This document shows positions 1 to 60,870 of a stretch of 60,870 nucleotides of DNA, piece by piece. Position 1 is the stretch's first letter. Each line of letters starts with the position of its first letter. Made by a program: the position numbers and the translations under genes. The stretch comes from an uncultured Clostridia bacterium (GTDB lineage: Bacteria > Bacillota > Clostridia > TANB77 > CAG-465). The notes below the pieces were generated by a model. That model was given only the letters and a program-made list of their open reading frames with translations. It was not told the DNA's origin and ran no database searches. The stretch covers positions 1 to 60,870 of the forward strand of contig CANRLG010000005.1 of NCBI GenBank assembly GCA_947631415.1, in the 5' to 3' direction.

Positions 1-28
1 TTAAAGGCTAAAAACTCTTTATAAAAAA

Positions 29-79
29 CATTGCAAGGAACTTGCAATGGAGTGAATCTTTGATTCACTTTTGTTCTTT
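29..79 (+). terminator. tandem hairpins plus T-rich tail, probable terminator of a gene upstream of the window
   Basis: perfect 9-bp stem CATTGCAAG/CTTGCAATG (29-49), then perfect 8-bp stem AGTGAATC/GATTCACT (51-69), followed by TTTGTTCTTT. Confidence 0.45.
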
Positions 80-145
80 AACTATCAAATCTCCTTTTCT
101 TTATTTTTTAAAATGTTTATTATATAATTTACTTGGTGATAAATT

Positions 146-718
146 ATGAAAAATAAAAAGAGGAGTATATTAATAGATTTGGATTTTGTTATATGTCATC
201 CAGGATTTTTAAGTATATTAAATGAATTTCTTGGGACAGATTATAAAGAAGAAGATTTTACTGAATATATTATAGATGGAATAATAGGAGATGAAAATAA
301 AATACAAGAGTTTTATGAGTATTATTTGTCTAAAGATGGATATAAGGATGCAATACTATTTGAGGGAGCAAAAGAGGTGTTAAAGAGGCTAAATGAAGTA
401 TATGATGTATACGTATGTACAGCTTGTGTAATGTATGGAGTAGAACGAAAATCTGCTAAATTATTCAAAGATAAATTTGAATATTTAATGAGAGAATTTC
501 CCTTTCTTGACCCAGAGAAGATAATATTTACTAACTCTAAAAATATTTTTGTTGCTGATATCCAAATAGATGATAGATTACAAAATTTGCAAGGGAATGT
601 TAGTTTAAAATTATTATTTGATGCATATCATAATAAAAATATATCAGAAGAAGAATTAGAAAAACAAAATGTAGTTAGAGTTAAAAATTGGGATGAGATA
701 GCACAAATTTTACTTTAA
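146..718 (+). CDS. HAD-superfamily 5'(3')-deoxyribonucleotidase-like protein (NT5C/YorS type)
   Basis: 190-aa ORF; N-terminal DxDxV motif (IDLDFV); YDVYVCTA and EFPFLDP...IDDR blocks as recalled for NT5C-family nucleotidases. Confidence 0.6.
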   Translation: MKNKKRSILIDLDFVICHPGFLSILNEFLGTDYKEEDFTEYIIDGIIGDENKIQEFYEYYLSKDGYKDAILFEGAKEVLKRLNEVYDVYVCTACVMYGVERKSAKLFKDKFEYLMREFPFLDPEKIIFTNSKNIFVADIQIDDRLQNLQGNVSLKLLFDAYHNKNISEEELEKQNVVRVKNWDEIAQILL

Positions 719-772
719 TTTAAAATATATGAATTTTAGGTAATTTTTGATATTTTTCATAGCTTCAATTTG

Positions 773-801
773 TTTACAACTGAATTTTTTAATGATATAA
801 T
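773..801 (+). promoter_or_regulatory. sigma-A type promoter for ackA
   Basis: TTTACA (773-778), 17-nt spacer, TGaTATAAT extended -10 (TATAAT 796-801). Confidence 0.55.
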
Positions 802-832
802 GTAATATCCACTTTAAAAAGGAGTGATAGCT

Positions 833-2029
833 ATGAAGATATTAGTATTAAATTGTGGAAGTTCTTCTTTAAAATTCCAATTAATAGATATGGAAAATGA
901 AGAAAGACTAATTAAGGGAAATTATGAGAATATAGGAGGAAAGAGAGCCTGTCTTAGAATTAATGTAAAAGGTGAAAAAGAAGAAATAGAAAAAGCAGCT
1001 AGAAACTACGAAGAAGCTGTAAAAATTGTATTGAATTTAATTCAAGATAAAAAATACAATGTAATATCATCTTTAGATGAAATAGGGGCAGTAGGACATA
1101 GAATTGTTCACGGAGGAGAAAAATATTCTGAATCTGTTTTAATTGATGATGAAGTACTAAAAGAAATTGAAAATTGTATACCTCTTGCACCATTGCATAA
1201 TCCAGAGGGATTAGATGGAATTAAAGCAACTAAAAAAGTATTAGATGTTCCAATGGTAGCTGTTTTTGATACTGCTTTCCATCAAACTTTACCAGAAATT
1301 GCCTATATTTATCAATTACCATATAGATATTATGAACAATATCAACTTAGAAAATATGGATTTCATGGAACAAGTCATAAATATGTAGTAAGACGTGCTG
1401 CAGAACTTATGGGAAAAGATTTAAAAGACTTGAAAATTGTTAATTGTCATTTAGGTCAAGGAGCATCTTTGTGTGCTGTTAAGGATGGAAAATCTGTAGA
1501 AACAAGTATGGGATTTACACCAACAGGTGGTATTGCTATGGGAACACGTTGTGGAGATATAGACCCAGCTATAATTCCATTTTTAATGCGTAGAGAAGAA
1601 CTAGATGCAAATGAAATTGAAAGAATGATAAATAAAAAGAGTGGAATATGGGGAGTTTCAGGTGTATCAGATGACTACAGAGATGTAGAAAGAGAGTATG
1701 CTTACGGAGATGAAAGGTCTATCCTTGCACTTGAATCACAAGCCTATATTGTTGCAAAAAATATAATGGCATATACTGTTGCACTTCAAGGTCTTGATGC
1801 TATAACTTTTTCAGGTGGAGTTGGTGAAAGAGGTATTGAGCAAAGATTAAGAATTTTGAAATATTTAAAATTTTTAGGTATAGAAGTGGATGAAGAAAAG
1901 AATAATAATAGAGGTATTGAAATAGAAATAACAAAGCCACAGTCAAAAGTTAAAGTTTGGGTTGTGCCAACTAATGAAGAATTAATGATAGCAAGAGATA
2001 CTTATGAAATAGTTAAAAATATGAAATAA
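833..2029 (+). CDS. ackA: acetate kinase
   Basis: MKILVLNCGSSSLKFQL N-terminus, FHGTSH and VPTNEELMIA motifs; start moved from GTG 824 to ATG 833, which follows AAAGGAG. Confidence 0.95.
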   Translation: MKILVLNCGSSSLKFQLIDMENEERLIKGNYENIGGKRACLRINVKGEKEEIEKAARNYEEAVKIVLNLIQDKKYNVISSLDEIGAVGHRIVHGGEKYSESVLIDDEVLKEIENCIPLAPLHNPEGLDGIKATKKVLDVPMVAVFDTAFHQTLPEIAYIYQLPYRYYEQYQLRKYGFHGTSHKYVVRRAAELMGKDLKDLKIVNCHLGQGASLCAVKDGKSVETSMGFTPTGGIAMGTRCGDIDPAIIPFLMRREELDANEIERMINKKSGIWGVSGVSDDYRDVEREYAYGDERSILALESQAYIVAKNIMAYTVALQGLDAITFSGGVGERGIEQRLRILKYLKFLGIEVDEEKNNNRGIEIEITKPQSKVKVWVVPTNEELMIARDTYEIVKNMK

Positions 2030-2113
2030 AATAACAAAATTTTTAAAAAATATATTTAACAATTATTTTTCTTTGTGTATAATAATATTGTGTAAATGAT
2101 TTGGAGGATGAAT

Positions 2114-2707
2114 ATGATGGACGAAAAGCAAGAAAGTCCAGATATTCCAGATAATCATACTAAATCTGAAAATGGAGAAAAGCAATATGTTTCAATATTT
2201 TCAGTTATCCTATTAGTATTAATTTTTGTTATAGTACTATGCGTACTGCTTGGTGTTGTCTTTGGAAATATACAGACATTTGATGTAAAAGGAAAAGTTT
2301 TCTCACTTAGTGATAATTCTACCTTGTTGTTTTTAGAAGATGGCCAAAATTACATTTTAAGTTACAAAGTATTAAATCAAGAAGTTATTATGAGAGGCAA
2401 ATATAAAATCACTTTTGGTGATGATATAAATGAAAATGTAAAGTATGAATATGGAACTTATATGGATAAGTTGTCAAAAGAAGATTATGTTTTAGGATTT
2501 ATTGAACTACAAAATGAAGATTTATACATAAATGGAGAAAAAGCAGAACTGGGATACATTAATACATATTATATAGTTCGTTCTTATTTTGAGGATGATA
2601 AGATAATGTTTAGTGGATATAATGTAGACACAGGAGTTAAAGTAAAATTTGAAGAAATAAAAGATAAATTTGATAATTATTATGATGAGATAGCAGGTAC
2701 TTTTTAA
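2114..2707 (+). CDS. hypothetical membrane-anchored protein (single N-terminal TM)
   Basis: ORF with hydrophobic segment VSIFSVILLVLIFVIVLCVLLGVVFG; ATG 2114 sits 6 nt after GGAGG; no recognisable family. Confidence 0.55.
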   Translation: MMDEKQESPDIPDNHTKSENGEKQYVSIFSVILLVLIFVIVLCVLLGVVFGNIQTFDVKGKVFSLSDNSTLLFLEDGQNYILSYKVLNQEVIMRGKYKITFGDDINENVKYEYGTYMDKLSKEDYVLGFIELQNEDLYINGEKAELGYINTYYIVRSYFEDDKIMFSGYNVDTGVKVKFEEIKDKFDNYYDEIAGTF

Positions 2708-2726
2708 AAAAGTACTTGCTTTTTTT
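2693..2726 (+). terminator. intrinsic terminator
   Basis: stem GCAGGTACTTTTT/AAAAAGTACTTGC overlapping the stop codon, followed by a T7 run. Confidence 0.7.
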
Positions 2727-2840
2727 AGGTTTATACTATACTTTTTTATTAGGTTATGTGATATAATCTTTAAAAAAAGTATCATTATTTTTTCACATTC
2801 TTATGTTAAGATGATATTATAGTTTAAAGGAGTAGAGCTT

Positions 2841-3515
2841 ATGAAAATATTAGTAGTTGATGATGAAGACAAGATTAGAAATGTAATAAAAGAATATGCA
2901 GAATTTGAAGGATTTGAAACAGATGAAGCCTGTGATGGAATGGAAGCTATAGCAAAATGTAGAAGTAATAATTATGATTTAATAATAATGGATATAATGA
3001 TGCCAAAACTTGATGGTTTTTCTTCTATAAAAGAAATTAAGAAGATAAAAGATATGCCTGTAATTATGCTTTCTGCACGTAGTGAAGAGTATGATAAACT
3101 TCATGGTTTTGATATTGGAATAGATGATTATGTAGTAAAACCTTTTAGCCCAAAAGAATTGATGGCAAGAGTTAATGCGGTAATTAATCGTGCAAAATCA
3201 AACAATGTATCTAATGCAAAACAAGAAAAATATGTTTTTGAAGGACTTGAAATAGATATGTTAGGTAGAAATGTATATGTAGATGGTCAAAAGAAAGAAC
3301 TTACACCAAAGGAATATGAATTACTACAATATTTTATACTAAATAAAAATATTGCATTATCTAGAGAAAAAATACTTAATGAAGTTTGGGGCTATGATTT
3401 CTTTGGAGAAGATAGAACTGTTGATACTCATGTAAAAATGCTTAGAAATAATCTAGGAAAATACAGAGATAAAATAGTAACTGTAAGAGGAATGGGGTAT
3501 AAATTTGAAGAATAA
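2841..3515 (+). CDS. OmpR-family response regulator
   Basis: receiver domain (MKILVVDDE, LIIMDIMMPKLDG, VVKPF) plus winged-helix C-terminus (LTPKEYELL, TVRGMGYKF). Confidence 0.9.
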   Translation: MKILVVDDEDKIRNVIKEYAEFEGFETDEACDGMEAIAKCRSNNYDLIIMDIMMPKLDGFSSIKEIKKIKDMPVIMLSARSEEYDKLHGFDIGIDDYVVKPFSPKELMARVNAVINRAKSNNVSNAKQEKYVFEGLEIDMLGRNVYVDGQKKELTPKEYELLQYFILNKNIALSREKILNEVWGYDFFGEDRTVDTHVKMLRNNLGKYRDKIVTVRGMGYKFEE

Positions 3516-4986
3516 TACTAAAACTCTAACTTTTAGAATATGGTTTGCGTTTATAACACTTGCAGTAGTAATATTTGTACTGTTATGGTTTATGCAAGTT
3601 ATTTTCTTGCAAACATATTATAAAACTATGAAAAAATCTGAAACTATTCAACTTGGAGCAGAAGTTGAAAGTGCATTTAAAGACTCTATATATTTTAAAG
3701 AGCAATTAGATAAGGCAGCTTATAGAAATTCTGCCTCTATTTATATATTATCATTAGATGGTGAATTGTTTTATACAAACACAACCTATACTGGTGCAGG
3801 ATATGAGGGAACTTCTGGAAATCTAGCACAAGTACCAGGTAGAAATATTTCTATAGATATTAGTGATATTGTAGAAAAAATGGCAGAAAGTCCAAATAAT
3901 AAAGTGTCTTATACATTAGATATAGAAAGGCTTAAAACTCAAATATATGTATATGGAAAAGTAATTCCAGACACAGAATATTGTTATATTATATTAATGT
4001 CTATTGACCCAATAGATGCTACATCTTCTGTTATAACTAGTCAACTAATATATATTACAATTATATCGTTAATTATATCTACAATTATTTCATTATTTAT
4101 GGCAAGACGACTTTCAAAACCAATAAATGAGATGAATGAAACAGCCAAAATACTTGGAAAAGGTGATTTTGATATTTACTTTAAAAAATGTGGATATGAA
4201 GAACTAGATGAACTGGCAGATACACTAAATAAAGCAACAGAGTCTTTAAAAAATACAGACCAGATACGTAGAGAATTGATGGCAAATGTATCACACGACT
4301 TAAAAACGCCACTTACTATGATTAAAGCATATTCTGAGATGATTAGAGATTTATCTGGAGATAATAAAGCAAAAAGAGAAGAACATCTAAAAATAATTAT
4401 AGATGAAACAGATAGACTAACAAGACTTGTAAATGATATGATGGACTTATCTAAGATAGAATCTGGCATTGTGGTCTTAGAAAAAACTAAATTTAATTTT
4501 TCAGAAACAGCTTCATCACTTATTGATAGAATTAAACTAGCTCAAATGGATACAGAGCATGAAATAGTATATGACATTCCGAAAGATTTATATGTTTATG
4601 CAGATAAAACTAAGATAGAACAAGTTTTGTATAATTTAGTAATAAATGCAATTAAACATAGTGGAGAAGGAAAGAGACATATAGATATAAAAGTAAGTGC
4701 AACATCTAAGAGAGTTAAAGTTGAAGTAAAAGATGATGGCGTTGGAATATCTGAAGAAAATTTAAAACATATATGGGATAGATATTATAAAGCAAGTGAG
4801 TCATTTACTAGAAATGTTCAAGGAAGTGGTTTAGGACTTTCAATAGTAAAAAATATATTATTAAAACACGAATCAGATTTTGGTGTTGACTCTAAACTAG
4901 GAGAAGGCGCAACATTTTGGTTTGACATAGAGAGAGTTTCAAAAAAAGATATGAACAAGGAATTAGATAAAAAGGAAGATAAATAA
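3505..4986 (+). CDS. sensor histidine kinase (two TM, HAMP, HisKA, HATPase)
   Basis: H-box MANVSHDLKTPLT, N-box NLVINAIKHS, G-boxes KDDGVGI and GSGLGLSIVK; TTG start overlaps the regulator stop by 11 nt. Confidence 0.9.
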   Translation: MKNNTKTLTFRIWFAFITLAVVIFVLLWFMQVIFLQTYYKTMKKSETIQLGAEVESAFKDSIYFKEQLDKAAYRNSASIYILSLDGELFYTNTTYTGAGYEGTSGNLAQVPGRNISIDISDIVEKMAESPNNKVSYTLDIERLKTQIYVYGKVIPDTEYCYIILMSIDPIDATSSVITSQLIYITIISLIISTIISLFMARRLSKPINEMNETAKILGKGDFDIYFKKCGYEELDELADTLNKATESLKNTDQIRRELMANVSHDLKTPLTMIKAYSEMIRDLSGDNKAKREEHLKIIIDETDRLTRLVNDMMDLSKIESGIVVLEKTKFNFSETASSLIDRIKLAQMDTEHEIVYDIPKDLYVYADKTKIEQVLYNLVINAIKHSGEGKRHIDIKVSATSKRVKVEVKDDGVGISEENLKHIWDRYYKASESFTRNVQGSGLGLSIVKNILLKHESDFGVDSKLGEGATFWFDIERVSKKDMNKELDKKEDK

Positions 4987-4996
4987 AATTAGACAA

Positions 4997-5029
4997 AAAA
5001 CTAGGAAATTCTGCATTTCTTAGTTTTTT
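4997..5029 (+). terminator. intrinsic terminator after the kinase gene
   Basis: AAAACTAGGAAAT / ATTTCTTAGTTTT stem (one G-U) followed by a T-run. Confidence 0.7.
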
Positions 5030-5330
5030 CATTTTTTCTTCATCATTTTTTCACAAGTCATGTATATAATAATACTAAGAAGTTTAATAGTATTTTCTAA
5101 TCTCTAACATAAACAATGCTATTTACTTCATAAGATTTTTACATTTAATACATATTATTAACACAATTAAGTTATAAAATGTAGATAATGAGAGAGGGTG
5201 ATAAATGAGAGGAGAGTTTAGTAAGTTTTTGCTTTAAAATTTACGTTGTCCATAACTAATATTAAGATTAAACAATTCCTATACAAAAAATGAACGAAAA
5301 AAATAGGTTTTTTCATATATAAACTTTCAA

Positions 5331-5368
5331 GGAGATAGATGAACGGATATGTCTATCTCCACTTTTTT
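5331..5368 (+). terminator. orphan intrinsic terminator in a noncoding region
   Basis: 10-bp stem GGAGATAGAT/GTCTATCTCC with 10-nt loop, followed by ACTTTTTT; lies upstream of the promoter of the next gene. Confidence 0.6.
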
Positions 5369-5370
5369 AT

Positions 5371-5399
5371 TTGACTATTTTTTTATATTATGTTAATAT
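5371..5399 (+). promoter_or_regulatory. sigma-A type promoter for ORF 5421
   Basis: TTGACT (5371-5376), 17-nt spacer, TGtTAATAT extended -10 (5394-5399). Confidence 0.6.
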
Positions 5400-5420
5400 C
5401 ATAATATAGAGGTAGATTTT

Positions 5421-5933
5421 ATGAAAAATATTAATATTGAGATGCCAGGTTTGAGAATAATAAAGACAGTGCTATCAGTTTTTATTGTTATACTATTATC
5501 TCATCTTAGTCATGGAATTTTACAAATGTATGATATGGCTATTGTAGCAATTCTTGCTATACAAAGTGATGTATCAGAGTCGTTTAATGAAGTTAGAAAT
5601 AGAATATCCTCTACTATTATTGGAGGAATACTTGGAACAATAGCAATGTGCATAGGATATATTTTAAAGATTGAAATACTTGATGCAATTATAGCAAGTT
5701 TAGGTGTGTTTATCATATTATATTTATGCAGTAAAATAATAGACAGGTCAGAATATATTTTAATTTCATGTTACGTGTTCCTTGCTATAGTATTAGATGA
5801 ACCTGCCACAATAAGTTGGTTATATCCGTTACGTGTAATGCTTAATACAGTAGTTGCAAGTATAGTTGCAATGATTGTTAATTTATATAATCCAAAATAT
5901 TTATTTAGAAGAAGGATAAAATTAAGAAAATAA
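5421..5933 (+). CDS. aromatic-acid-exporter / FUSC-like (ArAE_1) membrane protein, short form
   Basis: N-terminus GLRIIKTVLSVFIVILL...AIVAILAIQSDVSESFNEVRNRISSTIIGGILG resembles the ArAE_1 N-terminal signature; 4-5 TM segments. Confidence 0.55.
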   Translation: MKNINIEMPGLRIIKTVLSVFIVILLSHLSHGILQMYDMAIVAILAIQSDVSESFNEVRNRISSTIIGGILGTIAMCIGYILKIEILDAIIASLGVFIILYLCSKIIDRSEYILISCYVFLAIVLDEPATISWLYPLRVMLNTVVASIVAMIVNLYNPKYLFRRRIKLRK

Positions 5934-6035
5934 ATAATAAAATGATAATGTTAAAAAAGTAGGTTATGCCTACTTTTTCTTGCAATAAATTGAAAATTAA
6001 TATTTCTTATGATATATTTTTTACAGGTGTTATAT

Positions 6036-6866
6036 ATGAAGAAAAGGAAATTATTTTGTGAGTACGGCAAAATTCCATATAAAATATCTACCGTTAAAGA
6101 AAATCTTAGAAAAGATATAAAAGATTTATTTCAAAAAAATCATATTGCTAAACAGAAAAATAAAGAAAATTTTAAGTATATATGGAAAGGTGATGCAAGA
6201 ATAATTCGCAGAAAACTCTATGGAGTAGATATGCAGTTACAGATAAATAAAGCCAAAAATCTAGAACTTGCAGGAAAAGAAATTGATGGATTAATAATAA
6301 AACCTGGAGAAGTCTTTTCTTTTTGGAATACAATAGGAAACCCTACTAAAAAAAGAGGATATTTAAAAGGTTTAACAATATCTAGTGGAAAGTTTGGTCA
6401 AAACTATGGTGGAGGACTATGTCAAATGGCAAATTTAATACATTATTTAGTATTACACACTCCACTTGAAGTAGTTGAACTTCATCATCATACAGATGCA
6501 TTATTCCCAGATTTTAAGAGAACTGTACCTTTTGGAACAGGAACATCTGTAGCATATAAAACGATAGATTATAGGTTTAAAAATACTTTAGATGTTCCAG
6601 TACAACTTAGAGTATGGCAGGATGAGGTAATGTTATACGGAGAAATACGTTCTATTAAACCTTTAGAAGTTAAATATAAATTAGTTGAAGAAGATAGTTT
6701 TTATAGAAAAGAAGAAGATGGAATATTTTACAGAAATAGTAACGTGTATAGATTGAAAATAGATAAAAATACAGACAAGCAAGTAGAAAAAGAGTTAATA
6801 TTAAAAAATCATTCAAAAGTTATGTATGATTATAATTTAATTCCAAAGGAGCAAATAAGGAGCTAA
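6036..6866 (+). CDS. VanW-domain protein (no obvious signal peptide or TM)
   Basis: GGGLCQMANLIHY motif and surrounding blocks typical of the VanW family; start set at ATG 6036 after AGGTG. Confidence 0.7.
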   Translation: MKKRKLFCEYGKIPYKISTVKENLRKDIKDLFQKNHIAKQKNKENFKYIWKGDARIIRRKLYGVDMQLQINKAKNLELAGKEIDGLIIKPGEVFSFWNTIGNPTKKRGYLKGLTISSGKFGQNYGGGLCQMANLIHYLVLHTPLEVVELHHHTDALFPDFKRTVPFGTGTSVAYKTIDYRFKNTLDVPVQLRVWQDEVMLYGEIRSIKPLEVKYKLVEEDSFYRKEEDGIFYRNSNVYRLKIDKNTDKQVEKELILKNHSKVMYDYNLIPKEQIRS

Positions 6867-6869
6867 AAT

Positions 6870-8306
6870 ATGATACTAGACAAGATAAAAAAAGTAATGT
6901 TAGAGAAAAAAGATAATATTTTTAGCAATGAAGAAAATATTACGTATTTTCAATTATATACATACATTTTAAATTTATATATTTACCTTAATACTATAAA
7001 AAGTGAAAATAATAAAATAATTATATATGGTCATAAAAGTGTATATTATATAGTTTGTATGCTTGCCTGTGCATATTCTGGAATTAGTTATATTCCAGTA
7101 GATGTTTCTTTTAGTGATGAAAGAATACAAGATATAATTAATATAATAAAGCCAGATTTAATATTAAATACAATAACTTTAAAAGTAGAAAATGTAAATA
7201 GAGAAATCATAGTAGATGAACTAGAAAAGATAATGACAGAAAAAAGTATTGAAATTGAACTTATACCACAAATTAAACCAGAAGATATATATTATATAAT
7301 TTTTACTTCAGGTAGTACAGGAAGTCCTAAAGGAGTACAAATTACATACAATAATTTAGATACATTTTGTAATAAAATAATAGCTAAATTTAATATAGAA
7401 GAAAGTGTAATATTAAATCAAGCATTGTTTTCTTTTGATCTATCTGTTGCAGATATATATTTAACTTTATTAACAGGTTCAAAATATGTTATGCTAACAG
7501 CAAAAGAGATAAAAGATTATCCAAGATTATATAAAAAAATAAAGGAAAATAATGTAGAAGTAATAATAGCTACACCATCATTTATAGAATATTTGCTTGT
7601 AGATAGGACATTTAATGAGGATAATTTTAGATGCTTAAATACAATATTTACTTGTGGAGAAACATTAACTCTAAATACAGTAAAAAAGATAAAAGAAAGA
7701 TTTAAAAATGTAGTAATACATAATGCTTATGGTCCAACAGAATGTACTGTAGCTGTAACAATGGAAACAATACATGAGTTACCATATAAAGTTCCTGCAG
7801 GAAATTATATGGATAATACTTTTTGCATTGTAGATGATAATTTAATGAGAGTAAGTACACAAGGAAATATATTAATTTATGGAGATTTAGTATCAAAAGG
7901 ATATATAAATTATCCAAATGAAGCATTTGTAGAATTTGAAGGAAAAAGAGCATATCTTACTGGAGATATAGGATATATAGAAGATAATAAGTTGTATTAT
8001 TTGTATAGAAAAGATAGACAAATTAAATTAAACGGATATAGAGTAGAGCTAGGGGAAATAGAAAGCAAAATAATGAGTGTTGAAAGTGTAAGTAAATGTG
8101 TAGCAACAGTAAAAAGAAATAGAGAAGGTAAAGTAAAAAAGATAATAGTATATGTTGTTACGAAAGACACAAAAGAAAAACTAAAAGAAAAGCTTAAAAA
8201 TAGTATTTCAGACTATATGTTTCCTGAAATAAAAATTGTGAAAAAGTTACCTATTAACGAAAATTATAAAGTAGATGTAAAAAAGATAGAGGAAAAGATA
8301 AAATGA
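6870..8306 (+). CDS. DltA-like D-alanine--carrier protein ligase (adenylate-forming enzyme)
   Basis: IFTSGSTGSPKGVQITYNNL, NAYGPTECTVAVT and YLTGDIGY...IKLNGYRVELGEIE match the DltA-type AMP-binding core motifs; 478 aa. Confidence 0.8.
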   Translation: MILDKIKKVMLEKKDNIFSNEENITYFQLYTYILNLYIYLNTIKSENNKIIIYGHKSVYYIVCMLACAYSGISYIPVDVSFSDERIQDIINIIKPDLILNTITLKVENVNREIIVDELEKIMTEKSIEIELIPQIKPEDIYYIIFTSGSTGSPKGVQITYNNLDTFCNKIIAKFNIEESVILNQALFSFDLSVADIYLTLLTGSKYVMLTAKEIKDYPRLYKKIKENNVEVIIATPSFIEYLLVDRTFNEDNFRCLNTIFTCGETLTLNTVKKIKERFKNVVIHNAYGPTECTVAVTMETIHELPYKVPAGNYMDNTFCIVDDNLMRVSTQGNILIYGDLVSKGYINYPNEAFVEFEGKRAYLTGDIGYIEDNKLYYLYRKDRQIKLNGYRVELGEIESKIMSVESVSKCVATVKRNREGKVKKIIVYVVTKDTKEKLKEKLKNSISDYMFPEIKIVKKLPINENYKVDVKKIEEKIK

Positions 8307-8554
8307 GAGATAAAATAATTGAAATTATATATGAAATATCTGAAAATGAAGAATTTAAAGCAAATCCAGATATAGACTTAATTGAAAATGAAGTAATAGA
8401 TTCTATGGACTTTTTAGAGTTAATCTCATGTATAGAAGAAACATTTAATATTGAGCTTATAGTAAGTCAAATACCATCAAGTGTATGGAGAAAGGTAAAT
8501 TCTATATCTGAAATGATAGAAGAATATATTAAAGAGAAAAATGAAGAAAATTAA
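8303..8554 (+). CDS. DltC-like acyl/D-alanyl carrier protein
   Basis: 83-aa acidic protein with phosphopantetheine-type serine in VIDSMDFLEL (Ser34, nt 8402-8404); ATGA overlap with the upstream ligase gene. Confidence 0.75.
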   Translation: MRDKIIEIIYEISENEEFKANPDIDLIENEVIDSMDFLELISCIEETFNIELIVSQIPSSVWRKVNSISEMIEEYIKEKNEEN

Positions 8555-10091
8555 AGAATATTTTAGTGGAGATATTTTTGAAAAAATCACGGACATATAT
8601 ATTTTCTTAGTTATAATAATCTTTCCACTTATTGTAGATTCAACGGGATTTTTTAGAATACTTGAATGTAAATATAAAGCGTTTTTAATTCTTTCTAGCG
8701 GATATATACTAGTAAATATAGTAACATATTTGTATTATCTACTAATAGAGAGAAAAAATATTTTAAAGGGAAGAAAAATATCTAAGGTACAAATTTTTGC
8801 TATTGTATTTTGGCTTGTAAATCTTGTGTCTTGTATTTTATCTCCATATAAAAGTACAGCTAATTTGTTATATGGTGTAGGCAGAGGAGAAGGACTAATA
8901 AATATGACATTGTATGTAGTAACCTTTTTATTAATTACTACATTTGGTAAATTTAAGAGAAGACATATAATGTACTTTTCAATATCTGCCATATTATTAA
9001 ATATTATTGCTATACTGCAATTTATAGGATTTAACCCATTAAATATGTATCAAGATGGGATAGGAACACATAATGTTAGCTTTATGGGTACAATAGGAAA
9101 CGTAGATTTTATTTCTGCACTTTATTGTATACTTATTACAATATCTGCTTTTGCATATATTTATATGGATAATAATAAATTTGAGAAAATTCTACACTTA
9201 GTTTCTGTCGCAATGTGTAGTTTTATATTAAATATAATAGATGTAAATAGTGGTAAAGTAGGATTACTTGCAATTATAATGTTAGCATTTCCGTTTATTA
9301 TAACTTGTTCAAAAAGATTAAGAAAAACATTAGATGTAGTAAATATGGTTATGATTGCAAATTGTATAAATGTTATAATGAATACGCAATATCATTATGA
9401 CATTGCTAAAATAGTGCTAGATTTTCAATTTAATTATATTGTTTTTCTATTCATTGTAGTTATAGTTATTTTAACGATTTTATCTAAAATACTTAAAAAT
9501 GTGGATTATGATGTATCTAGTAATAAAAAGATAATACGAAATATTTATTTATTGTATGTTGTTGGCGCACTAGTTATTGTAGCTTTTTTCTACTTTGTAG
9601 ATTTAAAAATAGGTATGTTATCTGAAATACATGAAATCCTTCATGGAAATTTAAAGGATGAATATGGTACATTTAGAGTATTTTTGTGGAGACGAACATT
9701 AAAACTTGTTAAAGATTACCCTATTTTAGGTTCAGGTTCAGATACTTTTGCAATTAGATTTATGTCGAGATTTTCAGATGATGTAGCATCTATTGGAGAA
9801 TATACCATAAATGATACAGCAGCAAACGTATATCTTACAATGTTAATTAATATTGGAGTAGTAGGATTAATAGCATATTTAGGATTATTATTTTATAGTT
9901 TCAAGGAAGTCTTAAATTTCAAATCTAAAAATTTAGTAGAAGAAAATAAAGAAAAAATGGTAATTTTATCTGCTATAACTTGCTATATAATTCAAGACTT
10001 TTTCAATTTATGGGTCGTAATTATTACACCTATATTTTGGAGTACACTTGCTTTACTTAATTTATCTGCAAAAAATGTTGAAAAAAGTTAA
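8541..10091 (+). CDS. O-antigen-ligase / Wzy_C-like polytopic membrane protein
   Basis: 516 aa, at least 10 hydrophobic segments; loop FRVFLWRRTLKLVKDYPILGSGSDTF then AANVYLTMLINIGVVG resembles the Wzy_C family signature; 14-nt overlap with the carrier protein gene. Confidence 0.6.
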   Translation: MKKIKEYFSGDIFEKITDIYIFLVIIIFPLIVDSTGFFRILECKYKAFLILSSGYILVNIVTYLYYLLIERKNILKGRKISKVQIFAIVFWLVNLVSCILSPYKSTANLLYGVGRGEGLINMTLYVVTFLLITTFGKFKRRHIMYFSISAILLNIIAILQFIGFNPLNMYQDGIGTHNVSFMGTIGNVDFISALYCILITISAFAYIYMDNNKFEKILHLVSVAMCSFILNIIDVNSGKVGLLAIIMLAFPFIITCSKRLRKTLDVVNMVMIANCINVIMNTQYHYDIAKIVLDFQFNYIVFLFIVVIVILTILSKILKNVDYDVSSNKKIIRNIYLLYVVGALVIVAFFYFVDLKIGMLSEIHEILHGNLKDEYGTFRVFLWRRTLKLVKDYPILGSGSDTFAIRFMSRFSDDVASIGEYTINDTAANVYLTMLINIGVVGLIAYLGLLFYSFKEVLNFKSKNLVEENKEKMVILSAITCYIIQDFFNLWVVIITPIFWSTLALLNLSAKNVEKS

Positions 10092-10128
10092 AATTAAAAA
10101 TATAATTTATTATATAGAGGTGTAATAT

Positions 10129-11904
10129 ATGAAAGAACAAAAGAAAAAAATATTTACATGGAGAATAAATTTATTTATTTTTCTAATTTTCTCACTTGGA
10201 TGTATTTTTGGAGTAGCAATTTCAGGAATACAAATTCCTTCACTTGAAGGTTATTTGATGTCTAAAGCTACTACAATAACAACAAATAGTTACCAAGAGA
10301 TTGAAGCAGACCCATCTTGTTATGCTACTAGTCCAAATGCAACTTGCAGTGATGTAGATTATGGCAATGCGACTAGTCCAAATGCTACAAGTGATGATGC
10401 TAGAGATGATTTTATATTATTAACACAACTTACAGCAGAAAATACTTCAGCACAGGCTGGACAAAGAATATATTTACATTGTTATACTTACGGAAATTGT
10501 TTAAATGGTGCAACTTTAACTTTTTATAATAACAATATAGGTTTAGGATTTACTTCACAATTAGAATTTGAAGGAGATACTACATTTATAACAATACCAG
10601 AAGAAACAGTTCCAGCTACTTATGATTTTTCATCAATAATACTTAATGCAACTTCTTATGGCTCAGGAACATTTACAAAAATGTATGGAGCAAATGACAT
10701 AGAAAATAAATTAAGTATAACTGTAGAAAAAAATGAAAGTATAAAAGATATAGAGCTTAAGAAAATAGACTTTGAAAAGGATGAAATAGCAATAGGTGAA
10801 AACCTAGGAGTTATATTACAAACAGATGTAGAAGTTAGTAGTGCTAAATTTACATTTAAGAATACTCAAACAGAACAGTTAGTTACTGCATATATGAAAA
10901 AAGATGGTGGAAAAGACTATATTAGTTTTGCAAGCAGTACAAAAGAAGGTACTTATGAGTTAACAAAACTAGTATTATCTAATTCAAATTCAACAACAAT
11001 ATATTCAAAAGATGAAGACCAATCTTCAATAGCATATAATTTTGATAACAAAATAAAAGTAAATAGTGGAGATAATACTACTCTTGAATATAATAATGAA
11101 GAAATTACATCAGATGATGTAACTGAAATTGCTACATCTAATAATGTACAACGCGTTATAATAAATGCAGATACAAAATCTGTAATTTCAGAAGATATCT
11201 TTAATGCAGTAAAAGGAAAAACAATTGAATTAATAATTAATTATAAGGGAAATCAATTTATATTTATTGGTCAAGAGATAACAACAACAAAAGATATAGA
11301 TGTAAGTATCAAGTCATATTCTTTAGTTTCAAGATTTGATGAGATAAAAAATTTTGTAGGAGAAAATGGAGTAGTTGTTAACTTTGCTTCAAATGGTAAT
11401 TTACCAAGTAAAGCTAGAATAAAGATTAAACAAACTTCTGAAATGAAAACTGTTTTAGGTTCAAATAGCATATATGTATATTACTATGATGATTTAACAC
11501 AAAAATTTGAAGAAGTAGTAAATAATCTTGTAGCAGATTCTGATGGATATTATACATTCTCAGTTACACATAATTCTAAATTCTTGTTTACAACAGAAAA
11601 ATTAGATGATAGTTTACTTCAAGAAACAGAGGATGAAAATGTAGTTAGTTTCTTAATGAGCAATAAAGTATATTTAATATTAATAATATTAGCTTTAGTT
11701 TTAATAGTTGTTGTAATAGTAATTATAATTGTATATAACAAGAAGAAAAAAGAAGTTACTAATACACCAGTTGCTCCAAAGAAAGAAGATTATCTAACAG
11801 ATAAAAAAATAGAGGAGATAAAAACTGAAGAAGTAAATGAGGATAGCAAAGACACTCAAAAAGAAGAATTACAAGAAAATAACGAAGATAAAAAAGAAGA
11901 ATAA
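10129..11904 (+). CDS. surface protein with N-terminal signal/anchor, two beta-rich modules, C-terminal TM and KE-rich cytoplasmic tail
   Basis: 591-aa ORF; hydrophobic N-terminus; TSPNAT direct repeat; TM VYLILIILALVLIVVVIVIIIVY followed by NKKKKE and an acidic/lysine-rich tail. Confidence 0.6.
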   Translation: MKEQKKKIFTWRINLFIFLIFSLGCIFGVAISGIQIPSLEGYLMSKATTITTNSYQEIEADPSCYATSPNATCSDVDYGNATSPNATSDDARDDFILLTQLTAENTSAQAGQRIYLHCYTYGNCLNGATLTFYNNNIGLGFTSQLEFEGDTTFITIPEETVPATYDFSSIILNATSYGSGTFTKMYGANDIENKLSITVEKNESIKDIELKKIDFEKDEIAIGENLGVILQTDVEVSSAKFTFKNTQTEQLVTAYMKKDGGKDYISFASSTKEGTYELTKLVLSNSNSTTIYSKDEDQSSIAYNFDNKIKVNSGDNTTLEYNNEEITSDDVTEIATSNNVQRVIINADTKSVISEDIFNAVKGKTIELIINYKGNQFIFIGQEITTTKDIDVSIKSYSLVSRFDEIKNFVGENGVVVNFASNGNLPSKARIKIKQTSEMKTVLGSNSIYVYYYDDLTQKFEEVVNNLVADSDGYYTFSVTHNSKFLFTTEKLDDSLLQETEDENVVSFLMSNKVYLILIILALVLIVVVIVIIIVYNKKKKEVTNTPVAPKKEDYLTDKKIEEIKTEEVNEDSKDTQKEELQENNEDKKEE

Positions 11905-11921
11905 ATGTGATATAAATTAGT

Positions 11922-11954
11922 AGAGGAATAGTTAAATATTCCTTTACTTTTTTT
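11922..11954 (+). terminator. intrinsic terminator
   Basis: stem AGAGGAATA/TATTCCTTT with 6-nt loop, followed by AC and T7. Confidence 0.7.
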
Positions 11955-12041
11955 ATATAAATAAATTTTTTTTATTGAATACAAAATTAGATAATTTTAG
12001 ACTTTAACTCTTTAAAAATAGCTAGATATAGGCATTTGTAC

Positions 12042-12070
12042 TTGACAGAAAAAATCATTTAAAGTATAAT
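12042..12070 (+). promoter_or_regulatory. sigma-A type promoter for gatCAB
   Basis: TTGACA (12042-12047), exact 17-nt spacer, TATAAT (12065-12070). Confidence 0.7.
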
Positions 12071-12098
12071 AAACAGTATATGTAAAGGGGGCTTTTAG

Positions 12099-12386
12099 AT
12101 GAGCGTATCAAAAGAAGATGTATTGCATATTGCAAAACTTTCAAAATTAAATTTAACAGATGAAGAACTAGAAATGTATACTAAAGATTTATCTAGTATC
12201 GTAGATTTTGCAAATCAACTTTCTAGTATAGATGTTGAAGGTGTTAAACCAACAGCACATATATTAAATATACAAAATGTATTTAGAAAAGATGTAATGC
12301 AACCATCATTTGACAGAGAAGAAATACTTAAAAATGCACCTAGTAAAGATGCAGGATGTATAAGTGTTCCTAAAGTTGTAGAGTAG
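12099..12386 (+). CDS. gatC: Asp/Glu-tRNA amidotransferase subunit C
   Basis: 95-aa ORF (HIAKLSKLNLTDEE... pattern) immediately upstream of gatA and gatB. Confidence 0.9.
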   Translation: MSVSKEDVLHIAKLSKLNLTDEELEMYTKDLSSIVDFANQLSSIDVEGVKPTAHILNIQNVFRKDVMQPSFDREEILKNAPSKDAGCISVPKVVE

Positions 12387-12397
12387 GAGGAATAATA

Positions 12398-13876
12398 ATG
12401 GATTTATACAGCTTAACTTTGACTGAAATAGCAAAGAAGATAAAAGAAAAAGAAGTAACTATAAAAGAAGTATTAGATAGTGTCTACTCTCGTATAGATG
12501 ATAAAGAGGCACAAGTAGATGCGTATCTTACATTAACTCGTGAAAGTGCATATAAAAAGGCACAAGAGTTACAAGATAGATTAGATAACGGAGAAGATAT
12601 TGGGGTACTTGGTGGTGTTCCAATAGCTATAAAAGATAATATTTGTATAAAAGGTGTAAAAACAACATGTGCTTCAAGAATGCTTGAAAATTATGAGCCA
12701 ATATATAATGCAACAGTAATTGAAAAACTAGAAAATGCTGGAGCTATAGTTCTTGGAAAAACAAATATGGATGAATTTGCAATGGGTTCATCAACAGAAA
12801 CATCATATTTTAAGAAAACTAAAAATCCATGGGATTTAACTAGAGTTCCTGGTGGTTCATCAGGTGGAAGCGCAGCTGCTGTAAGTGCAGATATGGCTTA
12901 TGCAGCACTTGGTTCAGATACAGGTGGTTCAATTCGTCAACCTGCTTCATTCTGTTCTGTAGTAGGTTTAAAACCAACTTATGGATTAGTTTCAAGATTT
13001 GGAATAGTTGCTTATGCATCATCACTAGACCAAATAGGTCCTTTTGGAAAAACAGTTGAAGATGTTGCTACTATGTTAAATGTAATATCTGGACATGATG
13101 AAAAAGATACTACTTCAGCAAATTTAGAAGAAAAAGATTATACTAAAGCATTAGTAAATGATATAAAAGGAAAAGTAGTTGGTATTCCAACAGATTTTAT
13201 TTCTACAGGTTTAAATGAAGAAGTAAAGATGGCGTATGAGAGTGCTATTGAAACATTAAAATCTCTAGGTGCACAAGTTAAAGAAATATCTTTAAAAACA
13301 GCAAAGAACTGTCTACCAACATATTATATAATTGCTGATGCAGAAGCATCATCTAACCTAGGAAGATATGATGGAATTAGATATGGTCATAGAGCAAAAG
13401 AATTTAGCGATTTAGATGATTTATATAAAAAATCTAGAACAGAAGGTTTTGGAGCAGAAGTAAAAAGAAGAATTATGCTTGGTACTTACGTATTAAGTGC
13501 AGGATATTATGATGCATATTATAAAAGAGCACAACAAGTTAGAACATTAATTGTGGATGAATTTAAAAAAGCTTTTGAAGATGTAGATGTTATTATGATA
13601 CCTACAGCTCCAAATACTTCATTTAAGTTTGGAGCACATGATGCATCTCCTCTTGAAATGTACTTAGAGGATATGTTTACTGTACCAGTAAACGTTGCTG
13701 GTCTTCCTGGAATTAGTATTCCTGGTGGTTTTGCAAAATCAAATAATATGCCAATTGGTATTCAATTTATTGCCAATGCTTTTGATGAGGAGAACTTATT
13801 AAGATTTGCATATACATTTGAGCAAAATACAAAATACCATGAAGCTAAACCACAATTTATAAAGGAGGACAAATAA
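12398..13876 (+). CDS. gatA: Asp/Glu-tRNA amidotransferase subunit A
   Basis: amidase signature GGSSGGSAAAV...GSDTGGSIRQPA. Confidence 0.95.
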   Translation: MDLYSLTLTEIAKKIKEKEVTIKEVLDSVYSRIDDKEAQVDAYLTLTRESAYKKAQELQDRLDNGEDIGVLGGVPIAIKDNICIKGVKTTCASRMLENYEPIYNATVIEKLENAGAIVLGKTNMDEFAMGSSTETSYFKKTKNPWDLTRVPGGSSGGSAAAVSADMAYAALGSDTGGSIRQPASFCSVVGLKPTYGLVSRFGIVAYASSLDQIGPFGKTVEDVATMLNVISGHDEKDTTSANLEEKDYTKALVNDIKGKVVGIPTDFISTGLNEEVKMAYESAIETLKSLGAQVKEISLKTAKNCLPTYYIIADAEASSNLGRYDGIRYGHRAKEFSDLDDLYKKSRTEGFGAEVKRRIMLGTYVLSAGYYDAYYKRAQQVRTLIVDEFKKAFEDVDVIMIPTAPNTSFKFGAHDASPLEMYLEDMFTVPVNVAGLPGISIPGGFAKSNNMPIGIQFIANAFDEENLLRFAYTFEQNTKYHEAKPQFIKEDK

Positions 13877-13878
13877 TA

Positions 13879-15312
13879 ATGAAAGATTATGAAGTAATAA
13901 TAGGACTTGAAGTTCATGCAGAACTTTCAACAAATACTAAAATGTACTGTAATTGTTCAACATCATTTGGTGCAGACCCAAATACACATTGTTGTCCAAT
14001 TTGTACTGGTATGCCTGGTGTTCTTCCAGTATTAAATGAAAAAGTTGTAGAATATGCTGTAAAAGCTGGTCTTGCAACTAATTGTGATATTTCAAGATTT
14101 TCAAAACAAGATAGAAAAAATTATTTTTATCCAGACTTACCAAAAGCATATCAGACATCACAATATGACCTTCCTTTATGTTTAGGAGGACATTTAGATA
14201 TTAATGTAAATGGTGAGAAAAAGAGAATTGGTATTACAAGAATTCATATAGAAGAAGATGCAGGTAAATTAATACATGATGCATATACTGGAGATACTTT
14301 AGTAGATATGAATAGATGTGCTGTTCCACTTATTGAAATAGTTTCTGAACCAGATATTAGAAACGCAGATGAAGCAGTAGCATATATGCAAACTTTAAAA
14401 TCTATACTAGAATACTTAAATGTATGTGATTGTAAAATGCAAGAAGGTTCACTTAGATGTGATGTTAATCTATCAGTAAGACCTGTAGGACAAAAAGAAT
14501 TTGGAACAAGAACAGAAACAAAGAATTTGAATTCATTTAAAGCAATACATAACTTAATTGAATTTGAAACAAATAGACAAATAAAAGTTATTGAAGAAGG
14601 TGGAAAAATAAAACAGGAAACTATAAGATGGGATGATGCAAAAGGAATTGGTTATGCAATGCGTGCAAAAGAAGATGCTCATGATTATAGATATTTCCCA
14701 GAACCAGATTTAGCACCTATCGTATTAAGTGATGAATATGTAAATAATATAAAAGACAATTTACCAGAAATGCCTCATATTAAGAAAGAAAGATATATGA
14801 AAGAATTTTCTTTACCAGAATATGATGCAGATATATTAACTTCATCAATTAAATCTGCAAATTTCTTTGAAAAAGCAAACGATATTTGTAATAATCCAAA
14901 AGCTGTTGCAAACTGGATTATGGGAGATTTTGCAAGAATGTTAAATGAAAAAGAAATAGAAATAGATGAATCAAAAGTTACTCCAGAAAATCTTGCAGAA
15001 CTTATAAATTTAATAGATAAAGGAACAATATCATCAAAAATAGCTAAACAAGTTTTTGAAGATATGTTTGAAAGTGGAGAAAATGCTAAAGAAATAGTTG
15101 AGAAAAAAGGACTTGTTCAAATGTCAGATGAGGGAGCAATAAAAGAACTAGTAGAAAAGGTAGTTCAAGCAAATCCTCAATCTATAGCAGACTATAAAGC
15201 AGGAAAAGATAAAGCTATAGGATTTCTTGTTGGACAAATCATGAAAGAAACTAAAGGAAAAGCAAATCCACAAATTGTAAATAAGTTGTTACTTGAAATA
15301 ATAAATAAATAG
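13879..15312 (+). CDS. gatB: Asp/Glu-tRNA amidotransferase subunit B
   Basis: IGLEVHAEL N-terminus, zinc-site CPxC, C-terminal GatB/YqeY domain. Confidence 0.95.
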   Translation: MKDYEVIIGLEVHAELSTNTKMYCNCSTSFGADPNTHCCPICTGMPGVLPVLNEKVVEYAVKAGLATNCDISRFSKQDRKNYFYPDLPKAYQTSQYDLPLCLGGHLDINVNGEKKRIGITRIHIEEDAGKLIHDAYTGDTLVDMNRCAVPLIEIVSEPDIRNADEAVAYMQTLKSILEYLNVCDCKMQEGSLRCDVNLSVRPVGQKEFGTRTETKNLNSFKAIHNLIEFETNRQIKVIEEGGKIKQETIRWDDAKGIGYAMRAKEDAHDYRYFPEPDLAPIVLSDEYVNNIKDNLPEMPHIKKERYMKEFSLPEYDADILTSSIKSANFFEKANDICNNPKAVANWIMGDFARMLNEKEIEIDESKVTPENLAELINLIDKGTISSKIAKQVFEDMFESGENAKEIVEKKGLVQMSDEGAIKELVEKVVQANPQSIADYKAGKDKAIGFLVGQIMKETKGKANPQIVNKLLLEIINK

Positions 15313-15353
15313 TGTATAATATTAATATATGAATTTTTAAGGGAGTGATAGTA

Positions 15354-15845
15354 ATGAAAAAAACAAATGTTATACTGACTTGTGTTATAGCTGTCTTTGT
15401 TATATCTGCTGTTATAGTTTTAACAGTAGCATTGATGAGTAATATTGAAAAAGATGTAGTACCAGTAGATTTGGATTTAACACTACTATCAACAAACATT
15501 GAAGATTCAACAGATTTAGATAATGCTAATCTTCAAGCTATTACTATGGAAGATTTAACAGATAAGTTCTATATAAAACAAGAATGGGTTAAAGATTTTA
15601 TTGGAAAAGTTCCTTCAGTAAATATTAGTTCTAATATGTACATAATAATTGAAGCAACAGAGGGGAATGTAGAAAACATTAAACAAGCATTCAGAGATTA
15701 TGGTGATACTTACGAAGAACTATGGAAAGATTATCTTGCAGAAGATTATGAACTTGTTCAAAATCGTAAAATCGGTTCTAAAGGAAACTATGTATACTTT
15801 ATTGTAGATGTTTATTCAGAAGACATAGTAGACTTAATTAAATAA
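15354..15845 (+). CDS. membrane-anchored hypothetical protein (DUF4358-like)
   Basis: N-terminal TM; overall pattern recalls DUF4358 proteins of Clostridia; start set at ATG 15354 after GGGAG. Confidence 0.4.
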   Translation: MKKTNVILTCVIAVFVISAVIVLTVALMSNIEKDVVPVDLDLTLLSTNIEDSTDLDNANLQAITMEDLTDKFYIKQEWVKDFIGKVPSVNISSNMYIIIEATEGNVENIKQAFRDYGDTYEELWKDYLAEDYELVQNRKIGSKGNYVYFIVDVYSEDIVDLIK

Positions 15846-15850
15846 ATAAT

Positions 15851-15887
15851 AAAAAACTCTAGAGATTTAGTTCTTTAGAGTTTTTTT
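15851..15887 (+). terminator. intrinsic terminator
   Basis: AAAAAACTCTAGAG / CTTTAGAGTTTTTTT stem-loop followed by a T-run. Confidence 0.75.
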
Positions 15888-15966
15888 GTGCCTAAATTAA
15901 ATAATTTTGGATACTAATATAATTGAATAAACACTTGTTTTAGTGTATAATTTATGTGGTGATATA

Positions 15967-18027
15967 ATGGAAAAAAGTATAAATTTGGATACTAGTGTGC
16001 AATATTTAAAAGGCGTAGGTCCAAAGATGTTTGAACTGTTAAATAAACTTGGAATTTATACAGTAAAAGATTTAATAGAATACTACCCTAGAACGTATGA
16101 AGATAGAACTAAGGTAGTTAAGATAGATGAGTTTGAAAAAGATAAAAATGTGTTGTTTTTTGGAACTGTGGTAAAACCTGTATCAGTTGTATATGCAAGA
16201 AAGAAAAAAATAATATCAACTGTTGTAACAGATGATACAGGCTCACTTGCATTTTTAACATGGTATAATCAAATATACATAAAAGATAGGTTAAAAGAAG
16301 GACAAACATATCTTTTCTTTGGAAAAGTATCTAATATTATTGGAAGTAGAGTAAATTTAGAGTCTTGTAGTATATATGATGTTTCTCAACTTGAAAAGAT
16401 ACAAGGTTTATACCCTATATACAGTCTAACAGCTGGAATTACTCAGAATTATCTATTTAAAATAATAAGCGAACTTTTAGAGAAAAACATAATGTTAACA
16501 GATATTTTTTCTACCGAATTTAGAACAAAATATGGTTTAGTTGAAAAAAATTATGCAGTGCAAAATGTACATTTTCCTAAGTCATATAATATGGTAGAAA
16601 GTGCTAGAAATAGGATAATCTTTGAAGAACTTTTTTTATTTCAATTAGCTCTTTTTAATATGAAAGAAAATAATTTAGTAGAAACAAAGACAAATATATA
16701 TAAAGATTTAGATGATAGCGAATTTAGAAAAATAATTCCTTTTGAACTAACTAATGCTCAAAAAAGAGTAGTTGAACAAATAAAAAAAGACTTAAGCTCA
16801 AATATTGTAATGAATAGACTTGTACAAGGAGATGTAGGCTCAGGAAAAACTATGGTAGCAGCTATTGCAATGTATCTAGCGGTAAAAAATGGTTATCAAG
16901 CAGCAATTATGGCACCTACAACAATTCTTGCAAATCAACATTATAATGAGTTATCCGTGTATTTTGAAAAACTAGGCATGAGAGCAGAGATAATAACTTC
17001 TGCTACTACTAAAAGAAATAAGGAAAAAATTGTAGAAAGATTAAAGAATAATGAAATAGACATATTAATTGGAACTCACTCTATAATAGAGGATAATATT
17101 GAATTTAGTAATTTAGGACTTGTTGTAACAGATGAACAACATAGATTTGGTGTTAAACAAAGAATGAAACTTTCAACCAAAGGAAAAGTAGTAGATACAC
17201 TTGTTATGACAGCAACACCAATACCTCGTTCACTTGCAATTATCTTGTATGGAGATTTAGACCTCTCAATTATAGATGAATTACCACCAGGAAGAAAACC
17301 AATAGATACATGCGTAGTAGATGATTCATATAATCAGAGAGTATATAATTTTCTAAGGAAACAAATAAAAGAGGGAAGACAGGTATATGTAGTATGTCCT
17401 TTAGTAGAAGAAAATGAAGATTTAGACTTAAATTCAGTGGAAAGTCTGTACGAGGAATATAAACAAGAATTTTCAGAGTATAATGTAGCAATACTTCATG
17501 GAAAGATGAAGAATAAAGAAAAAGACAATATTATGCAGGAGTTTAAAGAAAATAATATAAATATTTTAATCTCTACTACTGTTATCGAGGTTGGTATTAG
17601 TGTACCAAATGCTACAGTAATGGTAATAGAAAATGCAGATAGGTTTGGTCTTGCAGCATTGCACCAACTTCGTGGTAGAGTTGGTAGAGGAAGTTCAGCT
17701 TCGTATTGTATCCTAAAAAGTAACAATAAATCTGTAATTGCTAGACAAAGACTTGGAATAATGAAAGAAAGTAATGATGGCTTTTTAATTGCTAGAAAGG
17801 ACTTAGAGTTAAGAGGTCCAGGAGATTTCTTTGGAATAAGACAGTCTGGAATGCCAGAATTTAAACTTGCAAATTTATTAACAGATACTAAGGTACTTGA
17901 AAAAACTCAAGAAGCGGTAAAAGAGTTAATTGAAAAAGATAAAAAACTAGAACTACCTGAAAATATTAGAATAAGAAATGAATTATATAGTAAATATGGC
18001 GAACAATTAACTAAAATAGTAGGATAG
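15967..18027 (+). CDS. recG: ATP-dependent DNA helicase RecG
   Basis: wedge-domain N-terminus, Walker A GDVGSGKT, DEQHRFG, QLRGRVGRG; start set at ATG 15967 rather than GTG 15943. Confidence 0.93.
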   Translation: MEKSINLDTSVQYLKGVGPKMFELLNKLGIYTVKDLIEYYPRTYEDRTKVVKIDEFEKDKNVLFFGTVVKPVSVVYARKKKIISTVVTDDTGSLAFLTWYNQIYIKDRLKEGQTYLFFGKVSNIIGSRVNLESCSIYDVSQLEKIQGLYPIYSLTAGITQNYLFKIISELLEKNIMLTDIFSTEFRTKYGLVEKNYAVQNVHFPKSYNMVESARNRIIFEELFLFQLALFNMKENNLVETKTNIYKDLDDSEFRKIIPFELTNAQKRVVEQIKKDLSSNIVMNRLVQGDVGSGKTMVAAIAMYLAVKNGYQAAIMAPTTILANQHYNELSVYFEKLGMRAEIITSATTKRNKEKIVERLKNNEIDILIGTHSIIEDNIEFSNLGLVVTDEQHRFGVKQRMKLSTKGKVVDTLVMTATPIPRSLAIILYGDLDLSIIDELPPGRKPIDTCVVDDSYNQRVYNFLRKQIKEGRQVYVVCPLVEENEDLDLNSVESLYEEYKQEFSEYNVAILHGKMKNKEKDNIMQEFKENNINILISTTVIEVGISVPNATVMVIENADRFGLAALHQLRGRVGRGSSASYCILKSNNKSVIARQRLGIMKESNDGFLIARKDLELRGPGDFFGIRQSGMPEFKLANLLTDTKVLEKTQEAVKELIEKDKKLELPENIRIRNELYSKYGEQLTKIVG

Positions 18028-18035
18028 GAGAGAGT

Positions 18036-18815
18036 ATGATAGATATAGACAATGCAAAAATAGTATTTAAAGAATATGTAAGTAATTATGATATAACTAA
18101 TGGAAGAATAAAGCTAAAAATGGAACATATACTTCATGTAGCACAAAATTGTAAATTAATTGCACAAAATCTAGGACTAGATGAAGAAAAAGTAAAACTT
18201 GCTGAACTAATAGGATTTTTTCATGATATAGGAAGATTTGAACAAGCAAGAGTATATGATACTTTTAGTGATAGAGATAGTGGTATAGACCATGCAAGTT
18301 ACAGTCTAAAAGTGCTATATGAAGATGGTTTGATAGATAAATTTATTGATACAAATGAATATGATGATATAATAAAAAAAGCTGTATATAATCATAATAA
18401 AGCAAAAATAGATGAAGATGTTGAAGGAGAGGCTTTGTTATTTTCTAAAATAATTCGTGATGCAGATAAACTGGATATATATCGTGTAATGAACGAAGAT
18501 GAAATGATAGATATTTTTTGGTACAAAGATTTCCAAAATCAAGAAATGAGTGAAGCATTATTTGAAGAATTTGTAAAAGAAAGATTTGTTAATTATAAGC
18601 ATATACATAATAATGCAGACCAAATACTTGCTTTTTACAGTTATCTTTTTGATTTTAATTATCCATTTTGTTTGAAGATAATAAGTGATAAAAAATATTT
18701 AGAGTCTTTCTATAACAGAGTAGTTGAAACATTTAAAAGTGATTCTATAACTCAAAAGACAAAGGAAGTATTAGAAATGTGTAATAACTATATAAAAGAA
18801 AAAATAAATGAATAA
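18036..18815 (+). CDS. HD-domain phosphohydrolase
   Basis: HD motif FFHDIGRFEQ and downstream IRDADKLDI. Confidence 0.7.
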   Translation: MIDIDNAKIVFKEYVSNYDITNGRIKLKMEHILHVAQNCKLIAQNLGLDEEKVKLAELIGFFHDIGRFEQARVYDTFSDRDSGIDHASYSLKVLYEDGLIDKFIDTNEYDDIIKKAVYNHNKAKIDEDVEGEALLFSKIIRDADKLDIYRVMNEDEMIDIFWYKDFQNQEMSEALFEEFVKERFVNYKHIHNNADQILAFYSYLFDFNYPFCLKIISDKKYLESFYNRVVETFKSDSITQKTKEVLEMCNNYIKEKINE

Positions 18816-18850
18816 AAAAAGAGCATTCTCACTTAAGAGAGTGCTCTTTA
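18814..18850. terminator. bidirectional terminator between convergent genes
   Basis: 11-bp stem AGAGCATTCTC/GAGAGTGCTCT flanked by A7 on the left (T7 on the minus strand) and TTTA on the right. Confidence 0.6.
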
Positions 18851-18858
18851 TAGTATAA

Positions 18859-19464
18859 TTACATTTTTAAAACATCTTTACTTAATGATTGACCAATCAT
18901 AAATAATAAGATACAGATAAATAAGGTAACTACGATTGTTATCATACTTGTTATTATTGCACGAATAAAAGTAAGTTTTTTAGGTCCTAAATGAATTTCA
19001 GTTAAAGCCTTTTTAGAGTTTCCAAAAGTTATATCTTTCTTAAAGATTTTTTTAGATAAGAATGATATAAATTTCTTTAATGAAAATCTAACTGAACCTG
19101 TGACACGTTGGTAGTTAATATTTACAGTGTAATATGTAAATGATTGTAAAAAAGTGCCGATTATAAATGTTGAAATTAAAGGTTTAATTATAACATATTT
19201 ATATTGTTCAAGTAGAGCATGGTCAAAAATCATTGAAAATAAAATATCTAATGAATTATTGTCCATTGCTTTATTTATTGTGTTAAAGCATCCAAGTAGT
19301 AATAATACCCATAGAGCAACAGTAAGTGTTGCGGGTATAAATAATTTTTTAGATTCGTAGTTATATAATGTAGTAATCATAAGAGCAAGCTTCATAGAAG
19401 TGTCTACAATTACTATGAGTAGTAGTGCAACAAGAATTACTACTAAAATTGTAATAAGCCACAT
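18859..19464 (-). CDS. hypothetical polytopic membrane protein
   Basis: 201-aa ORF with 4-5 hydrophobic segments, 31 nt downstream of the GT4 gene on the same strand. Confidence 0.55.
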   Translation of the reverse strand: MWLITILVVILVALLLIVIVDTSMKLALMITTLYNYESKKLFIPATLTVALWVLLLLGCFNTINKAMDNNSLDILFSMIFDHALLEQYKYVIIKPLISTFIIGTFLQSFTYYTVNINYQRVTGSVRFSLKKFISFLSKKIFKKDITFGNSKKALTEIHLGPKKLTFIRAIITSMITIVVTLFICILLFMIGQSLSKDVLKM

Positions 19465-19495
19465 AATTTATCACATCCTATTTCTATATCTATTT

Positions 19496-20746
19496 CTATT
19501 TCTTTGCTATCATTTGTAGTTTCTTTTTAATTGTGCTATATATTGTTTTTTTCTTTTCTTTGTTTTTTTCTTTATTTAATTTTATCATTTCAGAGTATAT
19601 AGTTTCTAATTTTTCTCCAAATTTTTCTGAAGAAAAATCATTTGCAGTTTCAAGTCCATTAGATATTAAAGTATCTCTTAAATCTTTATCATCTAATACT
19701 CTAATTATTGCATCACTAAATTCACTATTGTTGTGAACAAATATACCATTTTTTTCATTAGTAATAAATTCTGTAAGATTAGGTGCATATTTACAAACAA
19801 CAGGAGTACTTGCTGCCATAGCTTCAATAAATGTTAAACCTTGTGTTTCAGTAAGAGAAGCATTAACAAATACATCTGCCATATTATAGTATTTTGGTAC
19901 TTCTACCCAAGGAATTTTACCTGTAAATATTACTTTATCTTGAATATTTAATTTTTTGACTTGGGCTTTTAAATCTTCCTCTTGTGGTCCGTAACCTGCA
20001 ATTACAAATTTTACTTTGTTATATTTTTTGAAAAGCTCTGGCATTTGGTCAATAATAACATCTATACTTTTTTCATCTGCTATTCTACCTAAAAATAGAA
20101 TAACTTTTTCATCTTTAGCAATACCAAGAGAAGTTTTTAAGTTAAGTCTATCTTCATCTGTAAAGTTTTCTGCTTTAAAAGGTACAATATCTATTCCTGT
20201 TGGAACAACGTATATTGGTTTATTTTGAACTTTACATTCATTTTTTAGGTATTCAGCTGTTTTTTTTGAAGGTGCTATTACACAACTTGCTTTTCTAACA
20301 AAAGTCTTAGAAAAATTTCTTACAACCTTTTTAAGATTTGAATGATTACCTTTAAATGGTGAAATATAATGTAGATAGTCTTCCCACATAGTGTGGTAAG
20401 TGTGAATAAATGGTATATTCATTTTTCTTGACATTATCTTTCCAAATAGTCCAAGAGAAAACTCATCTTGAGTATGAACTACATCTATACCCAGTTCTTT
20501 TACTCTTTTTGCTACTTCTCTTGAATAAAAAGTTGCAATTCTATACTTATATTCTTTTGCAATTAATAGAGGAATACTTCTTACCATATAAAGAGTTTGA
20601 TTATCGTTTGGTTGAATTGCTTTAGTAGGAGCAAAAACATATACTTCATGTCCTCTTTTTTTCATTTCTTGTTCAACCATATTTATAGATGTAACTACCC
20701 CAGAAGTAGTGGGATTATACGCATCTGTAAAAATACCAATCTTCAT
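19496..20746 (-). CDS. family-4 glycosyltransferase, alpha-monoglucosyl-diacylglycerol-synthase-like
   Basis: N-terminus MKIGIFTDAYNPTTSGVVTSI...GHEVYVFAP and C-terminal E-x7-E region (TETQGLTFIEAMA) typical of GT4 glycolipid synthases. Confidence 0.7.
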   Translation of the reverse strand: MKIGIFTDAYNPTTSGVVTSINMVEQEMKKRGHEVYVFAPTKAIQPNDNQTLYMVRSIPLLIAKEYKYRIATFYSREVAKRVKELGIDVVHTQDEFSLGLFGKIMSRKMNIPFIHTYHTMWEDYLHYISPFKGNHSNLKKVVRNFSKTFVRKASCVIAPSKKTAEYLKNECKVQNKPIYVVPTGIDIVPFKAENFTDEDRLNLKTSLGIAKDEKVILFLGRIADEKSIDVIIDQMPELFKKYNKVKFVIAGYGPQEEDLKAQVKKLNIQDKVIFTGKIPWVEVPKYYNMADVFVNASLTETQGLTFIEAMAASTPVVCKYAPNLTEFITNEKNGIFVHNNSEFSDAIIRVLDDKDLRDTLISNGLETANDFSSEKFGEKLETIYSEMIKLNKEKNKEKKKTIYSTIKKKLQMIAKK

Positions 20747-20992
20747 ATAATATTCAACTCCTTAAATAAATATTACTTTATTGTAACATTTTTTGTCAAA
20801 ATTACAAAAATATTATATATTAAAAACCAAAAAAAGTCAATAAATAAAGGCTTTTTAGATTATTTACATAATTTGTAATAAGACTACATAATTTTATGTT
20901 ACATTATTGACTTAAATTTGTTTTTTATGCTATAATCGAAATATAAGGGGTAATATTAATATATTATTTTTTGTTATAGGAGGATGAATCTA

Positions 20993-21634
20993 ATGAAAAA
21001 AGGTAAGATACTAAGTAGTATAAAAATAAAGGAAATAGTAATACTTGTATTATTTATAGCAATAACTTCTTTTGCAATAATTGAGGTAAAAAATCTATTA
21101 AATCAAGAGAAAATTAAAAATTTAACAGAGCAGATAAAAACATCTACTACTGGAAGTGATGGAAATATACTTGCAAGCCTTGCAGGTAAAGAACCTATAC
21201 GTGTAACAGGTAATGCTATTGCTGTATTAGATATTTCTGCATACGGTATTCGTGGTCAAATAGTTGAAGGAACAGATGATGAAACTTTAAAAAATTATAT
21301 AGGAAAATTTGAAGGTAGCGCAGAACCAGGACAAATAGGTAACTTTGCACTTGCTGCACATAATAATATATATACTGAAATATTTAGAAATTTACACAAA
21401 GTACAAGTTGGAGATAGAATTGTAATAGTAACAAAAACACATGAATACATTTATTCAGTTACATCTACAACTGTTGTAGACCCATCTCAAACAGAAGTAT
21501 TAGATTGGTCAAATAAAAGAGAGATTACTTGTATAACATGTACATCTGCTGCTACAAGAAGAGTTGTAGTTAAAGGTGAACTTGTTTCTGAAAGAGAATT
21601 AAATGAGCAAGAAATTGAAGAAGGTGTTAAATAG
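20993..21634 (+). CDS. sortase (class-E-like by motif)
   Basis: N-terminal TM; GNFALAAHN (His), EITCITCTS (Cys), RRVVVKGEL (Arg); start set at ATG 20993, 9 nt after AGGAGG. Confidence 0.75.
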   Translation: MKKGKILSSIKIKEIVILVLFIAITSFAIIEVKNLLNQEKIKNLTEQIKTSTTGSDGNILASLAGKEPIRVTGNAIAVLDISAYGIRGQIVEGTDDETLKNYIGKFEGSAEPGQIGNFALAAHNNIYTEIFRNLHKVQVGDRIVIVTKTHEYIYSVTSTTVVDPSQTEVLDWSNKREITCITCTSAATRRVVVKGELVSERELNEQEIEEGVK

Positions 21635-22176
21635 TGCCTAAAAAAATAAAGAAAGAAGAAGGCTTTAGTTTTAGTAAAGAGGATAAACTTCTTAGAGTAG
21701 ACAATATTCATTATTTTGTTATTCTTGCAGTAGTTATTCTTGTACTTGTATGTGCGTGTGTTGGTGGATTTGTATATTCAAGGGATAAGTATCACGCACA
21801 TAAAGATGTTGCATTTACAAATTTTGAATATACAGAGAAAACAGATGAAGGCTATATACAATACCAAGTATATCTTGACGATGAAAATAGGGTTTATACA
21901 TATTATATTATGCCAAATGGAGAGACTGTTGAGAAAAAATGGTCTTATGGTAAATATTTAGACTTCAATGAAGAAATGTATGATAGTGGACTTTTTGACC
22001 AAATATTTGGTGCAGAAGTAGAAATAGAAGATGTAGATGTAGACTGGAGTTTAGATGTAAAACTTGTTAATGGTAATACTGTTCACAATTCAAGCAATTT
22101 TGAAGAAAAAGTAGATAAAACTAAATTCTCACAAGTTATTAAAAAATATTTTAATCAGGAGATATTGTATAAATAA
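21634..22176 (+). CDS. hypothetical membrane-anchored protein
   Basis: GTG start overlaps the sortase stop by 1 nt; one TM (YFVILAVVILVLVCACVGGFVY). Confidence 0.5.
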   Translation: MPKKIKKEEGFSFSKEDKLLRVDNIHYFVILAVVILVLVCACVGGFVYSRDKYHAHKDVAFTNFEYTEKTDEGYIQYQVYLDDENRVYTYYIMPNGETVEKKWSYGKYLDFNEEMYDSGLFDQIFGAEVEIEDVDVDWSLDVKLVNGNTVHNSSNFEEKVDKTKFSQVIKKYFNQEILYK

Positions 22177-22385
22177 TGAATTATTTAGTTATAGCAATTT
22201 GTGTAATAGCAATCGTAGCAGCTATAGTATGTAAAGTAAATGGTTTAAGCTTATTTTTACCAACTCTTATCATAATACTTGCAGTTATAGTAGACATTAT
22301 AGTTAATACTATTACACAAAATAAACTTAAAAAGGAAAATACAAATTTAGAAGATATAAAAAACAGTGTAAAAAAGAAAAGTTAA
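22176..22385 (+). CDS. small two-TM membrane protein
   Basis: 69-aa ORF; TAATG overlap with the upstream ORF; followed by a terminator. Confidence 0.5.
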   Translation: MNYLVIAICVIAIVAAIVCKVNGLSLFLPTLIIILAVIVDIIVNTITQNKLKKENTNLEDIKNSVKKKS

Positions 22386-22405
22386 GGTCATCCTTAACTT
22401 TTTTT
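22381..22405 (+). terminator. intrinsic terminator
   Basis: perfect 7-bp stem GTTAAGG/CCTTAAC with 4-nt loop, followed by T7. Confidence 0.7.
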
Positions 22406-22444
22406 GCTTTTTTGAGAGCTTTAATAAAATAAAGCATTATATCT

Positions 22445-22473
22445 TTGACTTTTTACATAAAAAATGGTAAAAT
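22445..22473 (+). promoter_or_regulatory. sigma-A type promoter for der
   Basis: TTGACT (22445-22450), 17-nt spacer, TGgTAAAAT extended -10 (22468-22473). Confidence 0.6.
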
Positions 22474-22522
22474 GTTACTCGTGTATATAAGAGAATAAAT
22501 AAAAAAGGAGGCGAAAAGAAAA

Positions 22523-23851
22523 ATGCCAAAAAAGGTAGTTGCAATAGTTGGAAGACCAAACGTAGGAAAATCTACATTATTTAATGCATTATCTGGTGAA
22601 AAAATATCTATAGTAAAAGATGTTCCTGGTGTAACAAGAGATAGAATATATGCAGATTGTAATTGGCGTGGTATAACATTTCAAATGATAGATACTGGAG
22701 GTATTGAGCCAGAGTCTGAAGATGTTATTTTAAAGCAAATGAGAAGACAAGCAGAACTTGCTATGGATATTGCAGATGTAATAGTATTTATAACTGATGT
22801 TAAAGCAGGTGTTACAGTTTCAGATGAAGAAGTAGCACAGATGCTTAGAAGAACTAAAAAACCAGTTATACTTGTATGTAATAAATGCGATAGAGTAGGT
22901 GCTCCACCAGATGAAATATATGAATTTTATAATCTAGGTTTAGGTGATCCACTTCCAATTTCTGCAGGAAAAAAACTTGGAATTGGTGAGTTACTTGATG
23001 CTATTTACGATAATTTTGGAGAAGTAGAAAATGAAATTGAAGATGAAGAAACAATACGTGTAGCTGTAATTGGAAAACCAAACGCAGGAAAATCTTCTTT
23101 AATAAATAGAATACTTGGAGAAGAAAGAGTTATAGTATCAGATATTGCAGGAACAACTAGAGATTCTATTGATACATATTTTAAAAATTCAGATGGTAAA
23201 TATGTATTTGTAGATACAGCAGGAATAAGAAGAAAAAATAAAGTTTATGATAAATTAGAAAAATATTCTGTACTTAAAGCCAAATCTGCAATAGAAAAAG
23301 CAAATGTATGCTTAATTATGATTGATGCAACAGAAGGTGTAACAGAACAAGATGAAAAAATTGCAGGACTTGCACATGAAGGTGGAAAAGGTGTTATAAT
23401 AGTAATAAATAAGTGGGACTTAGTGGAAAAAGAGACTAATACACTTGAAAAATATAAAAAACAAGTGTATGATAAACTATCATACCTAAGTTATGCACCT
23501 ATTATATTTATTTCTACTGTAACAGGTCAAAGAGTAGATAAACTTTTTGAAATGATTAACGAGGTAGACAAAGAAAATAGTAAAAGAATTTCAACAGGAC
23601 TTCTTAATGATGTCTTGGCGGATGCGGTAACTATTACTCAACCTCCATCAGATAAAGGTAGAAGACTAAAAGTATATTATATGACTCAAGTTTCAACAAG
23701 ACCACCAACATTTGTTATCTTTGTTAATTCAAAAGAATTAATGCATTTTTCTTATGTAAGATATATAGAAAATCATTTAAGAAAACAATTCGGTTTTAAA
23801 GGAACACCAATTCATATTATTATACGTGAAAGAAAAAAAGGTGAAGAATAA
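22523..23851 (+). CDS. der: ribosome-associated GTPase Der/EngA
   Basis: two G-domains (GRPNVGKST and GKPNAGKSS P-loops, DTGG/DTAG, NKCD/NKWD) plus a KH-like C-terminus. Confidence 0.95.
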   Translation: MPKKVVAIVGRPNVGKSTLFNALSGEKISIVKDVPGVTRDRIYADCNWRGITFQMIDTGGIEPESEDVILKQMRRQAELAMDIADVIVFITDVKAGVTVSDEEVAQMLRRTKKPVILVCNKCDRVGAPPDEIYEFYNLGLGDPLPISAGKKLGIGELLDAIYDNFGEVENEIEDEETIRVAVIGKPNAGKSSLINRILGEERVIVSDIAGTTRDSIDTYFKNSDGKYVFVDTAGIRRKNKVYDKLEKYSVLKAKSAIEKANVCLIMIDATEGVTEQDEKIAGLAHEGGKGVIIVINKWDLVEKETNTLEKYKKQVYDKLSYLSYAPIIFISTVTGQRVDKLFEMINEVDKENSKRISTGLLNDVLADAVTITQPPSDKGRRLKVYYMTQVSTRPPTFVIFVNSKELMHFSYVRYIENHLRKQFGFKGTPIHIIIRERKKGEE

Positions 23852-23875
23852 TTAATTTAAGAAAGGAAGATATTT

Positions 23876-24793
23876 ATGGAAAAATTAATTTTCGGACATA
23901 AGAGTCCAGATACTGATACTATATGTTCATCATTAGTACTTGCAAATTTAAGAACAAAACTTGGAGATAGTGTTAAAGCATGTCGTTTAGGCGAACCAAA
24001 TAAAGAAACAAAGTATGCTTTAGATTATCTAAATGTACAAGCACCACAACTTATCTGTGAAGTTGAAAAAGACCAAGAAGTAATTTTAGTAGACCACAAC
24101 GAATTTTCTCAAAGTGCAGATGGTATTAAAAATGCTAAAATTAAAATGGTTGTAGACCATCACAGAATAAATGATTTTGAGACTGCAGAGCCTCTATATT
24201 ATAGAGCAGAACCTGTAGGATGTACTTGTACAATATTATATAAAATGTATAAAGAAAATAATGTTGAAATAGATAAAACAATGGCAGGATTAATGCTTAG
24301 TGCTATTATTTCAGATACATTACTTTTAAAATCTCCTACAAAAACTGTTGAAGATGAAAAAGCTGTAGAAGAACTTGCTAAAATTGCACAAATAGACTAT
24401 AAGGAGTATGGTCTAGAAATGTTAAAAGCAGGAACAGATTTAAGTGATTTATCTGCAGAAGAACTTATTTCTTTAGATTGCAAAGAATGTTCACTTAATG
24501 ATAAAAAAGCAAAAATTGCACAAGTAAATAGTGCAGATATTTCTGTTATGCTTGCTAGAAAAGCAGAAATAGAAGAAGCTATGAAAAAAGACATTGAACA
24601 AAATGGAGTAGACTTATTTGTATTTGTAATAACAGATATAATTGAAAGTAATTCACAAGCTATTGTACTTGGTAAAGAAACTTCAATTTTTGAAAGAGCT
24701 TTTGGAGTAGCTCTTGAAAATGATGAAGCATATCTTCCAGGAGTAGTATCAAGAAAAAAACAAATACTACCACCTTTACAAAATAATGTTTAA
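23876..24793 (+). CDS. ppaC: manganese-dependent inorganic pyrophosphatase (family II, DHH)
   Basis: GHKSPDTDTICS, VVDHHR and DHHA2 C-terminal half. Confidence 0.9.
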   Translation: MEKLIFGHKSPDTDTICSSLVLANLRTKLGDSVKACRLGEPNKETKYALDYLNVQAPQLICEVEKDQEVILVDHNEFSQSADGIKNAKIKMVVDHHRINDFETAEPLYYRAEPVGCTCTILYKMYKENNVEIDKTMAGLMLSAIISDTLLLKSPTKTVEDEKAVEELAKIAQIDYKEYGLEMLKAGTDLSDLSAEELISLDCKECSLNDKKAKIAQVNSADISVMLARKAEIEEAMKKDIEQNGVDLFVFVITDIIESNSQAIVLGKETSIFERAFGVALENDEAYLPGVVSRKKQILPPLQNNV

Positions 24794-24807
24794 AAAATAA
24801 TATAAAA

Positions 24808-24845
24808 GTAATTGGCAAAACTACATTGCTAATTGCTTTTTTTTT
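24808..24845 (+). terminator. probable intrinsic terminator
   Basis: 9-bp stem GTAATTGGC/GCTAATTGC (two G-U pairs), followed by a T9 run. Confidence 0.5.
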
Positions 24846-25023
24846 ATGAGAAAAAAATATTTACAAATTATTTTTATATATGATATACTCACTAAGGGAA
24901 ACACAAAAACAAACGAAATATTAAAATTAGATAAAAATATATAAAATATTACATATTGAATTGAAAATTTACTTTTATTCTGATAATATTTCAAAGAATA
25001 ATATTGAAATGGAGGATAAGAAA

Positions 25024-25701
25024 ATGAAACTAATAGACCCAGTTATTTACGTTGAAGATTACGACGGAAAAAAGATTATGAAAAGAATAGAAAGAGCTTG
25101 TAGGACTTGCTATAGGTCAGAAGATAAAATAAGTGAAGATAGTTACAAGCACTTATTGAAGAACTGTATAAATAGAGGTCATGAATCAATACTTGAACAT
25201 GAAAAAGTATCAGTTAGAATGATTTGTGATATTGGAGTATACAAAGACTTAACAAGACACAGATTTGCTAGTTTTTCTATTGAAAGCACAAGATATTGTA
25301 ATTATGGAAAAGATAAATTTGATAACGAGATTAAATTTATTAAACCAAGCCATATAGATGAAGGTACTCAAGAATATGAAATTTGGAAAGATACAATGGA
25401 AAATATAGAAAAATCATATATTAAATTATCTGAAATCGGTGGAAAACCAGACCAATTACGTATGCTTTTACCTCATAGTACGGCAGCAGAAGTTAATATG
25501 ACAGCAAATATTAGAGAATGGAAACACATACTTTCATTAAGAGCAAGTAAACATGCTCATCCATCAATTAGACAACTTTTAATACCACTTCTTTTAAAAT
25601 TTAAAGAAGATATGCCAGAACTTTTTGATGAGATAGAGTATGATACAGATTTCGAACCAGAAAAGTATGCAAAGTTAAAGTCTTTTGAAGAAGATGAGTA
25701 G
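25024..25701 (+). CDS. thyX: FAD-dependent thymidylate synthase
   Basis: ThyX motif RHRFASFSIESTRY; start set at ATG 25024 after GGAGG, not TTG 24961. Confidence 0.9.
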   Translation: MKLIDPVIYVEDYDGKKIMKRIERACRTCYRSEDKISEDSYKHLLKNCINRGHESILEHEKVSVRMICDIGVYKDLTRHRFASFSIESTRYCNYGKDKFDNEIKFIKPSHIDEGTQEYEIWKDTMENIEKSYIKLSEIGGKPDQLRMLLPHSTAAEVNMTANIREWKHILSLRASKHAHPSIRQLLIPLLLKFKEDMPELFDEIEYDTDFEPEKYAKLKSFEEDE

Positions 25702-25878
25702 AGAAAATAAAAAAAATAACGGAATTCAGTATATTTCGTTATTTTTGCTATGTAAAAATTGAAAAATAAAAGATTTATATAACTTTATTTATATATAATT
25801 GAAAAAAGAAAAAAAATACTATATAATGAGTTTGAGGTAATGATTGAAAACCATATATTTTTTAAGGAGGTATTTGAT

Positions 25879-27087
25879 ATGGGATTAATTAAAGCAGCAG
25901 TTGGAGCAATAGGCTCAACATTACATGACCAATGGAAAGAGGTTATATCTTGTGAAAACATGGATAATGATACACTTATGAAACAAGTAACAACAGACAC
26001 AGGTGTTATCACAAAAAATAGTTTAATTAGGGTTATGCCTGGACAATGTGCAATTATTATGCAAAATGGTAAAGTTTTAGATGCATCAGCAGAAGAAGGA
26101 GACTATGTATATGATGAATCTGTTTCACCATCTTTCTTTGCAGGACAATTTGGTCCAGTATTTAAAGAAATGTGGCAAAGATTTACTTATGGTGGTTCAG
26201 CAGCTAACAGACAAGCAGTTTTCTATTTCAATACAAAAGAGATAATAGATAACAAGTTTGGAACTGCAAATCCTGTTCCATTCCAAGACTGGTCTCATCC
26301 AGTACCAAACCAAATGACAGGTGGAATGCTACCTTTAGCAGTTAAAGTAAAATGCTTTGGTAAATATACATTTAAAATTTCAGACCCATCACTATTTATG
26401 AAAGAAATTGCTGGAACAGCAACAGAATTCAAAAAAGATCAACTTGTAGAACAAATGAGGTCAGAAGTTATTGGTACATTCCAAAATGTATTAAATGAAC
26501 TTGGAACAGAAAAATATAAAATTCCTGTATTAGAACTTCCAAGCCAAACAGATGAAATTAAACAATTAATGGATTCTAAGGTTTTTGATGAAAAGATAAG
26601 AGAAAGAGGATTAAGCATTGTTGGATTTGTTGTTGAATCAGTAACATTAGATGAAAAATCTGAAGAATATATTAACAACTACATTCTTAGTGCTAATGCT
26701 CAAATGCAACAAGGAACACTTGTTGGCTCATATTCACAAGCTGTTAAAGATGCAGCAAATAATGCAAATGGTGCAGCTGCAGGTGTTATGGGAATAGGTA
26801 TGATGAATATGGCAGGAAACGGAGTATTTAGTAATGCTAATCAAAATGCAGCAGTTGGTGCAGCAGCTTCAGCACAAGCAGTAGCAAGTCAACAAGCACA
26901 ACAACCAGCTCCAGAAACTAAAAAAGATACATGGAAATGTCCAAATTGTGGTAAAGAAAATGATGGTAAATTCTGTAACGAATGTGGAGCTAAAAAACCA
27001 GAAGCTGCAAAATGTTCTAATTGTGGTAAGGAATTACCTGCAGGAACAAAATTCTGTCCTGAATGTGGAACAAAAGTTGGAGAATAA
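25879..27087 (+). CDS. SPFH-domain (YdjI-like) protein with Ala/Gln-rich linker and C-terminal double zinc ribbon
   Basis: MGLIKAAVGA N-terminus after AAGGAGG; C-terminus CPNCG...FCNECG...CSNCG...FCPECG (four CxxC); architecture as in B. subtilis YdjI. Confidence 0.75.
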   Translation: MGLIKAAVGAIGSTLHDQWKEVISCENMDNDTLMKQVTTDTGVITKNSLIRVMPGQCAIIMQNGKVLDASAEEGDYVYDESVSPSFFAGQFGPVFKEMWQRFTYGGSAANRQAVFYFNTKEIIDNKFGTANPVPFQDWSHPVPNQMTGGMLPLAVKVKCFGKYTFKISDPSLFMKEIAGTATEFKKDQLVEQMRSEVIGTFQNVLNELGTEKYKIPVLELPSQTDEIKQLMDSKVFDEKIRERGLSIVGFVVESVTLDEKSEEYINNYILSANAQMQQGTLVGSYSQAVKDAANNANGAAAGVMGIGMMNMAGNGVFSNANQNAAVGAAASAQAVASQQAQQPAPETKKDTWKCPNCGKENDGKFCNECGAKKPEAAKCSNCGKELPAGTKFCPECGTKVGE

Positions 27088-27102
27088 TATATTTAAGTAT
27101 TT

Positions 27103-27130
27103 AAAAGCTAGGATTTCCTAGCTTTTATTT
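27103..27130 (+). terminator. intrinsic terminator
   Basis: AAAAGCTAGG / CCTAGCTTTT stem with 4-nt loop and T-rich tail. Confidence 0.6.
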
Positions 27131-27201
27131 CTTGTATAGAAAAGTAATTTAAAATACAAATAAAATCTAGTATATAGATAGTGTTATTCTTGTATATTTT
27201 C

Positions 27202-27230
27202 TTGACTTTAGCAAACAATTATAGTATAAT
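27202..27230 (+). promoter_or_regulatory. sigma-A type promoter for the suf operon
   Basis: TTGACT (27202-27207), exact 17-nt spacer, TATAAT (27225-27230); followed by a small palindrome GTTAG-N6-CTAAC. Confidence 0.65.
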
Positions 27231-27304
27231 GTTAGTCGAAACTAACATTTTAAATTATCCTTATTTTTCAAGGATTTTTTTAAGTATATAAAAAGGAGAA
27301 TAAA

Positions 27305-28069
27305 ATGGATACATTATTAAAAATAAAAGACCTATATGTAAACGCAGAAGACAAAGAAATATTAAAAGGACTTAATTTAGAAATTGGAAAAGGTGAAATT
27401 CATGTAGTAATGGGACCAAATGGAGCAGGTAAATCTACACTTGCAAATTCAATTTTTAATAATCCTCAATATGTAAAAAAGTCTGGAAGTATAGAATTTG
27501 AAGGAGAAGATATTACTAATTCAAAAACAGATGAAATTGCAAGAAAAGGAATATTTATGTCTTTTCAATCTCCAGAGGAAATTCCAGGAGTATCTGTTGA
27601 AAATTTTTTGAGATTTGCTAAAAGTAAAGTTACTCAAGAACCAGTAAAAGCCTTTGCATTTAGAAAAGAAATGAAAGATTATATGACAAAATTAAAAATG
27701 AATCAAAATTATGCTAAAAGAGACTTAAATGTAGGTTTTTCTGGTGGTGAAAAGAAGAAAAACGAAATATTACAACTTTTAATGCTTAATCCAAAACTTG
27801 CTATACTAGATGAAACAGACTCAGGTCTAGATGTAGATGCTGTTAAGACAGTTTCTGAAGGTATAAAGATGTTTAAAAATAGCGAGAACTCAGTTTTAAT
27901 TATTACTCATAATGCAAAGATATTAAACGAACTAGATATAGATTATGTACATATTTTAGTAGATGGAAAAATAGTAAAAACTGGTGGAAGCGAACTAGTA
28001 GGACAAATAGAACAAGAAGGATTTGCACAATATAGAGTTGGAGAAGAAGAATATGAAGAAGAAAACTAA
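27305..28069 (+). CDS. sufC: Fe-S cluster assembly ATPase SufC
   Basis: Walker A GPNGAGKST, signature FSGGEKKKNE, Walker B LDETDSGLD. Confidence 0.95.
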   Translation: MDTLLKIKDLYVNAEDKEILKGLNLEIGKGEIHVVMGPNGAGKSTLANSIFNNPQYVKKSGSIEFEGEDITNSKTDEIARKGIFMSFQSPEEIPGVSVENFLRFAKSKVTQEPVKAFAFRKEMKDYMTKLKMNQNYAKRDLNVGFSGGEKKKNEILQLLMLNPKLAILDETDSGLDVDAVKTVSEGIKMFKNSENSVLIITHNAKILNELDIDYVHILVDGKIVKTGGSELVGQIEQEGFAQYRVGEEEYEEEN

Positions 28070-29456
28070 GATAGAAGATATAAATAGTAATATTTATGAT
28101 TTTCGTAATGAAGATGACTATGACTTCAAGATGAAAAAAGGTTTAACAGAAGAAATTGTTAAGGAAATTTCAAAAGAAAAAAATGAACCAGATTGGATGA
28201 GAGATATTAGACTTGAAGCTTTGAAAGTATATAATAAATTGGAACTTCCAACATGGGGACCAGATTTATCTGAACTTAATATGGACGAAATTTCTACTTA
28301 TGTTAGACCAAAGAGTAAGTTAAATAGTTCATGGGATGATGTGCCAGAAGATATAAAAAACACTTTTGAAAAATTAGGTATTCCAGAGGCTGAAAGAAAT
28401 TCTTTAGCAGGAGTTGGAGCACAATACGATTCAGAAGTAGTTTATCACAGTATTAAAGAGGAACTTGTTAAACAAGGTGTTATATACACAGATATGGAAA
28501 GTGCTGTAAGAGATTATCCTGAACTTGTAAAAGAACATTTTATGAAATGTGTACCAATTACTGACCATAAATTTGTTGCTTTACATGCTGCAGTATGGTC
28601 TGGTGGCTCATTTGTATATGTTCCAAAGGGAGTTCAAGTAGATATCCCATTACAATCATATTTTAGACTTAACTCACCAGAGTCTGGACAATTTGAACAT
28701 ACATTAATTATTGTAGATGAGGGAGCAAGTCTTCACTTTGTTGAGGGATGTTCTGCACCTAAATATAATAAAGTAAATTTACACGCAGGTTGTGTTGAAT
28801 TGTATGTAAAAGATAACGCATATCTTAGATATTCTACAATAGAGAATTGGTCTAAAAATATGTTAAACTTAAATACTAAAAAAGCTATTGCAGGAAAAAA
28901 TGCTAAAATAGAATGGGTATCTGGTTCATTTGGCTCTAAAAAATCTATGTTATACCCTATGAGTATCTTAAATGGTGAAGGAGCTAAAACAGAATACACA
29001 GGAATTTCATTTGCAGGAGAAGGACAAAACCTAGATACAGGATTTAAGGTAGTACATAATGCACCTAACACATCTAGTCTAGTTAATGCTAAATCTATCT
29101 CAAAAGATGGAGGAGTTTGCACATACAGAGCTCTTGTACGTGTAAATGAAAATGCTAAAAATTCAAAATGTAGTGTTTCTTGTGAATCTCTTATGTTAGA
29201 TAATATATCTCGTTCAGATACAATACCTGTAAATGATATTAGAACGGATGATGTAGAGTTCTCACACGAGGCAAAGATTGGAAAAATTAGTGATAAAACT
29301 ATTTTCTACTTAATGTCTAAAGGAATTAGTGAGGAAGATGCTAAGGCTATGATTGTTCGTGGATTTGCATCTCCTGTATCTAAAGAACTACCTATGGAAT
29401 ATGCAGTAGAAATGAATAATTTAATTAACTTAGAGTTGGAAGGAGCAATAGGATAA
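28053..29456 (+). CDS. sufB: Fe-S cluster assembly protein SufB
   Basis: conserved SufB core and C-terminal FSHEAKIGKISDKTIFYLMSKGISEEDA; ATG 28053 lies 9 nt after GGAG and overlaps the sufC end. Confidence 0.93.
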   Translation: MKKKTKIEDINSNIYDFRNEDDYDFKMKKGLTEEIVKEISKEKNEPDWMRDIRLEALKVYNKLELPTWGPDLSELNMDEISTYVRPKSKLNSSWDDVPEDIKNTFEKLGIPEAERNSLAGVGAQYDSEVVYHSIKEELVKQGVIYTDMESAVRDYPELVKEHFMKCVPITDHKFVALHAAVWSGGSFVYVPKGVQVDIPLQSYFRLNSPESGQFEHTLIIVDEGASLHFVEGCSAPKYNKVNLHAGCVELYVKDNAYLRYSTIENWSKNMLNLNTKKAIAGKNAKIEWVSGSFGSKKSMLYPMSILNGEGAKTEYTGISFAGEGQNLDTGFKVVHNAPNTSSLVNAKSISKDGGVCTYRALVRVNENAKNSKCSVSCESLMLDNISRSDTIPVNDIRTDDVEFSHEAKIGKISDKTIFYLMSKGISEEDAKAMIVRGFASPVSKELPMEYAVEMNNLINLELEGAIG

Positions 29457-30520
29457 TGGAAGATTTAATTTTAAATAATACTCCTGTAAGAACTAGTGTT
29501 AATTTTGGAATGAATAATATAGTATTAAAAGAAATACAATTACCTCAAAAAGTTAGTAAATTTAATTCTTTTAATATAGTAAATGATACAACTAATATAA
29601 CTATAAATTCTAATTCAACTTTAAAAGAAGAAAAATTTGTATATGGAGTTGGAAAAGAAATAGAGGAAATAGAAAAAAATTTAAAATTTGAAATTAACTT
29701 GGAAAAAGCTGAAGAAAAAGAAAAAGCATTTATACAATACAATTTAAGTGAAAAAGAAAATACACTTTCAAATTACGTTAAGATAGAAGCACAGGAGTAT
29801 TCAAAGGGAAATGTTATTTTAAAGTATAACTCAGAAGATGATGTAAAACATATAGCAATGAGTAATATAAAAGTAGATGCTAAAGCAAATTCTGATAGTC
29901 AATTAGTTGTATTAAATATGTTAAATTCTAATTCTTTGAATTTTATGTCTATTGAAGCTAATATTGAAGAAAATGCTAAATTAAATGTAGTAATAATAGA
30001 CTTTGGTGGACAAAAGAGTATATCAAATTACTATTCAAATTTAGTTGGGAAAAATAGTATTAATCAATTAGATACTATATATCTTGGAGATAATGATAGA
30101 TTAATAGATATGAACTATATTTCTCATTTGCGTGGAGAAAAATCTGATACAAATATAGAGGTACAAGGTGCATTAAAAGACAGAGCAGTAAAGAACTTTA
30201 AAGGAACAATAGATTTTAAACAAGGTTGTACAAAATCTAAAGGAAATGAAAATGAGTTTTGTATGCTTTTATCTGAAAATGCAAAATCTAAGGCATTACC
30301 AATGCTTTTATGTACCGAAGAAGATGTAGAGGGAAATCACTCTACTGCATCTGGAAAAGTAGATAAAAGTGAACTATTCTATTTAATGAGTAGAGGAATA
30401 TCTCAAAAAGAGGCAATGAAGCTAATTGTTAGAGCAAAATTTACTCCAATAATAGAAAAGATTGAAGATGAGGATGTTAAAAAAGAAATATTAGATAAAA
30501 TTGATGAAAAGTTAAATTAA
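29456..30520 (+). CDS. sufD: Fe-S cluster assembly protein SufD
   Basis: C-terminal GNHSTASGKVDKSELFYLMSRGISQKEA paralogous to SufB; 1-nt overlap with sufB. Confidence 0.85.
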   Translation: MEDLILNNTPVRTSVNFGMNNIVLKEIQLPQKVSKFNSFNIVNDTTNITINSNSTLKEEKFVYGVGKEIEEIEKNLKFEINLEKAEEKEKAFIQYNLSEKENTLSNYVKIEAQEYSKGNVILKYNSEDDVKHIAMSNIKVDAKANSDSQLVVLNMLNSNSLNFMSIEANIEENAKLNVVIIDFGGQKSISNYYSNLVGKNSINQLDTIYLGDNDRLIDMNYISHLRGEKSDTNIEVQGALKDRAVKNFKGTIDFKQGCTKSKGNENEFCMLLSENAKSKALPMLLCTEEDVEGNHSTASGKVDKSELFYLMSRGISQKEAMKLIVRAKFTPIIEKIEDEDVKKEILDKIDEKLN

Positions 30521-30532
30521 GGAGTTTTTAGT

Positions 30533-31249
30533 ATGGAGTTTGTTAGATTACCACTTGAAGGTGCTAACAATGCTAGAGAACTTGGAGGCTATCCAACACT
30601 TGATGGAAAAGTTACACGTTTTAAAGTATTTGTTAGGGCAAATAGATTAAAAAATATAACCAAGAAAGATAATGAATTTCTAAAAAAATATGGTATAACA
30701 GATATACTAGATTTTAGAGGAAATACCAAAATCCAAAATGATTTTGTAAGTGATGATAATATAGACTTAGATTATTTTAATTATCATTATATTCCATTAT
30801 CTAATGTAGAAACTGAGGAGTATATTGAAAAATATGCACTTGATGACTCTTTTGATTTTGGAGAAGGATATTATTTATTACTAAGTAATAAAGACAAAAT
30901 TGCAAAAGTATTTAAAACTATTGCAAATGCAAAAGGAGGAGTTCTATATCATTGTACTGCAGGTAAAGATAGGACAGGTGTTATTACAGCATTATTACTT
31001 GGAATGTGTAATGTATCAGATAAAGACATTATAGCAAACTATCAGACAACATACACATATATAAAAGATGATGAATTAATGAATTCATATAGTCCTTATA
31101 TTAGAGTATCAAAAGCAAAATTTATGGATACATTTATTAAGAGATTAAAAGAGAATTATGGAACTTATGAAAATTACATACTATCTTGTGGCGTTTCAAA
31201 AGAAGAAATTGAAAAGATTAAAGATAGATTTTTAGAAGAATATATATAA
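30533..31249 (+). CDS. protein-tyrosine phosphatase-like protein (CX5R, Y_phosphatase3 type)
   Basis: active-site loop HCTAGKDRTG; 238 aa; sits between sufD and sufS. Confidence 0.7.
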   Translation: MEFVRLPLEGANNARELGGYPTLDGKVTRFKVFVRANRLKNITKKDNEFLKKYGITDILDFRGNTKIQNDFVSDDNIDLDYFNYHYIPLSNVETEEYIEKYALDDSFDFGEGYYLLLSNKDKIAKVFKTIANAKGGVLYHCTAGKDRTGVITALLLGMCNVSDKDIIANYQTTYTYIKDDELMNSYSPYIRVSKAKFMDTFIKRLKENYGTYENYILSCGVSKEEIEKIKDRFLEEYI

Positions 31250-31266
31250 TGGAGGTATTTTAGATT

Positions 31267-32490
31267 ATGACAGCAGAAGAAATTAAAAAAGATTTTCCTA
31301 TTTTTAATAATAGAGATATTGTATATTTAGATAGTGGTGCAACTTCACAAAAACCACAAGAGGTTCTTGATGCACTAAATAAATTTTATACAGTTAATAA
31401 TGCAAATCCACATAGAGGAGCTTACACTCTTAGTATGGATGCAACTAATGAATATGAGAATACTCGTAAAAAAATTGCTAAGTTTATAAACGCAAAATCA
31501 CCAGAAGAAATAATATTTTCAAAAAATGCTTCTGAATCTTTAAATTTAGTTGCGTATTCTTATGGAATGGATAATGTAAAAGAAAATGATGAAATAGTTA
31601 TCTCTATTATGGAACACCATTCAAATCTTGTTCCTTGGCAAAAAGTAGCTAAAACTAAGGGTGCTACATTAAAATATATGTACATAAATGATGAATTTGA
31701 ACTTACAGATGAGGAAATAGAAACAAAAATTACAGATAAAACTAAAATTGTAGGTATTACTCATGTTTCAAATGTACTAGGTACAGTAAATAATATAAAG
31801 AAAATAATAGATTATGCACATAAAAAAGGAGCTGTAGTCCTAGTAGATGCATCTCAAAGCATACCTCATTTTAAAATAGATGTACAAGAACTTAATGCAG
31901 ACTTTTTAGTATTTTCTGGTCATAAGATGATGTCTCCTCTTGGAATAGGCGTACTATATGGTAAAAGAGAAATATTAAATAAAATGTCTCCTTTCTTAAT
32001 GGGTGGAGATATGATAGAGTATGTGTATGAACAAGATACCACTTTTGCACCACTTCCAAATAAATTTGAGGCTGGTACTCAAAATGTTGGTGGAGTTGTT
32101 GCACTTGGTGCAGCAATAGATTATATAGAAAAAATAGGCTATGATACAATTCAAAAAATTGAAGATGAAGTTGTAGAATATGCTCTTGAAAAGTTAAGAA
32201 AATTAGATTACTTAACATTATATGTAACTCCAAATAGTAAAAATCATCAAGGAGTTATATCATTTAACTTAAATGGTGTACATCCACATGATGTAGCTAC
32301 TGTATTAGATAGTTACGGAGTATGTGTAAGAAGTGGAAATCATTGCGCACAACCACTTCTAAGATATTTAGGTATAGATTCTACTTGTAGAGCAAGTTTT
32401 TATATATACAATACTAAAGAAGATGCAGATAGACTTGTTCAAGCTATAGAAAAGGCACATCAAATGTTTGAAAAATACATTAATAAATAG
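31267..32490 (+). CDS. sufS: cysteine desulfurase SufS
   Basis: PLP-lysine FSGHKM, catalytic loop RSGNHCAQP. Confidence 0.95.
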   Translation: MTAEEIKKDFPIFNNRDIVYLDSGATSQKPQEVLDALNKFYTVNNANPHRGAYTLSMDATNEYENTRKKIAKFINAKSPEEIIFSKNASESLNLVAYSYGMDNVKENDEIVISIMEHHSNLVPWQKVAKTKGATLKYMYINDEFELTDEEIETKITDKTKIVGITHVSNVLGTVNNIKKIIDYAHKKGAVVLVDASQSIPHFKIDVQELNADFLVFSGHKMMSPLGIGVLYGKREILNKMSPFLMGGDMIEYVYEQDTTFAPLPNKFEAGTQNVGGVVALGAAIDYIEKIGYDTIQKIEDEVVEYALEKLRKLDYLTLYVTPNSKNHQGVISFNLNGVHPHDVATVLDSYGVCVRSGNHCAQPLLRYLGIDSTCRASFYIYNTKEDADRLVQAIEKAHQMFEKYINK

Positions 32491-32510
32491 AGAAAGAGAG
32501 AGTTAGTTTA

Positions 32511-32978
32511 ATGAACGATTTAGATGATGTATATAATGATTTAATTATGGAACATAGCATGAATTCGTATAATAAAAAAGAATTAGAAGATGCAGATTAT
32601 TGTCAAATGGGACATAACCCTAATTGTGGAGATGAAATTAAACTTGAATTGAAACTTAATGGGGATATTATAGAGGATATGGCTTTTACAGGACATGGTT
32701 GTGCTATATCTCAAGCATCAACTTCAATTATGATAGATACACTTCGTGGAAAAACAATTAAAGAGGCAAAAGAAATAATAGCTACATTTATTGCTATGAT
32801 TAAACGTGAGATTAAGGATGAAAAGGAATTAGAAAAATTAGAAGATGCAATAGCATTTAAAAATGTTTCTAATATGCCTGCACGTGTAAAATGCGCATTA
32901 CTTGCATGGCATACTATTGAAAAGATGATAGAAGAAAGGGAGAGTAGTGGCAAATCTAAGATAGATTGTTGCCATTAA
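32511..32978 (+). CDS. sufU: Fe-S scaffold / sulfur acceptor SufU
   Basis: NPNCGDE, GHGCAISQAS and C-terminal Cys (VKCALLAW). Confidence 0.9.
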   Translation: MNDLDDVYNDLIMEHSMNSYNKKELEDADYCQMGHNPNCGDEIKLELKLNGDIIEDMAFTGHGCAISQASTSIMIDTLRGKTIKEAKEIIATFIAMIKREIKDEKELEKLEDAIAFKNVSNMPARVKCALLAWHTIEKMIEERESSGKSKIDCCH

Positions 32979-32989
32979 TAAAAAAGTTT

Positions 32990-34048
32990 ATGGAAGATAA
33001 AAAAGTATTACTTGGAATGAGTGGTGGAGTAGATAGTAGTGTATCTGCTTTGCTTTTAAAACAACAAGGCTACGAAGTTATAGGAACAACACTTGAACTT
33101 TTTGCAGGAAGTAGTTGCTGTAATATTAATACATATATGGATGCTAAAAATGTATGTAATCAGATAGGGATACCACATTTTACTTTAGACTATAAAAAAG
33201 AGTTTAGAAAATATGTTATAGATGATTTCATAGAGTGCTATTCTAATTGTAAAACACCAAATCCTTGTATTGAATGTAATAAATATATGAAGTTTGGAAT
33301 AATGTATGATGAAGCAAAAAGGATGGGATGCAATTATATTGCAACTGGTCATTATGCTAAAACAGAGTATAGTGAAAAATACAATAAATGGGTGCTAAAG
33401 AAATCTAATGCAGGAAGTAAAGATCAAAGCTATGTACTATGGAATATTCCAAAAGATTTAATAGAACATGTTATATTTCCACTTGGAAATTTTGACTCAA
33501 AAGATGAAATAAGGAAAATAGCTAAAGAGGCAAATTTAAAGGTTGCAAATAAACCTGATAGCGAAGATATTTGTTTTGTTCCTGATGGAGATTATAAAAG
33601 ATTTCTTGAAACAAATTCTACATTAAAACCAAAAAGAGGAAATATAGTTACTACAAAAGGAGAAATACTTGGTACTCATACAGGACTATATAAATATACC
33701 ATAGGACAAAGGAGAGGACTAGGAATATCATACAAAGAACCTCTATTTGTAATTGGATTTAATAAGAATAAAAATGAGGTTATTGTTGGAACTCATGATA
33801 AACTGTTTTCAAAAGAGATAATGGTCGAAGATATTAATTTACTTCTTTTTGATGAAATAACAGAGCCTCTTGAAGTGGAAGTTAAAACAAGATATACATC
33901 AAAAATGGCAAAAGCTAAAATAGTTCAAATAGAAGATAAGATTAAGATTATTTTTGATGAACCTCAAAGAGCAATTACACCTGGACAATCTGCTGTATTT
34001 TATTTAGATGATATAGTAGTTGGTGGAGGTAAAATAATTAGTAAATAA
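32990..34048 (+). CDS. mnmA: tRNA 2-thiouridine(34) synthase MnmA
   Basis: PP-loop GMSGGVDSSV, catalytic cysteines, C-terminal barrel; start set at ATG 32990 rather than TTG 32966. Confidence 0.93.
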   Translation: MEDKKVLLGMSGGVDSSVSALLLKQQGYEVIGTTLELFAGSSCCNINTYMDAKNVCNQIGIPHFTLDYKKEFRKYVIDDFIECYSNCKTPNPCIECNKYMKFGIMYDEAKRMGCNYIATGHYAKTEYSEKYNKWVLKKSNAGSKDQSYVLWNIPKDLIEHVIFPLGNFDSKDEIRKIAKEANLKVANKPDSEDICFVPDGDYKRFLETNSTLKPKRGNIVTTKGEILGTHTGLYKYTIGQRRGLGISYKEPLFVIGFNKNKNEVIVGTHDKLFSKEIMVEDINLLLFDEITEPLEVEVKTRYTSKMAKAKIVQIEDKIKIIFDEPQRAITPGQSAVFYLDDIVVGGGKIISK

Positions 34049-34066
34049 ATTTTTGAAATTTAAAAG

Positions 34067-34096
34067 GTACTAATATTATTTATTAGTGCTTTTTTT
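34067..34096 (+). terminator. intrinsic terminator closing the suf-mnmA operon
   Basis: 9-bp stem GTACTAATA/TATTAGTGC (one G-U), followed by T7. Confidence 0.75.
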
Positions 34097-34158
34097 CATT
34101 CAATAAAACTTGTTTAATTTATACATAAATGTTAATATAGAATAAAAGAGGTTAAATT

Positions 34159-35181
34159 ATGATTAAAAGTTGTATATTATTAGTAGTATTAATGTTTCTA
34201 AATGGACTGTTTTCTGCTTGTGAGATGGCTTTTGTCTCAATTAATAAAACAGAATTAGAAGAAGATGTAAAAAAAGGTAGTAAAAAAGCTAAGAAAATAA
34301 AAAAATTACTTGGAAATTCAAGTTCGTTTCTAGCTACAATACAGATTTGTATAACTCTTGCAGGATTTCTTGCTAGTGCCTTTGCAGCAGAAACCTTTGC
34401 ACAAGATTTATATGTAAAAATTGCACCTTTTGTAAGTATACCAGATAAAATACTGGAAAATGGATTAATTGTTTTTGTAACACTAATACTTTCATATTTT
34501 ACATTGGTATTTTCAGAACTATTTCCTAAAAAGATTGCACTTGCATCTCCTATGACTGTTGCTAGATTAACAGTAAATATTGTAGATTTCTTTCAAATTT
34601 TGTTTTACCCTATTGTTGTATTACTTACATTTTCAACTAATTTAATTTGTAAAATATTTAGAATTAAAATTCAGAGTGAAGATAAGATAACTGAAAAAGA
34701 GATTATTTCAATTATTAGTAAAGGAAAGCAAGAGGGAATAATTGAAAGCACAGAGGGAGAAATGCTACTTAATATTTTCAAGTTTGATGATAAAAAAGTA
34801 GAAGATGTAATGACAATAAGAGAAAAAATGATAGCAGTAGATACATATATTAGTGAAAAGGCATTACTTCATGTTATTCGTGAATGTAAATATTCTAGAA
34901 TTCCAGTATATGAAGAAAAACTAGATAATATTGTAGGAATACTTAATACAAAAGATTTAATCTTACAGTATAGTAAAGAGGCTAAGTTTGATATTAAAAA
35001 TCTTATCCGACCTGTAGTATTTGTACAAACAGATGAAATAGTAGATGATGTATTTAAAATGATGCAAGAAAAAAATATTGGAATGGTTATTGTTAGAAAG
35101 AAAGATAGAACTGCAGGACTTCTTACATTAGAAGATGCAATGGAAGAAATATTTGGAAATATATCAGATGAGTATAATTAA
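34159..35181 (+). CDS. CNNM/DUF21 plus tandem-CBS membrane protein (hemolysin-family), lacking the CorC_HlyC C-terminal domain
   Basis: N-terminal NGLFSACEMAFVS DUF21 pattern with 4 TM, then a CBS pair; the ORF ends right after the CBS pair at 340 aa. Confidence 0.75.
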   Translation: MIKSCILLVVLMFLNGLFSACEMAFVSINKTELEEDVKKGSKKAKKIKKLLGNSSSFLATIQICITLAGFLASAFAAETFAQDLYVKIAPFVSIPDKILENGLIVFVTLILSYFTLVFSELFPKKIALASPMTVARLTVNIVDFFQILFYPIVVLLTFSTNLICKIFRIKIQSEDKITEKEIISIISKGKQEGIIESTEGEMLLNIFKFDDKKVEDVMTIREKMIAVDTYISEKALLHVIRECKYSRIPVYEEKLDNIVGILNTKDLILQYSKEAKFDIKNLIRPVVFVQTDEIVDDVFKMMQEKNIGMVIVRKKDRTAGLLTLEDAMEEIFGNISDEYN

Positions 35182-35442
35182 TAGCGAGATTAATGTGAAG
35201 TTTTTGCCATATATAAATGGTTTACAAAAGTATTGTAATAATAATGAAATATTAGTAACCAAATTATGAAAAAAAAATGGCAAAAAATAAACAATTATTT
35301 AATAATTCATAAAAAATGAAAGATAAAATCTAAAAAAAATGACTAATTATTTTATTTGTTATATAATCATGTTATATAGAAAATAGACCTAATCTAAGAC
35401 ATAATTTTATGTGTTGGCAAAGGAAATATATGGGGGGAGTAT

Positions 35443-38400
35443 ATGAAAAAAGCTAAATTATTTACAGTAATAGCATTGATGTTTATGTGCATTGCTATGT
35501 TTGGAACAGCCGAAGTACAAGCAAGAACCTTTTCTTATGGTAAGGGTTCAAGCACCAATTTATATGAATCTACTGGTGCTGGTGGAGACACAGACCATTC
35601 ATATTATAACTACTTTCTTGATGGTGAGAAAGTATGGTGTGTTGAGGCCGGAGTTAAGATAAAAAATAGTGCAAACTATACTGAATCACAGGTATGGGGT
35701 GGTACAGCAGCAATAAGCTATGTTATGTTTATGTACTATGATGGAAAGATTAGTGACCAGCTTTCACAGGCTGCTGTTTGGCAGATGATGCAAAGTATTA
35801 ATGGTTCTCATCTTACTAGTGGTAACATAGGTAGAGTTTATGAAGTAATTACAGAAGCAGAAAATTATGTTGCAAATCAAAACGCACAATCTGGTTCTAT
35901 TCAACCAAGTAGTGGAAATTTATATTTTGATGCAGGAAGTAATACATATAGAATGGACTTTACAGCATCTAGTATGCCATCAACATCTGCAGGAAGGATA
36001 CAAGATAATGGTGGTGGAAGCTATACATTAATTGTTGATGCTAATACTGTTAACTCAGATATGGATATAAGTCTAAGTTCATCTGGTTCAGGATGGATTT
36101 ATAAAGATATGACAGTATGGATTTGTGGTTCATGGCAAAAACTTGCTACTCCAAATCGTGAAGCAGCTGGAAATGCAGGTGCAACATATCATCTAGAAGC
36201 ACTTGGAAGTTTAAAAGTCAGAAAAACAGATGAATTCGGAGAGGGAGTAGCTAGTGCTACATTCTCAGTAACAGGACCTTCAGGAACAAATACATTAACA
36301 ACAGGTGATGATGGTTGGGCATATTGGGACAATATAATAGTAGGAGATTATACAGTAACTGAGACTAGTGTTCCATCTGGACTTTCTAAAAAGCCAAATC
36401 CACAAACAAAACATGTTGGAAGTGGACAAGTTGGTGTAGCAGAATTCTTATATGTAAATGGATATCAAAGAGGTTCAGCACAACTTGTAAAATATGATGA
36501 TGCAGCAAGAACATTTAATATTCGTAAAACATTAGGTGATGCTGTATTAAAAGATGCTGTATATAATCTTTATGCGGCAACAGATATATACGAAGGAAAA
36601 AGACTTCGTTATAGTGCAGGAGAAATAGTAAGGTCAAATTTACATACAGATGTAAATGGTATAACACCAGAGGTCAAAGATTTGCCTATTGGTTCATACT
36701 ACTATGAAGAAGTAACACCATCTGTAGGTTTTGACATTAATAGAGAGAGAGTATATTTATCTATTGGGGCAAACTCTGATCCTGAAGCAACAGAGGCAGG
36801 AAAAGTTGGTGTTGAACATCCAGAAAAACCTCAATGGTATAAAATAGTAATAAATAAAAGATTACAAGAGACAGATTATGATGATGAAGCAAATTTAGCT
36901 TTAAAAGATAATTATCATGACTTTAAAGGAGCTCAATTTAAACTTACATTAAAATCTGATCCAACACAAGTATATTACACACATGGAACTACTGTAAAAG
37001 ATCCAAGTGGAACAACTCCAGAAGAAAAATATGAACCTTTATCTGGAGTAGACGGAATTTGTGAAGCAGAAAATATTCCTTATGGTGTATATACAGTTGA
37101 AGAAGTGCAATGGCCAACTATTGTTTATCAACCAGTACCAAACTTTGATGTAGACTTTAGAGATGACTCTCCTGATGTAACAGATAAAGGAAATAGAGTA
37201 GCTGAATTCATAAATAATAGAAGAATGGTTAATGACTCAAAGAAAGTAACAGTACAAGTAAATAAAAAATTAGTATTGGAAAAATTTGAAGCACCAGATG
37301 GAAGCATAACAGAAGAAGATTCTGATGCAAAGTTAAAAGGTGCAGTATTTGGATTATTTAGAGATACACAAGCAGATAATGGTGGAGAATGTGCATCATG
37401 TCCTATATGTAGAGCTAATATAGAAAAAATGTCACATTATACAGATTATCTTCCACCAGAAGATAAAGACCCAATAAATTACACATTAGATGATTTAAAA
37501 AGATATATTGGATATCAAGAATGTCCAAATTGTGATAACTTTGTAGACTTTATAGGACCTACAAATACTGAGGGATTTGCAGAACTTCAAGGATATGTAT
37601 GGGCAGGAACTTATTACTTAAAAGAAATAGCATTCCCAGAAGGTGTTGATCCTGATGCTACAGTAATAGACCCAGAAAGTACAACATTCTATGATGAAAA
37701 AGACAATAAAAATCCAAATAAAAACTTTTGGTTTGTTGATAAGGGAGAAGCAGTTGAAGAATCTGGTGTTAAGTACAGAGATAAGATATATACATTAGTA
37801 ATGCCTCCTGAAGATCAAGAAGATGAGCATAGAACATACTCATATGATTTATTAAATCGTCCAAAGAGAAATAGAATTGAAATTAAAAAGATGCTTGAAG
37901 GTGCATCAAATACAGAAAGACATGAATTTGAAAACTGTATTTTTACAGCATATTTGAAATCTTCTATTGGAACTGATCATGAATTTTCAAGAGAAGTTGA
38001 AGACCCTACAGATACAGCTGGTTGGGCAACAATATTAGACTTACCTTATGGTGAATATATAGTTAAAGAAACTTATCATCCACCAATTTCATTACAATGT
38101 TCAGACTTTACAATATTTATAGAAGAAGATATAAAGGAACATCCACAACCTTATGTACCAACTGATGGTGTATTCTCACAAATGGAACAAGTTATAGATA
38201 CACCAACAGGAGCAATAGTTGACCCTATCAAAAAAATGAAAATAAAGATTAGAAAAGTTGATGCTGAAAGAAGAGAAGATTATAACAAAGATTATACTTC
38301 TGGTGATGCATCTCTTGAAGGAGCAAGATATGGAGTTTATGGACTAGATGAAGATAACAACTTCACTAAGTATGTAGGTGAAATAGTTATAGATCAAAAA

Positions 38401-41400
38401 GATGATGATGGATATTGGTGTGGATATTCTGATGAACTTGCAGCAGGAAGTTATAAAGTAGTCGAGCTTGCAAAACAAAATGGAAATATAGCTTATGCTG
38501 AAGGTTATTATGTTGATGGAGAAGAACATTACTTCTATTCAAATCCTGAAGAACAAGATGTTGAACTTGTTCAAGTAACTGATGAATCATCTGAAAAACC
38601 TATAAAAGGTGATATAGAAATATATAAAGAATTACAAAAAAGTAATACTCAAGAATTAGAAATCCTTGAAGGAGCAGAATTTACAGCAACTCTTAAAAAT
38701 AATGATAATACAACTTTAGATAATCCACATTCTGCTGTAACTGATTCAAGAGGATACTGTAAAATAGAAGACTTACCTTATGGAGAATATATAGTAAGAG
38801 AGACTGTAGTTCCAGAAGGTGCAACTCCATGTACACCATTTACAGTTTGGATAAAAGAAGATAAAGTATATACTCCTTCTGAATCACCTGAGGGTATAAT
38901 TGGAGATTTATTATTAAACCCTGCAACTGGAGCTATCATAGATACAGATAAAGAGATGGACATAAAAATTAGAAAAGTAGACTCTGAATGGGATGAATCA
39001 AAAACTCCTGATACAGTACAAGGAGATGCAAAACTTAATGGTGCTGTATACTCAATATACGAATGGAGTAACGTAACTACAGATTACACTATATTTGTAG
39101 ATGATATGGTTGTAGATAAGCAAGATGATAAAGGTTATTGGTATGCAGAGTATGATAACTTAAGACTTGGTAAATACATGGTAGTTGAAAAATGTAAAGT
39201 TAAGTATGGAGAAATGTTAAGTGATGATGGTCATTTAATAGAATATGGTGAATCTTATGCAGAAGGTTATACAACAGATACTAATAGATATTATTTTGAA
39301 GTAAAAGACACACCACAAACACCAAAACATACTTATGCAAGTGAAGATAATGGTTTAGTACAAGTATCTAGAGAAAAGGTAGCTGTAAATAAAATTGTTA
39401 TACATAAACAATTACAAGAAACATCTAATACTCCTAGAGCAGATTTATCAGGAGTTGTTTATAAAGCTGTATTATTATCTAGTTTAGATGATGATGGAGA
39501 AGAAATTACTTCTACAAAAATCTACTATAGTAATCCAACAGATGAATATGGATATTGTGAGATAAGAGACCTTCCTTATGGATTATATGAAGTATCTGAA
39601 AGCGTAGTAAATCCAAAATCTTTACAAGGTTCTAACTTCCAAGTTAAAATTGAAGAAGATTATCAAGCAAGACCTAATGGATATAACCCAGTTACTGATG
39701 GTACATTCTTAGGAACAAATCAAATATTAGATACAGATAATGGAACATTAGTTGATAAATCTAAAAAGATGATAATTAAACTAAAGAAAGTAGATACAGA
39801 AAAATCTGGAGAAGCAAATGATGCAACAAGTGGTGGAGCAAATCTTAAAGGTGCGATATACGAAGTATACAAATTTAATGAATTTACACAAAGTTATGAT
39901 ATACAATGTGCAGACATTGAAGTAAAAGAAAAAGATGAAAATGGTTTTTGGTATGCACAAACAGAAGATTTATCACTTGGAAAATATAAAATAGTTGAAA
40001 AAGCAAAAGATGGTGATTATTCTTATGCAGAAGGTTATTTAGTAGACCACAAAGAATATTTCTTTGAACAAGATGAAGAAGAACAAGCAGATGAATATTC
40101 ATATCATGAAGCAATTTCAGATGAACAAGTTATTAAAAATGATATAAAAATAATTAAGAAAATTGGAGAAACAACAAATACTGCTTTAGAAGGACTTGAA
40201 GGAGCTCAATTTACAGCAACATTAAAATCAAGTATAGGAACAGAAAATGAAGTTAAATTCTTAAGTACAATAACAGATGATAAAGGATATTGTATTATAG
40301 AAGATGTACCTTATGGAGAATATGTAGTTGAAGAAACAACAGTACCAGATAGTACATTCAAATGTTCAAACTTTACAGTATTTGTAGAGAATGACAAAGA
40401 TGATAAAACAGAACCTTATACTCCAACAGATGGTGCTTTTGATAATACAGACCAAAGAATAGATGAAACAGGTGCAATCGTAGATACACCAAAAATAATG
40501 GATATCAAATTAAGAAAAGTAGATTTTGATAGAACAGTTGAAGCACCAGATTGGACACAAGGTAATGCAGATTTACAAGGTGCGATATATAAGATATATG
40601 CACAAAATAAAGAAAATGGACAATATGATGTCTATGTAGATGAATTAGTAATTAATCAAAAAGATGAAGAAGGATATTGGTATGGAACATTAACTGGTTT
40701 AAAAACTGGAAACTACATGGCAATAGAAAAAGCACAAGAAAATGGTTTATATTCATATGCCGAAGGATATAAAGTAGACCCAGAACCACATTATTTCATA
40801 CAAAATCCAGCAGAACAACATGAAGAAAGAGTAACAATAACACAAGTTTCTAATGAAAAAGTAATTAGAAATAATATTGAAATATTAAAAGAAATAGGAG
40901 AAACAACAAATACTGAGATTACTACTCTTGCAGGATGTCAGTTCACAGCAACATTAGTTAAAGACCCAACAAAACAATATGTAAGTACTTTAACTGATGA
41001 AACAGGACATTGCATAATTGAAGATTTACCTTATGGTGAATATGTAGTAGAAGAAACAGTAGTTGCTCCAACATCATTAAAATGCTCTAACTTCACAGTA
41101 TTTATAAGAGAAGATGAAGAAGTTCATGAAGCATATCATCCAACAGATGGCTCATTTGATAATGCACAACAAAGAGTAGATGATAACGGTGCAATTATTG
41201 ATACACCAAAAGTAATGGATTTAAAAATTAGAAAAACAGATGCAGATAGAACAAATGAAGAAGTGGATTGGACACAAGGGGATGCTCAATTAGAAGGAGC
41301 AAGATACGATATTTATAGATATAATCCAGAAACAAAAGAATATGACGAATTTATAAATACAGTAACAATAGATCATCAAGATGATGAAGGATATTGGTGT

Positions 41401-44343
41401 GCAGAATATAAAGGCGTATTTATAGGAAAATACATGATGGTAGAACAAACTGCATATACAGATGATAACGGTGTTAAATATTCACATGCTAAAGGATATA
41501 AAGTAGATGAACAAAAATATTACTTTGAATCAATACCAGAAGAACAAACAGAAAGAGTAAGACTTGTAACTCAAGAATCAAAAGAAGATGTTCTAAGAGG
41601 AAAAGTAGAAGTAATTAAAATGGTAGATGAGCAATATAGTACTGAAGAAAATCCAGCAAAAGGAGCAATCTTAAGACTATCATTACAATCAAATCCAGAT
41701 ATTTACTATGATGTAACAATAGATAAAGATGGATATGGAGTATTCTTAGATAAGAATGATGAATTACATTCAACATCAGTTAAAACAAATTATGGTGAAA
41801 AATATGGAGAATTCTCAATACCTTATGGTAATTATATGATTACAGAGGTAAGAGAAAGTGATACAGGATTACACTTAAGTTATTACATTTACCCAGAAAG
41901 AAATGTTACAATTTACAATCAAGATGAAGTTGAAAAGAGAATTGAATGGGATGATGGAATAGCTGTAAAATTAAAAATGCATAAATATGATGAAGAAACA
42001 GGAAGAACAATAGTACTTGCAGGAACAAAATTCAAAATATGGGATAAAAAGTATAATAGATTTGTAACTCAAAGAATACCAAGTACAGGAGAGTACAAAG
42101 ATGAATTTGTAACAAATAACGAAGGTTACCTACAATTACCAGATAACATAGAAGCTGGTTACTATGTAATATATGAATTGGATGCACCAGAAGGATATTA
42201 CGTTGAAGACAAGTTTAGATTACCAGAAAATGAAAGTGATTATGGTAATACAGATGTATCAGGAAAAGAAATCGTAATAACAACAAGAACAACTGGACTT
42301 CCAGATGACCCACAATATAATGAGTCAATAGAAGTATTATATGATGCAGAAGTTGGAGATAGACCTCTAATGGGACAAATTAAAATATACAAAAATGGTG
42401 AGGTATTTACTGGAGTAGAAAGTACAACAGAAGATGTTGAAGGAGATTTATACGAAGTAAAAAGACCAAAATTTGAAAATAGAGGACTAGCAGATGTAGA
42501 ATTCACAATTTATGCAGCAGAAGATATTTATACAAAAGATGGTTCACAACGTTATACAGAAGGACAAGAAGTAGATAGAATAACAACAGATGAAGATGGT
42601 GTTGCAACAACAAAAGAGCTATACTTAGGAGAATATAGAATTGAAGAAACTAAGACACCTCTTGGATATGTAACAGAAACAGATATTAGAAATGTAACTT
42701 TAACAAATGAAGATAATTTCCAAAGAGTAAAATTACAAGAAAAATATATAGATAATGATAGACAAGATAATGAACTAGTATTTAATAAATACTTCTCAGA
42801 TATGGAATTTGTAGCAGGAGAGCCACAAGAGAAACATGCAGTATTTGGAGTATTTGCAGGAGAAGACATAAAAGGCTACAGAGGAGCAACATTAATAAGA
42901 AAAGATGAATTAGTAGATATAATTGAAGCTAGTGAAGGAGAAGTAAGAGCAACACTAGAGTTACCAGATGGAAACTATTATTATAGAGAAATTTATTCAT
43001 CATATCCATATAGCTTAAATGGAGAAGATTTCCCATTTGTAATAACTCATAAAGATACAACATCACAAGCATATACAATATATGGTAAAGATGTTTCAAA
43101 TGATTATACTTATGGAGAATTATATCTAGCTAAATTCTCAACATCAGATTTCTTAACAGAAAATGATACAACATTATATAATGAAGATTCTGCACAAGAA
43201 GCTGCTGAACAAGCTATTGCAGAATATGTAGATGAATTAAATAGAATAATATCTGATGGTGGAAGTGTTGAAGAAGTTGAAGCAAAACTAGAAAGCGACA
43301 GAATAGCAATACTTGAAGGCGCTGAATATGCAATTTACTTAGATGAAGAATGTACAAAACCATTAAGAAAATATAATGAAAATGGACAATTAGAAGATGT
43401 AAAAATAGTAACAGATGGAGCTGGATTATATAAAATGGATAGAATACCACTTGGATTATACTATCTAAAAGAAACAAAAGCACCAACTTATACAGATAAG
43501 AAAGGTGGAGTATATCAATACGAAATTTCAAAAGATGTAGTAGCAGTTGATGTAAACCCAGTAAGACCATCAAATATAGTAATAAGAGCATTATATGATG
43601 TAGCAGTAAAATTTGAAGTTGAAAAACTAGATATCTTTACAGGTAAGAGAGTTCCAGAATGTTTATTTACTATAACAGATGAAGCAGGAACAGAGCTTGT
43701 AAAATTCATAACAGATGAAGATGGTAGATCATATATTCCAACAGACATATTTGAGAATAATGAATATTACTATTTCACAGAATTAGAAGCAAAAAATCCA
43801 TTCTATTATGATGAAAATGGAAAATTATATGAATTGGATACACAACCACATAAATTCCAAGCACATGTTGATAGTGAAGGTAAATGGCAATTAAATTATG
43901 TAGATGAAGATGGTAATATAGTACCTTACGAAAAACCAGTAGTATTTAACTACAGACCTACATCAACAGTAACATTAGAAAAATTAGATATGATGGATTC
44001 AACACCAGTTCCAAATTGTAAATTTGAATTAAGAAGTAAAGAAACAGACTTCGTAGTAGAAGGTGTTACAGATGAAAATGGAAGATATGTATTTGAAAAT
44101 ATACCTTATGGAGAATACACATATACAGAATTAGAAGCTCCAGAAGAATATATGATAGATACAGAACCACATGATATAACAATTAATTCAGAAGAAACAA
44201 AAATTGTAGTAAAAGACTTAAGAAATCCATTTATAGATGTAGATACATCAGATATTGCAGTTGGAACTATTGCAGTAGTAATGTTAATAAGTATGTTTGG
44301 TATAGTTTTTGTAATAAGAAAGAAAGCTATTTCAAATAAATAG
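35443..44343 (+). CDS. giant (2966 aa) cell-surface adhesin: signal peptide, candidate thioester-type N-terminal domain, many Cna-B/SpaA-type domains, C-terminal TM plus basic tail
   Basis: signal peptide MKKAKLFTVIALMFMCIAMFGTAEVQA; recurrent LPYGEY(I/V)V(K/R/E)ET and GxYxxxE motifs typical of Cna-B/SpaA folds; strong RBS GGGGGAG. Confidence 0.9.
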   Translation: MKKAKLFTVIALMFMCIAMFGTAEVQARTFSYGKGSSTNLYESTGAGGDTDHSYYNYFLDGEKVWCVEAGVKIKNSANYTESQVWGGTAAISYVMFMYYDGKISDQLSQAAVWQMMQSINGSHLTSGNIGRVYEVITEAENYVANQNAQSGSIQPSSGNLYFDAGSNTYRMDFTASSMPSTSAGRIQDNGGGSYTLIVDANTVNSDMDISLSSSGSGWIYKDMTVWICGSWQKLATPNREAAGNAGATYHLEALGSLKVRKTDEFGEGVASATFSVTGPSGTNTLTTGDDGWAYWDNIIVGDYTVTETSVPSGLSKKPNPQTKHVGSGQVGVAEFLYVNGYQRGSAQLVKYDDAARTFNIRKTLGDAVLKDAVYNLYAATDIYEGKRLRYSAGEIVRSNLHTDVNGITPEVKDLPIGSYYYEEVTPSVGFDINRERVYLSIGANSDPEATEAGKVGVEHPEKPQWYKIVINKRLQETDYDDEANLALKDNYHDFKGAQFKLTLKSDPTQVYYTHGTTVKDPSGTTPEEKYEPLSGVDGICEAENIPYGVYTVEEVQWPTIVYQPVPNFDVDFRDDSPDVTDKGNRVAEFINNRRMVNDSKKVTVQVNKKLVLEKFEAPDGSITEEDSDAKLKGAVFGLFRDTQADNGGECASCPICRANIEKMSHYTDYLPPEDKDPINYTLDDLKRYIGYQECPNCDNFVDFIGPTNTEGFAELQGYVWAGTYYLKEIAFPEGVDPDATVIDPESTTFYDEKDNKNPNKNFWFVDKGEAVEESGVKYRDKIYTLVMPPEDQEDEHRTYSYDLLNRPKRNRIEIKKMLEGASNTERHEFENCIFTAYLKSSIGTDHEFSREVEDPTDTAGWATILDLPYGEYIVKETYHPPISLQCSDFTIFIEEDIKEHPQPYVPTDGVFSQMEQVIDTPTGAIVDPIKKMKIKIRKVDAERREDYNKDYTSGDASLEGARYGVYGLDEDNNFTKYVGEIVIDQKDDDGYWCGYSDELAAGSYKVVELAKQNGNIAYAEGYYVDGEEHYFYSNPEEQDVELVQVTDESSEKPIKGDIEIYKELQKSNTQELEILEGAEFTATLKNNDNTTLDNPHSAVTDSRGYCKIEDLPYGEYIVRETVVPEGATPCTPFTVWIKEDKVYTPSESPEGIIGDLLLNPATGAIIDTDKEMDIKIRKVDSEWDESKTPDTVQGDAKLNGAVYSIYEWSNVTTDYTIFVDDMVVDKQDDKGYWYAEYDNLRLGKYMVVEKCKVKYGEMLSDDGHLIEYGESYAEGYTTDTNRYYFEVKDTPQTPKHTYASEDNGLVQVSREKVAVNKIVIHKQLQETSNTPRADLSGVVYKAVLLSSLDDDGEEITSTKIYYSNPTDEYGYCEIRDLPYGLYEVSESVVNPKSLQGSNFQVKIEEDYQARPNGYNPVTDGTFLGTNQILDTDNGTLVDKSKKMIIKLKKVDTEKSGEANDATSGGANLKGAIYEVYKFNEFTQSYDIQCADIEVKEKDENGFWYAQTEDLSLGKYKIVEKAKDGDYSYAEGYLVDHKEYFFEQDEEEQADEYSYHEAISDEQVIKNDIKIIKKIGETTNTALEGLEGAQFTATLKSSIGTENEVKFLSTITDDKGYCIIEDVPYGEYVVEETTVPDSTFKCSNFTVFVENDKDDKTEPYTPTDGAFDNTDQRIDETGAIVDTPKIMDIKLRKVDFDRTVEAPDWTQGNADLQGAIYKIYAQNKENGQYDVYVDELVINQKDEEGYWYGTLTGLKTGNYMAIEKAQENGLYSYAEGYKVDPEPHYFIQNPAEQHEERVTITQVSNEKVIRNNIEILKEIGETTNTEITTLAGCQFTATLVKDPTKQYVSTLTDETGHCIIEDLPYGEYVVEETVVAPTSLKCSNFTVFIREDEEVHEAYHPTDGSFDNAQQRVDDNGAIIDTPKVMDLKIRKTDADRTNEEVDWTQGDAQLEGARYDIYRYNPETKEYDEFINTVTIDHQDDEGYWCAEYKGVFIGKYMMVEQTAYTDDNGVKYSHAKGYKVDEQKYYFESIPEEQTERVRLVTQESKEDVLRGKVEVIKMVDEQYSTEENPAKGAILRLSLQSNPDIYYDVTIDKDGYGVFLDKNDELHSTSVKTNYGEKYGEFSIPYGNYMITEVRESDTGLHLSYYIYPERNVTIYNQDEVEKRIEWDDGIAVKLKMHKYDEETGRTIVLAGTKFKIWDKKYNRFVTQRIPSTGEYKDEFVTNNEGYLQLPDNIEAGYYVIYELDAPEGYYVEDKFRLPENESDYGNTDVSGKEIVITTRTTGLPDDPQYNESIEVLYDAEVGDRPLMGQIKIYKNGEVFTGVESTTEDVEGDLYEVKRPKFENRGLADVEFTIYAAEDIYTKDGSQRYTEGQEVDRITTDEDGVATTKELYLGEYRIEETKTPLGYVTETDIRNVTLTNEDNFQRVKLQEKYIDNDRQDNELVFNKYFSDMEFVAGEPQEKHAVFGVFAGEDIKGYRGATLIRKDELVDIIEASEGEVRATLELPDGNYYYREIYSSYPYSLNGEDFPFVITHKDTTSQAYTIYGKDVSNDYTYGELYLAKFSTSDFLTENDTTLYNEDSAQEAAEQAIAEYVDELNRIISDGGSVEEVEAKLESDRIAILEGAEYAIYLDEECTKPLRKYNENGQLEDVKIVTDGAGLYKMDRIPLGLYYLKETKAPTYTDKKGGVYQYEISKDVVAVDVNPVRPSNIVIRALYDVAVKFEVEKLDIFTGKRVPECLFTITDEAGTELVKFITDEDGRSYIPTDIFENNEYYYFTELEAKNPFYYDENGKLYELDTQPHKFQAHVDSEGKWQLNYVDEDGNIVPYEKPVVFNYRPTSTVTLEKLDMMDSTPVPNCKFELRSKETDFVVEGVTDENGRYVFENIPYGEYTYTELEAPEEYMIDTEPHDITINSEETKIVVKDLRNPFIDVDTSDIAVGTIAVVMLISMFGIVFVIRKKAISNK
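37867..41604 (+). repeat. five tandem two-domain coding repeats (periods 738, 780, 750, 732 and 729 nt) inside the giant adhesin gene
   Basis: aligned anchors IEIKK (37876), IEIYK (38614), IVIHK (39394), IKIIK (40144), IEILK (40876), VEVIK (41605); each unit repeats ...LPYGEYxVxET...PTDG...IDT...MxIKxRKVD...GDAxLxGAxY...GYWxxxxxxLxxGxYxxxE. Confidence 0.85.
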
Positions 44344-44437
44344 AAAATATTCCTTAATTTGAGGATACTACATTAATTTGTAGTATCTTCAAATGGGGAT
44401 ATTATGATATATTAAAACTATAGAAAGAGGTATATAT

Positions 44438-47194
44438 ATGAGAAGAAAAATTTTATATTTTGTAACTTTTATATTACTAGTTGCATTTTATACTGCACTT
44501 CCAACAAGTGTGAAAGCTGTTGCTCAATTTGAACATGATGAATTGGATTTATCTTCAGTTTCAAGTGCTGTCAGAGCATCAACAGCTAGAATTACAACAA
44601 GATATATAGATGTTGTATCTAGAGTAGAAATTGCAAGTAGTACTAGTAAAGTTTACAGCGTAGGTGATACATATACTACAAGTCCAATAAGCATTAATGG
44701 ATATAAACTAGAAGTTACTCCATCAAATGCTACAGGAAAAGTAATTCAATCACCTTTAACAGTAACTTATGAATATAGAAAACAATTAACTGTTACAACT
44801 AAATATGTAGATAAAGTAACAGGAATACAAATTACTTCTACATCTGAGACTTATCCACAAGGTGCTTTCTATAAAACAGAAAAGAAAGATATACCAGGAT
44901 ATCAGTATGTTGAAGATTCAAAAAATACAGAAGGAACAGTAGGAAATACAAATATTGAAGTTACATATTCATATAAAAGAAATAATTGTGAAGTTGTAAC
45001 AAAATATGTGGATGTCGTAACAGGCAGAGAGATAACTCAAAGTAGTTCACAAACAGGCTTAGAAGGAGAAGCATATTCTACAAATGTTGCCGAAGTGGAT
45101 AGGTATACACTTGAAGTAATTCCTTCAAACAATACAGGTGTATTTTCACAAGGACAAACTGTAGTTACATACAAATATAGAAAAAAATCTTACGTAACTA
45201 CTGTATATAAAGATATAGTTAATAATCAAGAAATATACGCAAGAAATGTACAAGACTTAAAACAAGGAGATAGTTATCAAACAGAAACAAGATTTGTTGC
45301 TGGATATACGCAAGTAAGTGTAACAGGAGAAACAGCAGGTATAGTTGGAGCTGAAGATATAACTATTACATATAATTACAAGAAAAACAGTGCAGAAGTT
45401 AAAACAAAATATATTGATACTGTAACAAGGAGAGAAATAGCACAAGGTAATACTCAAACTGGTTTGGAAGGTGAGCCTTATCAAACTTTTCCTGAACAAA
45501 TAGATAAATATGTTTTGGAAATAACACCACAAAATGCAAATGGAAATTTCTCAACTTCTGAGATTGAAGTTGTATATGAATATAGAAAACAATTAGATGT
45601 TACAACTAGATATGTTGATGCAGTAAGTGGACAAGATATAGAAACTCCAACTGTTGTACAAATTTTAGAAGAAGGAATATATCGTACAGATGGAACAAAA
45701 ACATTTCCTGGATATACACAAACTGGAGATAGTGGAAATTGTTCTGGAACAGTTGGTCCAAATGATATTGTAGTTGTATATTATTACAAGAAAAACAGTA
45801 ATCCTGTTTATACTAAATTTTTAGATATTTGTAGTAGAGAAAGTATATCACAAACTCTATCTCAAACAGGATTAGAAGGAGAACCTTATCAAACAGCTCC
45901 AATAACAATAGATGGATATGTATTAGAGGTAACTCCAGAAAATGCAAATGGATTTTTTGCAACAGAAGATATAAATGTTGAATATGAATACAGAAAACAA
46001 GTAAACGTTATAACTAAATTTGTAGATGAAGTAGATGAGGTAGATATAGTTAAACCTGTTGAAAAAACATATTTACAAGAAGATGAATATGTAACAGAAC
46101 CAATGGAATTTGAAAACTACACATTAACAGGAGATAGTCAAAATGTTACTGGTACTGTTGGACCAGATACTATTACAGTAACATATTATTATAAGAAAAA
46201 TAGTGCATTTGTTTATACAAATTATATAGATGTTTGTACTAAAGAGCCAATCCCTGGAGTAGAAAGTAAAGTTCAATCTGGACTTGAGAGTATGCCATAT
46301 ACAACAGAACCTATTGAAATACCAGGATATGTTTTGGAAGTAATTCCAGAAAATGCAAATGGTTCATTTACAACAGCTGAAATTAATGTTAATTACGAAT
46401 ATAGAAAACAATCAGATGTAATTACAAAACACGTTGATGCAAATAGTGGAACTGAAATTACAGATAAAGAAGTTGTAACTTATCTTGAAGGAGATACTTA
46501 TACAACTGATGCTGTAGATGTTAAAGGATATATATTAACTAAAACACCAGATGATGCAACTGGAACTGTTGGTAGAGAAGATATAACAGTAACTTATGAA
46601 TATAAGAAAATATCTGAAGGTATAATCGTTAAATACGTAGATAAAGTTACTAATAAAATATTAGATACAAAATATTATGATGGTAATGAAAAAGATGGTG
46701 TAGACCTTCTTGAAGAAAATTTTGATGGATATACATTAGCTCAAGCACCAGAACAAAAACATGTTGAAATGGGTGTTGAAGTTCAAGAGTATGTGTTCTA
46801 TTACTATAAAAACGTAACTGTTATGGTTGATGGAATAGATACAGATAGCAGAAGAGTTTTATGGGAATATACTATTGATGGTGTAGAAAATGAAGAATAT
46901 CATACAGAGCCAAGAGAAGTACCAGGATATACTTTAGTAAAAACTCCTGAAAATGCTCAAGGTGTTCATGCAAGAACAAATACAGTTGTATATTATGAAT
47001 ATTCTAAAAATATATTACTTGGAGATGTTAATTTAGATGGTTTTATAAATTCAACAGATGCAGCTTACGTTCTAGATAAATATAAAAATGAAGATGCTAA
47101 TAATCAAGATCTTTTATATGGAGATATGAATAATGATGGAATTTTAAATTCAACAGATGCTGCTATGATACTAGATATATTTAAAAATTCATAA
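44438..47194 (+). CDS. secreted protein with 12 MucBP-like repeats and a C-terminal type-I dockerin
   Basis: signal peptide MRRKILYFVTFILLVAFYTALPTSVKA; about 67-aa repeats T(K/R)Y(V/I)D..(T/S)G..I....Q.G.EG..Y.T....I.GY.L......A.G.....I.V.YEY(R/K)K; dockerin at the C-terminus. Confidence 0.88.
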   Translation: MRRKILYFVTFILLVAFYTALPTSVKAVAQFEHDELDLSSVSSAVRASTARITTRYIDVVSRVEIASSTSKVYSVGDTYTTSPISINGYKLEVTPSNATGKVIQSPLTVTYEYRKQLTVTTKYVDKVTGIQITSTSETYPQGAFYKTEKKDIPGYQYVEDSKNTEGTVGNTNIEVTYSYKRNNCEVVTKYVDVVTGREITQSSSQTGLEGEAYSTNVAEVDRYTLEVIPSNNTGVFSQGQTVVTYKYRKKSYVTTVYKDIVNNQEIYARNVQDLKQGDSYQTETRFVAGYTQVSVTGETAGIVGAEDITITYNYKKNSAEVKTKYIDTVTRREIAQGNTQTGLEGEPYQTFPEQIDKYVLEITPQNANGNFSTSEIEVVYEYRKQLDVTTRYVDAVSGQDIETPTVVQILEEGIYRTDGTKTFPGYTQTGDSGNCSGTVGPNDIVVVYYYKKNSNPVYTKFLDICSRESISQTLSQTGLEGEPYQTAPITIDGYVLEVTPENANGFFATEDINVEYEYRKQVNVITKFVDEVDEVDIVKPVEKTYLQEDEYVTEPMEFENYTLTGDSQNVTGTVGPDTITVTYYYKKNSAFVYTNYIDVCTKEPIPGVESKVQSGLESMPYTTEPIEIPGYVLEVIPENANGSFTTAEINVNYEYRKQSDVITKHVDANSGTEITDKEVVTYLEGDTYTTDAVDVKGYILTKTPDDATGTVGREDITVTYEYKKISEGIIVKYVDKVTNKILDTKYYDGNEKDGVDLLEENFDGYTLAQAPEQKHVEMGVEVQEYVFYYYKNVTVMVDGIDTDSRRVLWEYTIDGVENEEYHTEPREVPGYTLVKTPENAQGVHARTNTVVYYEYSKNILLGDVNLDGFINSTDAAYVLDKYKNEDANNQDLLYGDMNNDGILNSTDAAMILDIFKNS
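44588..47011 (+). repeat. 12 tandem MucBP-like coding repeats (about 201 nt each) alternating between two subtypes
   Basis: 808 aa divide into 12 units; odd units end ...YEYRKQ and even units end ...Y(S/N/Y)YK(R/K)N, giving five clear double repeats of about 134 aa. Confidence 0.8.
47021..47191 (+). other. type-I dockerin module (two calcium-binding EF-hand-like segments)
   Basis: GDVNLDGFINSTDAAYVLDKY ... GDMNNDGILNSTDAAMILDIF, i.e. two copies of D-x-N-x-DG-x-(I/L)-N-S-T-D-A-x-x-(V/I)-L. Confidence 0.85.
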
Positions 47195-47202
47195 AACTTT
47201 TT

Positions 47203-47238
47203 GAAGTGGGTATTATATAATGCCTGCTTCTTTTTTTT
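47203..47238 (+). terminator. probable intrinsic terminator
   Basis: G-U-rich 10-bp stem GAAGTGGGTA/TGCCTGCTTC, followed by T8. Confidence 0.5.
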
Positions 47239-47305
47239 CCCTAAATAAAATGCTTTAAAAATATATATTTTTAATATATAATATATATGTAAATTGAGGT
47301 GTATT

Positions 47306-48040
47306 ATGGCAAGAAGATTTATAGTAATGGAAGAAAATATAAAAAATGTAGATGAAAATGGCATCATTATATTTGGTGATGAAGTAAAACATATACAAGT
47401 ATTAAGAAAAGATGTAGGAGATACAATTACAGTTAATGAAAATATGTATCAAATTGAGGAAATGAAAAGAGATAGCATCAAACTAAAATTTGTAGATAAA
47501 GCGCCAAAAATTGGAGTACCTATAACAGATATTACATTATATATTGCACTTTTAAAAACAGATAAATTAGATTTAGTAGTTCAAAAAGCAGTTGAGATTG
47601 GTGTAAAAAAAATAGTATTATTTACTTCTTCAAATGTTGTAGTAAAGCTAGATGAGAAAAATAAAATTAAAAGAGTAGAAAAACTACAAAAAATAGCACA
47701 AGAAGCATGTAAACAATGTGGAAGGACAGATAGTGTAGAAGTAGAGGGAGTATTAAGTTTTAAAGAACTTGAAACTGAGATACAAAATAGAAAAGTTACG
47801 TTATTTGCTTATGAGGCATCTCAAGAGGCACTTAGAAAAGAATTAAATAGTATTAAACAAAATAATATTACAGAAATTGGAGTTATTATTGGTGCTGAGG
47901 GAGGATTTACTCCTAAAGAAGCAGATGAATTAAAAAGCGTAGAAAATGTAAAATGTGTAAGTCTTGGAACAAGAATTTTAAGGGCAGAAACAGCTGCAAT
48001 TAATCTTGTAAGTATAGTAATTTATGAAATGGAGGAATAA
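47306..48040 (+). CDS. rsmE: 16S rRNA (uracil1498-N3)-methyltransferase
   Basis: MARRF N-terminus, C-terminal GAEGGFTPKE...LGTRILRAETA SPOUT motifs; ATG 47306 follows GAGGTG. Confidence 0.88.
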   Translation: MARRFIVMEENIKNVDENGIIIFGDEVKHIQVLRKDVGDTITVNENMYQIEEMKRDSIKLKFVDKAPKIGVPITDITLYIALLKTDKLDLVVQKAVEIGVKKIVLFTSSNVVVKLDEKNKIKRVEKLQKIAQEACKQCGRTDSVEVEGVLSFKELETEIQNRKVTLFAYEASQEALRKELNSIKQNNITEIGVIIGAEGGFTPKEADELKSVENVKCVSLGTRILRAETAAINLVSIVIYEMEE

Positions 48041-48045
48041 AATAA

Positions 48046-49062
48046 ATGTCAATTATAGTTTATCCAGAAAAATTAAAAGCAGGAGATACAATGGCAACAA
48101 CTGCTGTATCTGCCACTTCAAATAGTGAGAAAATTGACCTAGCAATTCAATCTTTTAAAGAGTTAGGACTAAATGTAGTAGAGACAGATAATGTTAGAAA
48201 AGAAGAAGGAATTGTAAGTTCTAGTGGAAAAAGAAGGGCTATGGAGCTATTAGAATTATATAAAAATCCTAATGTAAAATATATAATAGCAGCTCGTGGT
48301 GGAGAATTTTTAATGGAAATGTTACCATACTTAAATGAAGAAAAAGATATAATTAGAAATAATCCAAAATGGATACAAGGTTTTTCTGACCCATCCCTTT
48401 TAAATCTGTACATTACTACAACTTTTAATATAGCTACAATTCACATGGAGAATATAAGTGAATATGCAATGAAACCTAGATATAAAAATATTCAAAATTC
48501 AATAGATTTTTTATTTTCTAATGAAACTGAATATATACAAGAAAGTTTTGAAAAATATCAATTACAAGAATTTGAGGAAGGAAATTTAAAAGGATATAAT
48601 TTAACAGAAAATAATGTATATGAATGTGATAGAGATGAGGTAGAATTTTCTGGAAGAATAATTGGAGGATGTGTAGATACAATTCATTTAATTTCAGGAA
48701 CTAATTTAGACAATATATCAAATTTTGTTTCTCAGTTTGATAATGAAGGTGTAATTTGGTACTTAGATAATTGTGAATTATCTACATTTGAATTTTATAG
48801 AAGACTTTGGATGATGGATAATATGGGATACTTTAAAAATGTAAAAGGTTTCTTAATTGGAAGGTCTTTTGTTCAAAGAGAGTATACAGCTTCATTTACA
48901 TTTAAAGATGCAGTAGAAAGAGCACTTAGAAAATGCAATGTACCTATTGTATATAATGTAGACATTGGACATGTTCCACCACAGATGTATATTGTAAATG
49001 GTTCATATGCTACTTTTAAATACGAAGATGGTAAAGGAGTTCTAACTCAGAAATTAATTTAG
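48046..49062 (+). CDS. S66-family LD-carboxypeptidase (LdcA/MccF-like)
   Basis: nucleophile motif QGFSDPS, C-terminal DIGHVPP; size and layout of peptidase S66. Confidence 0.75.
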   Translation: MSIIVYPEKLKAGDTMATTAVSATSNSEKIDLAIQSFKELGLNVVETDNVRKEEGIVSSSGKRRAMELLELYKNPNVKYIIAARGGEFLMEMLPYLNEEKDIIRNNPKWIQGFSDPSLLNLYITTTFNIATIHMENISEYAMKPRYKNIQNSIDFLFSNETEYIQESFEKYQLQEFEEGNLKGYNLTENNVYECDRDEVEFSGRIIGGCVDTIHLISGTNLDNISNFVSQFDNEGVIWYLDNCELSTFEFYRRLWMMDNMGYFKNVKGFLIGRSFVQREYTASFTFKDAVERALRKCNVPIVYNVDIGHVPPQMYIVNGSYATFKYEDGKGVLTQKLI

Positions 49063-49077
49063 TTTTAAGGTGAGTTT

Positions 49078-49737
49078 ATGTTAAAAAAGATTTGTAAAGT
49101 AGTCTTAGTTATTTGCATTATTATAACTATTAGTTTAATTATATTTGCATTATATACTTTAAATATAATTCCACATAAAAAGTACGAAAGTAGTACATAT
49201 AATATTACTCAATATAAAAGTGATGTAGATAAAGATGGTGATGGTATAGATGACCAAACAGATTTTTTAAATAATGTTAGAAAGTATATAGAAACTAAGC
49301 CTAAATATAAAAGTAAATACTATGATGAAGGTTATCCAAATGATGAATATGGTGTGTGTACAGATGTTGTTGCCTTTGGTATGAGAGATACAGGATATGA
49401 TTTACGAGAACTTGTAAATGAAGATATAATGAATAATAGAGATGAATACAATGTAGATAAAGTAGACATAAACATAGATTTTAGGAGAGTTAGAAACTTA
49501 AATATATATTTAAAAAATAATCATATATCTTTAACTACCGATTTGTCTAAGATAGAGGAATGGCAAGGAGGAGATATTGTAGTCTTTAACAAACACATAG
49601 GAGTTGTATCAGACAAGCGAAATAGAAATGGAGTACCTTTTTTAATTGATCATGCAAATCCTATGCAGACAAGATATGAAGAAGATGTTTTAGAGCTATA
49701 TAGTAAAGATATTATAGGACATTATAGAATAAGTTAA
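49078..49737 (+). CDS. DUF1287-domain protein with N-terminal membrane anchor
   Basis: YGVCTDVVAFGMRDTGYDL...IDFRRVRNL...GDIVVFNKHIGVVSD matches the DUF1287 pattern. Confidence 0.75.
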   Translation: MLKKICKVVLVICIIITISLIIFALYTLNIIPHKKYESSTYNITQYKSDVDKDGDGIDDQTDFLNNVRKYIETKPKYKSKYYDEGYPNDEYGVCTDVVAFGMRDTGYDLRELVNEDIMNNRDEYNVDKVDINIDFRRVRNLNIYLKNNHISLTTDLSKIEEWQGGDIVVFNKHIGVVSDKRNRNGVPFLIDHANPMQTRYEEDVLELYSKDIIGHYRIS

Positions 49738-49754
49738 AAAAAGGGAATGTAGCA

Positions 49755-50324
49755 TTATTGCCACATTCCTTTTCCATTACTTTTAGCTTCTTTTTCAAAG
49801 TCTTCAAGATAAGATTGAAGTGATATATCTGGTTTATAATAATTACTTTGTGCAAGACCCTCTTGAACAAGTTTTGCGTTAAATAGATAATTTGAGATAT
49901 TTTCTTCATTAATTTCATTTACTTCTTCTGTCCAAACATATCTTAAAAGTCTATCATAATCATCTGTATCACTTACATCTTTTTGCAAATAGATTGTTTT
50001 ATCTTCTAAATATTGTGTAGTAAATTCTGTTGCTTCTTTACCAAATGGCTCAATTTCTTTAGTATATTCTGGACAGTTAATACCTATAAATCTCACTTTA
50101 TAAGATTTTCCTTCAATATCTACCCATATAGTATCACCATCAACAATCTTTGTTACTTTTGCCTTAGTAAGTTCTAATTTATCAGTAGTATTACTTGTAT
50201 TTAAAGTTTGTGTATCAGAGATAGGATTGTTATTATCAAAAATTTTATCTTTTGAATATATAGTTACAAGTATTACAAATGTAATACTTAATACGCTAAT
50301 TATTAAACTCTTATACTTTTTCAT
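49755..50324 (-). CDS. secreted or membrane-anchored thermonuclease (SNase family)
   Basis: VTKIVDGDTIWV...VRFIGINCPE...FGKEATEF...DRLLRYVW staphylococcal-nuclease motifs; start set at ATG 50324 rather than TTG 50336. Confidence 0.8.
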   Translation of the reverse strand: MKKYKSLIISVLSITFVILVTIYSKDKIFDNNNPISDTQTLNTSNTTDKLELTKAKVTKIVDGDTIWVDIEGKSYKVRFIGINCPEYTKEIEPFGKEATEFTTQYLEDKTIYLQKDVSDTDDYDRLLRYVWTEEVNEINEENISNYLFNAKLVQEGLAQSNYYKPDISLQSYLEDFEKEAKSNGKGMWQ

Positions 50325-50452
50325 AATTATCACCAAAATAATTATATATTATTTTTATCATTAATACAAATAATTTTGGTATTTTTATGGTATATAAAAA
50401 TGTTTGACTTAAGAACTACTGTTTGGTATAATTAAACAGAGGTGGAGTAGAA

Positions 50453-51475
50453 ATGATAGAAGACAGAGTAATATCTCCAGAACTAATATATGAGGACGAA
50501 GAAACAGATGAAAGAGTAGATGAAACAACATTAAGACCACAAACTTTTTCTGAATATATTGGACAAGATAAAGTAAAAGAAAACTTAAAGGTATATATAG
50601 AAGCAGCAAAAGATAGAGGTGAAGCTTTAGACCATGTATTATTATATGGCCCACCAGGACTTGGAAAAACAACTCTTGCAACAATTATATCTAATGAGAT
50701 GAGTAGCAATATAAAAATCACATCAGGTCCTGCAATAGAAAAAGCTGGAGATTTAGCAGCGATACTTACTAATCTACAAGAAAATGATATATTATTTATT
50801 GATGAAATACATAGATTAAGTCGAGCAGTTGAAGAAATATTATATCCTGCATTGGAAGATTTTAGCTTAGATATTGTAATTGGTAAAGGACCATCTGCTA
50901 AAAGTATTAGACTAGATTTACCTAAATTTACACTTGTTGGAGCTACAACAAAGGCTGGTTCACTATCTTCTCCACTAAGAGATAGATTTGGAATAATTCA
51001 TCGTTTAGAATTATATACTCCAGAAGAATTGGCAAAAATTATTCAAAGGAGTGCAGGAATTCTAGGTGTAAAAATAGATAAAGAGGCAGCTTTAGAGATA
51101 GGCTCAAGATGTAGAGGAACTCCAAGAATTGCTAATAGACTATTAAAAAGAGTTAGAGATTTTGCACAAGTAGAGAAAAAAGAAGTAATAGATTATGAGA
51201 TTGCAAAGAAAGCATTAGATAGACTTGAAATAGATGAAATAGGGTTAGATAATACAGATAGAATAATGCTTAATACAATTATAGAGAAATTTAATGGAGG
51301 TCCAGTTGGTCTTGAAACTCTTGCTGCAAGTATTGGAGAAGATAAGGATACAATAGAAGATGTGTATGAACCATATCTAATGCAAATTGGTTTTTTAAGC
51401 AGAGGACCAAGAGGAAGAATGGTAACAGGACTTGCATATAATCATTTAAATATTGAATATCCAAATAAGAAGTAA
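50453..51475 (+). CDS. ruvB: Holliday junction branch-migration ATPase RuvB
   Basis: [12 protein letters not shown], Walker [10 protein letters not shown], Walker [19 protein letters not shown]. Confidence 0.96.
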
Positions 51476-51489
51476 AATGGGAGAAATAA

Positions 51490-52215
51490 ATGAAGAAAAT
51501 TTTAATGCATGTGTGTTGTGCACCATGTTTTGTAATGATTGAAGAAGATATACAAAAAAATGGAATGAATATTAATGGAAAAAGAGAACAAGTAGATTTA
51601 ACAGCTTTTTGGTATAACCCAAATATTCATCCACAAGAAGAAAATAAACTTCGACTTGAAGCATTTAAAAAATTATGTGGTGAAGATAATATAAAGTCAG
51701 TAATAATAGATGAATGTGAAATGAAAGAATTTACTAATATTACTCAAAATGAAGTTGGAACAAATAAGAGATATAAACTTAGATGTGAATATTGTTACTA
51801 CTTAAGACTTGAAAAAACATTTGAATACGCAAAAGAAAATGGCTATGATATTGTATCTACTTCTCTTACTAGAAGTCCTTACCAAAATCATGAGTTAATA
51901 AATAAAATTGCACAGATACTATCTAAAAAGTATGGTGTTGAATATTCGTATCAAGATTATAGACATACATATTTTGAGGGACAACAACGCGCAAGAGAAC
52001 GTGGATTATATATGCAAAAGTATTGTGGTTGTATATTCTCAAGCGTTGAATCACTTCTTCAAAAGAAACTTTCTAAATATTTAAAAAGAATGAATATTAA
52101 ACCTTCTACGAAAGTTATTCAAGATATAATAGAAGATTATAAAAAAGAAAATAATGGAACTGTAAATATTGAAAAAATTGTTAATGATTATAAAGAAAAA
52201 TCAACAAATATATAG
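51490..52215 (+). CDS. queH: epoxyqueuosine reductase QueH (DUF208)
   Basis: MHVCCAPC N-terminus, CEYCYYLRL and YCGC cysteine motifs. Confidence 0.85.
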   Translation: MKKILMHVCCAPCFVMIEEDIQKNGMNINGKREQVDLTAFWYNPNIHPQEENKLRLEAFKKLCGEDNIKSVIIDECEMKEFTNITQNEVGTNKRYKLRCEYCYYLRLEKTFEYAKENGYDIVSTSLTRSPYQNHELINKIAQILSKKYGVEYSYQDYRHTYFEGQQRARERGLYMQKYCGCIFSSVESLLQKKLSKYLKRMNIKPSTKVIQDIIEDYKKENNGTVNIEKIVNDYKEKSTNI

Positions 52216-52230
52216 GAGAAAAATTGATAT

Positions 52231-53109
52231 ATGAAAAAATATTCAAAAGGAAAAATGAAATTTAAGAGAGCATTAATTTTTATAGGTATAGTACTTATAC
52301 TTATGCTAATATTTGGTGTAGTTCTTCTTACTTGTTTCTGCTTAAAGACAAATATTAATATAGTAGAAGAAAGTAACTTGGCTACAAATGTTAGTGATGA
52401 AGTAGCTCTAAATTCTAAACCAATTATTGTAGATAATTTAATTGTTGGGGCTTTGTACGATAACAGATGGGTTAGTGCTACTAAATATTATATGAAAAGT
52501 AATAATAAAAGTGATGTAGAAATAGCTGTATATACCAAATATAAAAGTGCAGGAATATATAAGGTGCAAGATGTATATTCTTCAAATAACAATGTATTTG
52601 CAAATACATCTTATGTAAATTATATAGATGAATATTTTGCAACACCTAATACTTCATCAGATGTATTTATATCAAATTTTACAGAAATACAAATAGCAGA
52701 TATAGATTATAATTATGTTAAAGAGGCACTTGGATACTTAAAATTATATAATGATAGTGTAGTAATTAAAAAAGTTTATTCTGGAAATATAGATGCAGAC
52801 ACACCAGTTAAAATTATAAGTATGACAAGTGAGGCAAAAGGTAAATTCGGTGGAATATATAACGGTATTGTCGTAGCATATCCAAATAAAAATAAAGCTG
52901 AGCTTGTGGAATACTCATATACTAAAGATTTAGAAAATACAGATAATTATCCTTTATATTCAGTAGAATTTCTAGCAGATATTAATGGAGATGGAAAAGC
53001 AGATTTAGTAACAAGGCAAATAAAAGAATTTAATGTTGTATATGATATTTTTGAATATCAAAAGGGTAAATTTGTGAGAGTACTAAGCGAAACAATGAAT
53101 TTAAAGTAG
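52231..53109 (+). CDS. hypothetical membrane-anchored protein with a C-terminal FG-GAP/calcium-loop-like DINGDGKADLV motif
   Basis: 292-aa ORF, N-terminal TM ALIFIGIVLILMLIFGVVLLTCF; no family recognised. Confidence 0.5.
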   Translation: MKKYSKGKMKFKRALIFIGIVLILMLIFGVVLLTCFCLKTNINIVEESNLATNVSDEVALNSKPIIVDNLIVGALYDNRWVSATKYYMKSNNKSDVEIAVYTKYKSAGIYKVQDVYSSNNNVFANTSYVNYIDEYFATPNTSSDVFISNFTEIQIADIDYNYVKEALGYLKLYNDSVVIKKVYSGNIDADTPVKIISMTSEAKGKFGGIYNGIVVAYPNKNKAELVEYSYTKDLENTDNYPLYSVEFLADINGDGKADLVTRQIKEFNVVYDIFEYQKGKFVRVLSETMNLK

Positions 53110-53115
53110 TTGATA

Positions 53116-53144
53116 TTGACTAAAAATAATAAAAGTAGTATAAT
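53116..53144 (+). promoter_or_regulatory. sigma-A type promoter of the thrS leader
   Basis: TTGACT (53116-53121), exact 17-nt spacer, TATAAT (53139-53144). Confidence 0.7.
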
Positions 53145-53149
53145 ATTAC

Positions 53150-53380
53150 CATAACGTTGAAGGGACGAGTAGGTTATAACACTGTTATTAGAGAGAGTAA
53201 GTCATGGGCTGAAAGCTTACTTTAATAAGATTTAACTGAAGACTACCCCGGAGTTAGTAGGAAACTACCGCGACTGAAGTCAGTCAAATTAATTAAGTTA
53301 AATAATAGGGTGGAACCGTGCAATATATATTTTTTGTACCCCTATAGGCAAAAGATGTGTCTATGGGGGTACATTTTTTG
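53150..53380 (+). promoter_or_regulatory. T-box riboswitch leader (threonine specifier) with terminator
   Basis: AGAGAG element (about 53190), Thr codons ACU-ACC in GAAGACUACC (53242-53247), T-box core AGGGTGGAACCGTG (53307-53320), terminator stem GTACCCCTATAG/CTATGGGGGTAC (53336-53372) followed by T6. Confidence 0.85.
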
Positions 53381-53512
53381 TTACTTAATATATAAGGAGG
53401 AAATGGTTCTATGTTAAATATTTTAAAAAAAGTCACGAGATAAAATACTTTATTTAGTATAATTAAAAAGAAATTAAGTAAATATATAAGTATTATAAGG
53501 AGTGAATTTATT

Positions 53513-55306
53513 ATGAGTAAATATGTAAATAGTAATAATGAAGTGTATGAGGCAGATTTAGACCTAAATGTATTAAGACATACAGCTTCACATATAATGG
53601 CACAAGCAATAAAAAGGTTATTTCCAAATGCAAAACTTGCAATAGGACCTTTTATTGAAAATGGTTTCTATTATGATATAGATGTTGAACCAAAGATTGT
53701 TGAAGCAGATATAGAAAAAATAGAAGCAGAAATGAAAAAGATAATAAAGGAAAATTTGAAAGTTGAAGCTTTTAAGCTTCCTAGAGAAGAAGCAATTAAA
53801 TTTATGGAAGAAAGAAATGAACCATATAAGGTTGAATTAATTAAAGATTTACCAGAAGATGAAGAATTATCTTTCTTTAAACAAGGAGAGTTTGTAGATT
53901 TATGTACAGGTCCACATATGTTATATACAAAAGCCGTAAAAGTATTTAAAATAATGAGTATAACTGGTGCATATTGGAGAGGCGACGAGAAGAATAAAAT
54001 GCTTCAAAGGCTATATGCAACAGCTTTTGATACTAAAGAAGGATTAGATAAATATTTACAAGATTTAGAAGATGCAAAACAAAGAGACCATAGAAAAATA
54101 GGAAAAGATTTAAAATTATTTATGACACATAAATTAGTTGGTGCAGGACTTCCATTATATCTACCTGATGGTGCAACAATTAGAAGAATACTAGAAAGAT
54201 ATATACAAGATAAAGAGTTATACCTTGGATATCAACACGTATATACTCCATCTCTTGCAACAGTAGATTTATATAAAACTTCTGGACACTGGGATCATTA
54301 CAAAGATGATATGTTTCCAATGATGAAAATGGATAACGAAGAATTAGTACTTCGTCCAATGAATTGTCCACATCACATGTTGGTATATAAAAGTGAACTT
54401 CGTTCATACAAAGATTTACCTATAAAAATAGCAGAACTTGCAAATGATTTTAGATATGAAAATAGTGGTGCAGTATGTGGTCTTGAAAGAGTTAGACAAA
54501 TGTGTCAAAATGATTCTCACTTATTTGTTAGACCAGACCAAATTAAAGAAGAAGTAGGTAAAGTATTACAATTAATATTTGAAGTTTATCAAAAAGATTT
54601 TGGTTTTTCAGAAAGTTCATTTAAGTTTAGACTTTCATTAAGAGATAAAGCAAATAAAGAAAAATACATAGATAATGATGAAATGTGGGAGACTGCAGAA
54701 GGACAATTAAGACAAATTTTAAAAGAAATGGGTATAGAATTTTATGAAGCAGAAGGAGAAGCAGCTTTTTATGGCCCTAAAATAGATATTCAAATTAGAA
54801 CAGCTTTAAATCATGATGTAACTATACCAACTTGTCAATTAGATTTTGCTTTACCAGAAAGATTTGATTTAACTTATGTAGGAGAAGATGGAAAAGACCA
54901 TAGACCAGTTGTAGTTCATAGAGCAATACTTGGTTCTTCTGATAGATTTATTTCATTCTTACTTGAAGAAACAAAAGGAAATCTACCAGTATGGCTTGCT
55001 CCACATCAAGTAAAGATACTTCCTATTGCAGATAGACATGTAGAATATGCAAAACAATTACAAGAAAAATTACGAAAAGCTATGGTCAGAGTAGATATAG
55101 ATGACAGAGCGGAAAAAATTGGATATAAAATTCGTGAAGCTCAACTTCAAAAAGTACCATATATGCTTGTAATTGGAGATAATGAAGTAAGTAATAATTC
55201 AGTAAATGTTAGAATAAGAGGAGAACAAGAACAAGTATCTATGAGCCAAGATGAATTTATAGAAAAAATTGTTTCAGAGTCTAAGGCTCCATCAAGTATA
55301 GAATAA
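53513..55306 (+). CDS. thrS: threonine--tRNA ligase, short form lacking the N-terminal TGS domain
   Basis: editing-domain HTASHIMAQA begins at about residue 23; class-II core (FRYENSG, GLERVRQMCQNDSH) and anticodon-binding domain; 597 aa. Confidence 0.93.
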   Translation: MSKYVNSNNEVYEADLDLNVLRHTASHIMAQAIKRLFPNAKLAIGPFIENGFYYDIDVEPKIVEADIEKIEAEMKKIIKENLKVEAFKLPREEAIKFMEERNEPYKVELIKDLPEDEELSFFKQGEFVDLCTGPHMLYTKAVKVFKIMSITGAYWRGDEKNKMLQRLYATAFDTKEGLDKYLQDLEDAKQRDHRKIGKDLKLFMTHKLVGAGLPLYLPDGATIRRILERYIQDKELYLGYQHVYTPSLATVDLYKTSGHWDHYKDDMFPMMKMDNEELVLRPMNCPHHMLVYKSELRSYKDLPIKIAELANDFRYENSGAVCGLERVRQMCQNDSHLFVRPDQIKEEVGKVLQLIFEVYQKDFGFSESSFKFRLSLRDKANKEKYIDNDEMWETAEGQLRQILKEMGIEFYEAEGEAAFYGPKIDIQIRTALNHDVTIPTCQLDFALPERFDLTYVGEDGKDHRPVVVHRAILGSSDRFISFLLEETKGNLPVWLAPHQVKILPIADRHVEYAKQLQEKLRKAMVRVDIDDRAEKIGYKIREAQLQKVPYMLVIGDNEVSNNSVNVRIRGEQEQVSMSQDEFIEKIVSESKAPSSIE

Positions 55307-55320
55307 ACATGTAAATAAAG

Positions 55321-55353
55321 GAAGAATTTCATAAATGAAGTTCTTCTTTTTTT
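55321..55353 (+). terminator. intrinsic terminator after thrS
   Basis: 11-bp stem GAAGAATTTCA/TGAAGTTCTTC (one G-U), 4-nt loop, followed by T7. Confidence 0.8.
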
Positions 55354-55491
55354 GTGCTAAAAATACTATATAAAGATTTTTTTTACACATTTTTTTTTAT
55401 ATTGTTAAATTTTTATTACAAAAAAAGAATACAATACTATTTTTACAGCATAAGAGATATAATTAAATCAGTAAAAAGGAGGAATATATAT

Positions 55492-58400
55492 ATGGAAAAA
55501 AGTGATAGTAATGCTAAAAAAATTTTCAAAGTTGCCATATGTTTAATAGTTTTCTCTATGATTATGGTTGCATTTGGAAGTGTAGCATTTGCTCAAGAAA
55601 ATAATTCCCAAAATGAAGTTTTAAACACAGGGGATTATATTTTAAAAAATATAAACACAGAATATGCTAAGGCAGAAAAACTTGAGCCATACGACATAAT
55701 AGATGTTAAGCAAACAATGGCTGATGGTTCAAAGCTAACTTCTAGTGAATCATTAGAAGCTATGTTTTCAGAAACACCAGAAGCTTTTATATTTATGAGT
55801 GAAGCATATATGCCTATGTATAATACAGATGATGCTAGCCCATATTATGTGGCTTATATTGATACAATGCATAATGATGCAAATTCAAAAATTGCAGAAG
55901 TAGATTTTGCATATACAAATACCGATGGAGAAGTAATCACAGATGCAATTTTTGATAGTGAAACAGGTATTGCATATATACCTAAAAAATATACTGAAGA
56001 AAATAAAAATGGATTGGGCATAATGAATGTTCAAGTCCAACTTCTTCAAGTATGTAATTCAGAAAATCCTTCAACAACTATTAAAACTATAGTTGAAAAA
56101 GGAGAAGGAATTGAAGGAGAAACTATTGAAACAGGATATGTACAATTAAATGCTATAGATACTGATGTTACATTAAGTGTAGCAAAAGATGAAAATGCTA
56201 AAAGAAGTATCCAAGCAAGAGATATAGTTGTTAAGAAAAATGGCTATGAAACTAAAAATTTCACATATAATAGTGAAAAAGGTGAAATAAGAATAGTTGA
56301 TTGTCAACCATGCTCAGTTGATACAATTGAGATTTCTTTAAATAAAGATAACAATAATGATGAAATACAAGATACTGCTTATGGAATAGCTACAGTAGCT
56401 AATGGAGATCCTCTATCAAGCACTTCAGATTTCTGGAATGATGATCCATATGCAGGTGGAACATTTACTTCAGGTACTACATGGAAATCAGATAAAGAGC
56501 CTTTAGCTGGTGGTACAGTTAGAGTAAGTGGAATATCTTTACTATACCATGAAGGTGATGGAAATAGAATAGTAGATTCACAGTATAACCAAGCCTATGT
56601 TCCAGGTAAAGCACTAGATGATGATTTGACTAAGCTAGTTACTGCAATAAGAGATAATGTAAATAACATAGATCCAACTCAACTTGTTGGTTCTACAAAC
56701 TTTATGTCATGGACTTTGGATATTCCAGAAGGAACTCAAATCAATTATGAGGGAACTACATTTACAATACCACAAAGTAGTTATGAAGTAAGATGTGCGC
56801 ATTCAGTAAGTAGTTTTACTAGTGGAACTTCAACAACATATTCAGATATGGAAATCAAACTATTTGCTGTAAACCCAGCAAATAGCACTATGCTTGTTGG
56901 TGTTCTTGCACCATTTACACATAACCAATCAGGAACAGCTTTATATAAAATAAGATATGAAATGCTTATTACAAATGGTAAAATAGTAGTACATAAAAGA
57001 GAATCATTAACAAATAATCCAATTGAAGGAGTAACATTCAACATTTTAAATGATAATGGTGATGTAGTAGATACAATCACTACAAACGGAGATGGATATG
57101 CAGAAACTAAAAATTTACCAGCTGGACATTATAGATGTCAAGAAATAGGAGTACCTGCAGATGTTATTTTAAGTGGTGAAACACAAGAAGCAACAATTTC
57201 TGCAGAAAGTTTAGCTCCAGAACTTACATTTGTAGATGATTCTACTGCATATGCTCAAATTGAGAAAAAAGATGAATATGGAGATTCTCTAGCAGGAGTA
57301 AGATTCCAAATTTATGATTCAAAACAACAACCTATCCAAGTTATAACTACTGGAGATAATGGAATTGCAAAAACTACAGCTCTAAAATTAGGAGACTATT
57401 ATTATCAAGAGATATCTGTACCTGCAGATGATATAATAATGGATACTGAAATGCATCCTTTCCAATTAAGAGTAAGAGGAAGAACAGAATCATTTTCTAT
57501 GAGAAATTCATATGAAAGAGGAAATATGAAAGTCATCAAAAAAGATGAATGGGATGTAAGAATTCAAGGAGCAGTATTCCATATTAGTGGTGGACCAGAA
57601 AAAGAACCAATAGATGCAGATTATACAACTGATTCTAATGGTGAAATTTCTCTAACAGATTTAAGACTTGGAGAATATACAATAGTTGAGAAAAATGTTC
57701 CAGAAACATTAACTTTAAATCAAAATACATTTACAGTAAATGTTGAAGCAGATTCAGAAGTAACTTATACAGTTGAAAATGAATATGCAAGAGGAGAACT
57801 TTCAATAACAAAAGAAGATATCTTCAAACAAGATGGTAAGAAAAACTGGGGTGATGCAACATATAAAGACATCGAAGTTGAATTACACGCTGCAGAAGAT
57901 ATTTATGAAGGTAAAACTAAAGTTTTAGATGCAGATGAATTTGTTGCAAAAAGAGTATTTAAAACTGATGGAACAACTGAAAGTGTAAGAGAATTTACAA
58001 GACAAGATGATGGAGTATATTTTGATGGACTTCCAATAGGACAATATTATTGGAAAGAAGTAAAAACAAATAAAGCATATCTTGCACCTCAAGTTTCAGT
58101 TGTTGCAGAAACAAAGAAAGAAAAATATGAACAAGAAATTGAGTTTGTGGACATGCTTACTCATAACATTCCTGGTAAAAGTGTGGTAATGTACGACCAA
58201 CCAGTTATGGGTAGAGTTGAAGTATACAAACAGGATGAAAGTAGTAAAACTGGACCAGATGATACTACACATTCTGAAACAAATCCAGCAGAAGGTGCTG
58301 TATTAAGATTAACATTAAAATCTAACTGGAATGAGGTTACAGAACAACCAATAGATCCTACACATGATACATATACAGCAACTGTAAATGAGTATGGTAA

Positions 58401-60870
58401 AGCCGTATTTATAAACCCAGAATTTGAACAATTCCATATGGAAGAAAGAGGAATGGATCCTAATTATACAATTCCATATGGTGTATATGTATTATCTGAA
58501 GATAAAACTAGTGATGATGGTGGAGATTACTTCTATGGAATTCAAGCAACAGATGTTTATGTTGAAGAAAATGATACACCATATTATGTAATAGTTAAAG
58601 ATAATCCAATACCAGTATTCTTAGAAATAGTTAAGAAAGATGCAGATACAGATGATGATAACGGAGCAGAAAAAGAAATAGTTTCATTACCTGATGCTAA
58701 ATTTAAAATTTGGGATTGCTCAGCTAATGAAGGAAAAGGTGGATGGCTAGTTCAAGAACTATCATCAGGTTCTGCAGTACAAGTAGATGAATTTATGACT
58801 AATGAAGAAGGTTATTTAATTACACCTAAAAAATTATATGCAGGTAAGTATATAATTTATGAGACAAAAGCTCCAAAAGGATATTACTTAAATGAAAAAT
58901 ATAGAGTACCAGAAGATGAATCTAAATTAGGAGATGAAAAATACGGTGGACTAGCAATAGATATAACAAATGCAGCCGTATTTGTAGGGGATGCTGAACA
59001 ATATCCAGATATTGGTGAAGTACCAGATTATGAATGGATAGATGATCATTTAAAAATAACAGTTTCAGCAGAAGATAATACTTTAAGAGGAAATATAGAC
59101 TTATATAAAGAAGGTGAAATGTTCAGTAGATTAACTGAAAATACAACAAATTACAGAGATGATGGATTTGATGAAGACTTTACTGAATATATACCAGAAT
59201 ATGAATATAAAGGTCTTGAAGGCTGTAAATTTGAAGTTTCACCAGTAGATGATGTTAAGACTGCTGATGGAAGATTAAAAGAAGCAGCAGGAACTAAACA
59301 CTATATTGTAACAGGTGAAGATGGACATGGAATTTGTAGAAAAGATGAAGGAACAGGTGAAGAAGATTTACTATTCTGTAATCCAGATGGATCTGAATAC
59401 TTAATTCATGAAGTTGAATGTCCAGCAGGTTATGAACCATGTAAAGACTTTACAGTTACAGTAAAACCAGGAGATCAATATACAAAAGTTAAAGTTACTG
59501 ATACAGGTGCAAAAGATGATTATATACCTGTTGAAGTAAGATTAGATAAAGAGTTTGAAAAAGAAAATGAAGAAGGAAAAATATATAGCAACGTATTAGA
59601 TACTCATGCAGTTGCAATATTTGGAATTTATGCAAGTCAAGATTTAGTAGCAGCAAATGGACAAGAATTACCAACTGATACTTTAATTCAAACATTAAGA
59701 GTAGTTGAAGGTGAAGGATTTATAGATACATATAAATTGCCAGATGGTCAATACTATTTAGATGAGTTATATACAACTGAACCTTATACTATTATAGATA
59801 ATGAAACTGACTTACCACATAGATATGAATTTACAGTTACACATTCAAAAGGTGTGTATGAAGAACAAAAAATATTAATTGAAGCTATAAATACATTCCC
59901 TAAAGGAGATTTGTATGTTGTAAAAGTTTCAGATACAGGAGTTGAACAAGCTGCTGGTATAACAGTTAAAGGTGACGATGAAACAAGACAAAGAGTTAAA
60001 GATTTCATTGAACAATACAATAATACAATGCAATTACAAATTGCTAATGGAGATGTAGATTTACTATATGCTGTTGATCAAACAGTTCAAGACTTTAAAG
60101 TAAATGATGAATTTACTTTAACAACACCAGCTGTATATGGAGTATACTTAGATAAAGAATGTACACAACCATTACAATATTCATATAGTAGAGGAGGAAC
60201 ATTCATAAATGTTACATTAGATGCATCTGTTAACGAAGATGGTATGTTAATAGGCTCATACTCAGCACTTGGCTTACCAGTTGGAGAATACTATGTAAAA
60301 GAATTAAGAGCACCTATTTATACAGATAATAATGGAACACCTCATGAATATGAAGTATCAGATGATGTTGAAATGGTTCAAGTAATGGACTCAGACTTTG
60401 CTGACATGAGTGGAGAAAACATAATATTTAGAGTATTCACTGATACAGCCGTTAAATCTCAAATGGATAAGAGAGATATGTTCACAGGAAAAGGTGTACC
60501 AAATTGTCACTTCACAATAACAGATGAAAATGGTAATGAATTACTAGACTTCGTAACATTAGAAGATGGAACTTCAGAAATACCAACAGATATTTTTGAA
60601 GATGGAAAATATTACTACTTCACAGAATTAGAAGCACCAGGATTCCCATATTATGATGGAGATACATTATATGAATTAAATACAGAACCACATAAATTTA
60701 GAGTAGAATATGAAGACAATACATGGAAATTCTATGGAAGAAATCAAGATGAATATGGAAATGAATATGGTGAAGAAGTAGAAAATCCAGTATTACATAA
60801 CTTTAGACCAAGAACAGATATAGAATTACAAAAACTAGATATGATGGATTCAACACCAGTTCCAAATTGT
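55492..60870 (+). CDS. second giant Cna-B/SpaA-type surface adhesin, 3'-truncated by the window edge (at least 1793 aa); paralog of ORF 35443-44343
   Basis: not in the supplied ORF track (no stop in window). ATG 55492 lies 9 nt after AAAGGAGG. The stretches I translated by hand are stop-free, and the frame runs to the last base (5379 nt = 1793 codons). Signal peptide MEKSDSNAKKIFKVAICLIVFSMIMVAFGSVAFA. Cna-B motifs (LPAGHYRCQEI, LKLGDYYYQEI, LRLGEYTIVEK). The last 35 nt are identical to 43985-44019. Confidence 0.85.
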   Translation, partial: MEKSDSNAKKIFKVAICLIVFSMIMVAFGSVAFAQENNSQNEVLNTGDYILKNINTEYAKAEKLEPYDIIDVKQTMADGSKLTSSESLEAMFSETPEAFIFMSEAYMPMYNTDDASPYYVAYIDTMHNDANSKIAEVDFAYTNTDGEVITDAIFDSETGIAYIPKKYTEENKNGLGIMNVQVQLLQVCNSENPSTTIKTIVEKGEGIEGETIETGYVQLNAIDTDVTLSVAKDENAKRSIQARDIVVKKNGYETKNFTYNSEKGEIRIVDCQPCSVDTIEISLNKDNNNDEIQDTAYGIATVANGDPLSSTSDFWNDDPYAGGTFTSGTTWKSDKEPLAGGTVRVSGISLLYHEGDGNRIVDSQYNQAYVPGKALDDDLTKLVTAIRDNVNNIDPTQLVGSTNFMSWTLDIPEGTQINYEGTTFTIPQSSYEVRCAHSVSSFTSGTSTTYSDMEIKLFAVNPANSTMLVGVLAPFTHNQSGTALYKIRYEMLITNGKIVVHKRESLTNNPIEGVTFNILNDNGDVVDTITTNGDGYAETKNLPAGHYRCQEIGVPADVILSGETQEATISAESLAPELTFVDDSTAYAQIEKKDEYGDSLAGVRFQIYDSKQQPIQVITTGDNGIAKTTALKLGDYYYQEISVPADDIIMDTEMHPFQLRVRGRTESFSMRNSYERGNMKVIKKDEWDVRIQGAVFHISGGPEKEPIDADYTTDSNGEISLTDLRLGEYTIVEKNVPETLTLNQNTFTVNVEADSEVTYTVENEYARGELSITKEDIFKQDGKKNWGDATYKDIEVELHAAEDIYEGKTKVLDADEFVAKRVFKTDGTTESVREFTRQDDGVYFDGLPIGQYYWKEVKTNKAYLAPQVSVVAETKKEKYEQEIEFVDMLTHNIPGKSVVMYDQPVMGRVEVYKQDESSKTGPDDTTHSETNPAEGAVLRLTLKSNWNEVTEQPIDPTHDTYTATVNEYGKAVFINPEFEQFHMEERGMDPNYTIPYGVYVLSEDKTSDDGGDYFYGIQATDVYVEENDTPYYVIVKDNPIPVFLEIVKKDADTDDDNGAEKEIVSLPDAKFKIWDCSANEGKGGWLVQELSSGSAVQVDEFMTNEEGYLITPKKLYAGKYIIYETKAPKGYYLNEKYRVPEDESKLGDEKYGGLAIDITNAAVFVGDAEQYPDIGEVPDYEWIDDHLKITVSAEDNTLRGNIDLYKEGEMFSRLTENTTNYRDDGFDEDFTEYIPEYEYKGLEGCKFEVSPVDDVKTADGRLKEAAGTKHYIVTGEDGHGICRKDEGTGEEDLLFCNPDGSEYLIHEVECPAGYEPCKDFTVTVKPGDQYTKVKVTDTGAKDDYIPVEVRLDKEFEKENEEGKIYSNVLDTHAVAIFGIYASQDLVAANGQELPTDTLIQTLRVVEGEGFIDTYKLPDGQYYLDELYTTEPYTIIDNETDLPHRYEFTVTHSKGVYEEQKILIEAINTFPKGDLYVVKVSDTGVEQAAGITVKGDDETRQRVKDFIEQYNNTMQLQIANGDVDLLYAVDQTVQDFKVNDEFTLTTPAVYGVYLDKECTQPLQYSYSRGGTFINVTLDASVNEDGMLIGSYSALGLPVGEYYVKELRAPIYTDNNGTPHEYEVSDDVEMVQVMDSDFADMSGENIIFRVFTDTAVKSQMDKRDMFTGKGVPNCHFTITDENGNELLDFVTLEDGTSEIPTDIFEDGKYYYFTELEAPGFPYYDGDTLYELNTEPHKFRVEYEDNTWKFYGRNQDEYGNEYGEEVENPVLHNFRPRTDIELQKLDMMDSTPVPNC

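Follow-up and report, generated by a model that had tools for sequence, protein, structure and literature searches.

The DltABCD pathway, as summarised in PMC12838833, and the AlmEFG system of Vibrio cholerae are among the described systems closest to the locus analysed here. AlmEFG adds glycine to lipid A with AlmE as the ligase and AlmF as the carrier, has neither DltB nor DltD, and relies on another transferase, which receives the aminoacyl group and modifies an envelope lipid on the cytoplasmic side (PMC4278540); a Dlt-like system of this kind had thus been characterised, though an earlier sequence-only reading of the present DNA knew of no example. Work from 2024 demonstrated that VanW domains are cysteine-dependent (Cys-His-Asp) L,D-transpeptidases that form a thioacyl intermediate (PMC11348318), which the same reading had overlooked. 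The C. difficile members Ldt4 and Ldt5 are membrane-anchored, extracellular enzymes with PG4 and G5 domains that use tetrapeptide-stem donors. In this study, a window of 60,870 nt from an uncultured Clostridia bacterium was analysed, and it was found to carry a gene set that is widely conserved and uncharacterised in gut Firmicutes, for which no published description was found and which points to a new cell-envelope modification route.

Organization of the operon

The unit is a five-gene operon on the + strand (6036-11904) built from two modules, a core of VanW-family, DltA-like and DltC-like genes and an accessory pair coding for a Wzy_C protein and a surface protein. All four ORFs, the junctions and the motifs quoted in the sequence-only reading are present in the sequence and its translations, with a 3-nt gap between the VanW-like and DltA-like genes (6866/6870), a 4-nt ATGA overlap between the DltA-like and DltC-like genes, and a 14-nt overlap between the DltC-like and Wzy_C-like genes; the fifth gene, which codes for a protein with two transmembrane (TM) segments, had been missed. 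A consensus scan placed a promoter-like site, a pattern match only, at 5990..6018 on the + strand (TTGAAA, 17 nt, TATATT with an upstream TG), preceded by a hairpin and T-run that end an upstream ArAE_1-like gene. A terminator-like element (11919..11958, + strand; hairpin 11919-11948) begins 15 nt past the stop codon of the fifth gene and consists of a 12-pair stem followed by a T-run, with five such sites seen in the region by the scan against 0.9 expected from shuffles.

The DltA-like ligase and the DltC-like carrier protein

The second gene (6870..8306, + strand) encodes a stand-alone DltA-like adenylating enzyme of 478 aa, matching Pfam AMP-binding (181 bits) and AMP-binding_C. Its best NCBIfam match is DltA, with 401.7 bits lying under the curated cut-off of 476, and in the PDB it is DltA structures that give the strongest single-domain matches (234-248 bits). 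The alignment revealed a D-Ala-type pocket with D190, L191 and T290, and the enantiomer-selecting Cys is retained as C262, at the B. cereus Cys268/269 position, in 49/49 ligases (residue roles in B. cereus numbering from PMC8972799). The B. cereus Met200 position is Ala in 46/49 ligases, and the Trp preceding the TPSF motif is lost. As judged from sequence, the enzyme most likely loads a small amino acid onto the carrier, D-Ala or a close analogue, and the substrate may not be D-Ala because Met200 is replaced.

The third gene (8303..8554, + strand) encodes a DltC-like acidic carrier protein of 83 aa with a putative phosphopantetheine-site Ser in IDSMDFLEL. Its best NCBIfam match is DltC (50.8 bits, under the curated cut-off of 68), the region of the LDS(F/L)G site can be aligned between it and canonical DltC, and its gene was detected beside the ligase gene in 40 of 44 genome loci. 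Profile searches agreed with the VanW, AMP-binding, PP-binding and Wzy_C identities first proposed, with PP-binding being borderline (20.9 bits, cut-off 20.8), and the best matches and the pocket bore out the DltA/DltC-like assignment of the ligase and carrier.

The short VanW-family protein

The first gene encodes a VanW-family protein of 276 aa (6036..6866, + strand). Its ORF was listed as 6009..6866, but homologues and a ribosome-binding site, aggtg, 7 nt ahead of the ATG at 6036, favour the later start. It matches Pfam VanW with 130.7 bits (3e-38; cut-off 27) and covers positions 28-263 of the 271 in NCBIfam vanW-gen, scoring 187.5 where the cut-off is 365. More than 3000 homologues were found, with identities of 64-81% among the matches listed, compared with 40-62% for the ligase. 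An RKLFCE motif is conserved at the N-terminus. Numbered from 6036, the invariant residues are C129 (the Cys of GGGxCQ), H152 and D178, which would form the triad, an assignment from alignment with TM-anchored VanW proteins, in which Cys, His and Asp are shared. The AF2 model has pLDDT below 50 at residues 151-175, beside the conserved His cluster. As first read, no signal peptide or TM segment is detectable, with no hydrophobic segment in this protein or in 46/46 homologues; the missing signal peptide is no strict proof of a cytoplasmic location. A Staphylococcus warneri homologue is fused with a cytoplasmic-type HAD phosphatase, and a short VanW gene of Bacillus mycoides is located after BlaI/BlaR1-like genes. 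Since VanW domains are now known to be Cys-His-Asp L,D-transpeptidases (PMC11348318), this protein is the obvious candidate for acyl transfer.

A generic NRPS-like set likewise consists of an adenylating enzyme and a carrier together with a Cys hydrolase or transferase, and flanking genes are highly variable, so a minimal thiotemplate pathway for a non-envelope small metabolite, in which VanW would release the product as a thioesterase or cyclase or would serve in editing, was considered. It is very unlikely, as peptidoglycan is the target of all characterised VanW domains, and the D-Ala-type pocket, the placement in the dcw cluster (two clades) and the coupling to the Wzy_C and surface proteins favour the envelope.

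Conservation of the core and search for DltB and DltD

The invariant core, VanW followed by the DltA-like and DltC-like genes, was adjacent and co-oriented in every context examined. This order is no chance arrangement: it recurs at 44 of 80 genome-contig loci (species-level; Clostridia, Oscillospiraceae, Lachnospiraceae, Peptococcaceae and uncultured Bacilli) and on about 10 contigs, and also in 9/9 distinct contexts looked up by protein. Most of the loci stem from related gut MAGs, and they lack phylogenetic independence. The core junctions range from -32 to +12 nt in called genes while the flanks differ widely, and a census of 134 flanking genes revealed no other recurrent partner. Of the four-gene order first proposed, it is therefore this core that is conserved, the Wzy_C gene being present at only about 25% of core loci.

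As first claimed for the window, neither DltB nor DltD was detected among its ORFs ≥50 aa with HMMs built from canonical DltB and DltD, even at E≤10, and neither occurs within 10 kb at about 110 VanW or Wzy_C loci. The sole exception, locus L011, carries an unrelated second A-CP-MBOAT (ligase-carrier-MBOAT) set. These counts bear on a split Dlt pathway, in which an ordinary DltA and DltC would feed a DltB and DltD encoded elsewhere and VanW would be a neighbour with a separate cell-wall role. DltA and DltC are indeed the best-scoring named families, canonical DltA sequences nest between the two VanW-linked groups in the neighbour-joining tree, and one database source labels a homologue D-alanine--poly(phosphoribitol) ligase subunit 1. 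The explanation is nonetheless improbable to much the same degree as the thiotemplate pathway, given that the canonical loci from the same scan (L028, L029 and L031) are contiguous dltA-B-C-D, that the VanW-ligase junctions overlap or nearly so at all called loci, and that both scores fall under the curated DltA/DltC cut-offs.

In one clade the trio lies inside the dcw cluster, between an ftsI-type PBP and murE, and in another just upstream of mraZ-rsmH-PBP-murE. This context, together with the B. mycoides VanW, is suggestive of a link to peptidoglycan; at the majority of trio loci, however, no cell-wall genes are close by, so peptidoglycan is weakly supported as the acceptor. The position directly upstream of murE would also suit a soluble product, whereby VanW joins the carrier-bound D-aminoacyl group to a free D-amino acid or hydroxy acid, giving D-Ala-D-X or an amide, and the dipeptide, depsipeptide or small amide feeds MurF as a Ddl-independent supply of peptidoglycan precursor. 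VanW-type and YkuD-type L,D-transpeptidases both use acyl-Cys intermediates, free D-amino acids serve L,D-transpeptidases as nucleophiles, and enterococcal VanW is found in operons making alternative D-Ala-D-X. We regard this explanation as unlikely, because it leaves the dependence of the Wzy_C and surface proteins on the core unexplained and needs an acyl donor with a D-centre, whereas known L,D-transpeptidases use an L-centre donor.

The Wzy_C protein and the surface protein

The fourth gene (8541..10091, + strand) encodes an accessory Wzy_C-family polytopic membrane protein of 516 aa, with 12 hydrophobic segments by hydropathy, which matched Pfam Wzy_C with 51.8 bits (1e-13; cut-off 31.7) but none of the solved structures at the sequence level. 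As in enzymes of the WaaL type, hydrophobic segments 10 and 11 flank its conserved loop. The Ala first noticed in place of the expected His is A428 (INDTAANVY), which stands where the H[NSQ]x9Gxx[GTY]-type motif has its conserved His; INDTAAN occurs in 13/13 full-length members of the subfamily, compared with His (AHN) in 134/143 full-length wider relatives. Conserved residues of the subfamily are H177, H364, H368, R379 and R385, with R379 kept in 143/143 wider relatives.

The core genes are present at 43 of 44 informative metagenome loci with this Wzy_C subfamily, in three different gene orders, which supports a functional tie of the Wzy_C protein to the ligase and carrier; the accessory module depends on the core module. 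This dependence, the 14-nt overlap with the carrier gene, the Ser/Thr/Asn-rich linker of the partner surface protein and an altered active-site motif that could mean altered chemistry all speak for the earlier proposal, in which the Wzy_C protein replaces DltB/DltD and passes the carrier-bound aminoacyl group on to a glycopolymer, glycolipid or glycoprotein of the surface, with VanW as the accessory. We consider it decidedly unlikely. About 75% of core loci have no Wzy_C gene within 10 kb, so the protein cannot be the general acceptor-side enzyme, and no acyl-transferring member of the Wzy_C or GT-C families is known to us. Moreover, the active site of WaaL-type enzymes faces outward (PMC12800693), whereas the carrier protein resides in the cytoplasm. 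Related loci that do have a membrane acyltransferase-like gene have a TraX-like one, often accompanying Wzy_C in other genomes, and TraX is absent from the window (HMM, all ORFs ≥50 aa, even at E≤10). What stands of that proposal is a DltA/DltC-like pair without DltB/DltD and a Wzy_C protein tied to it; the two-module reading makes the VanW-family enzyme, the invariant partner, rather than Wzy_C, the replacement.

The fifth gene (10129..11904, + strand) encodes a surface protein of 591 aa, a candidate acceptor or partner of the Wzy_C protein, and is an almost constant companion of the Wzy_C gene, which it adjoins at 54 of 70 metagenome loci. An alignment of 15 homologues revealed TM helices at the N- and C-terminal ends. 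The first is followed by a conserved LEGY, a linker that is disordered and rich in Asn, Ala and Thr/Ser, and beta-sandwich domains of Ig/FN3-like type, and the second by a charged tail, with the TM segments at 13-31 and 517-535 (hydropathy). The protein has no Pfam match and no PDB sequence match; its AF2 model (pLDDT 73) is ordered from 96 to 490, and its Foldseek matches are S-layer, adhesin and Ig-like proteins only.

Proposed pathway

We tentatively favour, at slightly less than an even chance, a Dlt-like aminoacyl-carrier pathway in which VanW transfers to an envelope precursor and the Wzy_C/surface-protein module is accessory. From homology and the pocket residues, the ligase would adenylate a small amino acid, most probably D-alanine or one of its close analogues, and attach it through a thioester bond to the carrier's phosphopantetheine arm. 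The conserved Cys of VanW would then take the aminoacyl group, and a nucleophile on a cell-envelope precursor, either cytoplasmic or in the inner leaflet, would receive it; the leading candidate is a peptidoglycan precursor (UDP-MurNAc-peptide or lipid II). The accessory module probably works on the lipid-linked product on the outer side of the membrane, where the surface protein would be its acceptor or partner. Against this pathway, there is no precedent for a VanW Cys being acylated by a carrier thioester, the ligase and carrier fall under the NCBIfam DltA/DltC cut-offs, and the Wzy_C protein is without the expected catalytic His.

Comparison with known systems

Like WaaL, PglL/PglS and TacL, the fourth protein combines a Wzy_C domain and 12 hydrophobic segments with a large loop that bears a conserved Arg (R379), and, as with O-OTase substrates, a candidate acceptor with a disordered Ser/Thr-rich stretch is adjacent. 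Unlike them, its proposed catalytic His is Ala throughout the subfamily, the H324A variant of PglS serving as an inactive control (PMC12800693), and the operon has no glycosyltransferase or sugar-nucleotide genes.

The VanW protein shares with Ldt4/Ldt5 the VanW domain, the conserved Cys and the aligned His and Asp, so that thioacyl-Cys chemistry may be expected (PMC11348318), but it is without TM, signal peptide or PG4, and its gene is joined to an aminoacyl-carrier pair. In length and full-length architecture it resembles vanB/vanG-cluster VanW and other short VanW proteins; plasmid-borne ones are about 38-43% identical to it and also have no hydrophobic N-terminus. It differs from glycopeptide-resistance VanW in its low vanW-gen score and in having no van genes nearby, and enterococcal VanW has no linkage to a ligase and carrier. 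In andrimid AdmF (transglutaminase-like) and butirosin BtrH, a carrier thioester donates its acyl or aminoacyl group to a Cys, which forms an amide on an acceptor amine; their folds are unrelated to VanW and they serve secondary-metabolite pathways, the resemblance being mechanistic only.

With DltABCD, the locus shares a stand-alone ligase with a D-Ala-type pocket (Asp, Leu and enantiomer-selecting Cys), an acidic carrier of about 80 aa with a DSx Ser site, coupled genes and a presumed envelope target. It differs in having a soluble VanW as the invariant third partner in place of the MBOAT DltB and DltD, in the Met200 to Ala change and the loss of the Trp before TPSF, and in its scores under the DltA/DltC cut-offs. 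By analogy, AlmEFG is the closest functional precedent, as a DltA-like ligase and DltC-like carrier without DltB/DltD. AlmG has the fold of a lipid A acyltransferase-type membrane protein, whereas the transferase proposed here would be a soluble VanW-family protein in Gram-positive-type Firmicutes that have no lipid A.

Gene Content of the Operon

Five genes on the + strand make up the operon, which lies between a promoter-like site recognised by its sequence pattern (5990-6018, + strand) and a terminator-like hairpin after the fifth gene (11919-11948, + strand). The first is the VanW-like gene, listed as 6009..6866, though the conserved N-terminus of its homologues and an aggtg ribosome-binding site support a start at 6036. 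It is followed by a DltA-like ligase gene (6870..8306) and a DltC-like carrier gene (8303..8554), both identified from the ORF listing, Pfam and NCBIfam, by a gene for a Wzy_C-like membrane protein (8541..10091; ORF listing and Pfam), and by a fifth gene (10129..11904), whose product has surface-protein features and no Pfam match. The ORF positions, the 3-nt gap and the two overlaps (ATGA and 14 nt) described in the sequence-only reading were all reproduced from the coordinates, and every peptide motif quoted there was found in the translations. The HMM check of the four proteins that it had proposed was run, and each matched its Pfam family above the cut-off. The VanW ORF scored 130.7 bits against a cut-off of 27 and covered model positions 1-129 of 130, the ligase matched AMP-binding (181 bits) and AMP-binding_C (28.2 bits), the carrier matched PP-binding at 20.9 bits (cut-off 20.8), and the fourth ORF matched Wzy_C at 51.8 bits (cut-off 31.7). 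No acyltransferase family was among the Pfam matches of any of the five proteins.

The window had also been said to hold no DltD-like or MBOAT-like ORF, and this was confirmed, as HMMs for DltB, DltD and TraX, trained on canonical sequences recovered during the analysis, gave zero matches in the window even at E ≤ 10. There are no van genes in the window. Rfam searches at gathering thresholds returned zero RNA families across the 60.9-kb window (1-60870), so no riboswitch or leader is placed ahead of the operon. The Rfam-empty regions include those upstream of thrS (53513), gatCAB (12099) and the SUF genes, places at which Firmicutes often have T-box or other leaders.

Conservation of the VanW, Ligase and Carrier Genes

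Nine individual homologue look-ups gave nine contexts, each with different flanks, and in all nine the genes for VanW (~276 aa), ligase (~485 aa) and carrier (~77 aa) were adjacent and co-oriented, with junctions of −32 to +12 nt. A scan of one genome per species yielded 80 loci, which were annotated by local HMMs on longest-ORF gene calls. VanW was directly upstream of the ligase in 44 of the 80, and a carrier was found downstream of the ligase in 40 of these 44; among the other four, two loci stop at or just past the end of the ligase gene and in two the carrier was undetected. The loci are phylogenetically related, and these counts do not equal independent events. The hosts comprise Clostridia, Oscillospiraceae, Acutalibacteraceae, Lachnospiraceae, Butyrivibrio, Peptococcaceae and uncultured Bacilli or 'Tenericutes'. 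The invariant unit is the trio of VanW, ligase and carrier. Of the four-gene order, the VanW-ligase-carrier part recurs in the nine contexts and the 44 loci, and Wzy_C is within only 11 of the 44.

The ligase and carrier might be part of a split Dlt system, feeding DltB and DltD encoded elsewhere, but this is unlikely, because their coupling to VanW is invariant and canonical dlt operons are contiguous. The canonical Dlt loci recovered in the scan (L028, L029 and L031, from Bacillus, Peribacillus and a spirochaete MAG) have the order dltA-dltB-dltC-dltD and are without VanW. Neither DltB nor DltD was detected within 10 kb of the VanW loci, with the exception of one locus (L011), where a separate ligase comes with its own carrier and MBOAT. 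In that locus, positions 14875-19333, directly downstream of a VanW/Wzy_C/TraX cluster, hold this second ligase, which has neither the amino-acid-binding Asp nor the DltA Cys, together with the carrier and a DltB-like MBOAT, and two carrier-dependent membrane systems stand side by side in one genome. The second ligase was rejected as a canonical DltA, since it is without the Asp and is part of a separate ligase-carrier-MBOAT set.

Among 134 flanking genes surveyed with Pfam, none recurred often enough to count as a further partner (PrsW 4, sortase 4, TraX 3), and owing to this lack of recurrence, the two-component system and the ArAE_1-like gene upstream in the window are placed outside the system. 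One locus (L104:6291-8030) carries a 579-aa ORF with an alpha-glucan-phosphorylase-like N-terminal part in frame with VanW minus its first ~90 residues. It was dismissed as a Rosetta-stone VanW fusion, being a phosphorylase fragment joined to a truncated VanW, and probably represents an assembly artefact or chimera, or a deletion.

Ligase and Carrier Compared with DltA and DltC

The top-ranked NCBIfam models were DltA for the ligase and DltC for the carrier, yet both proteins fell below the curated cut-offs, the ligase scoring 401.7 vs 476 (NF003417) and 381.9 vs 559.85 (TIGR01734), and the carrier 50.8 vs 68 and 44.6 vs 52.35. The best single-domain matches of the ligase among solved structures are DltA proteins (234-248 bits), which linear gramicidin synthase outranks only through the summing of two of its A domains. 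The ligase is a stand-alone enzyme of AMP-binding N- and C-domains, in which the catalytic Lys of motif A10 (K467) is invariant among 26 family members, and its homologues, many of them in uncultured Clostridia, are 40-62% identical. The phosphopantetheine Ser of the carrier, in IDSMDF, aligns with the LDS(F/L)G of canonical DltC. In a neighbour-joining tree, canonical DltA sequences fell between the two groups of VanW-linked ligases, which may yet be monophyletic relative to DltA.

The substrate pocket was assigned by alignment to the D-Ala pocket residues of DltA, which in B. cereus numbering are Asp197, Leu198, Met200, Cys268/269 and Thr297, with roles taken from the B. cereus and S. aureus structures (PMC8972799). 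The conserved part of the pocket consists of the amine-binding Asp, the neighbouring Leu and the enantiomer-selecting Cys (each 49/49) and the residue at the Thr297 position (46/49). The Met200 position is Ala in 46 of 49 ligases, and the Trp that precedes TPSF has been lost; the canonical DltA of L031, encoded adjacent to DltBCD, likewise has Ala at the Met200 position. Our best guess from these residues is that the ligase would activate D-Ala or another small D-amino acid of slightly greater size.

The VanW Protein

In 2024 VanW domains proved to be L,D-transpeptidases, with a conserved Cys essential for activity, a proposed Cys-His-Asp triad and an inferred thioacyl intermediate, and the characterised enzymes, Ldt4 and Ldt5 of C. 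difficile, are membrane-anchored and extracellular (PMC11348318). With residues counted from the start at 6036, C129, H152 and D178 of the window protein are invariant across sets of 36 and of 46 homologues and align with the Cys, His and Asp of TM-anchored VanW proteins in the fetched loci, which makes H152 and D178 candidate triad partners. No hydrophobic segment was found in the window VanW or in any of 46 homologues, and the window protein has no PG4 or G5 Pfam domain; its N-terminus is basic and carries an invariant RKLFCE motif. More than 3000 homologues were retrieved at E ≤ 1e-10, those among the matches listed being 64-81% identical to the window protein. VanW is thus clearly better conserved than the ligase (64-81% among the matches listed vs 40-62%), which to us points to conservation of its substrate or partner. 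The NCBIfam model for glycopeptide-resistance VanW (vanW-gen) matched over nearly its full length, scoring 187.5 against a cut-off of 365. The AF2 model of the protein (pLDDT 76.9) had no Foldseek match in PDB at E ≤ 0.001, in agreement with the published statement of a 'novel fold', and PDB sequence searches with VanW and with the Wzy_C and fifth-gene profiles gave nothing useful.

Other short, signal-less VanW proteins of ~38-43% identity occur without a ligase in cultured bacteria, namely on an E. faecalis plasmid and in Paenarthrobacter, Bacillus mycoides and Staphylococcus warneri. The S. warneri plasmid NZ_CP054016.1 (L162:4458-5822) encodes a 454-aa HAD phosphatase-VanW fusion, annotated as YqeG-family, in which a HAD domain at the N-terminus is joined to a complete short VanW domain (~42% identity to the window VanW); the fusion to a HAD phosphatase supports a cytoplasmic location of VanW. 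On the B. mycoides plasmid NZ_CP036030.1 (L164:2398-5828), a short VanW gene comes, on the same strand, after genes for a BlaI/MecI-type repressor and for an M56 sensor protease resembling BlaR1, an order that suggests control of the signal-less VanW by beta-lactams or cell-wall stress. In a further locus (L135:6542-10059), a short enterococcal-type VanW (N-terminus MARKRLTQIFPALLPLRQ) is directly upstream of Wzy_C and a fifth-gene homologue, with no ligase or carrier in the 6.5 kb upstream; this one locus hints that VanW and Wzy_C may be linked without the carrier pair.

The Wzy_C Protein and the Accessory Module

Metagenome contigs searched with a Wzy_C-subfamily profile yielded 70 loci, and 43 of the 44 with enough flanking DNA also hold VanW, ligase or carrier genes; the trio is upstream in 23 of these 43, the Wzy_C pair is upstream in 19, and one is interleaved. 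A fifth-gene homologue adjoins Wzy_C in 54 of the 70 loci, and a TraX-like (PF05857) membrane acyltransferase, of which the window has none, is present in 20. Wzy_C and the fifth gene are an accessory module dependent on the trio. The protein has 12 hydrophobic segments. The sequence-only reading, with no DltB or DltD in the window, suggested that Wzy_C may stand in for them. This model fails, as it is contradicted both by the distribution of the protein, present in a quarter of the trio loci (11/44), and by its topology, since the conserved loop is placed between segments 10 and 11, where WaaL-type enzymes have an outward-facing active site (PMC12800693), and the carrier is cytoplasmic.

The same reading had noted an Ala in place of the His of the HN..L motif, and this was borne out in an alignment with 143 full-length relatives from a 1.84-billion-protein library. 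The subfamily has INDTAAN where the wider family has D-x-A-H-N, the position being His in 134/143 wider relatives and Ala in the window and in 13/13 full-length subfamily members; in the relatives nearest to the window protein it is Ala, Gly or Cys. The motif is equated with the proposed catalytic His of WaaL and PglS H324 by sequence motif, not structural superposition, and PglS H324A serves as an inactive control (PMC12800693). R379 of the large loop, proposed to bind pyrophosphate, is present in 143/143, and H177 is invariant only inside the subfamily. Judged from these residues, the window subfamily is a branch that naturally lacks the His. Beside the one His-containing relative whose neighbourhood was looked up, on a short contig, the trio and the fifth gene are both absent.

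In several loci the Wzy_C gene is broken into two ORFs. In L018 (12880-12930), one extra base just ahead of the GTGPDTF loop causes a frameshift, and L023, L143 and L147 are split likewise; L004, L005, L011, L122 and L146 are split at another site, near an A-rich run (aaaaaacaaaaataaaaac) in L011. The split genes could be pseudogenes, assembly errors or phase variation.

The Fifth Protein and Other Genes of the Window

The fifth protein has hydrophobic segments at 13-31 and 517-535, with a conserved LEGY just past the first. A low-complexity stretch of (S/D)NAT(S/D)-type repeats, which many homologues have in a long form and the window protein in a short one, is followed by conserved beta-rich domains and a charged tail, and the window protein has three N-x-S/T sites within its first 100 residues. 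Beyond TM and low-complexity noise there was no Pfam match, nor was there a PDB sequence match. The AF2 model (pLDDT 73) is a string of beta-sandwiches (96-490) after a disordered 27-92, and its Foldseek matches were only S-layer, adhesin and Ig/FN3-like proteins. The protein looks like a structural surface protein and not an enzyme, and is plausibly an acceptor or partner of Wzy_C. A role as an esterase or transferase resembling DltD was considered for it and rejected, as the model is generically Ig/FN3/S-layer-like with no enzyme fold.

At 19496-22176, 8-10 kb downstream of the operon, there are a GT4-type glycosyltransferase-like ORF (minus strand) and a sortase-like ORF (20984-21634); in other loci too, sortase is one of the few genes that recur near the module (4 of 134 flanking genes). 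The segment 35443-47194 encodes a 2966-aa protein, made up of many repeated domains and anchored by a C-terminal TM segment, and after it a 918-aa repeat protein that has two dockerin-like segments at its end (GDVNLDGFINSTDAA... and GDMNNDGILNSTDAA...). On this basis, the organism may use cohesin-dockerin surface assemblies.

Proposed Mechanism and Significance

Gene content, synteny, conserved residues and the lack of export signals were seen directly in these loci, and adenylation and thioester loading are established for the DltA/DltC relatives. The aminoacyl group would pass from the carrier thioester to VanW and then to an acceptor on the cytoplasmic face, Cys-dependent acyl transfer by VanW domains being established for relatives (PMC11348318). 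The accessory Wzy_C would act outside on the lipid-linked product, with the fifth protein as its acceptor or partner. In one clade the trio lies between an ftsI-type PBP gene and murE, and in the clade closest to the window it is just upstream of mraZ-rsmH-PBP-murE. These two placements, and the peptidoglycan chemistry of all characterised VanW enzymes, favour a peptidoglycan precursor as the acceptor, but the case is weak, because most trio loci are without cell-wall-gene neighbours. A soluble D-Ala-D-X product made by VanW, a variant of the peptidoglycan idea, is a serious alternative. A metabolite pathway without any envelope role is the least consistent, as the contexts of the trio fit it poorly.

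Taken together, a joint reading, doubtful as a whole, would define the short signal-less VanW proteins as a new enzyme class, aminoacyl transferases that depend on a carrier protein and attach a D-amino acid to peptidoglycan precursors in the cytoplasm. Stem-peptide branches or D-Ala-D-X would be made in this way by a thiotemplate route. The His-less Wzy_C would then use the modified lipid-linked precursor outside to decorate or anchor its two-TM surface protein, and by extension, the VanW of enterococcal resistance clusters would be a cytoplasmic precursor editor. The proposed thiotemplate route would stand beside the existing tRNA-dependent Fem and ATP-grasp routes.

Carrier-dependent envelope aminoacylation, as in Dlt and AlmEFG, governs the charge of the cell surface, resistance to antimicrobial peptides and interaction with the host, and here the same loading machinery is joined to a wholly different enzyme. 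The catalytic nature of VanW was uncovered only in 2024, and its role in vancomycin-resistance clusters has never been settled since their description. Uncultured gut Clostridia and Bacilli widely carry the module, and the trio is present in 44 species-level genomes. If true, the proposal would provide a new acyl-transfer use of the VanW fold, possibly a new way to build or edit peptidoglycan precursors, and a testable function for short signal-less VanW proteins. It would also define a naturally His-less WaaL/PglL branch that has a partner protein of its own, a matter of interest both to glycoengineering and to the study of how the family works.

Comparison with Known Systems

The literature search found no paper on VanW together with a ligase and carrier, and no description of DltA/DltC with an O-antigen ligase in such a gene set. 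The window protein shares its domain and the Cys, His and Asp with the VanW L,D-transpeptidases, but those are extracytoplasmic, with a TM segment or signal peptide and usually PG4 or G5, all of which it is without. Glycopeptide-resistance VanW is encoded in a van operon, whereas the window protein is below the vanW-gen cut-off and has no van genes around it. The Wzy_C domain and loop Arg are in common with WaaL, PglL/PglS and TacL, but the window member is without the proposed catalytic His. The Dlt system likewise works through a ligase and a carrier; however, the window proteins score below the DltA and DltC cut-offs, and dltA has its own dltB (MBOAT) and dltD beside it, both of which the operon lacks. 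A closer likeness than Dlt is AlmEFG of Vibrio cholerae, where the DltA-like ligase and its carrier supply a transferase outside the Dlt set (PMC4278540). The third component there is AlmG, of the lipid A acyltransferase type, and here it is VanW. By its model scores and gene content, the window system belongs to neither Dlt nor AlmEFG, and we rate it as one in which the transferase position of a carrier-dependent system would be filled by a new enzyme class, VanW.

Follow-up and report, generated by a model that had tools for sequence, protein, structure and literature searches.

A tandem MucBP-repeat protein ending in a type-I-like dockerin, encoded in an adhesin-rich locus of an uncultured gut Clostridia bacterium

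Non-catalytic binding proteins held by a dockerin have been described before, among them CttA-ScaE and the Sas20 and Amy10/12 proteins of R. bromii. In R. flavefaciens, CttA-ScaE joins a non-catalytic substrate-binding protein, through its C-terminal dockerin, to the cohesin of a sortase-anchored wall protein, and serves adhesion, not catalysis (PMC4266597). In R. bromii, the MucBP module is also found within starch-degrading enzymes (PMC5814915). MucBP and dockerin modules are paired there in Amy10 and Amy12, non-catalytic dockerin proteins include Sas20 and LRR-Doc, and these non-catalytic proteins come off cells with EDTA (PMC5814915, PMC9112005, PMC12663171). A first-pass annotation of the locus described below had called an adhesion-oriented cohesin-dockerin system unusual; this was overstated, since CttA-ScaE is exactly such a system (PMC4266597) and the MucBP-dockerin proteins of R. 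bromii are a further precedent (PMC5814915, PMC9112005).

The gene considered here lies in a contig of 60,870 bp, analysed whole (the window), from a small low-GC (28.5%) gut Clostridia lineage. With a further 9.5 kb from the near-identical strain L085, the DNA examined comes to ~70 kb. The gene and its parts are as follows.

44438..47194, + strand: MucBP-array/dockerin gene, 918 aa (ORF list, translation, Pfam MucBP and Dockerin_1, four orthologue clusters)
44438..44518, + strand: putative signal peptide, aa 1-27, with predicted cleavage after VKA, read by eye
44591..47005, + strand: twelve MucBP repeats, aa 52-856 (own HMM mapping, each iE<=1e-22; Pfam; NCBIfam)
47018..47191, + strand: dockerin, aa 861-918, with predicted Ca-binding loops at 47024-47059 and 47123-47158
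47203..47240, + strand: intrinsic terminator 3' of the dockerin gene, 12-bp stem and T8 run (-14.4 kcal/mol, z=-4.4)

A MucBP array and a type-I-like dockerin are the correct domain calls for this ORF, and the first-pass description of a signal peptide, 12 MucBP-like repeats and a C-terminal dockerin holds, with Pfam behind the repeats and the dockerin. The N-terminus, MRRKILYFVTFILLVAFYTALPTSVKA/VA, reads by eye as a Sec signal peptide, with a basic n-region (RRK), a hydrophobic core and a probable cleavage site at VKA/VA. At the other end, inspection of the translation found neither a TM segment nor a sorting signal, in agreement with the earlier statement that the protein has none of its own. 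Pfam MucBP (PF06458) matches the 918-aa protein in 11 stretches (E=3.4e-83), and our own HMM maps 12 repeats of 62-65 aa each at a spacing of ~67 aa, that is, the tandem ~65-aa modules by which membership of PF06458 is recognised. The NCBIfam InlJ-type MucBP region also matches the array (E=5.5e-71), and repeat 12 matches PDB 2kt7, a Listeria MucBP-type domain. The repeats had been described as alternating between A and B subtypes. In an identity matrix of R1-R10, odd-odd pairs share 43-62%, even-even pairs 33-49% and odd-even pairs 25-44%, so that the alternation is real on average, with overlapping ranges and with R10 intermediate between the subtypes; it does not extend to R11 and R12, which are divergent. 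The family name suggests mucin or a glycan as the ligand of the array, a specificity that is presumptive.

Dockerin_1 (PF00404) matches aa 861-911 (E=7.1e-8), and the profile search that had been proposed as a check of this module is passed at 33.0 bits, the gathering score being 22.9. Two tandem segments of ~22 residues, DVNLDGFINSTDAAYVLDKYKN at aa 863-884 and DMNNDGILNSTDAAMILDIFKN at aa 896-917, each consist of a 12-residue EF-hand-like loop (DVNLDGFINSTD and DMNNDGILNSTD, with Asp/Asn at positions 1, 3, 5, 9 and 12) and a following helix. Both carry Ser-Thr at positions 10-11, the type I recognition pattern; in P0002 and P0003, segment 1 has Ala-Leu at this place and segment 2 still has Ser-Thr. 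The segments are nearly symmetrical, a symmetry compatible with dual binding. Judged by its sequence, then, the module appears to be a genuine, canonical duplicated dockerin, type-I-like. No other EF-hand-type dockerin loops were found in any frame of the window, which thus has a single dockerin gene in its 60.9 kb. The best solved relative in a PDB search is the type I dockerin of C. thermocellum CelS (1daq/2mte, E=1e-4), with which the module shares the two 22-residue segments, the 12-residue Ca loops and Ser-Thr at 10-11. It differs from CelS-type dockerins at positions 17-18, which are Leu-Asp here and not Lys-Arg, in its host, a low-GC gut bacterium that looks non-cellulolytic, and in that its binding is predicted.

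The protein resembles CttA in being a non-catalytic binding protein with a C-terminal dockerin as its tether, here a putative one. CttA, however, binds cellulose via CBMs and carries an X-module-dockerin dyad (type III), whereas here there are twelve MucBP repeats and a type-I-like dockerin, with no room for an X module because the last repeat stops 4 residues before the Pfam Dockerin_1 match; a cohesin, too, was not found in the ~70 kb. The R. bromii amylosome dockerin proteins (Amy10, Amy12, Sas20, Doc1/Doc2) offer a likeness both in the MucBP-dockerin pairing and in the presence of non-catalytic dockerin proteins. There, MucBP is an accessory to GH13 pullulanases and cohesin scaffoldins are known, whereas in the 918-aa protein MucBP is the whole cargo and there is neither a catalytic nor a CBM module. 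Sortase-anchored MucBP proteins (the Listeria InlJ type, the Lactobacillus Mub type and homologues from MAGs, P0005-P0058) likewise have tandem MucBP repeats behind a signal peptide. Their C-terminus is a covalent sorting signal; that of the 918-aa protein is a dockerin, and head domains, LRR or other, are missing from it.

Among 5.8 billion proteins, the same architecture of MucBP array plus dockerin was found in only four clusters, in which the dockerin, including the Asp/Asn positions of its Ca loops, is kept at 65-99% identity. The array itself shares 37-46% identity with MucBP homologues from gut Clostridia MAGs, and the closest homologues without a dockerin, P0005-P0058 among them, have a C-terminus made up of [PVI]xT[GS]D, a TM segment and a basic tail. 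Such a sorting signal was found by regex in at least 56 of 91 MucBP homologues and in more by eye, many of the remaining sequences being truncated. In the MucBP family, therefore, it is at the C-terminal position that the protein is anchored, and in this lineage the dockerin has taken the place of the covalent wall anchor. Its location at that position supports a tethering role and argues for a specific retention function. Wider comparative support is absent, because in 80 ThrRS-centred loci from GTDB species genomes the 10 kb around ThrRS contain no ORF for a MucBP, dockerin or SpaA protein (the nearest such loci are at 68-75% ThrRS identity); the 918-aa protein itself, used as a query against GTDB species genomes, likewise retrieved no relatives.

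The dockerin gene belongs to an adhesin-rich surface locus, whose other features are listed here.

10129..11904, + strand: ORF 10129, membrane-anchored, with two Ig-like domains and an alpha/beta domain (AF2)
20984..21634, + strand: sortase, 216 aa (Pfam Sortase E=2.4e-27)
35443..44343, + strand: giant adhesin 1, 2966 aa, with a signal peptide, a 238-aa N-terminal domain, 21 Cna-B/SpaA domains and a sorting signal
44212..44340, + strand: adhesin 1 sorting signal, DVDTSD, hydrophobic helix and RKK tail, an LPXTG variant
44346..44403, + strand: long stem-loop in the adhesin 1/dockerin intergenic stretch, with no U tract (-30.8 kcal/mol, z=-6.6)
55492..60870 (runs off the window), + strand: giant adhesin 2, with an N-terminal ~470 aa without family, 11 SpaA domains and a VDTGD sorting signal

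Both giant adhesins consist of tandem Cna-B/SpaA domains with a sorting signal whose motif is a variant and not canonical LPXTG. The [PVI]xT[GS]D type of signal is shared by adhesin 1, its orthologues and adhesin 2, the last of which is 1898 aa long in strain L085 and ends in VDVDTGD, a TM segment and a K/R tail; the sortase at 20984..21634 is a candidate enzyme for these variant signals. Beyond the window end, the 9.5 kb from L085 hold two more SpaA adhesins. In adhesin 1 (Pfam SpaA E=1.9e-121) the gaps between the 21 Cna-B domains all stay below 95 aa, and only aa 28-265 are left over. This N-terminal block gave no match in Pfam, NCBIfam or PDB, returned a single 219-aa fragment when used as a protein-search query, and has few rivals in adhesin 1 for low conservation (45-57% identity between orthologues). 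It has two motifs, invariant across 4 sequences, WC[VIM]EAG and DQLxQAAVW, which resemble those of thioester domains (TEDs), where the Cys of [YFL]C-x-[DNEQ] and the Gln of Q-x-A-[IV]-W form an internal thioester. The Cys-Gln spacing is ~43 aa, shorter than is usual in solved TEDs, and a search for a TED in the block found no Pfam match at E<=10 and no PDB match.

A giant SpaA/Cna-B adhesin ORF stands directly upstream of the dockerin gene in L001, L002, L003 and L004, so the adjacency reported by the first-pass annotation is conserved. The complete ~2,900-aa adhesin 1 is present in all three contigs long enough to hold it, with a complete orthologue in L002 and L004. The intergenic stem-loop also recurs in these two loci, where a compensatory change turns a C-G pair into U-A, and an Rfam search of the locus returned nothing relevant and no family for it. 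Within the gene pair, a strong terminator is found only behind the dockerin gene.

Both flanking adhesins and ORF 10129 had been put forward as possible bearers of a cohesin, and none of the three shows one. Pfam Cohesin has no match in 39 of the 41 window ORFs of at least 150 aa, nor in the 9.5 kb beyond, including the two further SpaA adhesins of L085; the other two ORFs, outside the scan, are 49755..50336 (- strand) and 51490..52215, whose L002 counterparts are annotated SNase and QueH. Over the segments without a domain assignment, Pfam Cohesin at E<=10 and NCBIfam likewise gave no match. Profiles of the three candidate regions (the N-termini of adhesins 1 and 2, and ORF 10129) retrieved no cohesin chain from the PDB, only noise, as did single-sequence PDB searches for cohesin candidates, and a chimeric query of the three regions against the 5.8 billion proteins retrieved adhesin-2 relatives only. 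The adhesin 2 N-terminus had no Pfam match and no PDB sequence match; its AF2 model reaches a pLDDT of only 64.5 (70-85 for residues 11-250), and Foldseek gave no match at E<=1e-3, nor a cohesin among its 50 best. ORF 10129 was rejected as a cohesin on its AF2 model (pLDDT 90.5), which is tandem Ig-like and not a ~140-aa nine-stranded jelly roll. Its top 50 Foldseek PDB matches are tandem Ig/FN3-like proteins (SbsB, titin, SiiE) with zero cohesins, and Pfam Cohesin matches 0 of 46 members of its family. One member of that family itself bears an N-terminal dockerin. A Cys-rich insertion of adhesin 1 (aa ~650-705) was also considered as the dockerin receptor and dropped, because it is absent from the L002 orthologue.

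On balance, and with moderate confidence, we favour a Sec-secreted MucBP adhesin that is kept on the cell non-covalently, its dockerin seated in a cohesin of an anchoring protein encoded outside the ~70 kb. The gene product would be a secreted, rod-like protein of twelve MucBP (beta-grasp) modules, whose type-I-like dockerin would fold around two Ca2+ ions and plug into the cohesin module of that anchoring protein, so that the array would be retained at the cell surface. We infer Ca-dependent cohesin binding and cell-surface tethering from the module and its position; the protein is probably held by a cohesin because its dockerin stands where relatives bear a covalent wall anchor. Of the first-pass proposal that the dockerin tethers the array through a cohesin partner, the tether is thus reasonable, and the partner was not found in the ~70 kb. 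The dockerin might instead be an orphan, with a real Ca-binding fold and no cohesin in the organism, binding wall polysaccharide or another fold or stabilising the C-terminus, and leaving the array loosely held or released. The failure to find a cohesin around the gene would fit this, as would the single dockerin gene of the window and the small low-GC host, in whose DNA, as far as examined, nothing resembling a cellulosome gene cluster was seen. Dockerin-like modules reportedly outnumber cohesins and occur in genomes without a recognised cohesin. Yet the features of cohesin recognition (Ser-Thr at 10-11, near-symmetrical segments) are kept here and conserved in the orthologues, the module is placed exactly at the wall-anchor site of the homologues, and the negative result spans about 70 kb of genome; we rate an orphan dockerin as unlikely, if well short of negligible.

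That the partner is one of the neighbouring giant adhesins, as the first-pass annotation proposed, seems improbable to us. The receptor of the dockerin would then be the N-terminal 238 aa of adhesin 1, or some other module, in the role of a non-cohesin receptor or of a cohesin too divergent to be recognised, and the two proteins would make up a fibre, the MucBP array forming the tip of a sortase-anchored Cna-B stalk. The strictly conserved same-strand adjacency, the lack of a canonical terminator in the intergenic stretch and an N-terminal domain without family match speak for such a fibre, but that domain carries the conserved thioester-domain-like motifs and varies more than most of adhesin 1, the remainder of which is accounted for by Cna-B domains; moreover, the adhesin 2 N-terminus has no cohesin match, and a strong conserved stem-loop stands between the two genes. 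A specific form of the idea, in which the dockerin docks, without a classical cohesin, on the N-terminal domain of adhesin 1 that has no family match, or on another of its modules, to build a two-gene non-covalent fibre, with a wall-linked stalk and an exchangeable MucBP tip whose stoichiometry the stem-loop would set, we regard as quite improbable. Highly improbable, in our judgement, is a released bridging factor, whose dockerin would bind cohesins on other bacteria or sister cells of the gut community and link them to the MucBP ligand. The protein does lack an anchor, and a cognate cohesin was not found near its gene, but cross-species specificity is without evidence, cohesin-dockerin pairs of cellulosomal systems are usually species-specific, and the anchor-swap pattern favours self-retention.

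The domain architecture is well supported, and the assembly mechanism, for which Ruminococcus offers clear precedents, is plausible but unproven; the dockerin and its putative receptor are a protein pair that a complete genome might yield. If the dockerin does tether the MucBP array, cohesin-dockerin assembly would reach beyond polysaccharide degradation, serving simple attachment to host or mucus in an uncultured and little-known lineage of low-GC gut Clostridia, and the protein would be a clean natural case of a covalent sortase anchor swapped for a non-covalent, Ca-dependent one.

The MucBP/dockerin protein and the surface-protein features considered with it are located as follows.

44438..47194, plus strand: MucBP/dockerin protein gene, 918 aa
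35443..44343, plus strand: adhesin 1
55492..60870, plus strand: adhesin 2, running off the window
10129-11904: ORF 10129, a membrane-anchored surface protein
20984..21634: sortase gene
44212-44340: variant sorting signal of adhesin 1; further sites of this signal are the C-terminus of P0096 and P0005-P0095 (proteins or cluster representatives from database searches)

In Pfam searches, the 918-aa protein matched MucBP (PF06458, E = 3.4e-83) in 11 stretches and Dockerin_1 (PF00404, E = 7.1e-8) at aa 861-911, passing the dockerin profile check proposed in the first-pass annotation (33.0 bits vs. a gathering score of 22.9). An HMM made from the protein's own repeats resolved 12 MucBP units over aa 52-856, spaced by approximately 67 aa. 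Within R1-R10, identities were 43-62% for odd-odd, 33-49% for even-even and 25-44% for odd-even comparisons; A/B alternation there is real on average, with overlapping identity ranges and an intermediate R10, and R11 and R12 diverge from the other MucBP repeats. The dockerin comprises two 22-residue segments at the C-terminus, DVNLDGFINSTDAAYVLDKYKN and DMNNDGILNSTDAAMILDIFKN, identical to each other at 14 of 22 positions and joined by an 11-residue linker. No other dockerin-type loops were found in any frame of the window. Among solved structures, the type I dockerin of C. thermocellum CelS (1daq/2mte, E = 1e-4) comes closest, along with further cellulosomal dockerins, some of them from R. 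bromii and R. flavefaciens. The N-terminal sequence looks like a Sec signal peptide, and inspection of the C-terminal sequence revealed neither a TM segment nor a sorting signal. The architecture described at first reading (signal peptide, 12 A/B-alternating MucBP repeats, C-terminal dockerin, no TM or sorting signal) was thus borne out in every detail, and at the sequence level the protein has the defining features of both the dockerin and MucBP families.

This architecture is rare, occurring in only four clusters among 5.8 billion clustered proteins (99, 71, 70, and 65% identity), all derived from metagenome assemblies. The Ca-loop residues are kept in the dockerins of the orthologue clusters, two of which have Ala-Leu for Ser-Thr in segment 1 only. 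The window, which makes up the entire NCBI contig, has a G+C content of 28.5%, and its ThrRS is only 68-75% identical to those of the nearest species-representative genomes, so GTDB r232 contains no close representative of the contig's lineage. Those nearest genomes are uncultured gut Clostridia MAGs (goat ileum, rabbit, human) and Clostridium sp. CAG:389; no gene for a MucBP, dockerin or SpaA protein lay closer than 10 kb to ThrRS in any of the 80 loci fetched.

Among homologues that lack a dockerin, those nearest to the MucBP array (37-46% identity, gut Clostridia MAGs) end in [PVI]xT[GS]D, with a hydrophobic helix and then a Lys/Arg tail behind it. A regular expression found this sorting signal in at least 56 of 91 MucBP homologues, many of the remainder being truncated records, and a few more were recognized by eye. 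Adhesin 1 (DVDTSD...RKK) and adhesin 2 (VDVDTGD...KKK) share the variant signal. Surface proteins of this lineage carry such non-canonical forms (e.g., VDTGD, PDTSD, PQTGD, PETGD) rather than LPXTG. Since the relatives' arrays end in a sorting signal, the dockerin here occupies the position of the covalent wall anchor. This swap, seen in a narrow lineage, is the strongest comparative argument found for the dockerin as a putative retention module.

We lean, with moderate confidence, toward a MucBP rod that would be secreted via Sec and held on the cell by its C-terminal dockerin, which would insert in a Ca-dependent way into a cohesin whose gene lies elsewhere. The twelve modules would form a rod that binds a ligand, for which mucin or glycan is suggested by the family name only. 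Release of a protein with neither TM segment nor sorting signal, to dock on other cells, is very improbable alongside this anchor swap.

The first-pass annotation had named adhesin 1, adhesin 2 and ORF 10129 as candidate cohesin bearers. Pfam Cohesin (PF00963) had no match in 39 of the 41 window ORFs of at least 150 aa; the other two, 49755..50336 (minus strand) and 51490..52215, lay outside the scan and have counterparts annotated as SNase and QueH in L002, a contig with the orthologous locus. Rescanning the window's unassigned segments at E ≤ 10 gave no Cohesin, an NCBIfam search added nothing, and profiles of the candidate regions of all three proteins matched no PDB cohesin chain. The 9.5 kb past the window end, read from a near-identical strain, encodes two more SpaA adhesins plus a SocA/Panacea protein, with no cohesin there either. 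By its accession series, that strain's contig, CANRAK010000029.1, probably stems from the rabbit ('Lapin') MAG project.

In adhesin 1, 21 Cna-B/SpaA domains span aa 266-2923, every gap between them being shorter than 95 aa, which leaves the 238-aa N-terminal block as the only place for another fold. That block, with one usable database homologue, matched nothing in Pfam or the PDB; its invariant WC[VIM]EAG and DQLxQAAVW motifs are reminiscent of thioester domains. A CxxC...CxxC zinc-ribbon-like insertion lies within a Cna-B domain (aa ~650-705, window ~37390-37558), with weak RING and zinc-ribbon Pfam matches; it is present in L004, a further orthologous contig, and deleted (~84 aa) in the L002 orthologue.

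Adhesin 2, 1898 aa at full length in the near-identical strain, has an N-terminal region of ~470 aa without a family, followed by 11 SpaA domains. No family or structural match was found for aa 34-507 (window 55591-57012), and Foldseek with a five-sequence AF2 model (pLDDT 64.5 overall, 70-85 for residues 11-250) returned nothing at E ≤ 1e-3, with cohesins absent from its top 50. Cys402, His404, and Gln446 (xCAH ... HNQxG, numbered from aa 34) are invariant in five homologues and may mark a different type of intramolecular cross-link or a reactive site. The adhesin cluster comprises four or more giant SpaA/Cna-B proteins within ~35 kb (window 55492-60870 and 260-15454 of L085, the near-identical strain's contig): adhesins 1 and 2, and 1608-aa and >984-aa proteins downstream. 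A SocA/Panacea antitoxin-like gene lies between adhesins of the cluster, and the N-termini of adhesin 2 and the fourth adhesin are paralogous.

ORF 10129 belongs to a large uncharacterized family (606 representative clusters). Its modeled ectodomain (pLDDT 90.5) has two Ig-like domains and an alpha/beta domain, resembling the tandem Ig folds of S-layer, titin, and SiiE-type proteins rather than cohesins, and Pfam Cohesin was found in 0 of 46 family members. An N-terminal dockerin occurs in one member, P0160; others carry a TM tail or, in 2 of 46 scanned, a Pfam LPXTG-anchor match.

No cohesin partner emerged from the scanned ORFs, profiles, models or downstream 9.5 kb; the proposed cohesin-dockerin assembly is a plausible idea, not a proven one, and no Pfam or PDB cohesin match supports any of the three named partners. 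It is unlikely that the neighboring adhesins, close as they are, serve as unrecognized receptors. An orphan dockerin that pairs with something other than a cohesin, or with nothing, is in keeping with these searches and is the less improbable of these two alternatives, to be set against the conservation of the dockerin across orthologues.

A 2,881-2,966-aa SpaA/Cna-B protein lies directly upstream on the same strand in every sufficiently long contig. Downstream of the dockerin gene is a strong intrinsic terminator, and no canonical terminator was found between this gene and adhesin 1. Immediately after the adhesin-1 stop codon is a stem-loop of ~25 bp (window 44346-44403, -30.8 kcal/mol, z = -6.6) without a U tract or Rfam match, kept in L002 (~9903-9966) and L004 (~9803-9851), where the L004 copy shows a compensatory change of C-G to U-A. 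Possible roles are those of an attenuator, processing site or mRNA-stabilizing element. The missing terminator and conserved stem-loop make co-transcription of the two genes plausible, though not established.

Tethering of non-catalytic binding proteins by dockerins is already established (e.g., PMC4266597). In R. flavefaciens, a dockerin-cohesin pair holds CttA on sortase-anchored ScaE for adhesion to cellulose (PMC4266597), and about half of the dockerin proteins of strain FD-1, LRR-Doc among them, are not carbohydrate-active enzymes (PMC2930009). The R. bromii amylosome includes Sas20 and LRR-Doc proteins as well as two pullulanases, Amy10 and Amy12, in which MucBP modules and a dockerin occur together (PMC9112005, PMC5814915, PMC12663171). 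Relative to these Ruminococcus precedents, what is new here is a stand-alone 12-MucBP cargo with a dockerin replacing the sorting signal, in a different host lineage and at a fixed place behind a giant Cna-B adhesin.
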